From contig JADGAT010000012.1 in NCBI GenBank assembly GCA_015231885.1, positions 5,890 to 69,889 on the forward strand: a stretch of DNA of 64,000 nt, in the 5' to 3' direction. Position 1 is the first letter of the stretch, and each line of letters starts with the position of its first letter. This stretch comes from SAR324 cluster bacterium (GTDB taxonomy: Bacteria > SAR324 > NAC60-12). The position numbers and the translations under genes were made by a program. Positions 1 to 64,000 of the stretch are shown piece after piece. The notes below the pieces were generated by a model, which was given only the letters and a program-made list of their open reading frames with translations, ran no database searches and was not told the DNA's origin.

Positions 1-362
1 TGGAAGGTTTTTTTACGTTTGAAGCGAAATACCTCAGTAATCACCAAGGACAAATACAGATTCCTGCCCTGTTAGAAGATCATCTTGTGCAGAAAATGCG
101 AGAAGCTGCTGTTTCTGCATTCGTTTTGTTGGAATGCGAAGGATTAGCCAGGATAGACTTTTTTTTAAAACCGGACGGTTCTTTTGTTATTCTTGAGATC
201 AACTCGTCTCCAGGCTTATCCAAACACCTCATGTATTCCAAATTGTGGGAATTTTCAAATGTATCTCATAACGAATTGCTGGACCGTTTGATTAAGTTGG
301 CAATGGATCGATATCAACAGGTGAAAAAGCTAAGAACGACTCCTGGAGATTTGACTTTTTAA
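1..362 (+). CDS. ddl: D-alanine--D-alanine ligase, C-terminal fragment (5' end lies outside the window)
   Basis: Frame 3 is open from nt 3. The translation EGFFTFEAKYL...GLARIDFFL...ILEINSSPGL matches the C-terminal ATP-grasp motifs of Ddl (E. coli DdlB GFFDYEAKYL / GRIDVML / LLEANTSPGM). Confidence 0.8.
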   Translation, partial: EGFFTFEAKYLSNHQGQIQIPALLEDHLVQKMREAAVSAFVLLECEGLARIDFFLKPDGSFVILEINSSPGLSKHLMYSKLWEFSNVSHNELLDRLIKLAMDRYQQVKKLRTTPGDLTF

Positions 363-436
363 GATGGTTCTCCAATTATAATTCCAAAAGAAAACCACCT
401 TTGGCGGGTTAAAGAGTTTTCAAGAAAAACTGTGGA

Positions 437-958
437 TTATGCTTTTTTAAGCTCCCCTTTCATATTTGACGCTACAAGTTTTCCTTCTTCAAATAAATGT
501 GCAAAATGTTCCCTGACTTTTTCGGGATTGAAGTCCAGAAACGTACCGCCTGAAGCAAAATGCTGGAGGAAAATTTTGCCAATTGCATAAGTGGACGCTC
601 CAGAGGCTAAAGGACTGGCTACCACTCCAACAACGGTTCCAAAAAATGGCAGCATCTTACTCGCGCTGACTCCTACTCGAGCAAGTCCGTTACTCCCTAA
701 TCCACCCACTAATGAGCCAATCGCTGATTTCCCCCAGTTTTTAGAAAATTCAATGCCGTATAATTTTGTCAATTGATCAAGCATGCGAAGTTGAACAGCA
801 GAGGTCCCCAATATGTCAACAATTGGGAATGGAATCAAGCCAACCCCCATGGACCATAAAACATTACTTTTGATGACCCCGTTTCCTTCTAATTCTTTGG
901 TTTTAAAATTGTCCGCAGTTTCTTCTACTGTACTTTCTTCTTCTTTTGCTTTTACCAT
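437..958 (-). CDS. Glycine-rich DUF697/EcsC-like domain protein (paralog 1 of 4 in the window)
   Basis: 173-aa ORF with an ATG start. Core NVLWSMGVGLIPFPIVDILGTSAVQLRMLDQLTKLYG...GGTFLDFNPEKV is shared with the ORFs at 1282-1773, 14912-15736 and 35115-35870. The family name is from memory and was not confirmed by HMM. Confidence 0.7.
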   Translation of the reverse strand: MVKAKEEESTVEETADNFKTKELEGNGVIKSNVLWSMGVGLIPFPIVDILGTSAVQLRMLDQLTKLYGIEFSKNWGKSAIGSLVGGLGSNGLARVGVSASKMLPFFGTVVGVVASPLASGASTYAIGKIFLQHFASGGTFLDFNPEKVREHFAHLFEEGKLVASNMKGELKKA

Positions 959-1281
959 ATTTTTTCCTTATGCAAATGTTAGAAATACTTCCTCTTTTGA
1001 AGAGTTCTGCTACTTTTTTTGAAGAAAATCAAGGAAAAAATCCTAACAATATCCTTTCAAGGGTTCATCAAACCTGGGATTTTAAAAAATTCAATTTCTC
1101 TCTGACTTGTTTTTTACCAAAATTCTATAAAATTATTGACGGGATCAATTCTCAAAATTACGCCAAGTCTGAAAAGAATGTTTGTAATTTTGTTCTAAAA
1201 CCACTATACAGAGGGAAATTTCCGGAGGGATAGGTTTTAGGAGCGATTTCTGAAACGATAATAATCAGAAAAGGATACTAA

Positions 1282-1773
1282 GTGGATGAAATAAAAGCCA
1301 ATCAAGTCCTGGAGTTAAATGCAGAGAAGATTATCAATAACAATGTACTATGGGCCATGGGACTGGGAATCATTCCTTTACCACTGATTAGTTTAGCGGG
1401 TACGAGTGTGGTGCAGTTAAGAATGATCTTTCAGCTTTCCGAGCTTTATGGAGTTGAATTCTCCGAAAATCGAGTAAAACTTATCATTGGGGCTTTGGCA
1501 GGTGGCCTGGGTACTGCTGTTTTGGCTCAATCCGCTATCAGCCTGCTCAAACCGATTCCATTTGTCAATTCTGTGGCGGTAATTGGTGGCATACCTCTGA
1601 TGATGGGGGCAACTACCTATGGGTTGGGTAAAGTATTCGACTTACATTTTTCATCGGGAGGGACACTCCTCGATTTTGATTTCAAAAAACTGAGAGCTTA
1701 CTTTGTGCAACAGATTGATGATGGGAAGAAAGTAGCAGCAACTTTGAAGAGAAAGTCAACTGCTTCAGGGTGA
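1282..1773 (+). CDS. Glycine-rich DUF697/EcsC-like domain protein (paralog 2), divergent from paralog 1
   Basis: 163 aa. GTG start at 1282 with an AAAAGGA SD about 8 nt upstream. Core NVLWAMGLGIIPLPLISLAGTSVVQLRMIFQLSELYG...GGTLLDFDFKKL. Confidence 0.7.
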   Translation: MDEIKANQVLELNAEKIINNNVLWAMGLGIIPLPLISLAGTSVVQLRMIFQLSELYGVEFSENRVKLIIGALAGGLGTAVLAQSAISLLKPIPFVNSVAVIGGIPLMMGATTYGLGKVFDLHFSSGGTLLDFDFKKLRAYFVQQIDDGKKVAATLKRKSTASG

Positions 1774-1811
1774 AATCAGAAACTCTTGTTAAAATTTGGA
1801 TAAGGAGTCAT

Positions 1812-2948
1812 ATGTGGAATAATCGTTTTAAAAAATTACTAATGTGTGCTGTCACAACATGTTTCTTAATTCCCTCTCTTTCTGCAACTGAGTGGAAATT
1901 CCAGGACTACCCAGGAACCGTAGATATCAAAAATCGTTTTCTTATGGATTTTGATTACACAAAATCCCAACCCAACAATGAGGCTCCGGGAAAAGAAGTT
2001 TCTGTGTCCCGTGAAACGTTTGTGACTACAGGTGCATTGGAATCTGTTATTACTGCGACAAGAGAAATTAAGGACGGTTGGCAGGCAACAGGAGATTTAG
2101 AAATTGATTTTACTACTGAGGATTCGTTTTCTTTCACCAAAGCTTATGTGGAATTGGGCAAGGGGACATTCTATGGAAGGTTGGGAAAAGAAAATTTGGC
2201 AGATGCCTACATTTTTGGAGAGGATACATTGCTGGTGCATGCTTTTTATGGTCCGGGGGGGTATGGCGCTTCTGATGTTTCCAGTTATGGTGCTGCACTT
2301 GGTTATAAATCCAATGAAACCCACTTCCAGTTCTGGATCCCTTATTCAAATGCGAATGGCAGTAACATTCTTGGTGCCCGCCCTTTTATAGAAACAAAAT
2401 TTGGAGTAATTAATTTTGTGGGAGCAATCGAATCCCAGACCAAGCGCACCCAACAAGAGAAAAAAACTAAAACAGCAGGGCAGACTATTGAAGAATCAAT
2501 TACCGTCAATAAAATTAATGGATTTGGATTCAGCGTTTATGCTGAGCCTCAACTGGCTCCAAATGGGAGTATGATTGGAATTGCCTATGCAGCGAAAGAT
2601 GAAACCACAGAAACACAAACCAGCAAACTAACGGATCTTCATTCTGTGACTTATGGGTTGTTTGGGACTTTTTTCCTCAGTGGAGAAAGATGGTTCGGGC
2701 TTGGATACCATTATGCAACGGAAGATTTAGAATCAGGTTCTACCCATAGTTCTGCAACGACGAAGACGGAACAATTTGGAGGAAAATGGTTTATGGCTTT
2801 CCACCAGACTATAGGAAGAGGCACTGCCGTCAAATTTGCTGTCTCCGGAACTTCAACAAAAGTTGAACCTGAAACGGTCACGGACGCTAATCCTGAAAGA
2901 ACTACCGAAATCATAGGATCGCGTATGAAGTGGATTTACAGATTTTAA
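1812..2948 (+). CDS. Secreted outer-membrane beta-barrel protein (putative porin-like OMP)
   Basis: ATG at 1812 is preceded by TAAGGAG. The ORF-track GTG at 1770 overlaps the upstream stop and is less likely. Signal peptide MWNNRFKKLLMCAVTTCFLIPSLSA. Alternating amphipathic composition. C-terminal ...KWIYRF ends in the terminal aromatic residue typical of OMP barrels. Confidence 0.6.
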   Translation: MWNNRFKKLLMCAVTTCFLIPSLSATEWKFQDYPGTVDIKNRFLMDFDYTKSQPNNEAPGKEVSVSRETFVTTGALESVITATREIKDGWQATGDLEIDFTTEDSFSFTKAYVELGKGTFYGRLGKENLADAYIFGEDTLLVHAFYGPGGYGASDVSSYGAALGYKSNETHFQFWIPYSNANGSNILGARPFIETKFGVINFVGAIESQTKRTQQEKKTKTAGQTIEESITVNKINGFGFSVYAEPQLAPNGSMIGIAYAAKDETTETQTSKLTDLHSVTYGLFGTFFLSGERWFGLGYHYATEDLESGSTHSSATTKTEQFGGKWFMAFHQTIGRGTAVKFAVSGTSTKVEPETVTDANPERTTEIIGSRMKWIYRF

Positions 2949-2957
2949 GAAAATTAA

Positions 2958-3734
2958 TTATCTTAGGGCAAAGAGCAGTTGGGTTAATTCTTGATGAAAC
3001 ATTTTCAGGAAGACTTCTTTTGAATCCTGAATAAAAAAGTGGCCTCCTTCTAACAGATGCAATTGAAAAGCAGCATAGGTGTGAATACCCCAGTCTTCGA
3101 GTTCCTCTGGAAGTGTACGATGATCTTTTAATCCCCCATAAGTGGTAATAGGACATTGGAGAGGAGGTTCCGGGGAATATTCATAATTCTCACAAAGCTG
3201 GAGATCTCTTTGCAGAGTAGGATACATCAATTCCATCATTTCGTGGTTGTTCAAGATTTCATCAGGAGTTCCCTGAAGTTGACGAAGGGTATCCAGGAAC
3301 TTCTCCGAAGGCAATTTGTGAAGAGGTGGAAAACGAGAGATCAACTGAGGTGCCCGGTGAGCAGAATTGAATAAATGTGATGGGCCAGGGCGCTGGTTTC
3401 GACGCAGATAGCGTGCCAATTCAAAGCTGACCAAAGCTCCCATACTGTGACCATAAAAGGCATAGGGACGATCCAGGTATCCTGAAAGCACTTCTCCTAA
3501 ATCATGAATGAGAAGATTGATGTCAGTATAGGTTGTTTCCTTGAAGCGATTTTCCCTGCCAGGAAGTAAAATCAGACAGACTTCGATGTCAGTCGGTAAA
3601 TGTTGAATCCATTGAGAAAACGAAGCAATTCCTCCTCCCGCGTGAGGGAAACAGAACAATCGTAATTTGGCGTGGGAAACAGGCTTGGGGATGACGATCC
3701 ACTGCTCGGGCTGTAGCATATGAGCATATTTCAT
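2958..3734 (-). CDS. Type II thioesterase (editing or release thioesterase for PKS/NRPS)
   Basis: 258 aa. FCFPHAGGG...YAFYGHSMGALVSFELA (GxSxG nucleophile elbow) is the classic TEII / GrsT-like signature. Confidence 0.85.
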   Translation of the reverse strand: MKYAHMLQPEQWIVIPKPVSHAKLRLFCFPHAGGGIASFSQWIQHLPTDIEVCLILLPGRENRFKETTYTDINLLIHDLGEVLSGYLDRPYAFYGHSMGALVSFELARYLRRNQRPGPSHLFNSAHRAPQLISRFPPLHKLPSEKFLDTLRQLQGTPDEILNNHEMMELMYPTLQRDLQLCENYEYSPEPPLQCPITTYGGLKDHRTLPEELEDWGIHTYAAFQLHLLEGGHFFIQDSKEVFLKMFHQELTQLLFALR

Positions 3735-3951
3735 GGTTTAGAAAGTTTTAGATTGAAAAAAATCATGGAAAACTAAGAAGAAATTATTGAATAAGCAAAG
3801 TCTATAAAGATACGATACGATGAATTTTAAAGTGCAGGAAGGAATGATATTTTATCAGAAAAAACTCTGGAATCATTTAAACTATAATTTTTCTCCTTGC
3901 AAGTTGATTTATGAGAACGGTGAAAACTCCATCATTATAAGCAGGTAAGAT

Positions 3952-4167
3952 ATGGCAGGAGTAGTGATAGTAGCTATTATAGGATACCTGGTGCTGTGTG
4001 CTATAGTCGCATGGATCGGACGCGGCTCCCGTATGGGATTTTGGGGAGTTTTTATATGTGCTTTAATCGTGACTCCGTTTATAAGTTTTATTTTTGTTAT
4101 TTTACTCGGCGCCAAAAACACGTCTCGAAAATATGAAATCCAGCCGAAGAGTTCTAAAAAACCATAA
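3952..4167 (+). CDS. Small two-TM membrane protein (hypothetical)
   Basis: 71-aa ORF with two hydrophobic helices (VVIVAIIGYLVLCAIVAWIG; VFICALIVTPFISFIFVILLG). Weak RBS. Low confidence that it is expressed. Confidence 0.3.
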   Translation: MAGVVIVAIIGYLVLCAIVAWIGRGSRMGFWGVFICALIVTPFISFIFVILLGAKNTSRKYEIQPKSSKKP

Positions 4168-4271
4168 GCAGGAAATTGGCCTTCAATTGAGGCCACGTTA
4201 ACTTGGAAACAAATGAGGTAAAGAGCATACAGGCTTCAGCATAATCATCCTAGGTATAAAAAGAGGAGAGT

Positions 4272-5606
4272 ATGAATACTAGATCCAGATTGAAAAAAGA
4301 AGAGTTAAAGCTTTATGGAAGATTAGGTGTTTTAATAATAGTGGCTCTTTTCTTCATAGGATGCAATCATCTTGACGAGGTCGAAAGAGAAAACCCGACA
4401 CCACACAAAGAGTCCTTTCCCGGCACTCCACTGGATGAGGAAACTGTCAGTACGATTCAATCTGTTCTTGATCGGGCAACAACTGAACCTTTTTTGGAAA
4501 ATGCTCCGGTTTCTTCTGATAATCTATTGATGCCTCCCATTCCGGGAGTCGTTGTTGGAATTAAAATTCCTGATAAACAGGCATGGTTTGGTGCGAGTGG
4601 TTATTCTAATTTGGAATCTAAGATCCCAATGGAAGTAGATGATAAATTTAAAATTGCCAGCGTCACCAAATCAATTGTTGCGACAGCAATTTTGAAGCTC
4701 TCGGAAGAAACAGAAGCCCTCTCAATAGATGATACTGTCGAAGAATGGTTGCCGGGGATTGTTCCAAACGGGGGAAATATCACGCTTAGAAACCTGATGA
4801 TGCATTCGAGCTGCCTCAACAATTATACAAGTCTGGATGGTTTCAATGTGGGAATGCAACAAAATCCTGGCCAGCGCTGGGCGCATGAAGTATTTTTGGC
4901 AATGACTTTCAACGCCGGTCCGGTTTGTGGGAATATCGGAGAGAATTTTAATTATTCCAATACCAATTATTTTTTGCTGGGAATGATCCTGGAAAAAGTA
5001 AAAAAGACAACGCTCAACGAAGTATTGAAAGAGTATTTCTTTGGACCCCTGGAACTCCGGAATACCTATTTTCAAACAGCAGGAGATAATCTTTCTGGAG
5101 ACTACGCAAGTGGGTATTTTGATTTGGATCAGAACTTTGTACTCGATGAAGTTCCCTATGTCGACCCTTCAGCGCTTTGGGCCGCCGGAGCAACTGTTTC
5201 AGATGCAAAGGATCTACTCACATGGGTGAATGCTGCTTTCAAAACTGATGGGGTCCTCCTGAGCTCTGCCTTGCAGGAAGAACGAATTTCAACAGGATAC
5301 GAAGGACCTCTCAATGCTGGCGGCGCGGTTCTCAGTGATGCAGGGCTTAAAATTGGCATGGGGCTTATCCAAAGAGGCGAGATGCTGGGACATGTGGGTG
5401 AAATCTTTGGATATTCTGTATATGGAGGAGTATATGTTGAAAAGCAGATCAGTATTGTTGTTTTAACCAATAAAACACGTTATGTGAAAGAACAAAATAA
5501 AGAAATGGATGTCTTTACCATCATTGATAGTATATTTTTGAAATTGTATCCTGATGATTATACGATTGCACCGATAGCCCAGTACAGTAATACAAATGCT
5601 CATTAA
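4272..5606 (+). CDS. Beta-lactamase-fold serine hydrolase lipoprotein (class C beta-lactamase / D-peptidase / esterase family, S12-like)
   Basis: AGAGGAGAG SD. Lipobox LFFIGC after a basic N-terminus. SxxK motif (ASVTKS). YxN motif (YSNTNYF). 444 aa. Confidence 0.8.
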   Translation: MNTRSRLKKEELKLYGRLGVLIIVALFFIGCNHLDEVERENPTPHKESFPGTPLDEETVSTIQSVLDRATTEPFLENAPVSSDNLLMPPIPGVVVGIKIPDKQAWFGASGYSNLESKIPMEVDDKFKIASVTKSIVATAILKLSEETEALSIDDTVEEWLPGIVPNGGNITLRNLMMHSSCLNNYTSLDGFNVGMQQNPGQRWAHEVFLAMTFNAGPVCGNIGENFNYSNTNYFLLGMILEKVKKTTLNEVLKEYFFGPLELRNTYFQTAGDNLSGDYASGYFDLDQNFVLDEVPYVDPSALWAAGATVSDAKDLLTWVNAAFKTDGVLLSSALQEERISTGYEGPLNAGGAVLSDAGLKIGMGLIQRGEMLGHVGEIFGYSVYGGVYVEKQISIVVLTNKTRYVKEQNKEMDVFTIIDSIFLKLYPDDYTIAPIAQYSNTNAH

Positions 5607-5649
5607 GCAAAAAGCAGCACCTGCATTTATCCTCTGTTTTCTAACCCCC

Positions 5650-5670
5650 GGGAAGTCGCTGAGACTTCCC
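5650..5670 (+). terminator. Perfect 8-bp stem-loop (GGGAAGTC-gctga-GACTTCCC) 44 nt downstream of the 4272-5606 stop
   Basis: The inverted repeat was read directly. There is no strong U-tract after it (tgacccctt), so it may be a terminator or an RNA-stability hairpin. Confidence 0.4.
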
Positions 5671-5770
5671 TGACCCCTTGCGTATAATTTCTCCCAAAGC
5701 CGCCATTCGTGTAACCGAAGTAGTTGAGCATCTCTATAAATCTTGCCTCCAAAAAAAGTATTGAACAGCA

Positions 5771-8635
5771 ATGAATAACGCTTTCGTCAAATTATTCAAT
5801 TTGGAAAAAGGCGAAGGAAAGCTGATCACATTAATGATCCTCTATTCTGCTGCTGTTGGAGTGCCTAGAATTTTCACAATTACGACCGCTCAGGCATATT
5901 TCTTAGAAAAGTTTGATGCTCAATCCCTACCTTACGTCTATCTCTTTGCCGCATTTATTAATATTTTCGTAGGAACTCTCTACCTGAAATTGGAACAAAA
6001 ATTGACCTTTAGCAAATTACTGGTCAGCATTTCCGTAACCCTGATTGTGGTAGAAGGCTGTTTGAATGTCCTGGTGAGAAGTGTAGACGGCCGTTGGCCT
6101 GCATTAGTCCTTGCGATCTGGAATGAGGCGGAATTCATTTTGTTGGTGATGATCTTTTGGGCGCTCGCTGGCAGGGTCTTTGATATTCGTCAAGGAAAGA
6201 GGCTCTTTGCCTTGATTGCTACTGGAGAAACCTTAACCGGAATTGTAGGAGGATTGACCATTCCGTCGATAGTCCAACAGATTGGAACAATCAATTTGCT
6301 GTTTGTCTCCATGGGAGGACTGGCAACATCTCTGTTCATCTTCTTTTTTCTGAAAAAATCTTTTCCTGAAAAGCTGGAAAAGCCTCAGTCTGCGGAAAAT
6401 AAATTCAGTACTGAAGAAAACTCTAAATTGTCCCTTAAGCAAGTATTGAATGACCGATACATGCTCATGATCTTCACTCTGGCATCGTGTGTGGTCTTGG
6501 TCGATTATATTGTAGCCAATGCCTTTTTTGATCGAGTGACACTTCAATATCCTGACAAGGATGCTCTTGCCAGTTTTATGGGGGTATTTTTCGCCGTTAA
6601 TTCTTTTCTTGGGTTGCTAGTTGGGATCTTTCTTTCAGGAAGGCTCCTAAGCAAATTCGGAATCTTATTAGGATTGCTGTCAATTCCAGTGACTGTAGGA
6701 CTTCATGCCCTCCCGGTTTCCGTCTTAGGGACCGTTGCAGAGCCGGGTATAGTTATTTTTTGGCTGATGGTCTCGGGAAGAATCTTTTTCAGAACATGTT
6801 ATTATTCGTTAAACAAACCAACTGTCAGTCTTCTTTATCAACCTTTCTCTGCAAATCAAAGAGGTCGTGTTCAGGGAATTGCCGATAGTGTTGTCAATCC
6901 GGTTGCAACAGGAGTGGCTGGACTCCTTTTGTTATTCCTCAATAAAGTTCTGAACTTCAATGCTGTCCAGCTTTGCATGGTATTGGTAGTGATTTCCGTG
7001 TTTTGGGGAATAACCGCATTTTTAACTCGTCAAGAATATACGAAACGCCTGGCGAAAGCACTGGCACGACGAGCATTAAATATGGAAAGCCTTACGTTTC
7101 ATGACAGCTCAAGCCTTGCAATCGTTGAAAACGCCCTGAAAAGCAGCAATGCTCACGAAGTGATTTATGCTATCGGAATGTTGGAAGAAGAACATCCAGA
7201 CAGTCTTGACCAATATTTTGAAGATCTATTGAATCACACGGAGCCTCAGGTTCGCCAGGAGACCTTAAATTGTATCGAACGCCTTCATCGTGAATCTTTG
7301 TTGAACTTGGTTTATCATCAACTCGATCAAGAAGACAATTCTTCGGTTAAAGCATCGGCAATTCGGACACTGGCTGCCTTAGAAGATGAAAATGTTTTAG
7401 ATGCGATTCGTCCTTATTTGGACAATAGGGATCAGGATGTTCAAGCGGGTGCCATTGTCGGTCTTTTAAGACATGGAGGGATTTCCGGCGTTCTGACAGC
7501 GGGTGCCAAGTTAATCAAATCAGCAGAATCAAGCCTATCTCATGAGAAAAGGTTTGCAGCTCGAGTCCTGGGAGAAGTGGGTATCAAAGATTTCTATCAA
7601 CCTTTGATTAATCTTCTGGACGATCCGGAATTGACTGTACGAAAAGAGGCTGTATTAGCAGCGGGAAAAATAGGGAATCCCCGATTGTGGCCGAAAATCA
7701 TCAAATTGCTAGGAGTTCAAGAGTTGCGTGGAGCGGCCATGCAGGCCCTGGTGAATGGAGGTGAAAGCAGCATCGGGTCATTAGAAGCGGTTTTCAATGA
7801 AAGAGATCAAAGCCAGGAGGTTCAGATCTGTATTGTGCAGGTAATGGGAAAATTGAAAGGAGAAAAGGCTCTCCGTTTTTTGAGGAAAAATATTGAATTT
7901 CCGAATGAAGACGTGCGCCACCCATTGCTAACTGCATTGAAGAATTGCCAATATCGATGTCCACCTGAGGAAGTGGGTTTTTTAAAAAAGATGATTTTCT
8001 CAGAAGTGGAAGACGCGGCATGGGCTATTGCCGCTATAAATGACCTTGCTTCCAATGATTTTAAGGATCTAGTCAGCAATGCTCTGCGGCAAGAAATTGA
8101 AAAAAACCGCGAGAGAATTTTCCTCCTGCTTTCTTTTCTATATGATGCCCAAACCATCTTGCAGGCATGGCAGCATATTAAAAACGGAACCAGGGAAAAA
8201 AGAACTTATGCCCTTGAACTGATTGATAACCTGATTCCTCAAGATCTCAAACAGGTGCTTTTTCCTTTGCTTGAAGAAATTACGATAGAAGAGAGTTATA
8301 TTCGGCTAAGCACAAAATTTCCTCAGGAATTGTTGGGCTCAGTTGGACGTTTAAAAGAAATCATTGAACGCTCTGAACAATGGACGACAAGCTGGGCTAA
8401 AAATTGCGCTCTCTATTTGATGGGAAAATCAGCGGCTCTTGAATTTTATGACAGTATTTTAACTATTTTAAACAATCCTTCGCACTCACCTCTCCTTCTG
8501 GAAACTGCGGTTTGGGCATTTGGACAACTGAACCCGGATGACCTGATTGAAACCTTAACACCATTGTTAAACCATGATACTCAACAAGTGAGAGAAATAG
8601 TCCAGATCACCATTGATCAGTACGAGAAAATTTAG
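5771..8635 (+). CDS. Membrane transporter domain (TLC/MFS-like, ~12 TM) fused to a C-terminal HEAT-repeat (PBS-lyase-type) domain
   Basis: 954 aa. The N-terminal ~430 aa is polytopic and hydrophobic, with a TLC-like start FNLEKGEGKLITLMILYSAAV. The C-terminal half has repeated HEAT units (DNRDQDVQAGAIVGLLRHGG, DDPELTVRKEAVLAAGKIGNP, EDVRHPLLTAL). Confidence 0.7.
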   Translation: MNNAFVKLFNLEKGEGKLITLMILYSAAVGVPRIFTITTAQAYFLEKFDAQSLPYVYLFAAFINIFVGTLYLKLEQKLTFSKLLVSISVTLIVVEGCLNVLVRSVDGRWPALVLAIWNEAEFILLVMIFWALAGRVFDIRQGKRLFALIATGETLTGIVGGLTIPSIVQQIGTINLLFVSMGGLATSLFIFFFLKKSFPEKLEKPQSAENKFSTEENSKLSLKQVLNDRYMLMIFTLASCVVLVDYIVANAFFDRVTLQYPDKDALASFMGVFFAVNSFLGLLVGIFLSGRLLSKFGILLGLLSIPVTVGLHALPVSVLGTVAEPGIVIFWLMVSGRIFFRTCYYSLNKPTVSLLYQPFSANQRGRVQGIADSVVNPVATGVAGLLLLFLNKVLNFNAVQLCMVLVVISVFWGITAFLTRQEYTKRLAKALARRALNMESLTFHDSSSLAIVENALKSSNAHEVIYAIGMLEEEHPDSLDQYFEDLLNHTEPQVRQETLNCIERLHRESLLNLVYHQLDQEDNSSVKASAIRTLAALEDENVLDAIRPYLDNRDQDVQAGAIVGLLRHGGISGVLTAGAKLIKSAESSLSHEKRFAARVLGEVGIKDFYQPLINLLDDPELTVRKEAVLAAGKIGNPRLWPKIIKLLGVQELRGAAMQALVNGGESSIGSLEAVFNERDQSQEVQICIVQVMGKLKGEKALRFLRKNIEFPNEDVRHPLLTALKNCQYRCPPEEVGFLKKMIFSEVEDAAWAIAAINDLASNDFKDLVSNALRQEIEKNRERIFLLLSFLYDAQTILQAWQHIKNGTREKRTYALELIDNLIPQDLKQVLFPLLEEITIEESYIRLSTKFPQELLGSVGRLKEIIERSEQWTTSWAKNCALYLMGKSAALEFYDSILTILNNPSHSPLLLETAVWAFGQLNPDDLIETLTPLLNHDTQQVREIVQITIDQYEKI

Positions 8636-9200
8636 TCAATTTCATTCAATTTGAGAATTCCGCATCTATCTTTTGACCAGGAGTTCATCATATTTGATTT
8701 GATGAATAAGCGGCATTGGTTTATCCTGACTCATTCCATCTATGAAGATCCGACCGGGAGGCTCGTGCCCTTCAGGTTTTCATAATAGGGATAAATCGTA
8801 GTTTATAGGGTCGCGCGGCAATCTGAATTTTGATAGTCAAGCCGTTGTGCAGGTGATTAGCTCTTCCGGCTGCGCTCTTACTGAAAAAAGTGAAAAATGG
8901 ACTTCATAATAACCTGTCGATCAAATGGTCGAACACAAAATTTTGTAATGCCCGAGTGGCAGGGTTTCTGATCGAGATTAGCCTGTTCAAGAAGTCTTCC
9001 AGTAGCAATAAATCGCTGTCAAAAAAGAAGCCAAATCATTTGACTATTTTCTGTCGAAGAAGCAGGAACTAATTTGAAAAAAATGCATCCCGCAAAGAAA
9101 AAATTTCAGACGACCAGCCTGATTTTTCTGAAAGAACTTGCCATGCCTTGAAGGCTCAGCAAAACTCTACTGCAAATGAGATTCTTCCAAAAAAAGATTT

Positions 9201-9620
9201 ATGCGACTAACCATTGAAAAAGTCTTATTTTTAAATTCCGTGGAAATGCTGGCCGATATTCCCCCGGAAATTCTTGCGGAACTTGCTTCGATTTTAACAG
9301 AGGTCTCGGTATCCGCTGAAGACGTGGTGGTGAAAGAAGGTGATATTGGAACTTCAATGTATATTATTATTGATGGATCAGCGAGGGTGGAAGTGAAGGG
9401 GAAAACTGTGGCAACTTTGAAAAGTGGACAAATCTTTGGAGAATTGGCAGCTCTTTCTCCAGAACCTCGAACCGCAACGATCACTGCTTTGGAAGATACC
9501 CAAATGTTTCGCCTGGATCAGGAAGCCTTGCATGAATTCATGAGGCAGTATATAGAAGTTGCAATTGGGATTATCAATTCTTTGTGCGGTCTTTTACAGA
9601 AGCAAATAACCTCCAAATAG
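9201..9620 (+). CDS. Stand-alone cyclic-nucleotide-binding (cNMP) domain protein
   Basis: 139 aa. GDIGTSMYIIIDGSARVEV...GQIFGELAAL...RTATITA matches the CAP-family cNMP-binding beta-roll motifs (FGELAL, RTA). Confidence 0.7.
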   Translation: MRLTIEKVLFLNSVEMLADIPPEILAELASILTEVSVSAEDVVVKEGDIGTSMYIIIDGSARVEVKGKTVATLKSGQIFGELAALSPEPRTATITALEDTQMFRLDQEALHEFMRQYIEVAIGIINSLCGLLQKQITSK

Positions 9621-9666
9621 CCATTTAAACTAAAAATTTTTTCGCCTCATCCGCTGATTAAACGCT

Positions 9667-11292
9667 ATGGAAATTATTAAATTACTCAGAAGATTCTCAC
9701 CGAAAATGGTGAATCATATTGTAGCCATGATTGTTTTTTCAGGTGTAGTTAATTCTGCTATCCTGGCCATTATCTGTGCGGTCGCTATTTCTCCAGAGAA
9801 AAATAGTTTTCGCTTTTTCATGCTATACCTGGCTACGCTTTCAATCTTTCTCTTCTCAAAACGATATAGTTTGATCAAATCCTCAATCCTTGCAGAAACA
9901 GCAGTGGGCCAGGTCCGTTTGAGAATCATTGATAAAATACGCCATGCCGATTTGAGATTGCTGGAGCAGATCGGGCGTTCCTCCATCCATTCACGTTTAA
10001 CAACAGACACAACCGAAATTTCGATGGGATTTAGCGGGATGATTCATTCCGCTCAAGCGATGGTGATGGTTGTGTTTGCAGTTATGTTCTTGGCTTTTAT
10101 TTCACTCCCCATATTTTTGATGACAATCACAGTTTTTGGAATTTGTGGGGTGATTTATTTCCTCAATGAAGAAAAGGCAGAAATATTGATTCGGGATTCC
10201 TCCCGGAAAGAAACTGAACTCTTCAGTCTTGTTGATCACGTCATTGATGGCTTTCAAGAACTTCGAATCAATAAAACAAAAAATGATTCTCTGTTTGATC
10301 AATATCTCCGCCCTTTGGCAGATACAACAACAAATGTGAAATTGAAATTTTTCTATCTTCTGAACAACGGACTTATTTTCTCCATCTCCTTTGTCCATAT
10401 TTTAATCATCTCAACGATTTTTATTCTGCCTCGATTTATTACAATCACCGAGATTACGATAATACAGGCGATTGCGATTATTCTCTACATTGTTGGGCCA
10501 TTTAATCATGTTTTAGGAAGTATTTCGATTTTTTCCCGAACTGCAATCGCTATTGAAAATCTTTATAAATTTGAAGAAGATTTGGAAGTTCCGGATCACA
10601 ATTATGATGCTCCTGGCAGCAGTGAACTGGCCAATATAGTTGAATTCAAACAGATAGAATTGATTGATTTTGAGTTTCATTACGCAGATCCGAATGGAAC
10701 TCCGGCTTTTGGCATAGGACCCTGTGATCTCAAAATCAAAGCCAATGAGACATTATTTATCGTTGGTGGCAATGGAAGCGGTAAATCGACTTTTCTTAAA
10801 TTGCTGACAGGCTTGTATTATCACGAAAATGGAAACCTCAAACTGGATGATATTTCAGTTAATCTTTCCAATTATCAGGACTATCGAAACCTGTTTTCGA
10901 TTGTTTTCACTGATTTTCATTTATTTGATCGGTTGTACGGATCTGAAGAAGCAGAGGAAAGTGTTGTCAATGAGTTATTGCATCAGATGGAAATCGAGCA
11001 CAAAACAAAATTTGTTGATGGTAGGTTTTCCAATATCAATTTGTCTACCGGTCAAAAAAAGCGATTGGCTTTAGTAGCGGCTATCTTGGACGAAAAACCA
11101 ATTTATGTGTTTGATGAAGTCGCAGCAGATCAAGACCCTCAATTCCGCCAATATTTCTATGAAACTATTTTGCCTGATTTGAAAAAAAAGGGAAAAACTA
11201 TCATAGCGGCTACCCACGATGACAAATACTTCCATACTGCTGACCGCATTCTGAAAATGGAATATGGGCAATTTATCCCGTATGAGCCCTGA
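9667..11292 (+). CDS. ABC transporter with fused permease and ATPase (SyrD-like cyclic-peptide exporter family)
   Basis: 541 aa. The N-terminal ~300 aa has 6 TM helices. Walker A GGNGSGKST. ABC signature LSTGQKKRLAL. Walker B VFDEVAADQD. The architecture matches the ~550-aa SyrD/cyclic-peptide-transporter family. Confidence 0.85.
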   Translation: MEIIKLLRRFSPKMVNHIVAMIVFSGVVNSAILAIICAVAISPEKNSFRFFMLYLATLSIFLFSKRYSLIKSSILAETAVGQVRLRIIDKIRHADLRLLEQIGRSSIHSRLTTDTTEISMGFSGMIHSAQAMVMVVFAVMFLAFISLPIFLMTITVFGICGVIYFLNEEKAEILIRDSSRKETELFSLVDHVIDGFQELRINKTKNDSLFDQYLRPLADTTTNVKLKFFYLLNNGLIFSISFVHILIISTIFILPRFITITEITIIQAIAIILYIVGPFNHVLGSISIFSRTAIAIENLYKFEEDLEVPDHNYDAPGSSELANIVEFKQIELIDFEFHYADPNGTPAFGIGPCDLKIKANETLFIVGGNGSGKSTFLKLLTGLYYHENGNLKLDDISVNLSNYQDYRNLFSIVFTDFHLFDRLYGSEEAEESVVNELLHQMEIEHKTKFVDGRFSNINLSTGQKKRLALVAAILDEKPIYVFDEVAADQDPQFRQYFYETILPDLKKKGKTIIAATHDDKYFHTADRILKMEYGQFIPYEP

Positions 11293-11340
11293 CTAGGAGA
11301 TTCCTGCAGTCATGAAGCGAACCAATCTCTTTTGAGGGAA

Positions 11341-11757
11341 CTAAGATTGTCCCTTATTTTGTTTTACTGCACCTGCATTTGAACTTTGATGTTGCACGAT
11401 GCCAACCAGGCCGGCAATGGTAGGAGCATGAAATAAATCGCGCAAAGCAAGCTTTAGATTCATTTCATTTTGGATCTTTGACACGAGCTGAGTCGTTTTC
11501 ACACTATGGCCACCACTTTCAAAGAAGTTGTAATCTGTTCCCGCCCGCCTGATCCCCAATATTTCCCCCCAAATCCAAGCCAGTTTTTTCTCTATGGGGG
11601 TTCGAGGCATCCGATATTGTGCGCCTGCTCCTTTTTCTTCTCGGGAAGGGAGAGGAAGTGCTTTTCGATTTACTTTCCCGGCGTGGGTTAGGGGGAGTTC
11701 ATCGAGTTTAATTCCCTGATCGCTCAAGTGAGAGAAACCAAAGGAATGTGTTTTTGA
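11341..11757 (-). pseudogene. Degenerate NRPS fragment: the last ~30 aa of an A domain (A10) plus a PCP. This is a module remnant with no upstream A-domain body.
   Basis: The minus-frame translation is open from 11757 and reads ...SDQGIKLDELPLTHAGKVNRKALP (A10 LPxTxxGKxDRKAL) then ...FFESGGHSVKTTQLVSKI (PCP core). A stop lies immediately upstream. The TTG at 11727 is the only candidate start. Confidence 0.7.
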
Positions 11758-11936
11758 TTATCGAAAAAACTTTGAGTGATTCGTTAACTATATCAGATAA
11801 TTGAAGTTACCTGAGATGAAATATTCGAGGCCGTTGGTGGTGAAAGAACTTCAGAGTGGAAACAAAAATGAATCAAAGGAAAAAGTCGAGGAAGGATGAG
11901 CAATAGTTTTCTTAAATAGAGAAGAAAGCCCGCAGG

Positions 11937-12794
11937 CTAAAGATAATAACTCTCGAAACACCGTTCTAAGCATTCTACTTCTGTCTTACGGCAACTTACC
12001 TTGGCGTGCTCCAAAATCAGTTCAATATATTTGTCGGTATCGGTTTGCCCTAATTTACTCTGTACCGCCATTGTCAGTTCGTCTTGAGAAAAAATCTGAT
12101 CTTCCAAGGTGGCTATCTTTCTAATGATTACTTTTATATCAATTTCTTTGAGATCATCTATGCTGCCCAATGAAGTGTTCAAATCATCAAGAGAATCTTC
12201 CGTTAGCATGTAGCGTCCCAGTGAAGTATACCCGCGACATTTTGCCAATTCGATAGGGCAGTTTTGAACACATATTACGAAACTTCCCAGTTCGCGATGC
12301 CCGTGTTTTAATTTGAAGTTTCGAGTTGTTCGGATGGCACGGTTAATCTGTTTGGCAAGCCTCATTAACTCAAGAGTATATTCTTTGCGGCATGAACGTA
12401 GTCTCAGATGAATCGATTTAGTTGTTCCGTAACACTCCAGTCTTTCTAGAGTAATGTCTCTAAACTTTGATTCCACATTTTCGTGATCAGCCAAACCTTC
12501 GTCAATAAACCGTTTCGGAGGCTCTCTTTTCAATTTTGTTCTAGGATATGAACAATTATTTAGGCATTTGAAGGATTGGTCAAACGAAGAATATTTTGAA
12601 CAGTCGTTGAGGCAGCTGAAATATTCTTCCAGAGAGTCCTGGTAATTTGATTCAGGCAAAACGGAAGCGGAAGGATCTGTTTTTGGTGGGGGATTCTCTT
12701 GTTCCGCAAAGAGCAATCCGGGAAATAGAAAGATGGATAAAAATCCAAACAGCCGGAAATTGACAAGTCTCTTATGAATGTGACTTTCCACTTT
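11937..12794 (-). CDS. Secreted cysteine-rich protein (hypothetical)
   Basis: Probable start at the internal Met (MKVESHIHKRLVNFRLFGFLSIFLFPGLLFA / EQ signal peptide). Twin Cx3C pair CLNDC-x12-CLNNC plus five further Cys near the C-terminus (CVQNC, C-x6-C-x3-C). Confidence 0.5.
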   Translation of the reverse strand, partial: KVESHIHKRLVNFRLFGFLSIFLFPGLLFAEQENPPPKTDPSASVLPESNYQDSLEEYFSCLNDCSKYSSFDQSFKCLNNCSYPRTKLKREPPKRFIDEGLADHENVESKFRDITLERLECYGTTKSIHLRLRSCRKEYTLELMRLAKQINRAIRTTRNFKLKHGHRELGSFVICVQNCPIELAKCRGYTSLGRYMLTEDSLDDLNTSLGSIDDLKEIDIKVIIRKIATLEDQIFSQDELTMAVQSKLGQTDTDKYIELILEHAKVSCRKTEVECLERCFESYYL

Positions 12795-12915
12795 CATTCT
12801 TAACATTCCGGCTAGAAATATTTCCCTGCACCAAGAGCCAATAAATCTCTTATTTATGTATGTTTTTTTAATAAAGCACATTCTCGTTTACGACAGACTT
12901 CAGAAATCTCATGTT

Positions 12916-13980
12916 TTAAAAAGTTTCTGCAGGATGGTGGGTTTGGTCTGGAGAAGATTGGACTGCCGAAGCGGCTTCGTCAGTAATCTCTGCTGAAATC
13001 CCCTCGGAACTTCCCGGTGTTTTCTGAGATGCCTCAAGCGGCATTTGTCCTGCTTGTTGTTCTCCTGGCAGAGAAAGTGCTTTTTCGGCTGGTGCTGCCG
13101 AGCCTCCCGCCGTTTTGTCAGTTTCTGTATTCAAAATTATGGGAAGTCCATCTTTCCCTCCCCCGATGACAATTATTTTTGTGTTAGGAGATTCAGCCAG
13201 CTTCAAAGTGGCTTGAATGCCCCTCCATTGCAAATATTCCGGTTTCAAACTTGGAGAAATTGTTTTTTGAAAACGCTCCCTTCCCCGGGCCTCAATCAAT
13301 TTTCGTTTGGCTTCCTGCGCTTCTCTCTGCAGTCTGAATTCGTATTCCAAGAACAATTGCTCATGTTTTAATTTACTTTCAATTGCCTCATTAATGAGAT
13401 CGGGTAACATCAGGGTACGGATTATTATATCCTCAAACAGGATAGGATGGGCGCCGTTCTTTTCAATCGCTTCAATCAGCATTTCATCCTGAATTTGTTC
13501 TCTATGTGAAGTATAAAGTTCTTCTGGACGGTACTTGCCGATGACCTCGCGCACAGAAGCAATGGTCACCGGCTGAATTGCTTTTTTCAGGTATTCGGGC
13601 CCAATGCTTTTATGGAGTTTCCCAAGTTTTTCATATATGGGTCGGTAACGGACAGAAACGGTTAAAGAGATAGTCAAGCCATTCTGGCTAAGTACTTTCA
13701 CTTCCTGTTTGACTTCCTGAAGCCTGGCATCGTAAACTGTCATATAGTCCCAGGGAAAAACCAGCTGAAGTCCTTCCCCATAAACCCGATCAGTGATTGT
13801 CCCTCCGAATAATCGCCGATACAACACGCCTCCATGCCCTGCGGGAACTGTTACCACGATACGATCGAGAAAGAACAAGAACAATAAAAAAGCAAAACTC
13901 AGAACAATAAACAAAACGATGGGAAAATTATCCTGAACACGATTCCAGGGCGTGTAGTTTACATTTGATGTCTGCGCCAT
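12916..13980 (-). CDS. SPFH/Band-7 (prohibitin/HflKC-like) membrane protein
   Basis: N-terminal TM (FPIVLFIVLSFAFLLFLFFL). SPFH core (GHGGVLYRRLFGG...QNGLTISLTVSVRYR...) followed by a coiled-coil EAQEAKRKLIEARGRE and an Ala/Gly/Ser-rich tail. Confidence 0.8.
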   Translation of the reverse strand: MAQTSNVNYTPWNRVQDNFPIVLFIVLSFAFLLFLFFLDRIVVTVPAGHGGVLYRRLFGGTITDRVYGEGLQLVFPWDYMTVYDARLQEVKQEVKVLSQNGLTISLTVSVRYRPIYEKLGKLHKSIGPEYLKKAIQPVTIASVREVIGKYRPEELYTSHREQIQDEMLIEAIEKNGAHPILFEDIIIRTLMLPDLINEAIESKLKHEQLFLEYEFRLQREAQEAKRKLIEARGRERFQKTISPSLKPEYLQWRGIQATLKLAESPNTKIIVIGGGKDGLPIILNTETDKTAGGSAAPAEKALSLPGEQQAGQMPLEASQKTPGSSEGISAEITDEAASAVQSSPDQTHHPAETF

Positions 13981-14153
13981 AGGAGTCTTAATATAGGAAT
14001 ATCGATCGGCCTCTTGGCCGGACCGGGTTTTTTAAATGAAAATGGGAGCAAGTAGACAAACAGATGAAATGATGTTATATCCCACGCATTAAATTGAAGT
14101 CTCTTTTGGGAATATTACAATTCCTGAAATAATAGGATAAACCCACAAAAAGT

Positions 14154-14891
14154 TTGGCAAAGAATAACATGATTGTTAGTTTTGTGCAAACCAAAGGAGG
14201 AACTGGAAAAAGCACCTTGTCCCTCAATTTAGCTTTTTCAAAAGTGATCCAAAAGAACTTCGAATCCGTTGCTCTGATTGAGTTTGATCCTCAGGGAACT
14301 TTGAGAGATTGGTGGTCGGAGCGGGAAGAAAATCAACGAAAATCCACCAATATTTCATTTCATCACATTTCGAGTACACAGAAAGCGGTCGTCCAGGATG
14401 GAATCAAATCGATTGCTCAGCACAATGAACTGCTCATCCTGGACACTCCTGGTGAAAGCACAGGAAAACTCCACACCAAACTGGCTTGTGCTATTTCCGA
14501 CTTGGTGGTGATTCCCACCCGAAGCTCCACCAATGAAGAAATGGCCCTTGCCAATAAACTTTTGCCGATTTTGAAAGAAATCACTAGGTTAAATAATCAT
14601 AAGAAAGGGACTTTTCAAGTCTTACCCGCTTTTGTCAATACTCGATCCAAAAAAGAGAAAATCCAAAAATATTTTGAAGAAATCCTTCCTTCCTACATTG
14701 GATGTTTTCCCAATGTTTACCCTTTACGCTCCATTTATGAGAATTTCAATCGAGAAGGCATGACCTTACTGGAGTATGCAAAAATGGTTAAAAACAATCA
14801 ACGGCTTTATCGGCAGACCCTCAAATCCATCGACGATATTGAGCAGATCGCCAGTTCGATTTTGCGGTTTCTAATAACCAGGAAGTCCTAA
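14154..14891 (+). CDS. ParA/MinD-family P-loop ATPase
   Basis: Deviant Walker A KGGTGKST near the N-terminus (MIVSFVQTKGGTGKSTLSLNLA). 245 aa. ParA-like fold motifs (LILDTPGE). Confidence 0.8.
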   Translation: MAKNNMIVSFVQTKGGTGKSTLSLNLAFSKVIQKNFESVALIEFDPQGTLRDWWSEREENQRKSTNISFHHISSTQKAVVQDGIKSIAQHNELLILDTPGESTGKLHTKLACAISDLVVIPTRSSTNEEMALANKLLPILKEITRLNNHKKGTFQVLPAFVNTRSKKEKIQKYFEEILPSYIGCFPNVYPLRSIYENFNREGMTLLEYAKMVKNNQRLYRQTLKSIDDIEQIASSILRFLITRKS

Positions 14892-14911
14892 CCTCCGTTC
14901 AACAAGATCTG

Positions 14912-15736
14912 ATGTCGTTACCAAAAAAACGTAAAAAACTGGATGTATCCTCTGATGATAATGTTTCTCCCAGCCAAAAAAATAAGCCGGTTGCCGGGAA
15001 TAGGAATTCTAAAAAACCTGCAGATGAGCCTCCGGCCTCCTCATCTTTGAAATCCTCGCAGAAGCCATCTGTTAAAAGGAAAAGTAAGAACCAAGCTTCT
15101 TCACCTAAAACAGCAGCAACCGAAACTGAACTCTCTCAAGGTTTCAAACTGGCTGACAATCTGGAGGAGTCTTCGTTTGCTTCCGATGAGGCAGCAAACG
15201 AACTCGATCTGTCAGTCCCGGTCATTTCCGAAAAGTCATTGGAAAAACCCGCTTTCCCAAAAGATCAAAACGAGCAATCTTTGAAAGCCTCCCTGATCAC
15301 TGAAAAGTACGTGATCTTGGCAGTGGGAGCAGGATTGATCCCGGCTCCTTTTCTCGATATTGTACTGGCTTCTGGCATTCAGGTTAAACTGGTTGGGAAA
15401 TTGGCAAAACTCTATGAAAAGGACTTTTCACCTGCTCGGGCAAAATACATAATCACGGCACTAGGTGGAAACTATGCGGTGGGCGCTTCTTCTCTTTGGG
15501 GGGTCGCAAGCCTTGCTAAAATATTTCCTTTTATAGGAACTATTTTTGGAACAGCAACGATGCCTGCGGCGTTAGGAGCCTTTACCTATGCAGTTGGTGG
15601 GGTATTTTCTCGTTACTTTGAATTGGGAGGGACTTTGTCCGATTTTGATTCTTCCAAAAATCGAGCCTATTTTGAAAAGCAACTCCGGGATGGACAGCTG
15701 AGAGTCAACTCTGGTATTTCTCAAACCGGGAAATGA
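14912..15736 (+). CDS. Protein with a Lys/Ser/Pro-rich disordered N-terminus and a C-terminal DUF697/EcsC-like glycine-rich domain (paralog 3)
   Basis: Begins 21 nt after the ParA-like stop. The N-terminal 130 aa is basic then acidic and low-complexity (KKRKKLDVSSDD...KRKSKNQASSPK). The C-terminal domain ILAVGAGLIPAPFLDIVLASGIQVKLVGKLAKLY...GGTLSDFDSSKNRAYF is paralogous to 437-958, 1282-1773 and 35115-35870. Confidence 0.7.
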   Translation: MSLPKKRKKLDVSSDDNVSPSQKNKPVAGNRNSKKPADEPPASSSLKSSQKPSVKRKSKNQASSPKTAATETELSQGFKLADNLEESSFASDEAANELDLSVPVISEKSLEKPAFPKDQNEQSLKASLITEKYVILAVGAGLIPAPFLDIVLASGIQVKLVGKLAKLYEKDFSPARAKYIITALGGNYAVGASSLWGVASLAKIFPFIGTIFGTATMPAALGAFTYAVGGVFSRYFELGGTLSDFDSSKNRAYFEKQLRDGQLRVNSGISQTGK

Positions 15737-15954
15737 TGCGAAAGGCGATAATTATTATCAATCTCTTCTCTTTTTTGAAACTTGTTTTAATTGAATTTGC
15801 CTCCCTTTTTCAGCACCAGTAATTTTTCCTCTTCAAAATTCTATTTCACTCCTGAGAATTTTTTAAAAACAGAGGCAAAACAAGAATCTGTCCGTATAAG
15901 TAAGTGTAGGCGAATGAGGGTAGTCCCGCAGATTCCATATCAAAATCCGGAAAA

Positions 15955-18900
15955 ATGAATAAAAATCTCGAGCACAAGTATCTTGAAGCACTCAAAAAAT
16001 CATCAGGAAAAATCAAAGAACTACTGGCTGAAATTGACACGTTAAAGCAAAGAGATTCTGTTGCTATCATTGGAATGGGGTGCCGTTTTGCAGGAGGAGC
16101 AGACAGTCCGGAAAGATTTTGGGATTTACTGAAAGAAGGAAGAGATACGATTGTTGAAGTTCCCCCGGACCGTTGGAATATTGACGAGTATTTTGATTCG
16201 AATATAGACGCTCCTGGAAAAATGTATTCCCGATATGGAGGATTTCTGGATGAAGTGGATAAGTTCGATTGTTCCTTTTTTGGAATTTCGCCTCGAGAAG
16301 CAGAATCCCTGGACCCTCAACACCGTCTTTTGCTGGAAGTTAGCTGGGAGGCACTTGAAAATGCTGGTCAAAGTGTTGAAGCCCTGAAAGAAAGTGCCAC
16401 AGGAGTTTACATCGGGATTTTCAGTTATGAATACGGAAGGGTCCGTTTGGTTGGAGGAGAAGAGCAGAAGATTGATGCCTATTCCGTCACGGGGGTATCC
16501 CACAGCATGGCTGCAGGAAGGATTTCCTATTTATTTGGATTTCAAGGGCCGAACATCGCTATAGACACTTCCTGTTCTTCGTCTTTGACCGGTTTGCATT
16601 TGGCTGTGGCCAGCTTACAAAGCAGGGAATCCGACCTCGCTCTGGCAGGCGGGGTTAATTTTATGATCTCGCCCGAGTGCCAAATTGGATTTTCAAAGCT
16701 CAATGCACTTTCCCCAGATGGGCACTGTAAAACTTTTGATGCTGCAGCTAACGGAATTGGGAGAGGTGAAGGATGCGGGATGGTTGTATTGAAACGTCTC
16801 TCGGATGCTATTTCAGATGGAGATTCGATTTTAGCCGTTATCAAGGGTAGTGCGATCAATCAGGATGGTTCCAGCAATGGATTGACAGCCCCTAACGGTA
16901 TTGCCCAACAGAAAGTAATTACTCAGGCACTGAAAAATGCACAACTTTCACCGGAAGACGTGAGCTATATTGAAGCTCATGGAACCGGCACTCCTCTGGG
17001 AGATCCTATCGAAATTCACTCTTTGGCAAAAGTCTTCAAAAATCAGGAACTGCTTGTGGGTTCCGTAAAAACAAATCTGGGACACCTGGAAAGTGCATCA
17101 GGTATCGCTGGCCTGATCAAAGTTCTTCTGTCAATCCAGCACGAGCAAATTCCTCCTCATCTTCATTTTCAAACTCCCAATCCTCATATCAATTGGAATG
17201 AATCGGCATTCAAAATTCCCACAGAAAACACCCCCTGGCCCAAAACTGCACGACCACGCATTGCTGGTATCAGTGCTTTCGGGTTGAGTGGAACCAATGC
17301 CCATGTCTTGGTCGGAGAACCCCCTGCTAACGATGATAGCTCAGAGGCTGAGCGTGATACTGGCGCTCAGGACCGTCCAGTTCACATTTTGAATCTTTCA
17401 GCAAAAAATAACGAAGCCCTTCACGAACTGGCTCATAAATACATAAAATATTTTGAGCAATTCGATTCAGATTCCGAAAGCGTAGCTGGAAATATCTGCT
17501 TTACTGCCAATGCGGGACGATCTCATTTTAAGCACCGAATTTCTCTGATTGGAGAATCCGTTCAGAAAATCGGAGAAAAATTATCGGATTATCTAAAAGG
17601 AATTCCACCAAAAGATTTTTTTCAAAGCAACGAGACTGAAAAACCCAGACTTCAAATTGTTTTTTTGTTCACGGGGCAGGGGTCACAATATAAAGGGATG
17701 GGGCTGGAGTTGTACAAAAGCCAACCGGTCTTTAAAAAGATACTCGATCAATGTGATCAACTGTTTACACCTCATCTGAATAGGTCGATCATAGATTTGA
17801 TGTATGCAGAAGAGACTCCGGAAGACCTGCTCGAGCAGACACGATATACCCAGGCAGTCATTTTTTCTATTGAATATGCTTTGGCCCGTTTATGGGAACA
17901 TTGGGGAATCAGAGCTGCTGCAGTGATGGGGCACAGTGTAGGAGAGTATGTTGCTGCCAGCATTGCCGGTGTGTTAAGCCTTGAAGACGCAGTCAAGCTC
18001 GTGGCAGCCAGAGGGAAGCTGATGCAGGCTCTGCCTGAAGGCATCATGGCTGCTGTTTTTGTAGAGGAAAGCATTGCTTTGGATGTGATAGCAGAGTTTG
18101 AAGAAAAAGTTTCTATTGCAGCAGTCAATTCTTCTAAAAACGTGGTGCTTTCTGGAGAAGAAGAAGCCGTGCTGCAGGTTCTGAAAAGATTTGACGAAAA
18201 AGGAATTGCTTCCCGCCATCGACTACTGAAAGTTTCACATGCGTTCCATTCGCCGATGATGGACCCGGTTCTGAACGAATTTAAAACCATTGCTTCAACG
18301 ATCCATTATTCAAAACCTAGACTTCCCCTGATATCCAATCTCACTGGAGAACCAGTCCGGATTTCGACAAATTCTTCTTCGGATGAATGGCCGGAGTACT
18401 GGACTCGCCATATTCGGGAAACCGTTCGTTTTTATGACTCGATCCAGTACTTGGAACAGAAAGATTATCAGATCTTTTTAGAAATTGGAGCAAGTCCCGT
18501 ACTTTCAGGTCTTGGAAGGCAAAGTGTTTCCCAAAATCACTTACTTTGGCTCCCCTCTCTTCGGCAGGGGCAAAGTGATTGGAATCAAATTTTAAGGTCA
18601 TTGGCTCAGTTGTATGTAAATGGGGCTAAAATTGACTGGGAGAGATTTGACAAACCTTATAGCCGGAAAAAACTAGCCCTGCCGACCTATCCGTTTCAAC
18701 GAAAACGCTACTGGGTCGCTCCTCCTCATCTTCACCGAAGTGGCGAAAAAAGTAGAGAAACTCTTGAATTTTCTCCCAATACACCCCAACCGACTGGAGA
18801 GGCAAAGTCGGTTCTGGAAAAGATGATGATCCAGCAGCACGAGACCATGAAAAAGCAGTTGGAGATTATGAGCATGCAGCTCAAAACTGCCAAAGCGCAA

Positions 18901-21900
18901 ACATCGGCCACTACCCGGAAAAATGAGGAAATTTCGTCCCCCCCTGAATTTTGCCTGGATCAAAAAAAAACTGAATTTAAAAGAAGCCTCAGCCACCGGA
19001 TGTCCTCCGGTCAAAAGCGTCTGTTCATCATCACCCAGTTTTCAGGAGGAGAAAGAAGTTATCATCTCTCAGGAGCCTGGTGGGTCAAGGGGACATTAGA
19101 CCTTCCCAAACTTGAGCAGTGCATTCAGCTGCTGATTGATCGTCATGAAAGCCTGCGGACAGGTTTTGTGATTGAGGAAGAGGAATGGGTTTGTCAAATT
19201 CATGAGCGGGTGCCGTTTGAAATTACGATGAAGGAAGCAGAGCACAGCAATGCTGATGGTCATGTTTCTGATTTTATTCAGGCTTTTGATTTGAGCAATC
19301 CCCCATTGATCAGGGTTGGACTGGTCCGCTTTTCAGAAGAGCGTTATCTGATGCTTGTGGACGCTCATCATATAGTTTTTGACGGACTTTCCATGAGCCT
19401 TTTTTCCAGGGAGCTGATGACGCTCTACCAGGGCTATCCCCTTCGAGCCCTGAGAGCCCAGTACCGGGACTATGTCTCCTGGCAGGAGAGTTTTTTTCAG
19501 GGCCATGCTTTCAGGCACCAGGAAACATACTGGCTGAATCAATTTTCCGGGGAGCTGCCCGTTTTGGATTTACCGCTGGACTACTCCCGTCCCTCCCTGT
19601 CGAGCTTTGAGAGGGCCGATGTCACGATTGAACTGGAAAGCGCTGAACTGATCGCTTTCAGCCAGTCTCAGGGCGTCTCGTTGTACATGGTTTTAGTTGC
19701 TGGCTATGATCTTTTATTGTCCCGTTTAACCGGGCAGGAGGAGATCATCATTGGCAGTGTCAGCACTCATCGAGCCGCAGAAGAGTTCAATGAGATCATT
19801 GGCATGATCACCAATACCCTGGCCCTGCGGGCTTTCCCGGAATCTCAAAAAACTTTTGACAGGTTTCTAAAGGAAGTCAAAACCATTTGTCTTGAGGCCT
19901 ATGCCCACCCTGATTATCCCTTTGAGCGGCTGGTTGAGCAACTGGGATATGCCCAGGCCCCCAACCGCCATCCGATCTTTGATACGATGTTTTCCTACGA
20001 AAAAGCGGATGAGCGGGTTTTAAGATTGAAGGATTTGGAAATCACTCCTTATTTTGAAAAACAAAGTTACATGTTTGATCTGGCTTTGGATGTGATTGAA
20101 CAGGAGGATCTGTTAAGATTTAATTTTGAATACGATGCCAGCCTTTTCAGGAAAGAAAGCATTGAAAGATTCTCGGGATATTTCATCAGAATTCTGCAGG
20201 AAGTCACGAGGGACCCGAAGCAGCAGCTGGGAGAGATTGAGATGCTCTCCGGGGAAGAAAAGCGGCAGATTCTGGAAACGCTCAACGCCACGGAGCGGGA
20301 TTATCCCGGAGAGAAAACGATTGTGGATTTGTTTGAGGAACAGGTTCTTCTGAGCCCTCAGAAAACCGCCCTTATTTTTGCGGATATTCGCCTGAGTTTC
20401 CATGAATTGAATGAGCGTGCGAACAAGGTCGCAGTCAATCTGAGAGAGAAATACCGGATTCGGCCGGAAGATCGAGTGGGAATTCTCCTGGATCGTTCTG
20501 AATGGATGGTGATTGCCATGCTGGGGATTCTCAAAGCCGGTGGGGCTTATGTTCCGATAGATCCGGACTTTCCCTCAAAACGAATCGATTACATTCTCAA
20601 AGACAGTCAGTGCCGGCTGGTGTTGACAGAAGAGTCAGTCAGAAGCAGGGTCACTCTGGATAAAACCGTTGAAGTCGCGGAGGTTTACTGGATTTCCACA
20701 GGAAAGGGCAGCAATCCGTCATCGTTGAGCCAAGCTTCCCATCTGGCTTATCTGATTTATACTTCCGGCTCCACAGGCAGTCCGAAAGGAGTGATGATCG
20801 AACACCGCAATGTGATCAGTTTCGCGAGTAATCTGAAATCGGGTTTCGGCATGCAGTCCAGTGACCGGATTTATGCTCTGACTCCGCTGAGTTTTGATAT
20901 TTCAGCACTGGAATTGATATGCAGCCTTGTCAATGGAATGGAAGTGACCCTGGCTTCAAAAGAAGAGCAGTCGGATCCAGACGCTGTTGCCGGGGTTTTA
21001 GAGAAGGGGGAGATCAGTGTTTTACAAATCACTCCCTCAAGACTGAGGTGGCTGCTTGAATCCCGGGAGATCGAACTTTTAAACACCCTGAATGTGCTTC
21101 TGGTGGGAGGAGAAGCGCTGCCTCAATCACTTTCCGAAAAGCTGTGTTTGCTTTCTCATCCCAAAATTTTCAATGTTTATGGCCCGACAGAAACGACAAT
21201 CTGGTCAACAGCCCATCAGCTGCTTGACCCGGGAGTCAGCATCGGCAGGCCGCTGCTGAATGAGGAGGTCTATATATTGTCAGAAAACAATCAACCGCAA
21301 CCTTATGGTGTTGCGGGGGAATTGTGCATTGGCGGTGCCGGGGTAGGGCGGGGTTATGTCAATCGCCCGGACTTAACTCAGCAGCAATTTATCGAGAATC
21401 CTTTTCGGGAAGGAGAAAGGCTTTACCGGACTGGAGATTTGGCCTGTTGGCTGCCGGAGGGACAGATCAGGTTTTTGGGAAGAAAAGACTCTCAGGTGAA
21501 AATAAGGGGCCACCGGATTGAGCCGGGAGAGATCGAGCAGGTGCTGCGGAAGTATCCCGAAGTAAGGGAAGCTGTCGTGATTGCCAGGGAAACTGAGGGC
21601 GGGCATCACGTTCTGGCGGCATATCTGGAGGGAGATCAGGAATGGGACAATCAGGCCCTGCGTGGATATTTATCAGAGCTTCTGCCAGAATATATGATTC
21701 CCTCTTCCTTTGTCCCCATGAAGCGGCTTCCTCTCAATTCCAGCGGAAAAATAGACAAACGGGCCCTGCCTGATCCTCAGGAAGGGTCCTTGATTTCCTC
21801 GACCTACGAGGCTCCGCGCAATCGGCTTGAAAAGGAACTGGTCGAGATCTGGGAAGAGATTCTCGGACAAAGTCCGATCGGGATTCATGACCATTTTTTT

Positions 21901-24900
21901 GAGCGGGGAGGGCACAGTCTGAAAACGGTTCAGCTCCTTTCCCGCATTCATAAGCGGCTTGAGCGGCAAGTTTCTTTGAAACAGATCTTCGCCACTGCGA
22001 CCATCGCAGGATTGGCTGAAGTGATTCAAGGGACGGATCACAGGGAGTTTGAGATGATTGAAACCGTGGCGGAGGCGGAGCATTATCCTCTTTCCCATGC
22101 CCAGAGGCGCTTGTGGGTCATGCATCAGCTGGAAGAAAGCTCCACCGCCTACAATGTGACCGGGGCTTTGCTGCTGAAAGGCAGCCTGGATCAAGGGGCT
22201 CTGCTTGAAGCCCTGAATACTCTTCTTCTTCGTCATGAGTCCCTGCGCACCACCTTTCTTCCTCATCAAGGAGAGCCACGCCAGAAAATTCATCAGTCCC
22301 CTGATCTTGATTGTGAGGAAATCGACCTAAGGGGTGAAATAGATGCCCATCAGAAAGCCCGTGCGATTGTCAGGGAGGAAGGACAGCGTTCTTTCATTTT
22401 AACAGCAGGACCCCTGATCCGTGTCAAATTACTGCAACTCGATAAAGCGGCACATGTGCTCGCAGTCAATCTGCACCACATCATCTGCGACGGATGGTCG
22501 CTTGGTGTGCTGACCCGTGAATTGGGAATGCTTTATCAGGCTTTTCACCGCCGTGAGGCCAACCCTTTAAAGCCGCTTCTGATTCAATACAAAGATTATA
22601 CAGCCTGGCAGGAAAACTGGCTCAAAAGCGAGGAGGCTGAGAAACAGCGGGCATACTGGCATGGACGTTTCTCAGGAGAATTAGCGGTTTTGGAATTGCC
22701 ACTCGACCGTCCCCGTCCGCTGGCACAGACTTTTCAGGGAAAGATTCTGCGCAAAGAGTTCAATGAGGCATTGAGCGAACAAATAAGAACATTGATGCGC
22801 CGGGAAGAGATGACCCTTTTTATGGGACTGCTGGCCCTGGTCAAGGTTTTGCTGTACCGCTACAGCGGACAGGAACAGATTATCGTGGGAAGCCCTGTTG
22901 CCGGCAGAAAACATCTCGATTTGGAAGAGCAGATCGGCTGTTATATCAATATGCTCCCCCTCAGTGATAAAATAGAAGGTTCTCAATCCTTTCAATCTTT
23001 TCTGGCTCAAGTCAGGCAAACTACAGAGGAAGCCTATCAGCACCAGGATTATCCATTTGATCAGCTTGTTGATGAACTGAATCCAGAGAGGGATCTTTCC
23101 CACTCTCCTCTCTTTGACGTGATCGTCTCCCTGCAAAATCAAGATCAGCCTCCTGTTCAACTGGAAGCGCTTTCCATAGAGGAGTTTTCCTTCTCCCTGG
23201 AAGTCAGCCGGTTGGACCTGACCTTCAATTTTATTGAACGGGAAAAAACACTGCTTTGTGAGATTGAGTACAATACCAGTTTGTTCGATCAAGAGCGAAT
23301 TGAGCGTATGGGAGATCATCTGGAAACCCTGGCGCATTCTGCAGTCAACAATATCACTCAATCAGTCGATACTCTGGAAATACTGACGGAGCAGGAAAAA
23401 CAGCAGTTGCTGTTGGCGTTCAACGCCACTCAAAGCGATTATCCGAAAGACAAATCAGTGGTTGAACTGTTTGAGGAACAAGTGCTCAAAACTCCTGAAG
23501 CCACGGCACTGGTCTTTGAAGAGACCCGTTTGACTTATCGTGAATTGAATCAGCGGGCCAATCAAATTGGGGTTTATTTGCGGGAGCAGTTTCAAGTTGA
23601 AGCGGATGATGTGGTGGGTGTTTTCACCGAACACTCCGAGAGGATGATTGTCGCTGTTCTCGGGATTCTCAAGTCCGGTGCGGCTTATTTGCCCATTGAT
23701 CCGTTATACCCGGATGAGCGTCTATTCCACATACTCCAGGAAGCCGAGCCCAAAATTATCTTTGCCGACACCACGGTGGAGACGCGTCTGGCCCAGTCGG
23801 GGATTCCCCTCTGCTCTCTGGAGCTGAATCCTGAAATTGAATCGAGATCTCAGGACAACCTGCCGATTATCTGCACTCCCAGAGCGCTGGCATACATCAT
23901 ATACACGTCGGGGACAACGGGAAATCCGAAAGGCTCTTTGATTGAACACCAATCCATTGTGCGTTTGGTCAAAAACACCAATTACATTGAGATCACGCCT
24001 TCAGACCGAATTTTACAAACAGGGTCCCTCGCATTTGATGCTTCCACTCTTGAAATCTGGGGAGCCCTGCTCAATGGAGCTGAACTGCATATTGCCAGAG
24101 AAGACAGTTTGCTCAATCCCGCTGAGTTCCGCAAAATACTTGCTCAAAATCAAATCTCCATTATCTGGCTGACCGCGGGCTTGTTCAATCAATTCATTGA
24201 TACTGATCCGGAAATGTTCTCCGGTCTTAAACAGCTTTTTACTGGAGGAGAAAAACTTTCTCCCGTTCATATCACTAAGGCTCGGCAAAACCATCCTGCT
24301 TTGATGATTACCAATGGATATGGACCCACAGAAAACACAACCTTCAGTACTTGCTACCAAATAGAAAAGGAATTCGACAAGGATATTCCCATTGGCAAAC
24401 CCGTTTCCAATACACGCGCTTATATTCTGGGCAACGCCAATCAATTGCAGCCTATCGGAATAGTTGGTGAATTGTGTTTTGCTGGCGATGGTCTGGCCAG
24501 GGGTTATCTGAAAAATGAGCAGCTTAGCCGGGAAAAATTTGTTGCCAATCCGTTTGAACCCGGCGAGAGAATGTACCGCACCGGTGATTTCTGCCGCTGG
24601 GATGCTGAGGGTAATATCGAAATATTGGGACGTATAGACGATCAGGTCAAAATAAGAGGATACCGTGTTGAATTGGGAGAGATCGAACACACGCTGCAGA
24701 GCCATACCCATGTCCAGGAAGCCGTGGTCATTGTCAGGGAAGTAGAAGGGGCATCCAAAGAATTAATTGCCTACCTCGTCGGAAATCAGAAATTGAGTGT
24801 GGCTGATTTATCGCAGTTTCTCTCAAAAACTTTACCCAACTACATGATCCCTTCCTACTTCGTTCAGATGGATCAACTCCCGCTCAATCCGAGTGGTAAA

Positions 24901-26601
24901 ATTGACAAGCGGGCGTTGCCGGATCCTGATGAAGGAACACGGTCTTCTTCTGCTGTTTATGAAGCCCCGCACAATTCTTTGCAAAGCCATCTGATCCGAT
25001 TGTGGGAAGAAACACTGGGACAGAGCCCAATTGGGATTCATGATAATTTTTTTGAGAGAGGCGGTCATAGCTTGAAGGCAATTCAGCTGCTTTCTCGAAT
25101 TCACCAGCAATTGGAAATAAGCGTTGGTCTGAAAGATATTTTTATGGCCACTACTGTTGCTAAACTGGCGGAATTGGTACAAAGCAATAACCCCAGGCAA
25201 TTCAAAGCGATTCAACCAATAGCGATTGCTGAGCATTACGAACTATCATATGCTCAAAGACGATTGTGGCTTTCTCATCAATTGGAAGAAAATCCAATTG
25301 CCTACAATGTTGCTGATGCCATGCTTTTGGAAGGGGATTTAGATACAGAAGCTCTTTATAAAGCGCTTAAAACACTGGTAGAACGTCATGAATCCTTGCG
25401 GACTACCTTTCTAAATATTGCTGGAGAACCCCGACAAAAAATCCATCAAAGCCTGGATTTAAAAATGGATGAGATCGATTTGACTGAGGAAAAAGATGTG
25501 TTTCAACTGGCAGAGGAAATCGTACAGAAAGAAGGACATCGCCTGTTTGATTTAGCAGCAGGTCCCTTGGTTCGGGTGAATTTATTGATGCTAAAACCGG
25601 CCCTTCATGTGCTGGTAATCAGCCTTCATCATATCATCTGTGATGGATGGTCTATTGAAATTCTGATTCGGGAACTGGGTGTCCTTTATCAGGCTTTTCA
25701 CCGGGGAGAAAGCTGCCTTTTGACACCGCTATCTATTCAGTACAAAGACTATGCGGCCTGGCAGAAGAACTGGCTATCCAGTCCTCAAGCAGAGCAGGAA
25801 CAAAATTATTGGCACAAACAACTGTCCGGTTCCCTGCCTGTTCTGAAATTACCAACAGACCGTCCTCGTCCCTCCGTTCAGAAATTTCAGGGAAAATCCA
25901 TTTGGATTGATTTTGATCCGGAACTGACAGCGAAAATACAAAATTTGCTGCATCAACAGGAAGTGACATTATTCATGGCATTGATAAGCATCATCAAAGT
26001 TTTGTTGTATCGATATAGCGGCGAAGAAGACATTCTGATTGGTATTCCCGTTGCCGGAAGAAATCATGTTGCTTTGGAAGATCAAATAGGTTGTTATCTC
26101 AATACTCTGGTCTTGAGAGACACTGTTAAAGGAGAGGAATCCTTTGAAGTGTTGCTCTCAAAGATCAAGCAAACTACTCTGGAAGCCTTTCAACACCAGG
26201 AATATCCCTTTGACCACCTGTTGGATGAATTGAATCTTGAAAGAAATTTAGCCCACTCTCCACTCTTTGATGTCATGGTTGTTTTGCAGAATCAGGGGCA
26301 ATCCCATTTGGAGCTGGATGAATTGACAGTTAAGCCCTTTCCTTTTTCACTGGAAGTGAGCAAATTTGACATAGCATTCAATTTTATGGAAGAAGAGGAT
26401 CGGCTGCTCTGTGAAGTTATCTTCAATACAGTACTATTTGATGAGGAACGCATTCGCCGCATGGAGGAACATTTTGAAATGCTGATTCGCTCTATCACAG
26501 AGGATATCGCTCAACCCATCCACTCCCTGCAATTGTTAGCTGAACAAAAAGAGCCGAAAGTACTGGAGAGCATCGAAGTTTCAACCCATTTCAATTTTTA
26601 A
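15955..26601 (+). CDS. Hybrid PKS-NRPS megasynthase: KS-AT-(no ACP)-C-A(Gly code)-PCP-C-A(Val-like code)-PCP-C
   Basis: KS motifs DTSCSSSL, EAHGTGT, NLGHLESASG (~16057-17335). AT motifs GHSVGEY and VSHAFHS, a malonyl-type signature (~17650-18720). C1 HHIVFDG at 19363-19386. A1 motifs A3 LAYLIYTSGSTGSPKG through A10 NSSGKIDKRALP, pocket D-I-L-Q-L-G-V-I-W. PCP1 FFERGGHSLK (~21895). C2 YPLSHAQRRLW / HHIICDG (~22080-23380). A2 pocket D-A-L-W-F-G-G-T-F. PCP2 (~25050). C3 (~25230-26598, HHIICDG at 25627). Confidence 0.95.
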   Translation: MNKNLEHKYLEALKKSSGKIKELLAEIDTLKQRDSVAIIGMGCRFAGGADSPERFWDLLKEGRDTIVEVPPDRWNIDEYFDSNIDAPGKMYSRYGGFLDEVDKFDCSFFGISPREAESLDPQHRLLLEVSWEALENAGQSVEALKESATGVYIGIFSYEYGRVRLVGGEEQKIDAYSVTGVSHSMAAGRISYLFGFQGPNIAIDTSCSSSLTGLHLAVASLQSRESDLALAGGVNFMISPECQIGFSKLNALSPDGHCKTFDAAANGIGRGEGCGMVVLKRLSDAISDGDSILAVIKGSAINQDGSSNGLTAPNGIAQQKVITQALKNAQLSPEDVSYIEAHGTGTPLGDPIEIHSLAKVFKNQELLVGSVKTNLGHLESASGIAGLIKVLLSIQHEQIPPHLHFQTPNPHINWNESAFKIPTENTPWPKTARPRIAGISAFGLSGTNAHVLVGEPPANDDSSEAERDTGAQDRPVHILNLSAKNNEALHELAHKYIKYFEQFDSDSESVAGNICFTANAGRSHFKHRISLIGESVQKIGEKLSDYLKGIPPKDFFQSNETEKPRLQIVFLFTGQGSQYKGMGLELYKSQPVFKKILDQCDQLFTPHLNRSIIDLMYAEETPEDLLEQTRYTQAVIFSIEYALARLWEHWGIRAAAVMGHSVGEYVAASIAGVLSLEDAVKLVAARGKLMQALPEGIMAAVFVEESIALDVIAEFEEKVSIAAVNSSKNVVLSGEEEAVLQVLKRFDEKGIASRHRLLKVSHAFHSPMMDPVLNEFKTIASTIHYSKPRLPLISNLTGEPVRISTNSSSDEWPEYWTRHIRETVRFYDSIQYLEQKDYQIFLEIGASPVLSGLGRQSVSQNHLLWLPSLRQGQSDWNQILRSLAQLYVNGAKIDWERFDKPYSRKKLALPTYPFQRKRYWVAPPHLHRSGEKSRETLEFSPNTPQPTGEAKSVLEKMMIQQHETMKKQLEIMSMQLKTAKAQTSATTRKNEEISSPPEFCLDQKKTEFKRSLSHRMSSGQKRLFIITQFSGGERSYHLSGAWWVKGTLDLPKLEQCIQLLIDRHESLRTGFVIEEEEWVCQIHERVPFEITMKEAEHSNADGHVSDFIQAFDLSNPPLIRVGLVRFSEERYLMLVDAHHIVFDGLSMSLFSRELMTLYQGYPLRALRAQYRDYVSWQESFFQGHAFRHQETYWLNQFSGELPVLDLPLDYSRPSLSSFERADVTIELESAELIAFSQSQGVSLYMVLVAGYDLLLSRLTGQEEIIIGSVSTHRAAEEFNEIIGMITNTLALRAFPESQKTFDRFLKEVKTICLEAYAHPDYPFERLVEQLGYAQAPNRHPIFDTMFSYEKADERVLRLKDLEITPYFEKQSYMFDLALDVIEQEDLLRFNFEYDASLFRKESIERFSGYFIRILQEVTRDPKQQLGEIEMLSGEEKRQILETLNATERDYPGEKTIVDLFEEQVLLSPQKTALIFADIRLSFHELNERANKVAVNLREKYRIRPEDRVGILLDRSEWMVIAMLGILKAGGAYVPIDPDFPSKRIDYILKDSQCRLVLTEESVRSRVTLDKTVEVAEVYWISTGKGSNPSSLSQASHLAYLIYTSGSTGSPKGVMIEHRNVISFASNLKSGFGMQSSDRIYALTPLSFDISALELICSLVNGMEVTLASKEEQSDPDAVAGVLEKGEISVLQITPSRLRWLLESREIELLNTLNVLLVGGEALPQSLSEKLCLLSHPKIFNVYGPTETTIWSTAHQLLDPGVSIGRPLLNEEVYILSENNQPQPYGVAGELCIGGAGVGRGYVNRPDLTQQQFIENPFREGERLYRTGDLACWLPEGQIRFLGRKDSQVKIRGHRIEPGEIEQVLRKYPEVREAVVIARETEGGHHVLAAYLEGDQEWDNQALRGYLSELLPEYMIPSSFVPMKRLPLNSSGKIDKRALPDPQEGSLISSTYEAPRNRLEKELVEIWEEILGQSPIGIHDHFFERGGHSLKTVQLLSRIHKRLERQVSLKQIFATATIAGLAEVIQGTDHREFEMIETVAEAEHYPLSHAQRRLWVMHQLEESSTAYNVTGALLLKGSLDQGALLEALNTLLLRHESLRTTFLPHQGEPRQKIHQSPDLDCEEIDLRGEIDAHQKARAIVREEGQRSFILTAGPLIRVKLLQLDKAAHVLAVNLHHIICDGWSLGVLTRELGMLYQAFHRREANPLKPLLIQYKDYTAWQENWLKSEEAEKQRAYWHGRFSGELAVLELPLDRPRPLAQTFQGKILRKEFNEALSEQIRTLMRREEMTLFMGLLALVKVLLYRYSGQEQIIVGSPVAGRKHLDLEEQIGCYINMLPLSDKIEGSQSFQSFLAQVRQTTEEAYQHQDYPFDQLVDELNPERDLSHSPLFDVIVSLQNQDQPPVQLEALSIEEFSFSLEVSRLDLTFNFIEREKTLLCEIEYNTSLFDQERIERMGDHLETLAHSAVNNITQSVDTLEILTEQEKQQLLLAFNATQSDYPKDKSVVELFEEQVLKTPEATALVFEETRLTYRELNQRANQIGVYLREQFQVEADDVVGVFTEHSERMIVAVLGILKSGAAYLPIDPLYPDERLFHILQEAEPKIIFADTTVETRLAQSGIPLCSLELNPEIESRSQDNLPIICTPRALAYIIYTSGTTGNPKGSLIEHQSIVRLVKNTNYIEITPSDRILQTGSLAFDASTLEIWGALLNGAELHIAREDSLLNPAEFRKILAQNQISIIWLTAGLFNQFIDTDPEMFSGLKQLFTGGEKLSPVHITKARQNHPALMITNGYGPTENTTFSTCYQIEKEFDKDIPIGKPVSNTRAYILGNANQLQPIGIVGELCFAGDGLARGYLKNEQLSREKFVANPFEPGERMYRTGDFCRWDAEGNIEILGRIDDQVKIRGYRVELGEIEHTLQSHTHVQEAVVIVREVEGASKELIAYLVGNQKLSVADLSQFLSKTLPNYMIPSYFVQMDQLPLNPSGKIDKRALPDPDEGTRSSSAVYEAPHNSLQSHLIRLWEETLGQSPIGIHDNFFERGGHSLKAIQLLSRIHQQLEISVGLKDIFMATTVAKLAELVQSNNPRQFKAIQPIAIAEHYELSYAQRRLWLSHQLEENPIAYNVADAMLLEGDLDTEALYKALKTLVERHESLRTTFLNIAGEPRQKIHQSLDLKMDEIDLTEEKDVFQLAEEIVQKEGHRLFDLAAGPLVRVNLLMLKPALHVLVISLHHIICDGWSIEILIRELGVLYQAFHRGESCLLTPLSIQYKDYAAWQKNWLSSPQAEQEQNYWHKQLSGSLPVLKLPTDRPRPSVQKFQGKSIWIDFDPELTAKIQNLLHQQEVTLFMALISIIKVLLYRYSGEEDILIGIPVAGRNHVALEDQIGCYLNTLVLRDTVKGEESFEVLLSKIKQTTLEAFQHQEYPFDHLLDELNLERNLAHSPLFDVMVVLQNQGQSHLELDELTVKPFPFSLEVSKFDIAFNFMEEEDRLLCEVIFNTVLFDEERIRRMEEHFEMLIRSITEDIAQPIHSLQLLAEQKEPKVLESIEVSTHFNF

Positions 26602-26635
26602 TCACTAAGGATAAACCGATTCTATTGGAGTCACT

Positions 26636-27350
26636 ATGGACAATTCACGTATTTCTTTAACCAGCAGTGAGTATGGTCATTTCAAGGATTTTTGGAGTAA
26701 ACAACTGCGTCTCCTGGATGATTCGTTTCAATTCACGCTCAATAAATCGGTAGGTTCCCAGACTCGTCAAATGAAACAGATCTCGTTTTGTTTGGAAGTT
26801 TCTCAGCAGGAAACCATTTCCGATATCACCAGGGACAGTCCTTTAGAAACTTTTATCATCCTGTTGTCAGCTTACTATATTCTTCTTTCTCGATATATGA
26901 ATACAAATGAGGTTGTGGTCAATACTCCACTCCTCTCCCAAAAAAGCATTGACACTCTCTATGCACCGCATGTTTCCCTGATTGGCAGCATTTCACCGGA
27001 AGACAGCCTCAAGGATCTGATCATTAAAACCAATCAGACGGTTTCGAATAGTTACACTCATCAAAATTTTCCTTTAGATTTGGTGACCAGTCAAAAGCAA
27101 TTAAAACACCTCGATCAGTTGACCAATGTATTCATGACATTTGATGAGATTCACAGGGCACCTGAAGATTTGGGACTCTATGATTTCGTCATTGAGATCA
27201 ATCGTCCTCCGGAATCCCTCCTCACTCAGATTAAGATCAGATACAATGCAGGCATGTTTGATGAGCCTTTCATGCTCAATTTGATCACACATTACAAAAA
27301 TATCGTTTCTGATTTTAAAGATCTCAAATCTAGTCTCAAGAATGTGAAGA
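26636..27350 (+). other. Partial condensation domain (C-terminal subdomain only) at the N-terminus of the 26636-32254 NRPS
   Basis: The sequence aligns to the post-HHxxxDG portion of the intact C domains in the upstream gene (YKDYTAWQ region onward). No HHxxxDG is present. The upstream gene already ends with a complete C domain. Confidence 0.7.
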
Positions 27351-35918: not shown

Positions 35919-38900
35919 ATGAAAGAGCAATCAGGAAAGTTAGCAATTAATCATGGAGAATCTCTGAAACAGGAGGCGAATGCTCCCGTTTGCTTGTCAG
36001 AAATCCTTGAACGAGCTGCTCGTGATTCCGAAAAAGGGTTGGTTTTTGTTCAACGGGATGGCAGCGAGCTTTTTCAGTCCTACCAGGAGTTGCTGGAAGA
36101 TGCCCTTCGCATTCTCGCGGGCTTACGAAAACAGGGAGTGAAACCAAGCGATAAAATCATTCTGCAAGTAGAAGGAGCCAAAGATTATATTCCGGCTTTT
36201 TGGGGCTGTATTCTTGGTGGTTTTGTCCCTGTTCCGATTTCTGTTTCTCCTACTTATCAAGAAATAAACAGCACCGTCAACAAGCTTCATAATGCCTGGA
36301 AGATGCTTGGAAAACCCCTTGTTCTCACCAGCACAAATTTGGCAAATGATATTTCCTCGTTATCAACACTTTTGAAAATCGAGGATTTTGTTGTTGAAAC
36401 CGTTGATCATTTAAGAGCCAATGATCCGGAGGGGAAGATGTATCTCAGTCAACCTGACGATTTAACCTTGTTGCTGCTGACTTCAGGAAGTACCGGATTA
36501 CCTAAAGCTGTCATGCTCAGCCACAGAAATTTATTGAGCATGACATACGGCACTGGGCAAAAGTTCAATTTTTCAAATAGTGATGTTGTTCTGAACTGGA
36601 TGCCTTTGGACCATGTCGGTGCAATTGTCTGTCTGATGCTCATGGGGGTAACTCATGGGTGCCAACAGATCCATATGAGTACTGAATATATCCTGCAAAA
36701 TCCTCTTCGTTGGCTGGATTTGATTGATCAGCATAGAGCTACCATTTCCTGGGCACCCAACTTTGCGTTTGCCTTGCTCAATGACCGGGCGAAAGAGATC
36801 AAACGGCATTCCTGGGATTTATCTTCAATGAATTTTTTGATCAATGCCGGGGAGCAGATTGCCACTAAGACCATTCGGACTTGTTTGAAACTACTTCGGT
36901 CTCATGGCCTGCCGACTCATGCGACTCGCCCGGCTTTTGGAATGTCCGAAACTTGTTCCGGGATTACTTTTTCTGAGGGGTTTTCTCTGGAAGCATCATC
37001 AGATGAAATGTCTTTTGTTGAACTCGGGCCTCCGATCAATGGTGCTTCAATCCGAATTGCGGATGATCAGGAGCAAATCGTAAGGGAAGGAACGGTGGGT
37101 CGACTCCAGGTCAGGGGCCCCTCGGTGACCAGTGGTTATTATCAAAATCCTGAGCGAAACCAGGAAGTATTTACCGAAGATGGTTGGTTTACTACAGGAG
37201 ATCTTGGCTATTTGCAGGACGGTCTGCTCGTTCTGACAGGACGAGAAAAAGATGACATCATCATCCATGGGGTCAATTATTACAGCCATGAGATTGAATC
37301 AGTCGTAGAAGAAATTGACGGGGTAGAAACTTCTTATACAGCTGCCTGCTCCGTTAGGGTTGCTGACAGCAAAACCGATCAATTGGCAATATTTTTCAAT
37401 TCTCCTCTCGGTCAGGAGGGTGATATCAAAAACCTCATGAAAAAAATTAGGGGAACTTTAGTAAAAAGTTTTGGTATCAATCCAGAGTATCTTATTCCCG
37501 TAGGAAAAGAGACCATTCCAAAAACGGCAATCGGAAAAATTCAGCGCTCTCTTCTCATCAAAAGCTTTGATGCTGGAGAATTTGATGATGTTCTCCGACG
37601 ATATGGAGTGCATCGGGAAAAAGCGATTTCAAAAAAAGTTGATGCCATTCCTGACTCTGATTCTGGGAAAGAGCTTTTTGACACAATGATGCAGGATACA
37701 AAGGAAGATGCAGGAGGGTTGTTTTATAAAATTGCCTGGGAATCTGCTGCAAAAGAATCTGATTTTTCTCCTTCCAGCGAAGATGCAGGCCCCTGGTTGA
37801 TCTTCAAAGATAATGGCGGAATCGGAAGCCAATTAGCTGAGCAGTTAAAAAGACAGGGAGAAAATTTTATTATGGTTTCGGCCAGGCAATCATACGGGCG
37901 AGTGGAAAGCAATCATTTCCATCTCAATCCGGATCAGCCTTCAGATTTTCGCCGACTGATCCGGGACGGTCTTGGGACTTCCCCCTGTCGCGGCATCGTT
38001 TTCTTATGGAGTTTAGATGAAGAAGGTCGCCTCGAACCTCCGCAATTCGAAATGTCACAAAGGCTTGGCTGGGGAGCCGTCTTATTGCTGGTGCAAGCCC
38101 TGGCACAATTTGAAGGAAGCTGCGCAACTGGCTTGTGGATAGTCACTCGTGGTGCTCAATCGCTTACTCCAGGTGATTTTTTGCATCCTCGACTCTGTCA
38201 AGCATCTTTGTGGGGAATGGGACGGGTCATTCCCCAGGAACATTCAAACCTCTCCTGTGTACTCCTGGATCTCGACCCATCAGAAGACCCGAATGAAGTG
38301 CAGCGTCTGCTTGAGGAAATGCGGTCTGCTGGTCGCGAAACTCAAATAGCCTTTCGCCAGGGAAACCGTCAAGTCGCCAGGTTGTTACGTTATTATCCGG
38401 AGGGCAGCCGGCACAAGGTTGGGGTATCCGGAAGTTCTGACAAAAATGCCTGGATTGATCCAGAGAAAAGCTATTTGATCACGGGAGGCTGCGGAGGGCT
38501 GGGCTTGAGCGTAGCTCAGTGGATGGTCGAGCAGGGTGCAAAATTCTTGGTACTCACCAGCCGACGAGGGTGGCCGCAAAAACCGAGCATCCAAACTCAG
38601 AAGATCAATGCCGGACAATCGAATCCCGCAACGTATCAGGAGGCAAAAGATGTGATTATTCGTATGGAAGAAAAAGGGGCAAGGGTTTTTGTCATGCAGG
38701 GGGATGTTTCCAATTCGGACGAAATGTCACGCATCCTGGAAGAAATTCAAAATTCTATGCCTCCTTTGCGGGGAATTTTCCATGCAGCCGGAGTTGTCAA
38801 TGATGCAGTATTGTTGCAGCAGGACGTGGATCGATTTCGTCAGGTGATGCTTCCAAAGGTTCAGGGAAGCTGGAATTTGCACAATTTGACTAAAAATATC

Positions 38901-39737
38901 TCCCTGGATTTCTTTGTTTGTTTTTCTTCCATAGCCTCCCTGTTTGCTTCAGCAGGAAAAGCGAATTATGCTGCAGGCAATGCTTTTATGGATGCGCTGA
39001 TGCACTTTCGCCGAAGCATAGGGCTGCCTGGACTGAGCATCAATTGGGGACCTTGGGCAGGGATCGGAATGGCTGCCGGACTGGATCAGCGTCTCCTGGA
39101 TCGATGGTATGAGCAGGGACTTGGAACAATTAAACCTGAAAAAGGTTTAGAAGCATTAGACCAGTTATTGCAGCAGGATCTTCCCCAAGTGTTGGCGATG
39201 GTGGCGGACTGGTCGAGGTTTTTAAGACAATTTCATGAAAGTGAGCAACAGTCCTTTTTTGAGGCATTCCAGCAGGAATTTGATACGGCATCTCTTGCGA
39301 AAGAATCTGCATTTCTGGAACAGCTGAAAGCATTTCCTCCTGAAAAACGCCGTTCTGAATTGGCGGCTCATATTTGCAGGCAGACAGCCAGGGTGCTCAA
39401 TATAGAAACGCCTGAAGAAATAGAACTGCAGGACAGTTTGTTTGATATGGGAATGGACTCCTTGACCGTCGTTGAATTGACAGGCAGTCTCGAAACGAGT
39501 TTGGGTCTCCCGCTTCCAGCAACAATATTGTTTGACTATCCAACTGTCGACACGCTCACTGATTATCTGACAGATGAAATCCTGTCATCTGAACACTCGA
39601 ACGGACCCTCAGCAGAATCAGACAGCGCTCAAAATAATTTTCCCCCTTCAGAGGAGGTAGAAAATCTCACTGAAGACGAACTGGGTACTCTACTGGATGA
39701 AAAGCTGGATAAATTTGATACGTGGATAGATTCATGA
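35919..39737 (+). CDS. Fatty acyl-AMP ligase (FAAL)-KR-ACP loading protein
   Basis: ATG at 35919 with an AAGGAAG SD (the track TTG at 35889 is less likely). FAAL hallmarks FWGCILGGFVPVPIS, LLLLTSGSTGLPKAV and YLQDGLLVLTGREKDDIIIHGVNY. KR Rossmann SYLITGGCGGLGLSVAQW (~38470) and YAAGNAF. ACP LFDMGMDSLTVVEL (~39435). Confidence 0.9.
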   Translation: MKEQSGKLAINHGESLKQEANAPVCLSEILERAARDSEKGLVFVQRDGSELFQSYQELLEDALRILAGLRKQGVKPSDKIILQVEGAKDYIPAFWGCILGGFVPVPISVSPTYQEINSTVNKLHNAWKMLGKPLVLTSTNLANDISSLSTLLKIEDFVVETVDHLRANDPEGKMYLSQPDDLTLLLLTSGSTGLPKAVMLSHRNLLSMTYGTGQKFNFSNSDVVLNWMPLDHVGAIVCLMLMGVTHGCQQIHMSTEYILQNPLRWLDLIDQHRATISWAPNFAFALLNDRAKEIKRHSWDLSSMNFLINAGEQIATKTIRTCLKLLRSHGLPTHATRPAFGMSETCSGITFSEGFSLEASSDEMSFVELGPPINGASIRIADDQEQIVREGTVGRLQVRGPSVTSGYYQNPERNQEVFTEDGWFTTGDLGYLQDGLLVLTGREKDDIIIHGVNYYSHEIESVVEEIDGVETSYTAACSVRVADSKTDQLAIFFNSPLGQEGDIKNLMKKIRGTLVKSFGINPEYLIPVGKETIPKTAIGKIQRSLLIKSFDAGEFDDVLRRYGVHREKAISKKVDAIPDSDSGKELFDTMMQDTKEDAGGLFYKIAWESAAKESDFSPSSEDAGPWLIFKDNGGIGSQLAEQLKRQGENFIMVSARQSYGRVESNHFHLNPDQPSDFRRLIRDGLGTSPCRGIVFLWSLDEEGRLEPPQFEMSQRLGWGAVLLLVQALAQFEGSCATGLWIVTRGAQSLTPGDFLHPRLCQASLWGMGRVIPQEHSNLSCVLLDLDPSEDPNEVQRLLEEMRSAGRETQIAFRQGNRQVARLLRYYPEGSRHKVGVSGSSDKNAWIDPEKSYLITGGCGGLGLSVAQWMVEQGAKFLVLTSRRGWPQKPSIQTQKINAGQSNPATYQEAKDVIIRMEEKGARVFVMQGDVSNSDEMSRILEEIQNSMPPLRGIFHAAGVVNDAVLLQQDVDRFRQVMLPKVQGSWNLHNLTKNISLDFFVCFSSIASLFASAGKANYAAGNAFMDALMHFRRSIGLPGLSINWGPWAGIGMAAGLDQRLLDRWYEQGLGTIKPEKGLEALDQLLQQDLPQVLAMVADWSRFLRQFHESEQQSFFEAFQQEFDTASLAKESAFLEQLKAFPPEKRRSELAAHICRQTARVLNIETPEEIELQDSLFDMGMDSLTVVELTGSLETSLGLPLPATILFDYPTVDTLTDYLTDEILSSEHSNGPSAESDSAQNNFPPSEEVENLTEDELGTLLDEKLDKFDTWIDS

Positions 39738-42700
39738 GAAGGACTTCAGCTTCATCTACTAATGCAGAGCGGATGAAACGCGCGCTTCAGGCCCTGGAAA
39801 AAATGCAGGCAAAGCTGACTGCGGTAGAAGGATCCGGGACAGAGCCAATTGCCATTGTCGGAATGGGGTGTCGATTTCCCGGAGGGGCAGACAGCCTGAA
39901 TTCATACTGGAACCTTCTGCAGGATGGTGTCGATGCGATCACAGAAATTCCTCCAGATCGTTGGGACATTGACAGCTACTATGACCCGGACCCTGAAACT
40001 CCTGGAAAGATGTATGGACGTCATGGAGGGTTTTTTGGGCCAATTGACGAATTTGACGCCTCATTTTTTGGAATTTCTCCCCGGGAGGCAAATAGCCTTG
40101 ATCCCCAACAACGCCTAGTTCTCGAAGTGGGATGGGAAGCCCTGGAGAACGCCAATCAAGTTCCCGAACAATTGTTTGGTAGCTCCACCGGCGTTTTTAT
40201 TGGTGTTCTTTCCTTTGAACACGCTCTGGTCATGCTGGAAAAGCAAAAAATTCCACAAACGGATCTCCATTTTACAACAGGTGGTTCGTTGGCGGGAATC
40301 GCCGGACGTCTATCTTATTCCCTGAGTGTGACAGGGCCGAGTATGGTAGTGGATACCGCTTGTTCCTCCTCCCTGGTTGCCATCCATCTTGCGTGTCAGA
40401 GTTTACGGAATCGGGAATGCAATATGGCCTTGACGGGAGGTGTTAATTTGTTGCTTGCTCCTCAGTGGCCGATCAGTTTTTCCAAAGGGCGATTACTGGC
40501 TCCTGATGGACGATGTAAATCTTTTGATGCGGCAGCAGATGGATATGTTCGTGGTGATGGCTGTGGATTGATAGTGCTCAAACGTTTTTCGGACGCAAAA
40601 GCGGATGGCGATCGCATCCTGGCGCTGATTCGGGGGGCGTCCGTGAATCAGGATGGTGCTAGCGGAGGATTGACGGTTCCCAGTGGACTTTCCCAGGAAA
40701 AAGTAATTCAACAGGCTTTAGCAATCAGCGGCGTCAAACCAGAGCAGGTGGGGTACATTGAAGCTCACGGCTCCGGGACACCTCTTGGAGATCCGATTGA
40801 AGTCAATGCTCTTGGAAAAGTATTTTGTGGACAAGCACGCCCATTTCCTTTGACTATCGGTTCGGTAAAAACCAACTTTGGACACCTGGAGCCTGCTGCA
40901 GGAATCGCTGGTTTGATAAAAACGGTACTTGCCCTGCAAAATGAGGCAATCCCTCCTCATTTACATTTTAAAACGCCTAATCCCCGTATCCCATGGGATC
41001 GATTCGATATCGAAGTCCCGACCACATTGAAACCCTGGCCTCAAGGAGAGACTCCAAGGATCGCCGGAATCAGTGGATTTGGATTCACGGGAACCAATGC
41101 TCATGTGGTGCTTGAGGAGGCTCCAAAATTCGGTATCAACAAAAGAGAAGAACACCCATCCATAAACACCCGGGGACAAAATCCGGAAAACCAGGTGGAG
41201 CGGCCTTGGCATCTTTTAACGCTGTCAGCAAAATCAGAAGAAGCACTCGGGAAATTGGTCGAACGTTACCAGGAACTTCTTGAGCAGCAAAAATCACTAA
41301 ATTTGGCAAACCTTTGCTTCACCGCCAATACACGCAGGTCCCATTTCAAGCACCGCCTGAGTGTCGTCAGTTCTTCCTGCTCTGATTTGAAGGAAGAATT
41401 GACGGCTTTCCTGGACAAAAGTGATATATCCGATTATAGCCGGAAGTCATCAGAAAAGACTGGTTCCCCCAGGGTTGTATTTTTGTTCACGGGGCAAGGG
41501 GCACACTATGTCAAGATGGGATATCAGCTTTATCAAACTCAACCAACTTTTCGTCAGTCCCTGGACCGTTGTAATGAAATTCTACGTCCTTACCTTGAAA
41601 AACCGTTGCTTGAAGTCCTCTACCCCTATTCTCCGACTTCGGATTTAGACAACACGGCTTATACTCAACCAGCCTTGTTTGCTCTGGAATACGCATTGGC
41701 GAAACTACTGCAGCACTGGGGAGTCATGCCTTCGGCAGTCATTGGACATAGTTTGGGGGAATTTGTGGCCGCGTGTATAGCCGGTGTTTTCAGTTTGGAA
41801 GATGGTCTGAAGCTTGTTGCTGAACGAGGGCGCTTGATTCGCTCTCTTCCTTCAAATGGAGAGATGGTTGCTGTTCGAGCTGATGAAGCTTCTGTGGAGG
41901 AAGTCCTGGCTCCTTATTCTCAATCAATCTCAATCGCGGCTATTAACGGACCTGAGAATACTGTAATTTCCGGAGAACGTATTGCTGTTGAAAAAGTTTG
42001 TAATGATTTTGAAGCTAAAGGAATCAAAGCCACACGTTTGAATATTCCCTATTCTTCTCATTCCGCCCTTGTTTATCCCGTTTTGGATGAATTTGCAAAA
42101 GTTGCCGAAACCGTTGCTTACTCAACACCAAAGATAAATCTTATTTCTAATGTCACAGGTGAGTCCGCAGGTGGTGAGATCGCGACTCCTGAATATTGGG
42201 TCCGGCATTTACGCCAACCGGTAAGGTTTGCTAGCAGTATCAAAACCCTTCATCAACAGGGATACGAATTGTTCGTGGAAATTGGTCCCAAACCTGTTCT
42301 TTCAGGGATGGCTCGTCAAAGTCTGCCGCAAGGGGATAAGGTCTGGTTGCCAAGTTTAAGAGAAGGGCATGGAGACTGGGAACAGCTTCTCAAATCCTTA
42401 GGCGAACTCTATGTTCGCAGAATTCCTGTAGATTGGCTCAATTTTGACCAGGACTATCAGCGACGCCAAGTGGCATTGCCAACCTATCCCTTTCAAAGGC
42501 AGCGATACTGGCTTGACGCCCCCACTCCGGATAATTACCAGGGCAGCCAATCCATTCCTCCGAAACTGCATCCTTTAATTGATAAAAAGATGCAGTCGCC
42601 GCTGCTCAAAGAATCAGTGTTTGAAACGGATTTCAACTGCAAGTCTATCCCTTTTTTAAAAGACCATCTCGTTTTTGAGCAGATAATTGTTCCTGGATCT

Positions 42701-45523
42701 GCCTACATTTCCATGATACTGGCTGCTGCTCAATTAACTTTTGAGAGAAATCAGTGTGTACTCCAAGATGTACTTTTTCCGAATATTCTGATGATTTCAG
42801 AAGAGCAGGGGTATCCAGTGCAGCTAGTGCTGACCCCACAGTCAGAAAACAAGGGATCTTTCAGACTGATTAGCCTGACTGGTCATGATTCTCCAAATGA
42901 GCAAAGCTGGAGTATTCATGCTTCAGGAAAAATACTCACTGAAGAAAAGAAAGCAAGCAATTCTTCTCCAATTGTCTCCTTAGAGGAATTAAAGGCGCAC
43001 TGCCCCCGGGAAATGACTGTTGAGGATATTTACGAGACGAGGCGCAAGGGGCATATCGAAATTGGACCGGGTTTTCAATGGCTTGAAAAAATGTGGTGCG
43101 GAGATGGGGAAGCTATCTGCCAGATATCCCCTCCGCGGATACTCGACCAACAGGCAGTTCATCAGCTCCATCCAGGGTTGATTGAAACAAGTTTTGCTAC
43201 TTTGGCTATCCTGCTCTCTTCGAAACCTTTTGAAACATGGGTCCCTTTCAGAATCGAAGAAATTCATTTTCATCACCTTCCTATCAAAACACCTCTCTGG
43301 GCACATGGGTCGCTAAAACAGAGAAAAGATCTTCCAGAAGATCGGCAGATAGGGGATATCCGATTATTTGATCAAACAGGAAGAGTTTTTCTCGAATTCA
43401 CAGGTCTTGAACTGGGAAAAAGCAGCAGGGAAACTTTACTGCAGGAACTTCAAAAAGACATTTCAAAGTGCTTGTATTGCAGCAACTGGCAAGTCGGTGA
43501 AAGAAAGGCAAAATCCATTGTTTCCGGAAAGGAATCTCGTTCATGGCTGATCTTTACAGATGAAGGTGGAATAGGAGAGCAACTGGCAGAACAGTTAAAA
43601 GAGCGAGGGGACGATTGCTTCCTAGTTTCTGCTGATAAATCTTATCAAAAACTGGAAAATCAATGCATTTTCCTTGATCCAGAACACCCTGAGGGCTTTC
43701 TAAAATTGATACGGGAACATTCAGGGAGTTCCCATTTTCATGGAGTGGTCTATCTCTGGAGTTTAGATGATGGATATATTTCACCAGACCAAAATCTGTC
43801 GGGAAATTCCAAGAGTTCCAGTCTGCCGGACCAATCGTTCATCGAAAACGCGCAAAAGCTTGGTTGGGGGGGTGTGTTATACCTCGTGCAAGCCTTAATC
43901 GGCACCGAAGAAAACAGTCTGCCCCGTTTGTGGATTGTCACCCGGGGGACACAACCGGTTACTGCACAGAATTCTCCGGTGCGTATCAATCATACCCCAT
44001 TATGGGGCTTGGGGAGAGTCATTCATCAGGAACACCCGGAGCTCTCCTGCGTGCTTCTGGACCTTGACCCTGGGAAAGATTCTGGGGAGGTTCAACGTCT
44101 TTTTGAAGAATTATACTCCCCTGATGGAGAAACTCAAATTGCTTTTCGCCAGGGAACTCGTCAAGTTGCCAGATTAGAACGCCACATCCTTTCAGTGCCA
44201 AAGAAGGTGAAAACTGAGGACACTGAAGCATCCGGTAAAAAAGCTTTGATTGATCCGGATAGCAGCTATTTAATTACAGGAGGTTGTGGGGGTTTGGGAC
44301 TCAAAGTAGCTCAGTGGATGGTGAAGCAGGGGGCTAGATATTTGGTTCTAATCAGTCGTCGGGGAAGGAATCGAAAGGAAGCTCTGAATGCTGCGGTTGA
44401 TCCTGAAAATTCTTCTGTTCCGGTCTCTGAAGAAGCAGAGGAAGTGATTCATCGCCTGGAAGAAGGAGGAACAAAAATTTTAGTCCTCCAGGGAGATGTC
44501 TCTGAGCAGAAAGAAGTGGCCCGGGTCCTGGAAGAGATTCCAAGTTCCATGCCTCCTTTGCGTGGAATCATTCATGCGGCCGGGGTGATCAATGATGGGA
44601 TTTTAATGAAGCAAGATCTGGAACGCTTTCATCAAGTCATGCTCCCCAAGGTTCAGGGGAGCTGGAACCTGCATATTTTAACTCAAAGACTCTCTTTAGA
44701 CTTTTTCGTATGTTTTTCATCTATTGCCTCGATGTTTGGTTCGGTCGGACAAGGAAACTATGCGGCTGGCAATGCTTTCATGGATGCGTTGATGCATTAT
44801 CGCCGGGCATTGGGACTGCCTGGGTTGAGCATCAACTGGGGTCCCTGGACAGAGGTCGGAATTGCCGCAAGCCTCGATCAGCGTGAACAGGATCGATGGG
44901 CAGAACAAGGATTGGGATCAATCACTCCTGAAAAAGGCGTTGAAATTCTGGAGAAGTTGCTTCAAGAGAAAACAGTTCAGGTTGCAGTTTTGCCGGTAAC
45001 CTGGTCAAAATTCCTTCATAAATTCTATAAAAATATTGATCTCCCGTTTCTGGAAAATTTTCACGAGACGAAACAGAAACCGGTTGTGCCGGAAAAGCTT
45101 CAATTGCTGATCCAGCTGGACGAAGCACCCGAAAAAGAACGGCGCGCTTTGCTGGAAGACTACATTCATCAGCAAATTGCTCGGGTCTTGGGAATGAAAT
45201 CATCTGAATCGATCTCGTCGCGTGAACGATTGTTTGACGCAGGTATGGATTCCCTAATGGCCGTTGAAATAAGAGACCGGCTAGAAACCAATCTCGGTTT
45301 TTCACTTCGCTCAACCCTCTTGTTTGATTATCCTACCGTAGAATCCCTTGTTGACTTTCTCGCCGAGAAAATTCCTTCTTTAAGGGATATCCCAAACAAA
45401 AGTTTGAAGCATCTCGAGCAAGAGGCGAAACATTTCGATAGTTTGGATGAATTATCCCAAGATCAAATTGCAGAACAGCTCGCAAAAGAATTACAAATGA
45501 TTCAGGAAGAGAAAAATAAATGA
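39734..45523 (+). CDS. Type I PKS module KS-AT-DH-KR-ACP
   Basis: ATGA overlap with the upstream stop. KS DTACSSSL / EAHGSGT / NFGHLEPAAG. AT GHSLGEF with an unusual YSSHS motif. DH HPLIDKK...LKDHLVFEQIIVPGSAY. KR SYLITGGCGGLGLKVAQW / YAAGNAF. ACP LFDAGMDSLMAVEI. N- and C-terminal coiled-coil docking tails. Confidence 0.95.
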   Translation: MRRTSASSTNAERMKRALQALEKMQAKLTAVEGSGTEPIAIVGMGCRFPGGADSLNSYWNLLQDGVDAITEIPPDRWDIDSYYDPDPETPGKMYGRHGGFFGPIDEFDASFFGISPREANSLDPQQRLVLEVGWEALENANQVPEQLFGSSTGVFIGVLSFEHALVMLEKQKIPQTDLHFTTGGSLAGIAGRLSYSLSVTGPSMVVDTACSSSLVAIHLACQSLRNRECNMALTGGVNLLLAPQWPISFSKGRLLAPDGRCKSFDAAADGYVRGDGCGLIVLKRFSDAKADGDRILALIRGASVNQDGASGGLTVPSGLSQEKVIQQALAISGVKPEQVGYIEAHGSGTPLGDPIEVNALGKVFCGQARPFPLTIGSVKTNFGHLEPAAGIAGLIKTVLALQNEAIPPHLHFKTPNPRIPWDRFDIEVPTTLKPWPQGETPRIAGISGFGFTGTNAHVVLEEAPKFGINKREEHPSINTRGQNPENQVERPWHLLTLSAKSEEALGKLVERYQELLEQQKSLNLANLCFTANTRRSHFKHRLSVVSSSCSDLKEELTAFLDKSDISDYSRKSSEKTGSPRVVFLFTGQGAHYVKMGYQLYQTQPTFRQSLDRCNEILRPYLEKPLLEVLYPYSPTSDLDNTAYTQPALFALEYALAKLLQHWGVMPSAVIGHSLGEFVAACIAGVFSLEDGLKLVAERGRLIRSLPSNGEMVAVRADEASVEEVLAPYSQSISIAAINGPENTVISGERIAVEKVCNDFEAKGIKATRLNIPYSSHSALVYPVLDEFAKVAETVAYSTPKINLISNVTGESAGGEIATPEYWVRHLRQPVRFASSIKTLHQQGYELFVEIGPKPVLSGMARQSLPQGDKVWLPSLREGHGDWEQLLKSLGELYVRRIPVDWLNFDQDYQRRQVALPTYPFQRQRYWLDAPTPDNYQGSQSIPPKLHPLIDKKMQSPLLKESVFETDFNCKSIPFLKDHLVFEQIIVPGSAYISMILAAAQLTFERNQCVLQDVLFPNILMISEEQGYPVQLVLTPQSENKGSFRLISLTGHDSPNEQSWSIHASGKILTEEKKASNSSPIVSLEELKAHCPREMTVEDIYETRRKGHIEIGPGFQWLEKMWCGDGEAICQISPPRILDQQAVHQLHPGLIETSFATLAILLSSKPFETWVPFRIEEIHFHHLPIKTPLWAHGSLKQRKDLPEDRQIGDIRLFDQTGRVFLEFTGLELGKSSRETLLQELQKDISKCLYCSNWQVGERKAKSIVSGKESRSWLIFTDEGGIGEQLAEQLKERGDDCFLVSADKSYQKLENQCIFLDPEHPEGFLKLIREHSGSSHFHGVVYLWSLDDGYISPDQNLSGNSKSSSLPDQSFIENAQKLGWGGVLYLVQALIGTEENSLPRLWIVTRGTQPVTAQNSPVRINHTPLWGLGRVIHQEHPELSCVLLDLDPGKDSGEVQRLFEELYSPDGETQIAFRQGTRQVARLERHILSVPKKVKTEDTEASGKKALIDPDSSYLITGGCGGLGLKVAQWMVKQGARYLVLISRRGRNRKEALNAAVDPENSSVPVSEEAEEVIHRLEEGGTKILVLQGDVSEQKEVARVLEEIPSSMPPLRGIIHAAGVINDGILMKQDLERFHQVMLPKVQGSWNLHILTQRLSLDFFVCFSSIASMFGSVGQGNYAAGNAFMDALMHYRRALGLPGLSINWGPWTEVGIAASLDQREQDRWAEQGLGSITPEKGVEILEKLLQEKTVQVAVLPVTWSKFLHKFYKNIDLPFLENFHETKQKPVVPEKLQLLIQLDEAPEKERRALLEDYIHQQIARVLGMKSSESISSRERLFDAGMDSLMAVEIRDRLETNLGFSLRSTLLFDYPTVESLVDFLAEKIPSLRDIPNKSLKHLEQEAKHFDSLDELSQDQIAEQLAKELQMIQEEKNK

Positions 45524-48500
45524 ATAGAAATTCATCGTCCCCTGACTCTCAAGCCCTCATGAAAAAGGCTTTGCTTGAGCTTCGAGAAATGAAAGGTCAG
45601 CTCAATCATGTCGAGTATGCTAAAAAGGAGCCTATCGCCATTATTGGAATAGGATGCCGGTTTCCTGGAGGATCCAATAGCCCGGACGCTTTTTGGTCAC
45701 TGTTGCGCGAAGGTCAGGATGCCATAAGGGAGATTCCTTCTGACCGGTGGGATATTGAGGAATACTTTAATCCGGAGCCGGATGTTCCCGGAAAGATGTA
45801 CACCCGTTACGGCGGATTTTTGGACTCTGTAGATTCCTTTGATGGTCCATTCTTTGGGCTTTCTCCCCGAGAAACAGTCAATACTGACCCGCAGCACCGT
45901 TTGATCCTGGAAGTTGCCTGGGAAGCTCTGGAGCATGCCAATCAAGTTCCAGAACAATTATTTGGCAGTGCTACCGGAGTCTTTGTTGGTATGACAACCT
46001 TCGACTATTCCATTTGTTTGGTAAAACAAGGAGTGGCCAATATTGACACTTATTTTGCCATAGGAAACGGATTCAATTCAGCTTCCGGGAGACTTTCCTA
46101 TCTCCTTGGATTGACTGGACCCAGCATGGCGATCGATTCTGCCTGTTCTTCCTCTTTAACGACAGTTCATTTGGCTTGTCAGAGTTTGCGCAACAGGGAA
46201 TGCAATCTCGCCCTGGCAGGGGGAGTTAATTTAATGATTACTCCGGAGATCAATATCAATTTTTCCCGCACTCAAATGCTGTCCCCAGATTGTCGTTGTC
46301 ATACTTTTGACGCGGCTGCCAATGGCTATGTGCGAGGTGAAGGCTGTGGAATGCTCGTCCTCAAACGCCTCTCCGATGCAAAAGCGGATGGCGATCAGAT
46401 TTTGGCTCTGGTTCGAGGATCGGCAGTGAATCAGGATGGTGCCAGCGGAGGGTTAACCGTTCCCAGTGGACCTTCCCAGGAAAAAGTTTTTCGTCAGGCT
46501 CTGGAAAATGCCGGGGTTGATCCAGGCCGGGTCAGTTATATCGAAACCCACGGCACTGGGACTCCTCTTGGAGATCCGATTGAGGTCAGTGCTATTGGAA
46601 ACGCCTATTGCGAAGCTCCCCGGGAATCACCTTTGATGATTGGTTCGGTAAAAACAAATATTGGCCATCTGGAAGCAGCTGCTGGGGTTGTTGGTATGAT
46701 CAAGGTTGTTCTCGCTCTCCAAAATGAAAAAATTCCACCCCATTTGAATTTTAAAGAACCCAATCCTCATATTCCCTGGGAGGAAATTCAAGTGGAAGTT
46801 CCCACTGAACTGAAAGAGTGGCCCCGAAGGGAAAATCCCAGATTGGCAGGAATCAGTGGATTTGGCATCAGTGGCAGCAATGCCCATATTATCATGGAGG
46901 AAGCACCTTTAGAAAATCATGAAAAATCAGAATTGGCGACACAAACACCTGGGAATAAAGTAGAACGTCCACTGCACATCTTGACCCTTTCGGCCAAGAC
47001 TGAAGAAGCCTTACGCCAGCTGACCGAACGCTACAAAACCCTCTTGAGTGAAAGGAGCGATATAGATTTGGCGGACCTTTGCTATACAGCGAACAAATAC
47101 CGGTCTCGCTTCAATCATCGCATGAGTGTGGTCAGTTCCTCATGTGCTGATTTAAAGAAACAATTGGCCGATTTTTCAGAAGGCAAGGAAATTCCGAAAT
47201 CAATCCAGGGTCCTTATAAAGGTCTGAGCCAACCGAAGGTTGCCTTTTTATTCACGGGGCAAGGGGCTCAATACATCAACATGGGACGTCAACTATACGA
47301 AACTCAGTCAAATTTCCGCCAAACGATGGACCGTTGCGATGAAATACTACGTCCCTGCCTTCAGAAAAGATTGCTGGAAGTTCTCTACCCTCAAGAGGGC
47401 TCACAATCTGATTCTTCTGAAATAAATGAGACGGCCTATACACAGCCGGCATTATTCTCTCTGGAATATGCGTTATTTGAATTGTGGAACTCCTGGGGAA
47501 TCAAACCATCGGCAGTGATGGGGCATAGCGTGGGGGAATATGCAGCTGCGTGTGCAGCAGGAGTCTTTTCTCTGGAAGATGGATTGAAATTAATTGCCGA
47601 GCGGGGACGGTTGATGCAAGCCTTACCCCGCAATGGAGAAATGGCCGTTGTATTTGCCAAAGAGTCCCTTGTGGAAGAAGCCATTAAGCCTTATTCTGAG
47701 AAGGTTTCCATTGCTGCAATCAATGGTCCCAAAAATGTTGTTATATCTGGAGATCAGCAAAGGATAGAGGCCCTTTGCTCTGAACTGGGAAATCAGGAGA
47801 TCAGGACAAAGCGTTTAACCGTTTCTCATGCGTTTCATTCACCCCTGATGGACCCTATGTTGGCTGATTTTGAACAAGTTGCCGGAAAGGTGACATATTC
47901 TGCTCCATTCCTGAGCCTGGTTTCCAACGTGACCGGAAATTTTGTGTCAGATGAGGTCACGACCCCTGAATACTGGGTCCGACACCTACGTCAGGCAGTC
48001 AGGTTTTCAAACAGCATCGAGACCCTTCACCAACAGGGTTTTAAAACTTTTTTAGAAATTGGCCCCAAACCCGTTCTTCTGGGAATGGCCCGGCATTGTT
48101 TATCAGAGGGTGAAGAAAAATGGCTGCCGAGCCTACGTGAAAACCAGGACTGGCAGCAGCTTCTATTCACCTTGGGGGAATTATCGGCACAAGGAGTCTC
48201 TGTCAGCTGGTCGGAGTTTGAAAATGGATATCAGCGTCGCCGGGTGACTCTTCCCTCCTATCCGTTTCAACATCAGCGATACTGGTATGAACCGGTTGAA
48301 TTGGAAAACAAACAAGTTGTCCGCAATCAAAACACCCGTAATCATTATACCCATCCTTTGCTGGGGCAGCGTCTGCTTTCCGCATTGAAAGAAATTCAAT
48401 ATGAATCCAGGCTTTATGCAGATTCCCCGGGGTTTTTAAAAGATCATCGGGTTTTTCAAAGTGTGATTTTTCCTGCTGCAGCCTATCTGGAAATAGCATT

Positions 48501-51207
48501 GGCGGCAGGGAAATCGGTATTTAATTCAGAGAAAATGATGGTTGAAAAGATGAGTTTTTTCCAGCCATTGATTTTGCAGGAGAACGGAGGCAGCCTGGTT
48601 CAGTGTATTTTATTTCCAGATAAGAAGGATAGGTATTCTTTACAGCTCTCCAGCCTTAGGGAGGATGAAGAAAATGAGGTCCCCGTCTGGAACAACCATG
48701 CTTCCGGATCCATACTGAGAAATGAGGAGACTTTGAAACCGGCGAAAATGGATATAAAGGTTTTGCAGAGCAAGCTCACCGAAGAATTATCCGGAGAGGA
48801 TTATTACCAGGATTTTTTAAATGCTGATATTGATTATGGTCCAAGCTTTCGGGTAAACGAGCACCTTTGGTTCTCTAAAGGGGAGGTGTTAAGCAAAATG
48901 TCTCTGCCGGAAAATCTGCTTGCAGAGGCAAAGAACTATTTTTTTCATCCGGTTTTGCTGGATTCTGCTTTCCAATTGGGTTTCCAATTGATTAGAAGCA
49001 CATTTCCTGACCTCGATCATCAGGATCCTTATTTACCCGTGTACCTGGAAAATCTCCAGGTCTTTTGCAGGCCGGAAGAACAGATGTGGGGACAGATTCA
49101 GATACAATCCGATGACGACCCTCAACCCCAGACGGTCAAGGCTAATCTGAATCTGCTTGATGCTACCGGTACACTGCTCGCTCACGTGAAAGGGCTCACT
49201 TTTCAACGTGTAAATCGCGATCTGCTTTTGGAGGGGGTGAAGAAAAATTTAGACAATTTTCTTTATGAATTTGACTGGCAACCTCTCCCTTTCGAAGAAT
49301 TCTCGAAGTCCTCAGAACCTGAAGAATCGGGATACTGGGTCATATTTTCGGAGACCGACGGCCTCGGAACAAATTTATCCTCTTTGCTGAAAGATCGTGG
49401 TGAACGTTGCCTTCTGGTTTTTCCGAGCCAAACCGGAACAATCGAGAAAACGGGAGAAACGGACTATTATCTCAATCCGGCAGAACCTTCCGGTTTTCAA
49501 CAATTGTTTCAAGATATCTTGGAAAATAAACCCTGCCGAGGAATTGTTCATCTTTGGAGCTTAAGCAAAAATCAGCAAGCAGACATCTCTCTTCTTTCGT
49601 TGCAGAAAAATCAGATCCTGGGTTGTAGAAGCGTACTGCATTTGGTTCAGGCCCTTGAATCCAGGGAATGGTCGGAACCGCCCCGCCTCTGGTTGATTAC
49701 ACAGGGAGCTCAGCCTGTTGGGGAAGATGTGATTCCTTTACAAGTTCAACAATCACCTTTATGGGGATTGGGCAATGTGATTGCCCTGGAATACCCGGAA
49801 CTTCGCTGTACGCGCCTTGATTTGGACCCTTCTCCTGATGCAAATGTGCTGCAGTCATTATACAATACCCTCTGGCATCAGAATCAGGAAGAGCAAGCGG
49901 CATGGCGGCAGGGTGTATGTTATGTCCCACGCTTGGCACGGTGTGCTTCTCATGAATCTGAACATGAACCGGTTAAGATTTCAAATGCGGACTTTTCATC
50001 AGTTGATTTGCAATCGAAAATCTCCTCTGAAGGGACTTATTTGATCAGCGGAGGTTTGGGAGACCTGGGCTTATTGACCGCGGAATGGATGGTCAAGGAA
50101 GGAGCGAGGCATTTAGTGTTGGTAGGAAGAAGCCGGGTGAAACCTGAGGCCGGGAAAGTGATTGAAGAATTAGGGGGAAAAGGAATTGAAATCAGCGTGA
50201 TGCAGGGAGATATTTCTCTCGAAGATGATGTAAAAGGGATTCTGGAAGAAATTCAAAGTACCATGCCTTCCTTGAAAGGAGTTATTCATGCGGCGGGAGT
50301 ACTCGACGATGGAATGATAGCTCAGCAAAATTGGGAGCGATTTGAAAAAGTAATGCGGCCCAAAATCAATGGTGCCTGGAATTTACATCGGTTGACTGAA
50401 AACATCCCCCTTGATTTTTTCCTTATGTTTTCCTCGGCAGCATCTGTATTGGGAACCCTTGGACAAAGCAATTATGCTTCCGCCAATGCTTTCCTCGATG
50501 CTCTGGCTCACTATCGAAGAGCAAACGGACTTCCGGCTGCCTCAATCAATTGGGGGCCCTGGGCTGAAATTGGTATGGCTTCTCAAGAAGGAAATCAAAA
50601 AAACCGTTTTTCCAGCCAGGGGGTACAAAGTCTCAAACCTGAAGAAGGTTTGATTGTTCTCAAAAGAATTCTTCGTGACAATATTACTCAACCCTGTGTG
50701 ATTCACATTGAATGGTCCCAATTTATAAATAATGTGCCACACGAACGAAAATCAGGAATTTATTCAGATATAATTTCTGAAATTCAGAATAGCGGGATAG
50801 ATACAGATTCTGAAGCACAATCGGAAATTATCAGAAGTCTGAATGAAGCGATGTTTGGAGAGCGCCCACAGATGCTGCTTTCCTTTATTCAAGACCTGGC
50901 AGGAAATGTGATTGGAGAATCTCATTCTCTTCCTGAAGATGTTCCCTTAATGGAGCAAGGGTTTGATTCTCTGATGGCTGTTGATTTGAAAAACAGATTA
51001 AATAAGGCAATGAACACTAATTTACCGTCATCGTTGCTTTTTGAGTATCCAACATTGGAAAAAATAACAAATTTTCTGTTGGAAGAAATTCTTTCCTTTG
51101 AAGATCTGGATTTTGTTGATGATAATGGTGGAGAGGAAGGGGAGGACAATTCAGCTGAGGCGCTTTTAGAAGAAATAGATACTTTGTTACAGACACAGAA
51201 CAATTGA
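45520..51207 (+). CDS. Type I PKS module KS-AT-DH-KR-ACP
   Basis: ATGA overlap. KS DSACSSSL / ETHGTGT / NIGHLEAAAG. AT GHSVGEY and VSHAFHS (malonyl-type). DH HPLLGQ...LKDHRVFQSVIFPAAAY. KR TYLISGGLGDLGLLTAEW / YASANAF. ACP LMEQGFDSLMAVDL. Acidic C-terminal docking tail. Confidence 0.95.
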   Translation: MNRNSSSPDSQALMKKALLELREMKGQLNHVEYAKKEPIAIIGIGCRFPGGSNSPDAFWSLLREGQDAIREIPSDRWDIEEYFNPEPDVPGKMYTRYGGFLDSVDSFDGPFFGLSPRETVNTDPQHRLILEVAWEALEHANQVPEQLFGSATGVFVGMTTFDYSICLVKQGVANIDTYFAIGNGFNSASGRLSYLLGLTGPSMAIDSACSSSLTTVHLACQSLRNRECNLALAGGVNLMITPEININFSRTQMLSPDCRCHTFDAAANGYVRGEGCGMLVLKRLSDAKADGDQILALVRGSAVNQDGASGGLTVPSGPSQEKVFRQALENAGVDPGRVSYIETHGTGTPLGDPIEVSAIGNAYCEAPRESPLMIGSVKTNIGHLEAAAGVVGMIKVVLALQNEKIPPHLNFKEPNPHIPWEEIQVEVPTELKEWPRRENPRLAGISGFGISGSNAHIIMEEAPLENHEKSELATQTPGNKVERPLHILTLSAKTEEALRQLTERYKTLLSERSDIDLADLCYTANKYRSRFNHRMSVVSSSCADLKKQLADFSEGKEIPKSIQGPYKGLSQPKVAFLFTGQGAQYINMGRQLYETQSNFRQTMDRCDEILRPCLQKRLLEVLYPQEGSQSDSSEINETAYTQPALFSLEYALFELWNSWGIKPSAVMGHSVGEYAAACAAGVFSLEDGLKLIAERGRLMQALPRNGEMAVVFAKESLVEEAIKPYSEKVSIAAINGPKNVVISGDQQRIEALCSELGNQEIRTKRLTVSHAFHSPLMDPMLADFEQVAGKVTYSAPFLSLVSNVTGNFVSDEVTTPEYWVRHLRQAVRFSNSIETLHQQGFKTFLEIGPKPVLLGMARHCLSEGEEKWLPSLRENQDWQQLLFTLGELSAQGVSVSWSEFENGYQRRRVTLPSYPFQHQRYWYEPVELENKQVVRNQNTRNHYTHPLLGQRLLSALKEIQYESRLYADSPGFLKDHRVFQSVIFPAAAYLEIALAAGKSVFNSEKMMVEKMSFFQPLILQENGGSLVQCILFPDKKDRYSLQLSSLREDEENEVPVWNNHASGSILRNEETLKPAKMDIKVLQSKLTEELSGEDYYQDFLNADIDYGPSFRVNEHLWFSKGEVLSKMSLPENLLAEAKNYFFHPVLLDSAFQLGFQLIRSTFPDLDHQDPYLPVYLENLQVFCRPEEQMWGQIQIQSDDDPQPQTVKANLNLLDATGTLLAHVKGLTFQRVNRDLLLEGVKKNLDNFLYEFDWQPLPFEEFSKSSEPEESGYWVIFSETDGLGTNLSSLLKDRGERCLLVFPSQTGTIEKTGETDYYLNPAEPSGFQQLFQDILENKPCRGIVHLWSLSKNQQADISLLSLQKNQILGCRSVLHLVQALESREWSEPPRLWLITQGAQPVGEDVIPLQVQQSPLWGLGNVIALEYPELRCTRLDLDPSPDANVLQSLYNTLWHQNQEEQAAWRQGVCYVPRLARCASHESEHEPVKISNADFSSVDLQSKISSEGTYLISGGLGDLGLLTAEWMVKEGARHLVLVGRSRVKPEAGKVIEELGGKGIEISVMQGDISLEDDVKGILEEIQSTMPSLKGVIHAAGVLDDGMIAQQNWERFEKVMRPKINGAWNLHRLTENIPLDFFLMFSSAASVLGTLGQSNYASANAFLDALAHYRRANGLPAASINWGPWAEIGMASQEGNQKNRFSSQGVQSLKPEEGLIVLKRILRDNITQPCVIHIEWSQFINNVPHERKSGIYSDIISEIQNSGIDTDSEAQSEIIRSLNEAMFGERPQMLLSFIQDLAGNVIGESHSLPEDVPLMEQGFDSLMAVDLKNRLNKAMNTNLPSSLLFEYPTLEKITNFLLEEILSFEDLDFVDDNGGEEGEDNSAEALLEEIDTLLQTQNN

Positions 51208-51212
51208 GCAGT

Positions 51213-52259
51213 ATGAATACTAAACTTAGCGGTGTGGCGATTCGCTCTATAGCGACCGCTGTTCCCAAACAAGATTTTGATTTGACAGAACTTTACGGGG
51301 TTTATGGTACAGATGATGTTGACCGAATCATGGCGTTGAATGGAATTACCCATATTCGAACAGCTCCGGAAGGCATGTGTAGCTCTGATTTCTGCGAAGC
51401 AGCAGCTCGATTGATTATGGCGGAAGAAAGTACTGCCAATATTGATGGGATTGTTTTTGTCTCTCAGACCCCGGATTATATTTTGCCGGCTACCAGTGCA
51501 GTTCTTCAGCATCGCTTAGGGCTCTCCAAAGACACGGTTATTTTCGACCTCAACAGTGGTTGTCCGGGCTACATTTATGGCCTCTATCAAGCTTCATTAC
51601 TGGTAGCTTCAGGCGCTTGTACTTCAGTGCTGGTTTGTGTCGGAGATGTGATTACCCGATATGTAAACCAGCTGGATCGCTCTTCCCAGATGGTATTTGG
51701 CGATGGAGGAAGCGCAACTTTGGTGGAGCGTGGCTCCGGAGAAATTGCATTCGGGTTCAGAACAGACGGATCGGGGGGAAAACATTTGATTATTCCTGCA
51801 GGAGGATGTCGCCACCCGATCACTGAGGATACGGGGATGGTATCTGTGCAGAGCGACGGTAACATGCGCTCTGATGAAGATATTTTCATGGATGGGCTGG
51901 AGGTGATGAACTATGCAGTAAGAGAAGTCCCCCCTATTATTGAAAAGCTGCTTGAGCAGATGGGTTGGCAGCAGTCGGAAGTGGGAACATTTGGTTTTCA
52001 TCAGGCCAACCGATTTATGCTTGATAACTTAAGAAAAATTATGAGGCTTCCCAAAGACAAGGTTCCTGTCACAATGGAGAAATTGGGGAATACCGGTTCT
52101 GCTTCTATTCCTCTGATGCTGGCTGAGGAGCGTGAGCGGCTTTCAACAGAAAATAGATTGGAAAAATCAATTCTGTGCGGGTTTGGTGTCGGTATGTCCT
52201 GCTCGGCAGCCGCGTTGGATCTTTCTCAAACTAAAATCTGGGATTTTCTCGAAATTTAG
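51213..52259 (+). CDS. KAS III (FabH-like) ketosynthase or acyltransferase
   Basis: ATG at 51213 (MNTKLSGVAIRSIATAVPK, a FabH-type start); the track TTG is at 51204. Active-site context DLNSGCPGY. HQANRFM. GNTGSASIP. Confidence 0.85.
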   Translation: MNTKLSGVAIRSIATAVPKQDFDLTELYGVYGTDDVDRIMALNGITHIRTAPEGMCSSDFCEAAARLIMAEESTANIDGIVFVSQTPDYILPATSAVLQHRLGLSKDTVIFDLNSGCPGYIYGLYQASLLVASGACTSVLVCVGDVITRYVNQLDRSSQMVFGDGGSATLVERGSGEIAFGFRTDGSGGKHLIIPAGGCRHPITEDTGMVSVQSDGNMRSDEDIFMDGLEVMNYAVREVPPIIEKLLEQMGWQQSEVGTFGFHQANRFMLDNLRKIMRLPKDKVPVTMEKLGNTGSASIPLMLAEERERLSTENRLEKSILCGFGVGMSCSAAALDLSQTKIWDFLEI

Positions 52260-52284
52260 CAATAATTTGATAGTCAATATAGGT

Positions 52285-53148
52285 ATGTATTTCCCTGATT
52301 TTCTCTTCCGGAAGATCACACTTCCTTTTTTGAAAAAGAGCAGCATCCTGTTACGAGGAATTATCAACATCCAGTCTGAAGCTTTGAAATGGATGGATTT
52401 GTCTTCAAGCTTGCTGGAATTTGTTCCGCGCCCGCAAGATATTTTTATCGTCACGTACCCAAGATCCGGAACCACCTTGATGCAGATGATGCTCTACCAA
52501 TTGAGCACGGGTGGAAAGATCGATTTTTCCCACATAAACGAAGTAGTTCCCTTCTTCGACCGACTTTTGACTTATCAAATTCAAAGTGTGCAAGATCTTG
52601 ATAATTTGCCTAATCCTCGAATTTTTAAAAGCCATTTGAGTTACCAGAATGTCCCGAAAGGCCCATGTCGATACATTTACATAGAAAGAAACGGGAAAGA
52701 TGTGGCAGTTTCATATTTTCATTTTCATGTCTCGCATCTCGGATTTCAGGGCACTTTTGATGAATTTTTCGATCTATTCATGAAAGGGAGGGTGATGTAT
52801 GGTTCATGGTTCAGGCACATTGCAGAATGGCAGAAACATCAGGATGATCCTCATGTATTATATCTCAAATATGAAGATCTCAAAAAAGATCTCAAAACAG
52901 CTCTGTATCAGATAATCGATTTTTGCCAGTTGGATGTTCCTCAAGTACACATGCCAAAAATTATCAGGCAATGCAGCTTTGAGTTCATGAAAGAGCATGA
53001 AAATAAGTTTGACCATATTTCCGGAATGGTTTGGGAGAAAGGCTATCAAAAAAATGCATTCATCCGGGAAGGCCGGATTGGAAGCGGGACACAGCTGTTA
53101 ACGCCTGCTCAAATAGAGCTCTTTGAGCGAACATATTCACAAATATAA
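52285..53148 (+). CDS. Cytosolic-type (SULT-family) PAPS-dependent sulfotransferase
   Basis: 5'-PSB loop TYPRSGTT. 3'-PB motif RNGKDVAVSYFHF. The start is uncertain: Met at 52285 (preferred, just after the FabH-like stop) or 52393. The track start at 52132 overlaps the upstream gene and was rejected. Confidence 0.75.
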   Translation: MYFPDFLFRKITLPFLKKSSILLRGIINIQSEALKWMDLSSSLLEFVPRPQDIFIVTYPRSGTTLMQMMLYQLSTGGKIDFSHINEVVPFFDRLLTYQIQSVQDLDNLPNPRIFKSHLSYQNVPKGPCRYIYIERNGKDVAVSYFHFHVSHLGFQGTFDEFFDLFMKGRVMYGSWFRHIAEWQKHQDDPHVLYLKYEDLKKDLKTALYQIIDFCQLDVPQVHMPKIIRQCSFEFMKEHENKFDHISGMVWEKGYQKNAFIREGRIGSGTQLLTPAQIELFERTYSQI

Positions 53149-53150
53149 AA

Positions 53151-53459
53151 ATGGAGAAAGTTGTCCTCATGCATGAAAAAATCGTGGATATCATTGTTGG
53201 AGAATCGAAAGAAGTGAATAAAAAACTGAAAAACAAAATTTCTGTAGAACTAAGGGAAGCGGCCCCGCTTTTTGGGGAAAACGGAATTTTGGATTCGATC
53301 GCCTTAGTCACATTACTGGTTGCTGTCGAACAATCAGTGGAAGACGAATTCGATTTTCCTGTAATTTTGGCAGATGAAAAAGCAATGTCCCAAAAAAACA
53401 GTCCATACCAATCGATTGGTGCATTAGCCCAATATGTGGGCAGCCTGTTGAAGGAATAA
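53151..53459 (+). CDS. Stand-alone acyl carrier protein
   Basis: 102 aa. Phosphopantetheine-attachment context GILDSIALVTLL. Acidic helix II. Confidence 0.8.
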   Translation: MEKVVLMHEKIVDIIVGESKEVNKKLKNKISVELREAAPLFGENGILDSIALVTLLVAVEQSVEDEFDFPVILADEKAMSQKNSPYQSIGALAQYVGSLLKE

Positions 53460-53463
53460 GCTC

Positions 53464-54168
53464 ATGGAAAACCTTCCATTAGTCATGATTACCGGAACAA
53501 GAAAAGGGATTGGAAAATATCTCGCTCACTATTATGTAGAAAAAGGGTTTCAGGTCATTGGCTGCAGTCGTAGTTCGGTTGATTATGAACTGGCAAATTA
53601 CCAACATTTTTGTCTTGATGTTATAAATGAATTTGCAGTGAAAAAAATGTTTATTGATGTTCGCCGAACGCATGGACGTTTAGACGTATTGATCAACAAT
53701 GCGGGGATTGCCTCTATGAATCATGTGCTGTCAACCCCGATGAACACTGTACGCAAGATTTTTGATACCAATGTGGCAGGAACTTTTCTGTTTTGCCGGG
53801 AAGCTGCAAAATTGATGCAAATTAAGCAGTACGGGCGCATTGTCAATTTTTCTACGGTAGCCACCCCTTTGAAACTCGAAGGAGAGGCGGTCTATGCTGC
53901 CTCAAAAGCCGCGATTATTACGCTTACCGAAATTTTGGCAAGGGAATTAGCTCCCTTGGGAATCACAGTCAATGCGGTGGGGCCGACTCCGGTGGAAACC
54001 GATTTGATTCGTTCAGTTCCCCAGGAAAAAATTGATAATCTGCTCTCACGACAGGCGATCTCGAGACTGGGAAAATTTGAGGATATTGCCAATGTAATAG
54101 ATTTTTTCATTCAAGAAAAAAGTGAATTTGTGACAGGACAGAACATTTACCTGGGCGGAGTTTCGTGA
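53464..54168 (+). CDS. Short-chain dehydrogenase/reductase (FabG-like 3-oxoacyl-ACP reductase family)
   Basis: TGTRKGIGK (TGxxxGxG). NNAG. Catalytic YAASK (YxxxK). 234 aa. Confidence 0.85.
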   Translation: MENLPLVMITGTRKGIGKYLAHYYVEKGFQVIGCSRSSVDYELANYQHFCLDVINEFAVKKMFIDVRRTHGRLDVLINNAGIASMNHVLSTPMNTVRKIFDTNVAGTFLFCREAAKLMQIKQYGRIVNFSTVATPLKLEGEAVYAASKAAIITLTEILARELAPLGITVNAVGPTPVETDLIRSVPQEKIDNLLSRQAISRLGKFEDIANVIDFFIQEKSEFVTGQNIYLGGVS

Positions 54169-55505
54169 GGATTGAGGAATTACAACAAAGATTGGAGCAA
54201 TATTCCGAGATTGAAGCAATTATCCATAAGCACCAGCTCTTTTCCTATAGGGACCTTCTCAGATTGACTGAGTCGTGGTTTCAACGTTTAGCGCAAAACA
54301 AGATTGAACCCGGAACCGTTGTAGCAGTAACGTCAGATTATTCTGCAGATGCAATTGCCTTGATGGCTGCATTGATTCTCAATAAAAACATTGCAGTCCC
54401 TTTGACTCCGTTAGCAAAAACTCAATTCAATGAATATTTTAAAACTTCATATACCCAGTCAATCATTGATTTAACCCAAACCACATTCCGCATTTCTGAC
54501 AGGAAGAATGACCCCTTGCAAAACGATCTGCTCAGGAACTTGATTGAACAGCAGCACCCGGGGTTGATCCTTTTTACCTCCGGTTCTACTGGACAAGCAA
54601 AGGCGGTTGTTCATGATTTTGAAAAACTACTAACAAAATTTACTCATGCGAATAAAGGATACAGAAGCCTCGTTTTCCTGATGTTTGACCATATTGCAGG
54701 AATCGATTCGTATTTTTACTCTCTTTATAGCGGAGGAACGATGATCTTTCCTGTTTCGAGGCTTCCCAAAGAAATCTGCGGCCTCATTGAAAAACACAGA
54801 GTTGAAGTCCTGCCCGCATCGCCCACTTTTCTCAATCTGCTGCTGCTTTCAGGAGAACATCTAAGACACGATCTCGATTCTCTGAAAATAATCACTTTCG
54901 GTTCAGAAAGGGCCCCTCAATCCTTGTTAAAACGCTTGAAAAACAATTTTCCTCAAGTCAGGCTGGTACAAAAATATGGTCTGACAGAATTAGGGTCTCC
55001 TTCTTCCAAATCGATGGAAGCAGACGCCTCGTGGTTAAAAATCGACAGTCCTCGCTTCAAAACAAAAATTATTAACAAAAGGCTGCATATCAAATCAGAT
55101 GCTGCCATGCTGGGGTATCTCAACGCTCCGGATCCATTTACCGGAGACGGTTGGTTTGATACAGGAGACACCGTCGAAGTGAAGGGAGAATATCTTCGCA
55201 TACTTGGCAGAGAGTCAGAGATCATCAACGTGGGAGGAGAAAAGGTTTTTCCAGTGGAAGTGGAAGAAGTGATTCAGATGATGCCGGGGGTCGAAGATGT
55301 GGTGGTCAGCGGAGTTCCTTATCCAATCACAGGACAAATTGTTAAAGCTTCCGTCCAGCTCGAGACCAAGGAAACTCTTTCAGAATTTCGCCAGAGGATG
55401 CGGGATTTCTGTGAAGAAAAATTACCTCGTTTTAAGATTCCTCAGAAAGTAACTTTGGCTAAAGATTCGTTGCATGGCGATCGATTTAAAAAAATGAGAG
55501 GATAA
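54165..55505 (+). CDS. Short AMP-dependent ligase (acyl-CoA/acyl-ACP synthetase-like adenylating enzyme)
   Basis: GTG start overlapping the SDR stop (GTGA). FTSGSTGQAKAV, YGLTELG, GDGWFDTGD, GRESEIINVGGEKVFPVEVE. The last motif is the acyl-CoA-synthetase-type A8, not the NRPS-type. Confidence 0.8.
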   Translation: MRIEELQQRLEQYSEIEAIIHKHQLFSYRDLLRLTESWFQRLAQNKIEPGTVVAVTSDYSADAIALMAALILNKNIAVPLTPLAKTQFNEYFKTSYTQSIIDLTQTTFRISDRKNDPLQNDLLRNLIEQQHPGLILFTSGSTGQAKAVVHDFEKLLTKFTHANKGYRSLVFLMFDHIAGIDSYFYSLYSGGTMIFPVSRLPKEICGLIEKHRVEVLPASPTFLNLLLLSGEHLRHDLDSLKIITFGSERAPQSLLKRLKNNFPQVRLVQKYGLTELGSPSSKSMEADASWLKIDSPRFKTKIINKRLHIKSDAAMLGYLNAPDPFTGDGWFDTGDTVEVKGEYLRILGRESEIINVGGEKVFPVEVEEVIQMMPGVEDVVVSGVPYPITGQIVKASVQLETKETLSEFRQRMRDFCEEKLPRFKIPQKVTLAKDSLHGDRFKKMRG

Positions 55506-55517
55506 AGAAAGGATTTC

Positions 55518-64000: not shown

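Follow-up and report, generated by a model that had tools for sequence, protein, structure and literature searches.

Organization of the parA-like gene and its DUF697 partner

The window (the whole 64-kb stretch of DNA that was analysed) contains a gene for a ParA-like ATPase followed by a gene for a DUF697 protein. The original prediction described a 245-residue ParA with the motif KGGTGKST, followed 21 nt later by the third DUF697 paralog of the region. Both ORFs, the motif, and the identity of the partner stand, and two figures change. The parA ORF (14154-14891, + strand) encodes 245 residues if read from the TTG at 14154. Because all homologs (55 to 88% identity) open with MI[IV]SF and an identical NCBI protein (P0001) has 240 residues, the true start is probably the ATG at 14169, giving a 240-residue protein (14169-14891, + strand). 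The partner ORF (14912-15736, + strand; 274 residues) begins after a gap of 20 nt rather than 21. Two overlapping sigma-70-like promoter matches, scored against the consensus only, lie upstream of parA (14094-14133, + strand).

The deviant Walker A motif KGGTGKST, with its signature lysine, occupies residues 9 to 16 of ParA (14193-14216, + strand). Residues K9, G10, G11, T12, G13, K14, and S15 are invariant among 76 homologs; T16 is invariant in an 18-sequence alignment and nearly so among the 76. ParA scores above the Pfam cut-offs for AAA_31 (38.3 bits), CbiA (37.0 bits), MipZ, and VirC1. Its AlphaFold2 (AF2) model has a pLDDT of 91.3, and the best matches in the PDB are ParF (4dzz; Foldseek E-value 2e-10, TM 0.82) and TP228 ParA (5u1g). 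The top matches further include MipZ, Soj, and MinD, and BcsQ is among the structural matches. By Walker A motif, profiles, and fold, the protein is a member of the ParA/MinD (A/D) ATPase family. Its C terminus is modelled as one long helix (residues 211 to 239) that is part of the fold, amphipathic, and not conserved in sequence. No MinD-type membrane-targeting motif is obvious there, and over the final 47 residues basic side chains are balanced by acidic ones (7.4 K/R versus 7.2 D/E).

The partner has a disordered N-terminal half, first basic and then acidic, and a C-terminal DUF697 domain. Residues 1 to 10, MSLPKKRKKL (14912-14941, + strand), form a basic tag that is invariant in three orthologs while the following linker varies; it may be a ParA-docking or ATPase-stimulating peptide. 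The linker (residues 11 to 68; 14942-15115, + strand) is K/S/P rich and basic, and among orthologs it is hypervariable and full of indels. AF2 gives it a pLDDT of about 50 and no secondary structure. A second conserved motif (..SQGFKLADNLEE..; residues 69 to 89; 15116-15178, + strand) is predicted to form a helix, and an acidic linker follows (residues 90 to 116; 15179-15259, + strand). The first 68 residues hold 17 K/R, 5 D/E, and 24 S/P/T, residues 69 to 116 hold 3 K/R and 11 D/E, and AF2 assigns no regular structure to residues 1 to 68 and 90 to 116. These data bear out the predicted K/S/P-rich and then acidic N-terminal region.

The DUF697 domain (residues 117 to 274; 15260-15736, + strand) is modelled as five helices with pLDDT mostly above 90. 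It matches Pfam PF05128 over residues 127 to 240 (30.1 bits; cut-off, 27.7), and Pfam finds no ParB, HTH, RHH, or CheW domain in the partner. The Kyte-Doolittle maximum over 19 residues is 2.2, at residue 143. Hydropathy and the AF2 model suggest that residues 134 to 152 form a hydrophobic, proline-kinked hairpin that could insert into the membrane. A fold search of the domain model against the PDB found nothing significant (best E-value, 0.4). A word-indexed search with the full-length partner returned only three proteins, and a domain alignment with an exhaustive profile search was used instead.

Neighboring genes and other DUF697 paralogs

The pair is embedded among genes for membrane proteins and secondary metabolism. 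An SPFH/Band_7 membrane scaffold gene (12916-13980, - strand; Pfam Band_7, E-value 7e-24) diverges from parA. It has an equivalent position in two related loci (L001 and L007), and Band_7 adjoins the ATPase gene in L088 to L090. Farther upstream are a cyclic-peptide-export ABC transporter gene (9667-11292, + strand; TIGR01194, 338.7 bits; cut-off, 286.2), with an ortholog in the L088 cluster, and a type II thioesterase gene (2958-3734, - strand; Pfam Thioesterase, E-value 3e-40). The thioesterase is 33% identical to the one beside the ParA-DUF697 pair of L076, and thioesterase genes also occur in L087, L088, L105, and L174. ORF392 (1770-2948) was left out of this conserved set because it has no similarity to the DUF3078 protein encoded at the equivalent place in L076.

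A gene for a 3,548-residue PKS-NRPS megasynthase (15955-26601, + strand) starts 218 nt downstream of the partner gene, with no terminator-like site on the + strand between the two. In L001 the PKS and DUF697 genes overlap by 8 nt, and in L007 a KS domain directly follows the DUF697 gene. A reading of the region as a defence system was dropped after PADLOC models gave no match for ParA, the partner, Band_7, or DUF697 paralog 1.

The window holds four DUF697 genes by tblastn and Pfam, the ParA partner being the third. The other three score 38 to 46 bits against PF05128. Paralogs 1 (437-958, - strand) and 2 (1282-1773, + strand) are tail-less. Paralog 4 (35115-35870, + strand) carries an N-terminal HxxxCxxC domain resembling ZAS anti-sigma factors; it lies 19 nt upstream of a megasynthase gene at 35889 and adjoins an ECF sigma factor gene (34096-34893, - strand). 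The same anti-sigma-like DUF697 fusion is found in L172 and in P0132, P0309, P0346, and P0377. A tagged DUF697 gene is accompanied by a second, untagged one in L076, L080, L087, L088, L105, and L174.

We compared 42 DUF697-seeded metagenome loci of at least 5 kb with 60 control loci. Band_7 was found in 26 of the 42 seeded loci, the cyclic-peptide ABC exporter in 15, a phosphopantetheinyl transferase (PPTase) in 12, and a thioesterase in 10, all four against 0 of 60 controls. PKS/NRPS genes, scored with a loose detector, were present in 13/42 seeded loci and 9/60 controls. The associated megasynthases do not point to a single conserved product because their architectures differ, from GNAT-KS-AT-MT-KR-ACP (L108) to NRPS (L122 and L156). 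An ATPase gene occurred in only three of the 42 loci, and just two of these adjoined a tagged DUF697 gene. ParA is thus optional for the DUF697 module. Our search of the open-access literature found no prior description of a DUF697, SPFH, ABC exporter, thioesterase, and PPTase module beside PKS/NRPS genes, or of ParA-like proteins linked to megasynthases.

Conservation of the pair and of the partner tag

ParA relatives were collected with home-made seed profiles and the best 80 loci were kept, so these surveys are biased toward close relatives. The ParA-DUF697 adjacency, for which the original prediction had proposed a neighborhood survey, is conserved in six further loci with three phylum labels (SAR324, Latescibacterota, and a metagenome-assembled genome labelled Gemmatimonadaceae). 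The contexts look chromosomal, on contigs of up to 639 kb. In one SAR324 locus (L020) the pair is present but SPFH, ABC, and PKS genes are all absent within 4 kb. Across the loci compared, we found no other candidate cargo gene conserved beside the pair.

In the best 80 and other related loci, every complete, readable gene downstream of parA encodes a partner with a related basic N terminus. The shared tag is M-x-L-P-K-K-R-K-K-L, degenerate in Desulfobacteraceae. The C termini fall into classes: DUF697 (6 loci plus the window), CheW (6 loci, ParP-like; Pfam E-value 1e-41), RHH-like (2 loci), and a short motif of unknown function, PxxW (about 65 loci). Tags of the MSLPKKRKKL type open partners with DUF697, PxxW, or RHH-like C termini in this ParA clade, and the CheW partners open with the related MGLPSKK. 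All six DUF697-class partners carry the strict tag, as do 31 of 65 in the PxxW class. The second motif (AFDLVE-like) occurs in 64 of 79 distinct partners (6/6 DUF697, 6/6 CheW, and 52/65 PxxW). Linkers average a K+R fraction of 0.19 in the PxxW class and are very K rich in the CheW class.

In neighbor-joining trees, built without support values, the ParAs group by partner class. Those linked to DUF697 form one clade spanning the three phylum labels, and a single clade likewise holds the TAG1 DUF697 domains.

Two ParA/MinD subfamilies beyond the window clade are paired with DUF697 proteins bearing different basic tags. An ATPase of 314 to 343 residues with the Walker A motif RGGIGKTT is encoded directly upstream of DUF697 tagged 'R.RRRLYE' in 6/6 loci with upstream sequence (L087, L105, L121, L159, L172, and L174). 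In L088 to L090, a Soj-like ParA gene is upstream of DUF697 tagged 'MARKKTPDV'. No ATPase gene was seen in the 400 to 760 nt available upstream of the DUF697 genes tagged MPAPKKPR.. in L143 and L147. L100 was not counted as a pair because its ATPase match does not adjoin the DUF697 gene.

A putative positioning module

Partners of ParA/MinD ATPases engage the ATPase through a positively charged, disordered N terminus, and the remainder binds cargo (PMC10241942; PMC11407121). The invariant tag and hypervariable linker of the DUF697 partner fit the pattern of an ATPase-docking tag on a flexible linker, as for such partners (PMC10241942). We propose, at a probability of about 60%, that ParA and the DUF697 protein are a two-gene positioning module of the ParA/MinD type, with a DUF697 membrane module, an accessory to secondary-metabolite clusters, as its adaptor or cargo. 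ParA-type positioning or scaffolding of a membrane complex, as originally suggested, is the best-supported reading, given the tag in common with the CheW-bearing, ParP-like partners of sister ParAs. The repeated occurrence of the pair next to polyketide and peptide antibiotic clusters of several phyla points to a cargo not yet described for this family of positioning machines.

In such a module, the small, ParF-like ParA would assemble into ATP-sandwich dimers on a matrix that is probably the nucleoid, with the product of the downstream gene as its adaptor. The MSLPKKRKKL tag and the short helix at residues 69 to 89 would dock on ParA and stimulate it, a flexible linker of roughly 100 residues would bridge to the membrane, and the DUF697 domain would anchor the adaptor in a membrane assembly or as a component of one. 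Untagged DUF697 paralogs, the SPFH/Band_7 scaffold, and the cyclic-peptide ABC exporter, whose genes accompany PKS/NRPS clusters, would probably also belong to the assembly. The task of ParA would be to distribute this membrane platform along the cell by spacing or partitioning it.

The roles could instead be reversed, with the DUF697 protein marking a membrane site and recruiting or sequestering ParA, whose actual task would lie elsewhere (for example, in the regulation of division, DNA, or another complex), and the DUF697 assembly itself not being positioned. Landmarks of this kind are HubP for ParC and PopZ/TipN for ParA. Linkage of tag and ATPase marks interaction partners without giving a direction, and most DUF697 proteins are untagged with no ATPase nearby, so they have no need of positioning. 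However, the homologous tag in this ParA clade sits on C termini that integrate cargo, namely CheW (as in ParP) and RHH (ParG-type centromere binders), and the pair has no other conserved candidate cargo gene beside it. We regard reversed roles as unlikely.

The original prediction saw the N-terminal region as a histone-like tail that might bind the nucleoid or a surface. Extended to the pair, that idea would have the tail bind the nucleoid or a surface and tether the membrane protein to DNA, with ParA only a neighbor or regulator. The basic residues in the first 68 positions, the S/T-P-K-rich stretches, and the K-rich linkers of many partner classes count in its favor. However, conservation is confined to residues 1 to 10 and 69 to 89. 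Close orthologs differ in how long this basic stretch is and in its sequence, and in L020 and L076 it is not basic although tag and ParA are kept. The histone-like interpretation of the tail is not supported, and as an account of the pair it is improbable.

Another possibility is a DNA partition system of a mobile island or plasmid carrying the biosynthetic clusters, with the DUF697 protein in place of ParB. Among solved structures, the closest relatives of ParA come from plasmid partition (the ATPases ParF and TP228 ParA), and the outgroup ParAs (L078 and L086) have RHH-like partners. However, the partner has no DNA-binding domain, and ParA scores 92 bits against NCBIfam ParA_partition (NF041546), far below the cut-off of 180. 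In addition, the contexts look chromosomal and GC content is even throughout the window. We consider this explanation very improbable, and canonical ParABS membership, which would have undermined the original prediction, was rejected on the same domain and profile results. The idea that an orphan parA gene lies beside a membrane-protein gene by chance, favored by nothing beyond small intergenic gaps being common in bacteria, is already contradicted by the conserved pair with co-clustering of both genes and by the recurrence of DUF697 pairing with two other ATPase subfamilies, and its probability is negligible.

A broader form of the positioning model is speculative, and we think it doubtful as a whole. 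ParA/MinD ATPases might actively space or partition a DUF697-SPFH-ABC-exporter platform that serves PKS/NRPS lines, as positioned 'metabolite factories' or as stations for self-protection and export. Such systems might have three or more separate origins, each with a different ATPase subfamily and a differently tagged DUF697, and the fusion of a zinc finger anti-sigma domain to DUF697 might couple the platform to ECF sigma control of the cluster.

If the positioning model is true, ParA/MinD systems gain a new class of cargo, and DUF697, which is widespread but of unknown function, gains a concrete, testable role. The three naturally occurring tag-ATPase pairs could be used for specificity studies or synthetic positioning systems. 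The conserved accessory module (DUF697, SPFH, cyclic-peptide ABC exporter, type II thioesterase, and PPTase) beside diverse PKS/NRPS clusters of uncultured phyla bears on the membrane organization of megasynthases, on export, and on self-protection.

Comparison with known systems

The original prediction took DUF697 to be associated with GTPase domains, and the NTPase link is borne out in E. coli: ycjX (Walker A GLSRSGKT) overlaps the DUF697 gene ycjF by 4 nt. As in the window, a P-loop NTPase gene is immediately upstream of a DUF697 membrane-protein gene. YcjX has been called a DO-GTPase (PMC11237479), and YcjX-YcjF has been linked to membrane-stress (Psp) loci (PMC3041696). However, YcjX is a DUF463 protein rather than ParA-like, and YcjF has an extra N-terminal transmembrane region, lacks a basic tag, and is beyond detection by the window-subfamily profile.

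The type Ib plasmid partition systems ParF-ParG and TP228 ParA-ParB supply the nearest solved structures. They share a small ParA without an N-terminal HTH and a partner with a flexible, basic N-terminal tail. However, the window partner has no RHH DNA-binding domain, and sequence identity is only about 19%. In McdA-McdB of carboxysomes and other protein-cargo systems, a charged, disordered adaptor N terminus joins the ATPase to cargo other than DNA (PMC10241942; PMC11407121), the logic proposed for the window pair. The window partner is unrelated to McdB in sequence, and its proposed cargo would be membrane associated rather than a cytoplasmic organelle. BcsQ of cellulose synthase and PldP-Tat of Corynebacterium (preprint 10.1101/2025.07.02.662783) are ParA/MinD ATPases implicated in organizing membrane-embedded secretion or biosynthesis machines, but their partners (BcsR/BcsE and Tat) are unrelated and include no DUF697 protein.

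In ParC-ParP of Vibrio (PpfA-TlpT in Rhodobacter), the partner gene likewise adjoins that of the ATPase. In ParP, a long linker connects an N-terminal ParC interaction domain with a domain resembling CheW (PMC5706961). The window partner differs in ending in DUF697 rather than CheW, which is confined to partners of the sister ParA clade, and chemotaxis genes are absent nearby. The architecture described for ParP nevertheless corresponds to the one proposed for the window partner, with an N-terminal region for ATPase interaction, a long flexible linker, and a C-terminal domain for membrane-associated cargo. The sister ParAs (46 to 52% identity) have CheW-ending, ParP-like partners that open with MGLPSKK..RKALDTLE, an N terminus related to that of the DUF697 partner.

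The ParA-type ATPase and its DUF697 partner

The original prediction placed a ParA-like ATPase and a DUF697-like protein side by side, and both ORFs were found in the window as described. The upstream protein, which has the deviant Walker A motif KGGTGKST, matched AAA_31, CbiA, MipZ, and VirC1, all above their Pfam cut-offs. Translation most likely begins at ATG 14169 (gene at 14169 to 14891, forward strand) rather than TTG 14154, because all homologs begin with MI[IV]SF and the identical protein in the database, annotated as a "ParA family protein" of a SAR324 cluster MAG, is 240 aa long. The structures closest to its confident model (pLDDT 91.3) were ParF and TP228 ParA, the latter solved together with the N-terminal peptide of its partner. 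Neither a MinD-type membrane-targeting motif nor a basic patch could be clearly made out at the C terminus.

The partner gene (14912 to 15736, forward strand) starts 20 nt downstream of the ParA gene and encodes 274 aa. Its sole Pfam match was DUF697, at residues 127 to 240 (30.1 bits against a cut-off of 27.7). Residues 1 to 68 are basic and rich in S/P/T, and residues 69 to 116 are acidic. AlphaFold2 left residues 1 to 68 and 90 to 116 unstructured, with a helix at 69 to 89 and a confident five-helix DUF697 domain at 117 to 272. Within this domain, a strongly hydrophobic, proline-kinked hairpin (Kyte-Doolittle maximum, 2.2) suggests re-entrant membrane insertion with both ends cytoplasmic. 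The predicted topology would suit a ParA-directed N-terminal tag and an anti-sigma domain alike. A fold search of the predicted domain against the PDB found no resembling solved structure.

The window has four DUF697 paralogs. Paralog 4 (35115 to 35870, forward strand) has an N-terminal HxxxCxxC anti-sigma-like domain and adjoins an ECF sigma gene (34096 to 34893, reverse strand); a megasynthase gene starts 19 nt downstream. The same fusion occurs in related locus L172, where the genes run sigma, anti-sigma::DUF697, ATPase, tagged DUF697, and ABC, and in database proteins P0132, P0309, P0346, and P0377.

Conservation of the pair and its partner classes

The ParA-DUF697 adjacency is conserved in the window and in related loci L001, L007, and L020 (SAR324), L076 (Latescibacterota), and L080 (labelled Gemmatimonadaceae), with DUF697 at the partner C terminus (Pfam, 35 bits). 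Another SAR324 genome, with a 73% identical ParA, has the matching order Band_7 (reverse strand), ParA, DUF697 protein, and PKS. In Leptospiraceae and metagenomes, more distant ParA homologs (about 60% identity) are followed by a gene whose product, about 147 aa long, matched nothing in Pfam. These proteins open with MA[VI]PKKRKK[LI], as the window partner does (MSLPKKRKKL), and share its mid-motif (RAFEVVEKIE versus GFKLADNLEE in the window).

We scanned the ParA-family alignment against one genome per species and took the best 80 loci. Every complete downstream gene encoded a partner with this basic N terminus. Of the 79 distinct partners, 37 had the tag in its strict form, and 64 had the mid-motif; in Desulfobacteraceae the tag was degenerate. 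Besides DUF697, C termini comprised a CheW domain (E-value, 1e-41) in six loci, including three from SAR324, an RHH-like end in two loci (weak match), and, in about 65 loci, the motif hDFThPYhWxhPhhG with a basic helix, which matched nothing in Pfam. In neighbor-joining trees without support values, ParAs grouped by partner class; the DUF697-linked ParAs formed one clade, as did DUF697 domains bearing the PKKRKK-type tag.

The commonest partner of the ParA clade is a protein of 125 to 155 aa in Leptospiraceae, Desulfobacterota, and Bacteriovoracaceae-labelled MAGs (L002, 6713 to 7153; L005, 6717 to 7160; and about 65 of loci L008 to L085). It has the same tag and, at its C terminus, hDFThPYhWxhPhhG followed by a basic amphipathic helix, with no Pfam match. 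In a sister ParA clade (L075, L077, and L079 from SAR324; L081 to L083), the partners are 300 to 360 aa long: a related N terminus, MGLPSKKQLHKHKRGTRKALDTLE, leads into a long linker rich in K and E, and a CheW domain lies at the C terminus. This resembles a chemotaxis-array system of the ParC/ParP type in SAR324.

The original prediction of a positioning module is supported by the shared tag and adaptor-like architecture. Its histone-like tail did not hold up: residues 1 to 10 are invariant among close orthologs, whereas the K/S/P-rich stretch differs between them in both length and sequence, and its equivalent in L020 and L076 is not basic at all.

Other tags and ATPase subfamilies

An exhaustive profile search returned 2648 DUF697 proteins, and N termini were counted among the 268 closest relatives collected. 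The PKKRKK-type tag was present in 8, the basic motif K-x-K-R-x-R-R-R-L-Y-E in 23, a MARKKTPDV N terminus in 2, and the HxxxCxxC anti-sigma-like domain in 5. A distinct ATPase subfamily (314 to 343 aa; Walker A, RGGIGKTT) lies directly upstream of the RRRLYE-tagged DUF697 gene in all six loci with upstream sequence (L087, L105, L121, L159, L172/173, and L174). A Soj-like ParA gene precedes the MARKKTPDV-tagged gene in L088 to L090. Untagged DUF697 genes had no adjoining ATPase. Two short contigs (L143 and L147) depart from the tag-ATPase pattern: the DUF697 gene has an MPAPKKPR-type N terminus but is preceded by a small TM ORF, and no ATPase was found in the 400 to 760 nt available upstream.

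The RGGIGKTT ATPases (L087, 3992 to 5023; L105, 12083 to 13027, reverse strand; L121, 4935 to 5912; L172, 5023 to 5988; L174, 545 to 1516) are extended at the N terminus by about 70 aa and have an arginine in the usual place of the signature lysine. In unrelated contigs, DUF697 genes adjoin a small ORF (about 57 aa; ..GFWGYLF..) for which two TM helices are predicted (L088, 5801 to 5974; upstream of the DUF697 gene in L143 and L147).

Gene neighborhood and possible cargo

Where an ATPase accompanies a tagged DUF697 gene, the locus also contains a type II thioesterase and another DUF697 gene that lacks the tag, often together with Band_7, a PPTase, a cyclic-peptide ABC exporter, or a DUF3078 protein of outer-membrane type. 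In the window, the same set is dispersed across 437 to 15736 and followed by a PKS-NRPS gene, with no terminator-like site found between them. In surveys that used home-made seed profiles and the 80 best loci, we compared 42 DUF697-seeded metagenome loci of at least 5 kb with 60 ParA-seeded loci whose partners have the C-terminal motif without a Pfam domain. Band_7 (26/42), the cyclic-peptide ABC exporter (15/42), PPTase (12/42), and thioesterase (10/42) were each found in 0/60 of the comparison loci. PKS/NRPS genes were found in 13/42 versus 9/60 (by a loose detector), and a ParA-type ATPase in 3/42 versus 60/60, the latter by construction. The ATPase is an optional addition to the DUF697 module. 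The adjoining megasynthases differ in architecture, which argues that the module is a generic accessory of PKS/NRPS clusters, not bound to one product. L020 keeps the pair, with the accessory genes absent within 4 kb. We found no prior description of a ParA-DUF697 or DUF697-SPFH-ABC module in the searchable open-access literature.

Several neighboring genes were also noted. In L087 and L174, a secretin gene and sensor guanylate/adenylate cyclases (Guanylate_cyc with HAMP or dCache) flank the cluster formed by the ATPase, both DUF697 genes, the thioesterase, and the PPTase. In the window, an isolated 128-aa ORF (11341 to 11727, reverse strand) between the ABC exporter gene and ORF314 encodes an adenylation-domain end joined to a carrier-protein domain (PP-binding; E-value, 1.6e-11) and resembles either the relic of an NRPS or a free-standing carrier protein. 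ORF314 (11937 to 12881, reverse strand) is cysteine-rich, has no Pfam match, and adjoins the Band_7 gene; longer homologs stand at the equivalent position in two further SAR324 genomes (L001, 2154 to 4661; L007, 1414 to 2907). A 954-aa protein (5771 to 8635, forward strand) is an unusual fusion of a TLC-type NTP/NDP exchange transporter region and many HEAT repeats.

Comparison with known systems

The original prediction also pointed to a link between DUF697 and GTPases, and E. coli bears out the NTPase-DUF697 pairing. There, ycjX (Walker A, GLSRSGKT; DUF463) overlaps ycjF, which encodes a DUF697 inner-membrane protein, by 4 nt. YcjX has been named a DO-GTPase (PMC11237479), and ycjX and ycjF lie side by side in nearly every species surveyed (PMC3041696). 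Therefore, the recurrence of NTPase-DUF697 pairing with a different NTPase class is real. YcjF itself belongs to a DUF697 subfamily distant from that of the window.

Partners of ParA/MinD ATPases have a charged, disordered N terminus that contacts and stimulates the ATPase, and the remainder binds cargo (PMC10241942; PMC11407121). The window partner has the same tag-linker-cargo-domain architecture. Its tag would contact ParA, which would run an ATPase cycle and act on a matrix, nucleoid or membrane. The pair would be a positioning system of a known kind with a specific proposed mechanism. In ParP, which serves ParC as adaptor, a domain at the N terminus interacts with ParC, a long linker follows, and a CheW-like domain integrates into the array (PMC5706961). 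The CheW-bearing partners of the sister clade are of this type. The window protein carries DUF697 at the position equivalent to CheW, and the DUF697 side of the pair may be either cargo or anchor. On comparative evidence, given this architecture and the place of DUF697 in it, the pair is most likely a ParA-adaptor positioning module with DUF697 as the cargo-side domain.

Follow-up and report, generated by a model that had tools for sequence, protein, structure and literature searches.

A SAR324 cluster bacterium megasynthase in which a KS-AT didomain meets a condensation domain without a carrier in cis, at a candidate recombination junction

Modular PKSs can depart from a strict succession of modules by module skipping or iterative carrier reuse: the chain arrives at the following module with no cis carrier dedicated to it, or one carrier serves twice. 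Enacyloxin biosynthesis includes a transfer from a KS0 through a carrier to a C domain. In the documented cases known to us, either the skipped module retains its ACP or there is a gene for a dedicated stand-alone carrier. In vitro, stand-alone ACPs can also be used by KS-AT didomains of cis-AT PKSs, as in work on DEBS. Among the systems closest to the one described here are the beta-amino modules of the order KS-AT-ACP-AMT-C, AMT being an aminotransferase, found in mycosubtilin MycA, iturin ItuA, microcystin McyE, puwainaphycin PuwE and two Nitrospirae loci (L002 and L005). Trans-AT PKSs contain split modules with helical docking domains at KS/KR, KS/DH and DH/KR junctions (PMC9113145), and CP-PLP-C subunits appear in a published survey (PMC3870968). 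Our literature search returned nothing specific on KS-AT-C proteins without an ACP, nor on PKS-NRPS clusters of SAR324. We analysed a 64-kb stretch of DNA from a SAR324 cluster bacterium (hereafter the window), in which a KS-AT didomain leads into a C domain.

The megasynthase is encoded on the plus strand, as are all features below unless stated, by a single unbroken frame of 3548 aa (15955-26601) with the order KS-AT-95-aa linker-C-A-T-C-A-T-C. It starts with a putative docking helix (MNKNLEHKYLEALKKSSGKIKELLAEIDTLKQRD; 15955-16053), read from the sequence and similar to the N-termini of subunits D and E; it would pair with the acidic C-terminal tail of subunit E described below. The KS (16054-17169; aa 34-405; Pfam PF00109 and PF02801) keeps its Cys207-His342-His377 triad within the motifs DTSCSSS, EAHGTGT and NLGHLE. 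After the KS-AT linker (aa 408-549, by Pfam) comes the AT (PF00698, aa 569-891), which together with the post-AT linker spans 17659-18717 and carries GQGSQ, GHSVGE (Ser661), RGKLM and HAFHS (aa 762-766); judged by these motifs, the AT is of the malonyl type. The post-AT motif YPFQRKRYWV lies at aa 912-921 (18688-18717). The first condensation domain, C1, begins at about aa 1016 by Pfam (19000-20319) and is an ordinary DCL-like domain, with SSGQKRLF at aa 1017-1024 and an intact HHIVFDG at aa 1138-1144. Set against a canonical elongation module of a cis-AT type I PKS, the KS triad and the serine, Arg and specificity motifs of the AT are present, and the ACP is absent from the same polypeptide. 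The first-pass annotation had assigned the KS a full Cys-His-His triad and denied it KSQ status; both points are confirmed, the retention of Cys207 and both His excludes a KS0 as well, and every motif it had quoted was found where it had placed it. Since there is no ACP in cis and the KS is neither a KSQ nor a KS0, the KS-AT didomain cannot hold its own extension product.

The 95-aa linker between the AT and C1 (18718-18999) is free of any carrier according to Pfam, a custom PKS-ACP profile and AlphaFold2 (AF2). Pfam recognises two PP-binding domains only in the whole protein, at about aa 1972-2025 and 3013-3075, each after an A domain, and a scan of aa 849-1115 alone at E<=10 returned the C domain as the sole match. 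The custom profile, run with filters off on the linker and on the six frames of 18600-19100, gave no match (best score -2.3 bits); T1 reached 33 bits with it. The single-sequence AF2 model of aa 905-1030 contains no four-helix bundle and is disordered outside one helix at aa 948-986. A cryptic or frameshifted ACP is excluded by these three analyses. The first-pass annotation had seen the KS-AT run into C without an ACP in cis and had pointed to PP-binding domains as the thing to look for there; none was detected, and a carrier is truly absent between the AT and C1. Its account of the gap as some 95 aa of low complexity holds for the length (aa 922-1015) but not for the composition, as a conserved 39-aa helix lies inside. 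Elsewhere in the 64-kb window, tblastn with four ACP-AMT queries and the ACP profile revealed neither an AMT nor an extra PKS-type ACP, and Pfam found no PF00202 (class III aminotransferase) in the megasynthase. Both the ACP and the aminotransferase are missing, and the product can gain no beta-amino group by the KS-AT-ACP-AMT-C route.

The closest relative is a syntenic contig from a SAR324 MAG (L050), on which the Band_7, ParA-like, DUF697 and KS-AT genes are kept in order and orientation (80%, 73%, 45% and 67% identity). Its KS-AT protein (P0006, 1008 aa) stops just past a Met/Gln-heptad helix, and a second gene, 120 bp downstream, encodes a PP-binding domain (E 1e-15), a second copy of the helix and an AMT-type N-terminus; L050 is the one close relative, and its contig ends 660 bp into this second gene, before the sequence beyond the AMT. 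This split, with paired helices, also occurs in two further metagenomic loci, L054 (KS-AT-helix / ACP-helix-AMT-Ox-C) and L055 (ACP-KS-AT-helix / ... / ACP-helix-AMT-C). In all three, the partner gene follows downstream at a distance of no more than about 1.3 kb, adjacent in L050 and L054 and separated by one small gene in L055. As KS-AT-helix and ACP-helix-AMT-C reside on separate subunits, the extension ACP is always supplied in trans in these relatives, and sequence comparison places our KS-AT in a family that normally has its ACP on another subunit, never in cis after the AT in the relatives seen. Compared with this split layout, the megasynthase has no stop after the helix, its frame runs on into C1, and no ACP-first partner gene is present in the window. 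Relative-rate tests of the KS-AT against its SAR324 orthologue, with 11 outgroups, gave equal branch lengths and no acceleration. Relaxed constraint was rejected on these branch lengths, in a test that is itself uninformative given that the recombination event proposed below appears recent: equal rates fit continued function as well as recency and thus say little about decay of the KS-AT. A genome scan for relatives returned distant C domains only, and a search with the SAR324 ACP-helix fragment gave zero matches.

The helix itself (SVLEKMMIQQHETMKKQLEIMSMQL; aa 948-986; 18796-18912) is predicted by AF2 from the single sequence as one long helix, with pLDDT up to 98, and is located 30-60 aa past the post-AT motif, as in split KS-AT subunits. 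Alignments and tblastn (52% identity, E 4.5e-8) reveal its homology both to the C-terminal tail of these subunits and to the helix that follows the ACP in their ACP-AMT partners: it aligns with the P0006 tail and with L050 gene 2, as well as with the tails of P0047 and P0082 and with further post-ACP helices. Over the ~30 residues on which the comparison is based, it is a mosaic, LEKMMxQQH resembling the tail copy and ETMxKQLExMSMQL the post-ACP copy. The window contains one copy. No other junction of the helix with a C domain appeared among the top 150 phmmer matches to aa 921-1130, all of which are ordinary T-C junctions.

A likelihood change-point analysis placed a rise in GC3 from 0.387 to 0.538 at codon 949 (nt 18799; support codons 936-960, 18760-18834), with a logLR of 28 that none of 200 permutations reached; we read this point as the left recombination junction. 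GC3 falls back to 0.422 at about codon 2682. The compositionally foreign block thus delimited (codons 949-2681; 18799-23997; GC3 0.54) comprises the helix, C1, A1, T1, C2 and the first part of A2, its right boundary being poorly fixed within codons 2641-2993. All other genes of the window have a GC3 of 0.36 to 0.455, and 400-codon windows across all the other megasynthase genes give values of 0.38 to 0.49. Synteny with L050 stops at the helix, the same place as the change point, and both joins of the block are in frame and keep a coherent domain order. Protein B, nearby, starts with half a C domain, which is another scar. The nearest homologues of C1 (at most 44% identity) are at internal T-C-A junctions of Paenibacillus, Clostridium and Bacillus NRPSs, none with PF00202; it falls outside the starter-C clade, its best homologues being internal elongation C domains with a YPLSSAQKRMY-type N-terminus, and it shares only 22% identity with the C domain at the N-terminus of protein F. 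In an NJ tree C1 groups with the Nitrospirae post-AMT C domains of L002 and L005 at 55% bootstrap. Given this weak support and best homologues at ordinary T-C-A junctions, C1 is at most a weak candidate for a diagnostic post-AMT C domain, and since it is not specifically of that type, an ancestral AMT at exactly this position is not demonstrated.

We propose, with moderate confidence, that the KS-AT is the orphaned half of a split module that was recombined onto a foreign NRPS block. It would originally have been one half of a beta-amino-acid-forming module laid out as in its relatives, [KS-AT-helix] + [ACP-helix-aminotransferase-C...], the trans ACP being recruited through paired Met/Gln-heptad helices. 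Recombination in or just before the helix, in a direction that we infer, would have joined the foreign helix-C1-A1-T1-C2-part of A2 block in frame to the KS-AT and displaced the ACP-AMT partner, leaving the KS-AT orphaned yet intact and joined to a C domain of the ordinary, peptide-bond-forming kind. On this reading the AT-C junction is a recombination scar. If the assembly line is to continue after such an event, the acyl donor of C1 would have to sit on the carrier of another polypeptide. The best candidate donor is the C-terminal ACP of PKS subunit E (KS-AT-DH-KR-ACP; gene 45520-51207), found with Pfam and an ACP profile score of 87.5 bits and spanning 50860-51204 with its docking tail; subunit E would have to dock on the N-terminus of the megasynthase anyway. 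Its acidic C-terminal tail is the sole unpaired PKS tail in the window, and the docking tails are compatible with the order C -> D -> E -> A. The ACP of subunit E is also the most plausible carrier to reach the KS. It may pass its chain directly to C1, the KS-AT being bypassed and kept as a docking and dimerisation scaffold, or it may be reloaded by the AT for one extra malonyl extension, after which the beta-ketoacyl chain would go to C1.

A carrier for the KS-AT might instead be encoded elsewhere. The module could be complete but permuted, an ACP-helix(-AMT) subunit from beyond the 64-kb window docking on the helix and shuttling between KS, AT, possibly AMT, and C1, so that beta-keto or beta-amino extension continues. 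Every relative seen has its ACP on another polypeptide with a matching helix, the helix is retained here with a high-confidence prediction, the didomain keeps both its active sites intact and evolves at the rate of its SAR324 orthologue, and the cluster apparently reaches the right edge of the window. We nevertheless regard this arrangement as unlikely, for neither an AMT nor an additional PKS-type ACP occurs over 16 kb upstream and 37 kb downstream, the three relatives all have the partner gene close by, and the GC3 break at the helix speaks for replacement, rather than relocation, of the native DNA that lay downstream. Within the window, the first-pass annotation had named a 102-aa ORF (53151-53459) as an obvious candidate carrier in trans, which would be malonylated by the AT and serve the KS. 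This candidate DltC-like carrier contains GILDSIAL, with the LDS motif present and GILDS opening a predicted helix, and the in vitro use of stand-alone ACPs by KS-AT didomains offers a precedent. However, its match to NCBIfam DltC is below threshold (E 0.0018, 18 bits, cut-off 68), it has no Pfam PP-binding match even at E<=1, reaches 2.3 bits with the PKS-ACP profile and lacks the helix motif; it has no PDB sequence match, and a fold search with its low-confidence single-sequence AF2 model was uninformative. At a distance of 27 kb, it is part of a FabH / sulfotransferase / carrier / FabG / AMP-ligase cassette, where the adjacent AMP-ligase is its natural partner and the enzyme that it more probably serves. 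We do not regard it as an obvious partner and hold such a role for this ORF to be highly improbable. An orphan NRPS fragment on the minus strand (11341-11727), with an A10 motif and a PCP (GGHS) recognised from the translation and by the ACP profile (E 8.6e-8), could give rise to a free PCP starting at Met40; we regard the fragment as a rearrangement relic, and AT-rich non-coding DNA lies directly 5' of it.

That recent recombination broke the assembly line at the KS-AT/C1 step, making the module or the cluster a non-functional relic, would agree with the GC3 of the foreign block, which is not ameliorated and implies a recent event, so that the lack of KS-AT decay says little; further scars in the locus (the half C domain, the orphan A10-PCP fragment and an A-less C-T module) point the same way. 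Against this stand six megasynthase ORFs (1282-3548 aa), all intact with their catalytic motifs, the preservation of frame at both recombination joins and the retention of a PPTase, a type II TE and a transporter, and we judge a broken line to be quite unlikely. An assembly artefact, whether a chimeric join or a collapsed repeat that deleted an ACP, would explain the shift of composition at the junction, and the source is probably a metagenome, since the locus is missing from the searched genome and protein collections. The collapsed repeat, a concern already raised by the first-pass annotation, is ruled out by the single copy of the helix in the window and the lack of long repeats in 15955-32254, where the longest direct repeat is 170 nt at 74% identity; the finding stands. 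As for a chimera, C-A-T-C-A-T-C would have to result by chance from two separate in-frame joins, of which the second falls within an A domain, and native composition and a SAR324-like context (DUF697 paralogues, docking-compatible PKS subunits) are present on both sides. Artefact is accordingly very unlikely. We also advance, as a doubtful proposal, that the Met/Gln-heptad helix may serve cis-AT PKSs as a new intramodular docking element, recruiting a carrier from another polypeptide; here, and independently in an Anabaena KS-AT-helix-TE protein, it would support a functional ACP-less elongation module that borrows the upstream ACP and passes the beta-ketoacyl chain straight to C or TE.

Returning to the fusion of an orphaned KS-AT half to a foreign NRPS block, its significance depends on activity. 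If the fused enzyme is active, a cis-AT KS-AT would be seen to work in an assembly line without a dedicated carrier, which would challenge the rule of one module, one carrier, and the heptad helix would offer PKS-NRPS engineering a fusion site that is tolerated in nature. Were it inactive, the locus would still record a clearly dated recombination event, with breakpoints mapped by composition and synteny, and show how linkers and docking helices serve as sites for the rebuilding of megasynthase genes. The paired helices around the AT / ACP split of AMT-containing modules are also a candidate docking system, one not covered by the docking-domain review (PMC9113145).

Compared with module skipping and enacyloxin, neither a retained ACP nor a dedicated stand-alone carrier is visible for this KS-AT. 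The split modules of trans-AT PKSs share an intramodular subunit junction bridged by short helices and differ in its place, KS/KR, KS/DH or DH/KR. With the beta-amino modules of MycA, ItuA, McyE, PuwE, L002 and L005, the megasynthase shares a same-clade KS-AT ahead of a DCL-like C domain and NRPS modules, and its helix is the one that several members (P0051, L054, L055, L050) have between their ACP and AMT; unlike modules of the MycA/McyE/PuwE type, it has neither ACP nor aminotransferase. The split variant (SAR324 L050, L054 and L055, together with the CP-PLP-C subunits of PMC3870968) is similar in its orthologous KS-AT (67%), C-terminal heptad helix and upstream synteny, whereas here the helix leads straight into a C domain of foreign composition, without a stop or a partner gene. 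Finally, the KS-AT-helix-TE protein of Anabaena sp. UHCC 0204 (P0068, L051) is a second natural case of a cis-AT KS-AT that has a related helix but lacks an ACP and is joined to a chain-processing domain, which is a thioesterase there and a C domain here; the helix of P0068 is more divergent and, like the megasynthase, P0068 is preceded by subunits ending in a single ACP and a docking tail.

The ORF at 15955-26601 (+) is one uninterrupted frame of 3548 aa (protein A), in which Pfam detected a KS (aa 34-405), a KS-AT linker (aa 408-549), an AT (aa 569-891), three Condensation domains, two AMP-binding domains and only two PP-binding domains, each downstream of an A domain, which gives the order KS-AT-[gap]-C-A-T-C-A-T-C. 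All catalytic motifs of the KS-AT are complete (Cys207, His342 and His377 in the KS; GQGSQ, GHSVGE, RGKLM and HAFHS in the AT). YPFQRKRYWV, the post-AT motif, extends to aa 921; the first condensation domain, C1, starts at about aa 1016 and has a complete HHIVFDG. The first-pass annotation had claimed that no ACP lies in cis between AT and C, and its proposed search for a PP-binding domain there bears this out: scanned alone by Pfam at E≤10, aa 849-1115 gave the C domain as the sole match, without a carrier. A custom ACP profile, made from eleven PKS ACPs and run with filters off, recovered T1 (the first carrier of protein A) at 33 bits and found no match in the linker or in any of the six frames of 18600-19100. 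AlphaFold2 modelled aa 905-1030 as a single long helix (aa 948-986, pLDDT up to 98) with disorder on either side. Together, these three analyses rule out a hidden ACP in the gap; a cryptic or frameshifted ACP is absent. The AT-C junction has no close homologue in the protein collection, where all matches spanning AT and C have an intervening PP-binding domain.

Met and Gln recur along the helix at heptad spacing (M958/M965/M972; Q961/Q968/Q975). This periodicity, together with the paired occurrence of such helices in relatives, suggests a coiled-coil docking element. The best match of the protein A KS-AT is P0006 (1008 aa), encoded in a SAR324 MAG on a contig, L050, that is syntenic with the window over four genes of identical order and orientation (Band_7, 80% identity; ParA-like, 73%; DUF697, 45%; KS-AT, 67%). 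P0006 meets its stop codon a few residues past a helix, SSLEKMMNQQHQTLRKQMEVMSRQL, that aligns with the window helix, SVLEKMMIQQHETMKKQLEIMSMQL. The second L050 gene starts 120 bp downstream and encodes a PP-binding domain (E 1e-15), followed by a second helix copy, QSVLEKMVALQNETMRKQLEFMSMQL, and a segment resembling the N terminus of a PKS aminotransferase (AMT), at which point the contig ends. Helices are likewise paired in two metagenomic loci, organized as KS-AT-helix(stop) / ACP-helix-AMT-monooxygenase-C (L054) and as ACP-KS-AT-helix(stop) / 276-aa gene / ACP-helix-AMT-C (L055). In the closest relative, ACP-helix-AMT can be shown to be the native partner of this KS-AT. The window helix itself looks like a mosaic of the two copies, LEKMMxQQH resembling the tail copy and ETMxKQLExMSMQL the post-ACP copy, over the few residues compared.

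Synteny between the window and L050 stops at the helix. When gene A was searched by likelihood for change points in third-position GC (GC3; 2-lnL support interval; 200 permutations), the strongest break fell at codon 949 (support codons 936-960), with a value reached in none of the 200 permutations. GC3 is 0.387 in codons 1-948, 0.538 in codons 949-2681 and 0.422 in codons 2682-3548; all other window genes range from 0.36 to 0.455, and in the five remaining megasynthase genes no 400-codon window exceeds 0.49. The block formed by the helix, C1, A1, T1, C2 and part of A2 is therefore compositionally foreign, and its left edge is the site of the stop codon and ACP in relatives. That its GC3 has not been ameliorated implies a recent event. 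C1 belongs to the ordinary DCL-like elongation C domains; its nearest homologues (≤44% identity) are T-C-A junctions of Firmicutes NRPSs, and its grouping with post-AMT C domains is weak, so that a former AMT at exactly this site cannot be shown. T1-C2 (aa about 1950-2490) and T2-C3 (about 3000-3545) are clearly paralogous (22453-22622 versus 25606-25775) yet belong to parts of gene A that differ in GC3 (0.54 and 0.42), which suggests a related cluster as the donor of the foreign block. On the best-supported reading, recombination would recently have struck the putative docking helix of a split beta-amino module and orphaned the KS-AT. At the left-hand break of synteny with L050 sits an orphan NRPS fragment (11341-11727, -), made of an A10 motif LPLTHAGKVNRKALP and a PCP FFESGGHSVKTTQL and starting abruptly after AT-rich non-coding DNA; translation from its Met40 could yield a free PCP of 89 aa, and the fragment would be a further scar and, in theory, a carrier. 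The L050 match of the ORF at 11937-12881 is confined to aa 1-257 of a protein of 817 aa.

The evidence argues against removal of the ACP by an assembly artefact, whether repeat collapse or a chimeric contig. The first-pass annotation had called for a check for a collapsible repeat, and no long one was found: the longest direct repeat in 15955-32254 spans 170 nt at 74% identity, and the window holds a single helix copy. Both flanks have native composition and SAR324-like genes, and an artefact would require two in-frame joins, one of them within an A domain, to yield the coherent domain order. To act, C1 requires an acyl donor held on a carrier. The window has two megasynthase blocks, the first encoding proteins A and B; the second encodes protein C (A-KR-ACP), proteins D and E (each KS-AT-DH-KR-ACP) and protein F (55518-61670; C-T-C-A-T-C), as well as a FabH-like/sulfotransferase/102-aa ORF/FabG-like/AMP-ligase cassette, a HadB-like protein and a PPTase. 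No AMT is encoded anywhere in the 64 kb, and PKS-type ACPs occur there in C, D and E alone. Without a cis ACP, the earlier suggestion that the didomain needs a trans carrier or has a non-canonical role stands; the partner named for it, the free ACP at 53151-53459, fares poorly. This ORF is an unlikely carrier for the KS-AT because it has no Pfam match, a DltC-like match below threshold and 2.3 bits against the PKS-ACP profile, and belongs to a separate ligase cassette. The N-terminal coiled-coil of protein A resembles those of D and E, the sole unpaired acidic PKS tail is that of E, and the N- and C-terminal tails thus suggest the subunit order C -> D -> E -> A. Given this order, the ACP of E would be the one carrier bound to reach protein A in any case. 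It could give the chain directly to C1, the KS-AT being bypassed and acting as a scaffold, or, once reloaded, it could serve a second time, in one extension; possibly, a partner subunit encoded outside the window supplies the carrier instead. In relative-rate tests with eleven outgroups, the KS-AT showed no acceleration over its SAR324 orthologue (54 versus 51 unique substitutions in one example). As the recombination appears to be recent, this conservation fits a KS-AT that is still used and one that has not yet decayed alike.

Other features of the two blocks were recorded. Protein B (26636-32254) opens with half a C domain, the C-terminal part, continues with an A domain into which radical-SAM and B12-binding domains are inserted, and finishes with T and C. 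Although protein A has a full C domain at its own C terminus, B starts with this half domain (26636-27400, model 188-456), which is either a further recombination scar or a docking remnant. The A domain is split by about 560 aa in its a2-a3 region (Pfam model, from about position 99 to about 151; especially 27926-29425), and the insert, with Radical_SAM at aa 436-597 and then B12-binding at aa 776-887, resembles a cobalamin-dependent radical SAM enzyme embedded in the A domain. Typical class B methylases have the reverse domain order, and a literature search returned no paper joining 'interrupted adenylation' with 'radical SAM'. The first module of protein F has no A domain, and a stand-alone MenE/FadD-like AMP-ligase (54165-55505) lies just upstream; it closes the cassette at 51204-55505 (FabH-like KAS III, sulfotransferase, 102-aa DltC-like ORF, FabG-like SDR, AMP-ligase). 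In its listed extent the sulfotransferase ORF shares 128 nt with the FabH ORF, and translation of the sulfotransferase therefore probably begins at a more downstream position. The HadB-like 2-hydroxyacyl-CoA dehydratase subunit (HGD-D, 61696-62898) adjoins the Sfp-type PPTase, with no partner subunit or activator visible up to the window end. Of four DUF697-like paralogues (437-958 (-), 1282-1773 (+), 14912-15736 (+) and 35115-35870 (+)), two immediately precede the megasynthase blocks on their 5' sides, and the gene order ParA-like, DUF697, KS-AT is kept in the SAR324 MAG.

ACP-less KS-AT-helix fusions may be more than a one-off. P0068 of Anabaena sp. UHCC 0204 (L051, 10001-13819) is a KS-AT-helix-TE protein (helix VNLVQQQLEVMSQQLETL) without an ACP; the visible locus has no spare ACP, and the two PKS subunits upstream each end in a single ACP and a docking tail. 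A functional reading of the ACP-less KS-AT therefore stays alive, and the finding would gain interest if the didomain proved active without a carrier of its own. A docking-domain review describes the junctions between cis-AT subunits as mostly intermodular and makes no mention of an AT/ACP split (PMC9113145). The related P0051 is a fused AT-ACP-helix-AMT-C with the post-ACP helix only, and two Nitrospirae loci (L002 and L005) have the canonical KS-AT-ACP-AMT-C-A-T; in the ACPs of the latter two (aa 969-1035 and aa 986-1052, respectively) the usual GxDSL reads GLVSLM, with Val in place of Asp before the phosphopantetheinyl Ser. A survey of PLP domains in assembly lines includes CP-PLP-C subunits (PMC3870968), and the characterised analogue is PuwE of the puwainaphycin pathway (PMC4219810).

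Follow-up and report, generated by a model that had tools for sequence, protein, structure and literature searches.

We wondered why an NRPS subunit should open with half of a condensation (C) domain when the gene immediately upstream closes with a complete one. The locus lies in a 64,000-nucleotide stretch of contig JADGAT010000012.1 of a SAR324 cluster bacterium, the whole of which is called the window here and which carries a hybrid PKS/NRPS cluster. The cluster is non-collinear: further PKS/NRPS genes lie downstream, beyond three reverse-strand genes. A sequence-only reading of the window had interpreted the half-domain as the scar of a module swap or recombination event, possibly inert, and had offered a docking or communication element as the alternative.

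The gene boundary and the half-C domain

The features of the two genes, with the half-C domain labelled C*, are:

15955..26601, + strand: upstream gene, KS-AT-C-A-T-C-A-T-C, ending in a complete third C domain (C3)
25219..26544, + strand: C3, the complete C domain at the C-terminus of the upstream protein (positions 3-445 of our own C HMM at aa 3089-3530)
26545..26598, + strand: C-terminal tail of the upstream protein, 18 aa, EQKEPKVLESIEVSTHFNF-COOH, with an F-x-F end; proposed docking peptide
26599..26635, + strand: stop codon TAA (26599-26601) and 34-nt spacer with GGAG at 26627-26630; the gene boundary is real
26636..27361, + strand: C* domain, aa 1-242, C-lobe only and non-catalytic (Pfam, own HMM, class residues, AlphaFold)
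27362..27424, + strand: canonical C-A linker from C* to A, KILNETEVDQLLNHFNNTRADFP (assigned by length and motif)
27425..27772, + strand: N-terminal part of a Thr-type A domain, motifs A1-A2 (A HMM 1-106 at aa 264-369)
27773..29410, + strand: insert of ~545 aa in the A domain between A2 and A3, a radical SAM core (CPFKCAYC) followed by a B12-binding domain
29411..30577, + strand: remainder of the adenylation domain, A3-A10 (domain HMMs)
30620..32251, + strand: T domain, E-like domain (HHLVIDGVSW) and COM-donor-like tail TPSDIDYDGLNIEELEEVLDSLP (domain searches and sequence)

The boundary is as the sequence-only reading had described it: the upstream protein ends in a complete C domain, with HHIICDG at aa 3225 (nt 25627), and the next gene begins 34 nt further on. 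AlphaFold modelled C3 with a pLDDT of 85.7 and a pTM of 0.82, and C3 presumably catalyses condensation of the upstream chain with the Thr-derived residue that is carried by the downstream protein. The ORF of the latter (26636..32254, 1872 aa) opens at the first ATG past an in-frame stop.

The ~240 aa that precede the A domain of this protein are indeed a C-lobe without an N-lobe, and not an unrelated docking fold. Residues 10-249 align to positions 188-456 only of Pfam Condensation (PF00668; E = 2.1e-15) and to positions 191-445 of our own 446-position C HMM (E = 1.6e-15), with HMM position 191 falling at aa 10. The active-site motif that a catalytic PF00668 domain carries in its N-lobe is missing: HHxxxDG is absent from aa 1-260, and the sole copy in the 1872-aa protein, at aa 1540, belongs to the C-terminal E-like domain. 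The hallmarks of a catalytic C-lobe are missing as well, with Gln in place of the invariant Arg at HMM position 284, a deletion at C5 and no C7 motif (RDxSRNP).

The module has been assigned correctly to Thr. The specificity code of its A domain, read from the motifs FDFSVWE, LNQTP, VIFGG and NMYGITETTVH, is D-F-W-N-I-G-M-V-H, and DFWNIGMVH is tabulated as a Thr code in PMC3708778. The interruption of this A domain by radical SAM (rSAM) and B12-binding domains had gone unmentioned in the sequence-only reading. The order of the domains in the insert is permuted relative to that of stand-alone B12-rSAM enzymes, and the interrupted A domain is common to ~95 of the 120 best homologue matches, the homologues numbering in the hundreds. 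The literature that we searched holds no description of A domains interrupted by a radical SAM enzyme, which is weak evidence given that most subscription journals were outside its coverage.

N-terminal C-lobes form a distinct class under purifying selection

All matches to the window protein, and eight fetched loci, were annotated with our own C, A, T and rSAM HMMs. Among the 120 best homologues, an interrupted A domain that is internal to its protein has a full C domain ahead of it, and one that stands at the start of a protein is preceded by 235-290 aa without HHxxxDG. The related NRPS proteins together contain 92 such N-terminal domains of ~255 aa that comprise the C-lobe only, 65 before an interrupted A domain and 27 before an ordinary one. 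C* thus occurs independently of the radical-SAM insert. Its position is N-terminal throughout: none of the ~350 C-type domains of the related proteins was an internal domain of the C* class. We also searched representatives with a C* profile, a search in which giant multi-C proteins dominated the ranking, and re-annotated 150 matches with our own HMMs. C* starts 44 of these 150 independent giant NRPS representatives, and the typical architecture of the 44 is C*-(A-T-C)n. The only internal half-C domains seen are three in a single protein (P0156), where the order T-C-halfC-A occurs three times in cis. These score higher as ordinary C-lobes than as C*, and are therefore of different origin. We had considered P0156 as a natural single-chain proxy for the junction and dropped it: its half-Cs are not of the C* class, and MAFFT misplaced the C* rows.

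C* domains resemble one another more than they resemble the C-lobes of full C domains. Over the C-lobe columns, mean identity is 31.5% between C* domains and 22.7% between C* and full-C C-lobes; the nearest neighbour of a C* is another C* in 86 of 87 cases, and that of a full C domain is never a C*. With a C* profile from which its own clade was left out, the window C* reaches 113.4 bits, whereas a profile built from 144 ordinary C-lobes gives it 64.3 bits. Together with its three closest relatives (among them P0002, 59% identical, and P0010/L003, 45%) it forms the most divergent sub-group of the class, ~20% identical to other C* domains and degenerate in the C5 region.

The class also has residues of its own. 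In the 144 full C domains, the Arg ahead of C5 ("AGR", HMM position 284) is 100% conserved and accompanied by RDxSRNP (C7). C* domains have instead IYKQ, the Lys of TFKELL (91%), (E/D)NIH (Ile 85%, His 76%) and the Arg of FSFxR. Despite its divergence the window copy keeps K126 (in SLKDLI), DEIH (about aa 169-172) and the Arg of EINR, which in HMM numbering are K313, I362-H363 and R394. It is N-terminal, it is nearer to C* than to full-C C-lobes and it carries the signature residues of the class.

Comparison of the half-C with that of a 74% identical ortholog (locus L001) gave pN 0.227 and pS 0.833 (pN/pS about 0.27); the E-like domain of the same protein behaves in the same way (0.22/0.84). 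We give only pN and pS, and no dN/dS, because synonymous sites are saturated. The intact reading frame and a pN far below pS rule out neutral decay. The half-C of the window therefore belongs to a distinct, ancient and exclusively N-terminal class of C-lobe-only domains that is under purifying selection.

These data bear on the two readings in which the half-C would be an accident. That a recent module swap, or recombination at the C-A junction, left it behind as an inert relic, the preferred interpretation of the sequence-only reading, is now very improbable. Recombination within C domains is a known driver of NRPS evolution, the upstream protein ends inside the equivalent of the C-A linker, and C5 and C7 are degenerate in the window copy, all of which would suit a relic; however, besides the selection on an uninterrupted frame, the same architecture occurs across many phyla in a class with conserved residues of its own, and the identity of the half-C to the C-terminal halves of the upstream C1, C2 and C3 reaches only 20-25% (top match C2, E = 1e-17). 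With identity this low, the alignment to the three upstream C domains that had been suggested as a check names no donor within the cluster, and the nearest relatives of the half-C are other C* domains. We give almost no credence to an artefact, in which a frameshift, nonsense or assembly error splits the gene or hides an N-lobe, or to a C domain truly divided over two proteins. The window does come from a SAR324 MAG, to which the identical 1872-aa protein in NCBI belongs, but the upstream C domain is complete, and neither a hidden N-lobe nor the frameshifted N-terminal half that might have lain upstream of 26636 was found in any of the three frames of the 34-nt spacer. The identical gene split is moreover kept in the L001 ortholog and in loci L003, L005, L007 and L008, and the same boundary recurs in dozens of other loci from independent assemblies and taxa. 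No HHxxxDG segment can be recovered. The short-looking upstream protein of L003 had also raised the possibility of a C domain whose N-lobe is encoded upstream and whose C-lobe is encoded downstream; that protein proved to be C*-A-T-C with a full terminal C domain.

C-terminal tails and the subunits that follow them

In the fetched loci, a complete C domain closes the subunits that precede a gene opening with C*. L003 reads [C*-A-T-C][C*-A(R)-T-C], and L008 reads [C*-A-T-C][C*-A-T-C](rSAM)[C*-A(R)-T-C-A-T-C](rSAM)[C*-A-T-C...]. Past this C domain comes a short tail. That of the window, ...EVSTHFNF, fits F-x-F, with His rather than Asp or Glu at position -4; other loci have ...QFHF, ...RFNF, ...EFNF, ...DFVF, ...SFDF, ...EFDF and ...DFRF. 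An [FW]-x-[FILV] end was found in 72 of 269 NRPS proteins, versus 1.5% expected from composition, and the logo of the tails is [ED][ED][ED]-x-[DE]-F-[DGN]-F-COOH, with an acidic fraction of 0.29 at positions -15 to -4 as opposed to 0.13 overall. The tail usually extends 14 or 17 aa past the C domain and lacks the motif of the cis linker; in the window it is 17-18 aa long, compared with 21 aa for a cis linker. When C3 was modelled alone, the last 19 residues had a pLDDT below 50, as expected of a flexible docking peptide.

Other ends go with other starts. Proteins that end in an E-like domain have a COM-donor-like TPSD...EELD tail and are followed by a protein that starts with a full C domain; the downstream (1872-aa) protein of the window also has such a COM-donor-like end. 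We extended the comparison by a genome scan with a narrower C* alignment, the broad alignment having no conserved stretch. The scan returned 55 further loci, from Aminicenantes, Deferrimicrobium, Omnitrophota, Acidobacteriota, Halanaerobiales, Bacteroidales, KSB1, Herbinix, Brevibacillus, Fischerella and Nostoc. We then tallied adjacent gene pairs with unique tails over the window and 62 loci:

Phi-x-Phi tail: next gene starts with C* in 44 pairs, with a full C in 0
Other or COM-like tail: next gene starts with C* in 10 pairs (several with near-variants of the motif), with a full C in 7

Tail type is thus strongly associated with the start of the next protein (Fisher p = 4.5e-5, from counts that are not phylogenetically independent, because the loci were sampled by homology to the window family), and for 10 of the 54 C*-starting genes the preceding protein has no clean motif.

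The tail is also found outside NRPS subunits. Stand-alone B12-radical-SAM proteins encoded directly upstream of C* genes carry it in about 17 cases, with ends such as ...GDWNF, ...GDFDF, ...TDFDF, ...ADFSI and ...EEDFDF, and the single rSAM protein ahead of a gene starting with a full C domain ends in ...MEELALLESI, without the motif. A PP-loop-like protein of Clostridium tagluense is tailed too (...EVEFDF). In the loci examined, the tail was absent from intervening aminotransferases, a CAAX protease and a B3/4 protein. The tail is thus portable: proteins of unrelated families carry it, and it goes with the type of N-terminal domain that the following subunit has. In several loci both a tailed NRPS subunit and a tailed rSAM protein precede one C* gene, and a picture of one tail for one receptor is therefore incomplete.

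A proposed junction and its known relatives

C* is joined to its A domain much as a C-lobe is in a full module. A length of 21 aa is shared by 71 of the 79 linkers between C* and A and by 117 of the 131 between a cis C domain and its A domain, and both kinds have the motif LSxxEKxQLLxxFNxTxxxYP. AlphaFold modelled aa 1-1200 from a 32-sequence alignment with a pLDDT of 85.3 and a pTM of 0.78, the mean pLDDT over aa 1-250 being ~80. The best PDB matches of this model in Foldseek are C-A didomains, namely Txo1 (6oyf; TMq 0.47, TMt 0.66), McyB (8hlk, C1A1), LgrA, EntF and SrfA-C, at TMq 0.45-0.48, against 0.30-0.31 for A-only structures. These matches agree with C* sitting on the A core at the usual place of a C-lobe. 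In the PDB the C* profile matches nothing but the C-terminal halves of full C domains, so an isolated C* is not among the solved structures.

We regard it as reasonably probable that C* is an A-domain platform of the kind formed by the C* of ACV synthetase (ACVS) and by ADA domains, and that it also marks, and probably mediates, an inter-subunit junction of the form "C-tail / C*-A". C* would occupy the cis C-lobe site on the A core and give the A domain its usual structural platform, and the N-terminus that bears it would be the receptor of the flexible F-x-F tail of the upstream protein, with the conserved basic residues specific to C* as candidate contacts. Tethered by its tail, C3 would be kept near while the downstream T domain delivers its aminoacyl thioester in trans, so that C3 / C*-A(rSAM)-T-E would act as a split elongation module. 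The platform and docking roles are compatible. Docking of the tail onto C* is what the correlation between tails and next-subunit starts suggests, and the binding site might be located on the A domain, or at some other place in the subunit that bears C*. The docking or communication role that the sequence-only reading had named as its alternative has gained a strong correlation with the F-x-F tail of the preceding protein, and the docking itself we infer.

Two readings compete with this proposal more directly. C* may serve the A domain as a platform only, structural or activating, and take no part in docking, the F-x-F tail binding elsewhere or serving another purpose. We consider this rather unlikely as the whole account, though it is compatible with the platform-and-junction reading as a partial truth. 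The canonical linker and the predicted canonical placement on the A core suit it, as do the loss of product on deletion of C* from ACVS (see below) and the weak match of C* to the N-terminal (ADA) region of the Lys2 family model (NCBIfam TIGR03443; E = 1.4e-5, 22.7 bits, where the whole-protein cut-off is 1030); C* domains are found, too, on subunits without a visible upstream NRPS gene, which may be starters. It nevertheless leaves unexplained why the type of tail, including that of the unrelated rSAM enzymes, tracks the start of the next protein. It is also conceivable, and in our view improbable, that C*-A(rSAM)-T-E is an initiation module that starts a chain of its own, as in ACVS and ThdA, and that C3 serves some other acceptor. 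Known C* domains do sit in starter modules and the cluster is not collinear; on the other hand, the two genes lie 34 nt apart and the orthologous gene pair is conserved, the rule that links tails to C* operates at successive junctions of multi-subunit lines (L008, L005), and a C domain at the end of a protein depends on a T domain in trans as its acceptor, which the next gene provides.

Beyond the platform-and-junction reading, we put forward tentatively that C* acts as the receptor in an NRPS docking system that has not been classified before, in which a portable acidic [DE]-F-x-F-COOH tail joins C / C*-A splits and recruits enzymes that act in trans, above all B12-radical-SAM enzymes. If this is true, the order of subunits and the recruitment of enzymes may be predicted from sequence by reading the tails and the N-terminal domain types together. 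The presence of the same tail on stand-alone B12-radical-SAM enzymes suggests a recruitment route for on-line tailoring enzymes, and the assembly lines concerned, in Aminicenantes, SAR324, Clostridia and others, are largely uncharacterised. A half-C at the N-terminus of an NRPS subunit is routinely taken for a relic, truncated or inactive; the one described here is a member of a conserved class with its own signature. A natural and widely used C-A break point, with its short, transferable tail and its defined partner at the N-terminus, is a possible tool for splitting and recombining NRPSs, and would extend the toolbox of COM, PAX and SLiM/beta-hairpin elements. The junction code and the adjoining radical-SAM-interrupted A domain are the parts likely to be of interest to specialists.

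The closest known relatives of the window element are C* and ADA domains, defined as N-terminal regions of ~230-300 aa that stand directly before an A domain and are homologous to the C-lobe only, as the window element is. The C* of ACVS (Nocardia lactamdurans, Penicillium rubens) is an N-terminal region of ~230 aa before the A domain, modelled as an isolated C-lobe, non-catalytic and needed by its module, and its deletion abolishes formation of ACV (PMC7884236). The same source gives both genetic and biochemical demonstration of its platform role, and a report of such a role for the ADA domain of NPS3. Likened by description, it shares with the window C* the lack of HHxxxDG and of an N-lobe, and partly keeps C6/C7. 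By this precedent (PMC7884236), the A domain of the window may require C* for its activity. ACVS C* belongs to the initiation module of a single polypeptide, whereas the window C* opens a subunit whose preceding gene closes with a complete C domain and an F-x-F tail, and the window module therefore looks like a split elongation module. The C* of ThdA, the thermoactinoamide synthetase and a bacterial NRPS, described as "truncated, probably inactive", stands before the first A domain, whose selectivity it may influence (PMC7253712); it too is in a starter module, and neither a C-terminated upstream partner nor a tail has been described for it. The ADA domain of the fungal alpha-aminoadipate reductases Lys2/NPS3 is C-lobe-like and needed for adenylation, according to Kalb et al. 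2015 as reported in PMC7884236. ADA, for which no docking partner is known, is part of a eukaryotic carboxylate reductase, whereas the window C* is part of a multi-subunit NRPS, and the TIGR03443 match is far under the family cut-off.

The junction itself may have gone unannotated in well-known assembly lines. In the A-T-C synthetases of Paenibacillus for polymyxin (PmxE/PmxA/PmxB, PMC3708778) and pelgipeptin (PlpD/PlpE/PlpF, PMC3479019), the subunits have a C domain at their end, and the annotation of the following subunit opens with A. PmxB (1102 aa) and PlpF (122.9 kDa), both given as "A-T-TE", are ~230-250 aa longer than these domains need, and Paenibacillus and Bacillus NRPSs among our matches start with C*; a targeted search for Paenibacillus relatives returned three fragments only. 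Since the "A-T-TE" proteins are ~240 aa too long, the same C* junction is probably present in the polymyxin and pelgipeptin synthetases, to judge from protein sizes only.

The NRPS docking classes described so far are COM (E/C), PAX three-helix bundles (T/C) and SLiM/beta-hairpin (T/C or Cy), and the 2021 review that sets them out lists no class for an intramodular C/A junction (PMC9113145). As in these systems, a short C-terminal element of the upstream protein would pair with an N-terminal one of the downstream protein, and the F-x-F tail is SLiM-like in being short, acidic and predicted to be disordered; the differences are that the junction is a C/A junction within a module, that the proposed partner is a C-lobe of 240 aa instead of a helix-hand, helix or beta-hairpin domain and that the tail ends in aromatic-x-aromatic. 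A COM acceptor is a helix-hand built from the N-lobe of a full C domain, and beta-hairpin and PAX elements are small folds of their own ahead of a C or Cy domain, with an upstream partner that ends in T or E. The downstream protein of the window has no COM acceptor, beta-hairpin or PAX element, since it lacks an N-lobe and opens at the C-lobe, and its upstream partner ends in C. We found no description of the C/C*-A junction or the F-x-F tail in the literature searched, weak evidence in view of the many subscription journals, indeed most of them, that the search did not cover.

The XUC exchange units introduced in 2019 by Bozhuyuk et al. reportedly consist of a C acceptor subdomain, A, T and a C donor subdomain. 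The window protein starts almost at the inter-lobe boundary that is used there as an engineering fusion point. The difference is that the upstream protein of the window keeps its whole C domain, so that the C-lobe is duplicated and the C domain is not divided. The known members of the family, C* in ACVS and ThdA and ADA in Lys2/NPS3, are all in initiation contexts, and we file the window element as a C*/ADA-type domain in a new one: a split elongation junction with a tail code.

F-x-F tails on non-NRPS enzymes

At many loci, an NRPS gene that starts with C*, the condensation-like domain that comprises only the C-lobe, lacks HHxxxDG and directly precedes an A domain, has immediately 5' of it a gene for a stand-alone B12-radical-SAM protein about 550-585 aa in length. 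Such proteins were found at the first four loci listed here, as well as in many of loci L011-L060; the fifth, L004, has a different protein:

L005, 11859-13526: stand-alone B12-radical-SAM protein, upstream of a C* gene
L006, 8268-9983: stand-alone B12-radical-SAM protein, upstream of a C* gene
L008, 8231-9952 and 19064-20782: stand-alone B12-radical-SAM proteins, upstream of C* genes
L049, 2170-3924: stand-alone B12-radical-SAM protein, upstream of a C* gene
L004 (Clostridium tagluense), 8718-9830: 364-aa protein whose only matches, to PP-loop ATPase/tRNA-methyltransferase-HUP, are weak

These B12-radical-SAM proteins share the acidic F-x-F-COOH tail of C-terminated NRPS subunits. In L001, the locus of the 74%-identical ortholog, the homologue (15895-17598) is followed by a gene whose first domain is a full C; the homologue ends in ...MEELALLESI and has no F-x-F tail. 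In L004 the gene order is a C-terminated NRPS subunit (...NIEFDF), the 364-aa protein and then a C*-A(rSAM) gene. The 364-aa protein itself terminates in ...NMEVEFDF and so represents a further enzyme family with the tail.

Half-C domains in cis and gene order in the window

P0156, a 5423-aa protein returned by the search of giant NRPS representatives, contains T-C-halfC-A-T three times in cis, each with a full C domain bearing HHIIxDG:

P0156, aa 931-1642, 2249-2961 and 3568-4282: T-C-halfC-A-T repeats

Its internal half-C domains score 142-155 bits as ordinary C-lobes versus 82-102 bits as C*, and this arrangement appears to be of independent origin.

Three features bear on the organization of the window's megasynthases:

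15955-19000: N-terminal region of the upstream megasynthase, KS-AT followed directly by a C domain
32150-32251: COM-donor-like tail at the C-terminus of the C*-A(rSAM)-T-E protein, TPSDIDYDGLNIEELEEVLDSLP
55518-61670: NRPS gene C-T-C-A-T-C, starting with a full C domain

The sole full-C-starting NRPS gene within the window lies 23 kb downstream of the C*-A(rSAM)-T-E gene, with the PKS genes and three genes on the reverse strand between them, and this suggests that the gene order of the cluster is non-collinear. In the upstream megasynthase, the gap between AT and the first C domain is about 120 aa, and Pfam and a T HMM found no carrier-protein domain in it; they detected only two T domains in the whole protein, both of NRPS type. 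The ortholog cluster in L001 starts with PP-binding and a class-III aminotransferase instead of KS-AT.

Other genes in the window

5771-8635: 954-aa ORF, TLC ATP/ADP-transporter-like region (aa 108-418) and several HEAT/PBS-lyase HEAT repeats
51204-53148, 54165-55505 and 61696-62898: genes on either side of the last NRPS gene

The transporter-like/HEAT-repeat fusion is unusual in a free-living marine bacterium. The interval that separates the PKS from the last NRPS gene encodes a KS-III and, in an ORF overlapping that of the KS-III, a sulfotransferase. It also holds genes for an SDR and a stand-alone AMP-binding enzyme of 446 aa; 3' of the last NRPS gene lies a homologue of the 2-hydroxyglutaryl-CoA dehydratase D-component.

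The radical SAM/B12 insert of the A domain

27773-29410 (aa ~380-925 of ORF 26636-32254): insert in the interrupted Thr-type A domain, radical SAM core and then B12-binding domain

The insert, about 545 aa long, lies between motifs A2 and A3; its radical SAM core has the motif CPFKCAYC, with the B12-binding domain C-terminal to it. Among the protein's top 120 database matches, about 95 carry the insert too, including those from Aminicenantes, Desulfobacterales, Clostridium tagluense and Abyssisolibacter. The word "radical" is absent from a 2020 catalogue of interrupted A domains. The top NCBIfam matches are ApyD, PhpK-type and KedN5-type methyltransferases, all far under cut-offs. Relative to stand-alone B12-radical-SAM enzymes the domain order is circularly permuted: insert aa 32-257 align with aa 234-457 of the stand-alone enzyme, and insert aa 397-541 with aa 78-221.

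Follow-up and report, generated by a model that had tools for sequence, protein, structure and literature searches.

A free-standing sulfotransferase (ST) gene, packed among four other genes inside an NRPS/PKS gene cluster of the uncultivated marine bacterium SAR324, raises the question of what the five genes make together and which hydroxyl the ST sulfates. The window analysed here is the whole stretch of 64,000 nucleotides, and the list of its open reading frames places the five genes on the + strand at 51213-55505. They and the neighbouring features that bear on them are as follows.

35115-35870, + strand: DUF697 membrane protein at the head of the operon (Pfam DUF697, 4.8e-11), a recurrent companion of the cassette
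45520-51207, + strand: type I PKS module KS-AT-DH-KR-ACP (Pfam), in the same direction as KAS III and ending 5 nt 5' of it
51213-52259, + strand: KAS III, 348 aa (Pfam ACP_syn_III, 2.3e-18; ACP_syn_III_C, 6.4e-21)
52285-53148, + strand: ST, 287 aa (Pfam Sulfotransfer_1, PF00685, 2.6e-55)
53151-53459, + strand: acyl carrier protein (ACP), 102 aa, with N- and C-terminal extensions
53464-54168, + strand: SDR, 234 aa (adh_short_C2, 1.9e-46)
54165-55505, + strand: AMP-ligase, 446 aa (AMP-binding, 6.3e-36, and AMP-binding_C)
55518-57152, + strand: A-less first NRPS module, DCL-type C plus T (Pfam), the probable acceptor of the cassette product
57153-61670, + strand: remainder of the downstream NRPS, C-A(Tyr)-T-E (Pfam, Stachelhaus code and E-domain motifs)

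Organization of the five-gene cassette

The five genes are packed in an operon-like manner, with spacings of 5 nt (PKS to KAS III), 25 nt (KAS III to ST), 2 nt (ST to ACP) and 4 nt (ACP to SDR), a 4-nt overlap of the SDR and ligase genes, and 12 nt between the ligase and the downstream NRPS. The gaps or overlaps of 2-3 nt described in the initial annotation are roughly right, although inexact for KAS III and ST. The KAS III start is the ATG at 51213, the alternative TTG at 51204 being one that would overlap the PKS stop. For the ST, the ATG at 52285 is preferable to the start of the NCBI record (P0001), which gives 272 aa, because the added residues KITLPFLKK are kept in homologues of 62-71% identity. 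The GC content of the cassette is that of its flanks, and within the cassette span neither promoter-like nor terminator-like sites were in excess over shuffled sequence (12 vs 9.1±3.0 and 3 vs 4.3±2.0, respectively). The window also holds four DUF697 genes in all, one Band_7 gene and, at 2958-3734, a type II thioesterase gene.

Predicted activities of the encoded proteins

The identities initially proposed for the five genes were borne out. KAS III scored under the cut-off of the NCBIfam FabH models (202 vs 249 bits), and its nearest solved structures were the Burkholderia FabH paralogues 3GWA (1e-65) and 4EFI (1.5e-58), with OleA at only 1e-12. Its Cys-His-Asn triad is invariant across 11 cassette orthologues; in all 11, the residues that we take to be R249, R36 and F87 of E. 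coli FabH are replaced by Phe, a hydrophobic residue and Leu, respectively. The protein is predicted to be a KAS III-like condensing enzyme distinct from the housekeeping FabH. A Cys-His-Asn KAS III paired with a dedicated carrier or acid-activating ligase is likewise found in R1128 ZhuH/ZhuG/ZhuC, DpsC/D and PqsA/PqsD, where a non-standard beta-ketoacyl starter results. Unlike the type II PKS priming modules, the cassette would load through an AMP-ligase and not an acyltransferase, sits in an NRPS/type I PKS cluster, has an ST added, and has Phe at what is presumably the position of the ACP-docking Arg249 of FabH.

The 102-aa protein gave no Pfam match and only a weak NCBIfam match, to DltC (0.0018). 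It contains the LDSI serine, a (D/N/S)-S-I serine being invariant among orthologues, and the seven orthologue alignments that were inspected show strong conservation of its tail ADEKAMSQKNSP. Its gene always adjoins that of the SDR and/or the ligase, and we consider it a putative dedicated acyl carrier protein. The SDR scored approximately 160 bits against the FabG NCBIfam models, under their cut-offs, and has the conserved motifs TGxxxGIG, NNAG and YxxxK; the position of the catalytic Ser is Thr in all orthologues whose residue was seen (those with the STVA/SSVA motif; loci L017, L018 and L027). It is probably a classical, FabG-like ketoreductase; identity to its orthologues is 73-82% in cassette loci and 64% in Spirulina. 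The ligase belongs to a large family with members of 445-455 aa, and its nearest solved relatives are FadD13 (1.5e-26), 4-chlorobenzoate-CoA ligase (5e-24) and MenE (5e-23), with malonyl-CoA synthetase also among them. The His of its MFDHIAG motif aligns with the conserved His of acyl-CoA ligases and the enzyme is therefore not of the amino-acid type, being most simply described as a candidate short adenylating enzyme of the acyl-CoA/ACP-ligase type. The window contains no free-standing adenylating enzyme besides it.

Family assignment of the ST

The motifs TYPRSGTT and RNGKDVAVSYFHF, on which the ST had first been recognized, were both found intact, in keeping with a genuine PAPS-type enzyme. 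Across 16 ST homologues there is no variation in the PSB loop TYPRSGTT, the KSHL histidine or the RNGKDVAVS motif. Searches of the PDB gave 2e-45 for SULT1 enzymes with the single sequence and 7e-65 for SULT1B1 with a profile. The same profile reached retinol dehydratase, also of the SULT family, at 7e-35, and the glycopeptide STs StaL and Teg12/14 only distantly, at 1e-8 to 1e-12. The initial annotation had asked whether the ST belongs with the CurM/OLS domains or elsewhere, and the profile values place it in the cytosolic SULT family, as a predicted free-standing PAPS-dependent member. An ST of the CurM/OLS type was ruled out by E values of 0.033 and 0.1 (4GBM and 4GOX), compared with 7e-65 for SULT1B1.

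Recurrence of the cassette in other loci

At least 10 independent metagenomic loci (SAR324 and Desulfobacterales/Magnetomorum) carry the same gene set, some within NRPS/PKS clusters and others alone with no NRPS nearby. The order KAS III-ST-ACP-SDR-ligase is found in the window and in L005, and the order ST-KAS III-ACP-SDR-ligase, in one orientation, in L016, L019, L020, L022, L024 and L028; L018 has ST-KAS III-ACP-SDR with no ligase, and a type II thioesterase adjoins its cassette. This syntenic recurrence on many unrelated contigs puts the grouping far beyond chance, and co-inheritance over phyla-level distances upholds the earlier view that the cassette genes belong together. Some free-standing cassettes adjoin housekeeping genes (the Rnf operon) with no C domain nearby, and the one in L020 has no hydrolase partner. 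Membrane-protein genes of the DUF697/Band_7 kind neighbour free-standing cassettes, DUF697 genes adjoining the cassette or its ST in L008, L016, L019, L020, L024, L025 and L028.

The association was counted for ST homologues in non-redundant loci with sufficient flank, a cassette being scored when two or more of its genes lay within 9 kb. A cassette was present in 9 of the 13 loci whose ST is at least 53% identical, compared with 1 of the 26 whose ST falls below 53%. The cassette-linked STs do not form one resolved clade in an NJ tree, and in Magnetomorum approximately 15 kb separates the cassette from the ST, which adjoins another ACP sub-cluster. From the co-occurrence, the ST most likely sulfates the cassette's own product and not Tyr or Thr of the peptide; in the free-standing cassettes with no C domain nearby, the ST substrate must come from the cassette itself.

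The downstream NRPS as a candidate recipient

The downstream NRPS has the order C(DCL-type)-T-C-A(Tyr)-T-E. Its N-terminus matches Condensation, PP-binding and Condensation in Pfam with no space for an A domain between them, and T1 has its GGHS motif at residue 506. This A-less C-T start was overlooked in the first reading and is where the cassette product would most obviously go. The best matches of C1 were D-donor C domains (TycB1, 7e-117; BacC and SrfA-C, 8e-98), compared with 2e-34 for the LCL domain TycC6. Placing the cassette between the PKS and the last NRPS is correct as gene order but not as donor path: because C1 is of the DCL type, the donor should be the E-terminated NRPS (26636-32254) and not the PKS. 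The Stachelhaus residues of the A domain are DASTIAAVCK, which by published codes specify Tyr, and the E domain is recognizable from HHLLVDGISW, ESHGRG and FNYLGQ. The D-Tyr proposed earlier agrees with this A domain and the E domain that follows it, and the Thr with a Thr-activating A domain elsewhere in the cluster.

A C-T-C-A-T-E NRPS comes directly after the ligase in the window, L002 and Magnetomorum L015, and after an insertion of approximately 7 kb in L005, a second SAR324 MAG in which the PKS-KAS III junction is also kept. The A-less first module and the position of the NRPS after the ligase in these four loci make it the probable recipient. Gene adjacency leads us to infer delivery to T1. 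Use by an A-less C-T module of a unit loaded and tailored on a free-standing carrier has parallels in SyrB1/SyrB2/SyrC to SyrE and in CmaA/CmaD/CmaE; unlike those systems, which employ an alpha/beta-hydrolase shuttle and amino acids, the cassette has no identified shuttle and an apparently acyl-type ligase.

Proposed pathway and position of KAS III

We tentatively favor a model in which the five genes would form a self-contained module, building a sulfated hydroxy-acyl thioester on an ACP of its own and feeding it to the NRPS/PKS line. The short ligase would adenylate a small non-amino carboxylic acid and load it onto the 102-aa ACP, and the SDR would make a hydroxyl on the ACP-bound acyl group. 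KAS III, predicted to be catalytically complete and decarboxylating, would add one C2 unit, either before reduction, as first proposed, or after it with the tailored acyl-ACP as primer. With the acyl group not yet released from its carrier, the SULT-type ST would then use PAPS to sulfate the hydroxyl made by the SDR, and the product would pass to the A-less C-T module whose coding region starts 12 nt past the ligase gene, where the D-donor-type C1 would join it to a peptide ending in D-Thr and the next module would add D-Tyr. A difficulty for the model is that C1 requires a nucleophile on any internal unit bound to T1 and a simple 3-sulfooxy-acyl group offers none, so that one has to assume a second hydroxyl or amine, a phenol-bearing aryl acid, or sulfate loss. 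A neighbouring A domain could load T1 instead, as in other A-less modules, and the free-standing cassettes that adjoin DUF697/Band_7 genes suggest a role needing no NRPS.

The order of loading, extension, reduction and sulfation given in the initial annotation is not secure, KAS III not adjoining the sets in L002 and L027 and being absent from those in L017, L100 and L101. L002 (the closest relative, ST 71% identical) and L027 keep ST-ACP-SDR-ligase with no KAS III adjoining, which makes the place of KAS III in the step order unclear. The ACP-SDR-ligase trio without KAS III precedes a C-A-T NRPS in L027 (SDR 74% identical), and glycan loci, its commonest context, have it beside hexapeptide (LpxA/D-like) acyltransferases in Spirulina, Poribacteria and a 2.4-Mb ENA contig. 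The ACP, SDR (64%) and ligase (49%) of Spirulina subsalsa L017 are orthologous to those of the cassette, the Poribacteria L101 ligase is 59% identical to the cassette ligase, and gene order is identical among the glycan loci L017, L100 and L101. Unlike the cassette, these uncharacterised sets have no KAS III, ST or NRPS, and an amino sugar is the presumed acceptor of their acyl group. ACP-SDR-ligase is the oldest core of the cassette, and the trio appears to be an ancient unit delivering an acyl group to acyltransferases.

Alternative functions

Priming of the mupirocin kind combined with sulfation is one alternative. The ligase, acting as MupQ does, would adenylate malonyl- or succinyl-CoA at its free carboxylate and load it on the ACP, the SDR would reductively remove the CoA thioester (as MupS) to give an omega-hydroxyacyl-ACP such as 3-hydroxypropionyl, the ST would sulfate the primary alcohol, and KAS III would extend (as MmpF). 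A discrete adenylating enzyme, SDR and extended ACP side by side near a ketosynthase in an assembly-line cluster are described for MupQ/MupS/MacpD (with MmpF) of mupirocin and TmlQ/S/TacpD of thiomarinol, whose priming cassette yields a hydroxylated acyl-ACP building block (PMC10098928), a likeness of composition and adjacency drawn from the published description. By that description mupirocin has no ST, a KAS I-like MmpF instead of KAS III, and another gene order. The trio without KAS III in L017/L100/L101 and L027, with SDR identities of 64% (L017) and 74% (L027) compared with 73-82% in cassette loci, indicates that KAS III is probably not the source of the SDR substrate and is consistent with such a route, as are the dicarboxylate-acting MenE and malonyl-CoA synthetase among the solved relatives of the ligase. 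The SDR, however, resembles an ordinary FabG-type ketoreductase, and the ligase is closest to FadD13 and 4-chlorobenzoate ligase, not malonyl-CoA synthetase; we regard this route as unlikely.

The obvious chemical precedent for the cassette ST is the ACP-ST-TE of CurM and olefin synthase, in which a carrier-bound beta-hydroxyacyl group undergoes PAPS-dependent sulfonation within a PKS/NRPS; sulfation followed by elimination is the established chemistry of these ST-TE pairs. The ST might similarly make a leaving group of the SDR-made hydroxyl, elimination or displacement giving an enoyl, a ring or a terminal alkene and a mature product free of sulfate, through convergence of a SULT-family enzyme on CurM/OLS. 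Elimination is also known inside the SULT family (retinol dehydratase), type II thioesterases are encoded beside the L018 cassette and elsewhere in the window, and sulfate loss would resolve the clash between hydroxyl sulfation and the need for a nucleophile at T1. We nevertheless judge this improbable: the ST does not resemble the CurM/OLS STs to a significant degree and, unlike them, is free-standing and fused to neither ACP nor TE; as first noted, no TE is fused to it or adjacent in the window, and L020-like free-standing cassettes have no hydrolase partner. Sequence features do not distinguish a sulfate-retaining ST from one that eliminates.

A cassette merely captured in the cluster, whose sulfated hydroxy-acid acylates a glycan or a membrane lipid, would fit the NRPS-free cassettes beside Rnf genes and DUF697/Band_7 membrane proteins, the prevalence of the trio in glycan loci with hexapeptide acyltransferases, and the window's own four DUF697 genes and one Band_7 gene. 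It is distinctly unlikely, since both SAR324-type lineages sequenced on either side (the window; L005/L010) have the cassette between megasynthase genes of the same strand, the window showing gaps of 5 and 12 nt and L005 an insertion of approximately 7 kb ahead of the NRPS. The A-less NRPS comes straight after the ligase in L002/L003 and Magnetomorum L015, on a strand shared with the other megasynthase genes of the cluster, and the window has no glycan-type acyltransferase.

Sulfation of the D-Tyr phenol or the Thr hydroxyl, raised in the initial annotation, would make the ST a late peptide-tailoring enzyme and leave the other four genes to make an unsulfated hydroxy-acyl unit. StaL and Teg12-14 are likewise free-standing PAPS-dependent STs in NRPS clusters, the nearest solved relatives are SULT1 enzymes that sulfate phenols and tyrosine esters, a Tyr-specific A domain lies directly downstream, and the Magnetomorum ST does not adjoin the cassette. 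However, the same ST lineage accompanies KAS III-ACP-SDR-ligase in operons with no NRPS, and so no Tyr or Thr module, within 10 kb (L016, L019, L020, L024). StaL and Teg12/14 are merely distant relatives that sulfate finished peptide scaffolds and have no link to an acyl-ACP cassette, and similarity to animal SULT1 enzymes tells little about a bacterial acceptor; we consider late tailoring very unlikely. A beta-lactone/olefin cassette like OleA/OleD/OleC, with head-to-head condensation of the thiolase type followed by reduction and by ring closure through an AMP-ligase homologue, is scarcely credible despite a superficial match in composition (a FabH-like enzyme, a reductase and an AMP-ligase-family enzyme), as KAS III matches OleA structures at 1e-12 and FabH paralogues at 1e-65, the 234-aa SDR is classical and FabG-like whereas OleD-type enzymes are extended SDRs, a dedicated ACP is always there, and the ligase-ACP pair is also found without KAS III.

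No unit of such composition is known to have been characterised, and the SAR324 cassette is a conserved, horizontally portable unit whose most likely product is a sulfated hydroxy-acid made on its own ACP.

Composition of the cassette

Five consecutive forward-strand ORFs, assigned by Pfam and NCBIfam, lie between a type I PKS and an NRPS, which bears out the five-gene set described in the initial annotation.

Cassette genes and flanking megasynthases
45520-51207: type I PKS (KS-AT-DH-KR-ACP), flanking the cassette upstream
51213-52259, + strand: KAS III (ACP_syn_III and ACP_syn_III_C), below the curated FabH cut-offs
52285-53148, + strand: PAPS-type sulfotransferase (ST; PF00685, 2.6e-55)
53151-53459, + strand: 102-aa carrier protein (ACP; weak DltC match, conserved serine, no Pfam match)
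53464-54168, + strand: FabG-like SDR (adh_short_C2)
54165-55505, + strand: short AMP-ligase, 446 aa (AMP-binding and AMP-binding_C)
55518-61670: NRPS (C-T-C-A-T-E), flanking the cassette downstream

The successive junctions from the PKS through the cassette to the NRPS measure 5, 25, 2, 4, -4, and 12 nt. Within the cassette, neither promoter-like nor terminator-like sequences were in excess over shuffled controls, and the GC content of the cassette did not differ from that of its flanks. The window derives from a MAG of a SAR324 cluster bacterium. One recorded 71.9-kb contig carries both an identical ST (100% at 95% query coverage) and an identical ligase (100%), with a fragment in GCA_002753255.1.

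The sulfotransferase is of the SULT type

The ST scored 188 bits against PF00685 (E 2.6e-55), exceeding the Pfam gathering threshold of 22. Its motifs TYPRSGTT (5'-phosphosulfate loop), KSHL (catalytic His), and RNGKDVAVS (3'-phosphate) are invariant in 16 homologues and align with SULT1 structures. When searched as a single sequence, the closest solved relatives were mammalian SULT1 enzymes (2e-45), and the CurM and OLS ST domains (4GBM and 4GOX) were absent from the matches at E<=0.01. A profile of the 16 sequences ranked SULT1B1 first (7e-65), followed by retinol dehydratase (7e-35) and StaL/Teg (1e-8 to 1e-12), compared to 0.033 for the CurM ST and 0.1 for the OLS ST, about 16 bits. The comparison with CurM/OLS called for in the initial annotation thus places the ST with the SULT enzymes and not with the CurM type. 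A CurM/OLS-type ACP-ST-TE fusion can also be rejected, as the ST is a separate 287-aa ORF and the upstream PKS ends in its own ACP. No TE domain was found in any of the megasynthases of the window.

The ligase, carrier protein, and KAS III

The ligase aligns with acyl-CoA/ACP ligases such as FadD13, 4-chlorobenzoate ligase, and MenE. The His of its MFDHIAG sequence (motif A4) occupies the conserved His position of acyl-CoA ligases in the alignments with FadD13 and 4-chlorobenzoate ligase, and for this reason we do not consider the enzyme to adenylate amino acids; loading of the A-domain/DltA type, for which an Asp235 equivalent in this motif would bind the alpha-amino group, is rejected on the same alignments. 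The family is large (6912 matches at E<=1e-20, with members of 445-455 aa). A scan of species-representative genomes based on the ligase alignment returned 5 loci only, the derived patterns being too narrow. The predicted phosphopantetheine serine of the ACP is invariant within a (D/N/S)-S-I motif; the only profile match was a weak one to DltC (0.0018), with none to Pfam PP-binding, and the Bacillus orthologues are annotated as ACP by NCBI. The cofactor and catalytic motifs of the SDR are conserved, with the usual catalytic Ser position held by Thr in every orthologue in which the residue was seen.

The Cys-His-Asn triad of the KAS III (equivalents of C112, H244, and N274) is invariant in 11 orthologues. 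A housekeeping FabH identity was rejected because both curated cut-offs were missed (202 bits against 249 and 169 bits against 292 for NCBIfam TIGR00747 and PRK09352, respectively) and because all orthologues have Phe at what we take, from E. coli FabH numbering, to be the ACP-docking Arg249. Judged from sequence, this substitution would fit a private carrier protein. The closest solved relatives were uncharacterised Burkholderia paralogues (3GWA, 1e-65), compared to about 1e-11 to 1e-12 for OleA (3ROW, 3S21, and 4KU5), which rejects an OleA/C/D beta-lactone or olefin pathway. The esterifying KAS III-like enzyme MupB has a Cys-His-Asp triad (PMC10098928). An esterifying acyltransferase or shuttle of the MupB/CerJ type is disfavoured by the Asn found in all orthologues and by retention of the enzyme in free-standing cassettes, and the full Cys-His-Asn triad argues for a true condensing enzyme.

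Recurrence of the cassette

We assessed the grouping of the cassette genes from the contexts of ST and ligase homologues and from a tblastn survey of 97 fetched loci (L handles denote loci fetched as contexts of cassette-gene homologues). Since the same genes were found together repeatedly, we consider the grouping to be meaningful.

Arrangements of the cassette in related loci
L005/L010, a second SAR324 MAG: PKS-KAS III-ST-ACP-SDR-ligase, about 7 kb of Uma2, peptidase, and toxin-antitoxin genes, then the same NRPS
L002/L003, a TARA/ENA contig (ST 71%, ligase 76%): ST-ACP-SDR-ligase-NRPS
L015, Ca. Magnetomorum: beta-lactamase-family gene, KAS III-ACP-SDR, PDDEXK-like ORF insert, ligase, C-T-C-A-T-C/E NRPS
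L016, L019, L020, L022, L024, and L028: ST-KAS III-ACP-SDR-ligase
L018: ST-KAS III-ACP-SDR, without ligase

In L002/L003 the gene upstream of the ST encodes an unrelated 272-aa protein rather than a KAS III, and the Ca. Magnetomorum ST (L008) lies about 15 kb upstream of the L015 cassette. A DUF697 gene follows the ligase in L016, L019, L020, and L024, and no C domain was found near the cassette in these four loci. The L020 cassette adjoins an Rnf operon, and that of L018 stands back-to-back with a TEII/O-methyltransferase/PKS set.

Among non-redundant loci with enough flanking sequence, at least two cassette genes were found within 9 kb of the ST in 9 of the 13 loci whose ST is at least 53% identical to that of the cassette, compared to 1 of 26 for more distant STs. 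The four exceptions in the closer set were L021, which is a contig end; the Magnetomorum locus L008, where the contig carries the cassette elsewhere; L025, where the set is reduced to ST-KAS III-DUF697; and L007, where the context is a PKS and a carbamoyltransferase. In the last of these (a Desulfobacterales MAG, L007 3761-12300), a close ST homologue (62%) is found between a carbamoyltransferase and aminotransferases, downstream of a KS-ACP-aminotransferase PKS; the ST belongs to the same group, but the pathway around it is a different one. A neighbour-joining tree placed the cassette-linked STs in two neighbouring groups and did not resolve a single clade, so we make no claim of monophyly.

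This ST lineage accompanies the cassette even in loci that lack a peptide synthetase, so the acceptor of the ST is most simply the cassette's own product. The D-Tyr phenol and the Thr hydroxyl, offered as acceptors in the initial annotation, are for the same reason unlikely.

Mobile or selfish genes are inserted within or just after the cassette in several relatives. These include Uma2 endonuclease, peptidase, HicAB, and VapBC genes (L005 12068-18843), the PDDEXK-like ORF (L015 9075-9896), and a 3-kb insertion between SDR and ligase (L028), and the boundaries of the cassette appear to be insertion hot spots.

The ACP-SDR-ligase core and the order of steps

The ACP, SDR, and ligase genes also occur together without KAS III or ST in several settings.

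Loci with the ACP-SDR-ligase core
L017 8383-12127, Spirulina subsalsa: glycan locus, hexapeptide-repeat acyltransferase directly after the core
L100 7996-11030, 2.4-Mb ENA contig: glycan locus, hexapeptide-repeat acyltransferase directly after the core
L101 5630-8580, Poribacteria: glycan locus, hexapeptide-repeat acyltransferase directly after the core
L099 9995-17614, Rhizobium sp. T1470 plasmid: core with a CmlS-like FADH2-dependent halogenase and a large alpha/beta hydrolase
L027: core preceding a C-A-T NRPS, with an ST at the cluster end
L102, Desulfobacterales HSG2: core without informative neighbours

The glycan-locus cores accompany GT2 and PMT_2 glycosyltransferases, as well as DegT in L017 and L101. 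Together with the hexapeptide acyltransferase they make up a combination that turns up repeatedly in glycan-modification loci, is apparently uncharacterised, and probably acylates a sugar with a hydroxyacyl group. The Rhizobium plasmid locus points to a version of this core that would yield a halogenated acyl-ACP. Bacillus cereus-group megaplasmids contain an ACP-ligase pair only; the 45%-identical matches on Bacillus thuringiensis plasmids, considered for a link to zwittermicin, are an unrelated ACP-ligase pair with hydrolase genes. The ACP match on Tistrella pTM3 was also discarded, being the C-terminal domain of a 755-aa ORF.

The initial annotation proposed that an acid is loaded onto the ACP, extended, reduced, and sulfated. 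Its core idea, a dedicated acyl-ACP tailoring set that includes sulfation, is reasonable, but the order of steps is weakened by the SDR. Identity of the SDR was 64% and 74% in the two KAS III-less loci in which it was measured (Spirulina L017 and L027, respectively), compared to 73-82% in KAS III-containing loci. This similarity suggests that the SDR probably acts on the ligase-loaded acyl group itself, and its substrate is then probably not made by the KAS III. This also leaves room for an order like that of mupirocin priming, where an adenylating enzyme and an SDR, together with an ACP, produce a hydroxylated starter for extension by a ketosynthase (PMC10098928). Compared by description, the cassette resembles MupQ/MupS/MacpD in that genes for an adenylating enzyme, an SDR, and a separate ACP with extensions adjoin one another and a ketosynthase gene within an assembly-line cluster (PMC10098928).

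The downstream NRPS and the fate of the product

The first module of the downstream NRPS lacks an A domain, and it is this module, rather than the PKS, that we consider the biosynthetic neighbour of the cassette. Its C domain (C1) is much closer to D-donor C domains (TycB1, 7e-117; SrfA-C, 8e-98) than to an LCL domain (2e-34). The A-domain code DASTIAAVCK presumably specifies Tyr, and the last domain carries epimerase motifs. The sole other E-terminated protein of the window is an NRPS at 26636-32254 with an A code (DFWNIGMVHK) for Thr. Based on the D-donor type of C1 and on this Thr-activating NRPS, the likely order of assembly is D-Thr, then a unit X on the first T domain (T1), then D-Tyr.

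Apart from the cassette ligase, the window encodes no free-standing adenylating enzyme. In four loci, representing three lineages, the ligase is followed by this A-less NRPS, and we therefore propose that X would be supplied by the cassette. Precedents for A-less modules supplied in trans include SyrB1/SyrC to SyrE and CmaA/D/E. The weak point of this supply is its chemistry: C1 needs a nucleophile on X, and a simple 3-sulfooxy-acyl group has none. Consequently, X would carry a second hydroxyl or a phenol, or the sulfate would be lost, or T1 would be loaded by a neighbouring A domain.

Both E-terminated NRPS proteins (55518-61670 and 26636-32254) have the E domain at their end. Three free-standing proteins are candidates for release of the product: an S12/beta-lactamase-family D-peptidase-like protein (4272-5606; alkaline D-peptidase, 8e-36), a type II TE (2958-3734), and an alpha/beta hydrolase (32324-33472, - strand). 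In Magnetomorum, too, a beta-lactamase-family gene (L015 4835-6661) lies immediately upstream of the KAS III. A PBP-type offloading cyclase is a possible release route; for a SurE-like role of 4272-5606, the best solved relatives were D-stereospecific S12 peptidases, with no SurE-named chain among the matches.

Other features of the window

In the NRPS at 26636-32254, an insertion of about 560 aa (about 27740-29430) separates motif A2 of the Thr A domain from motif A3. It has a radical-SAM domain followed by a B12-binding domain, a permuted order, and its best NCBIfam matches are the B12-dependent radical-SAM enzymes ApyD, PhpK, and KedN5, of which PhpK and KedN5 are named methyltransferases. 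We are not aware of any published A domain into which a radical-SAM enzyme is inserted. At the start of the same NRPS, the C domain consists of its C-terminal half alone (26636-27400, Pfam positions 188-456), although the protein before it closes with a complete C domain. Possible explanations for the half domain are a relic, a split domain, or an assembly artefact.

In most free-standing loci (L016, L018-L022, L024, L025, and L028), the neighbours of the cassette include DUF697 membrane proteins and Band_7/SPFH proteins.

DUF697 and Band_7 genes of the window
437-958, - strand: DUF697
1282-1773: DUF697
14912-15736: DUF697
35115-35870: DUF697
12916-13980, - strand: Band_7

The first gene of the operon (35115-35870) encodes a DUF697 protein whose N-terminus carries an H-x3-C-x2-C motif (HVNRCESC) resembling zinc-binding anti-sigma factors. 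A weakly ECF-sigma-like gene (34096-34893, - strand) is divergent to it, and from these sequence features the two may form a regulatory pair. The loading module of the line, at 35889-39737, is A(acyl-ligase-like)-KR-T and would supply a 2-hydroxyacyl starter. The downstream NRPS is followed by a single-subunit 2-hydroxyacyl-CoA dehydratase-like protein (61696-62898; HadB-like, 3.5e-48; HGD-D Pfam), and no activator ATPase for it was seen. The cluster also encodes an Sfp-type PPTase of its own (62955-63740).

Significance of the cassette

We tentatively propose, as a possible though doubtful reading, that the cassette is an unrecognised, horizontally mobile sulfo-acyl-ACP module of uncultivated marine and sediment bacteria (SAR324 and Desulfobacterales, including multicellular magnetotactic forms). 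Such a module would combine a SULT with a private ligase, ACP, SDR, and KAS III, and would either place a sulfated hydroxy-acid at an internal position of a non-ribosomal peptide through an A-less module or use the sulfate as a carrier-bound leaving group. The latter would represent a second, independent invention of CurM-like activation chemistry.

No characterised system with the composition of the cassette was found in the sequence libraries and literature searched, and the literature searches on the cassette, on sulfated NRPS units with KAS III, on SAR324 clusters, and on A-less modules turned up nothing specific. The known kinds to which it comes closest are priming cassettes, trans-supplied A-less modules, and assembly-line sulfation; the interest lies mainly in the portability of the set, its animal-type ST, and its uncultivated hosts. 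Bacterial peptides and polyketides seldom contain sulfated acyl units, and to our knowledge assembly-line sulfotransferases are well understood only in the form of the fused CurM/OLS domains. The five-gene unit is discrete and of a size suited to cloning and reconstitution, and recurs in deep-branching uncultivated lineages both within and outside assembly-line clusters.

If the proposed function is right, the cassette would provide a genome-mining handle for sulfated lipopeptides or depsipeptides in ocean metagenomes, and possibly a plug-in cassette to bring sulfated building blocks into NRPS lines via A-less modules. It would also give a first function to the large family of 445-455-aa ligases together with the accompanying ACPs and SDRs, which are also found widely in glycan loci. 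We know of no SAR324 natural products, and none turned up in the literature searches; the cassette would then offer the first chemical lead on the natural products of this group.
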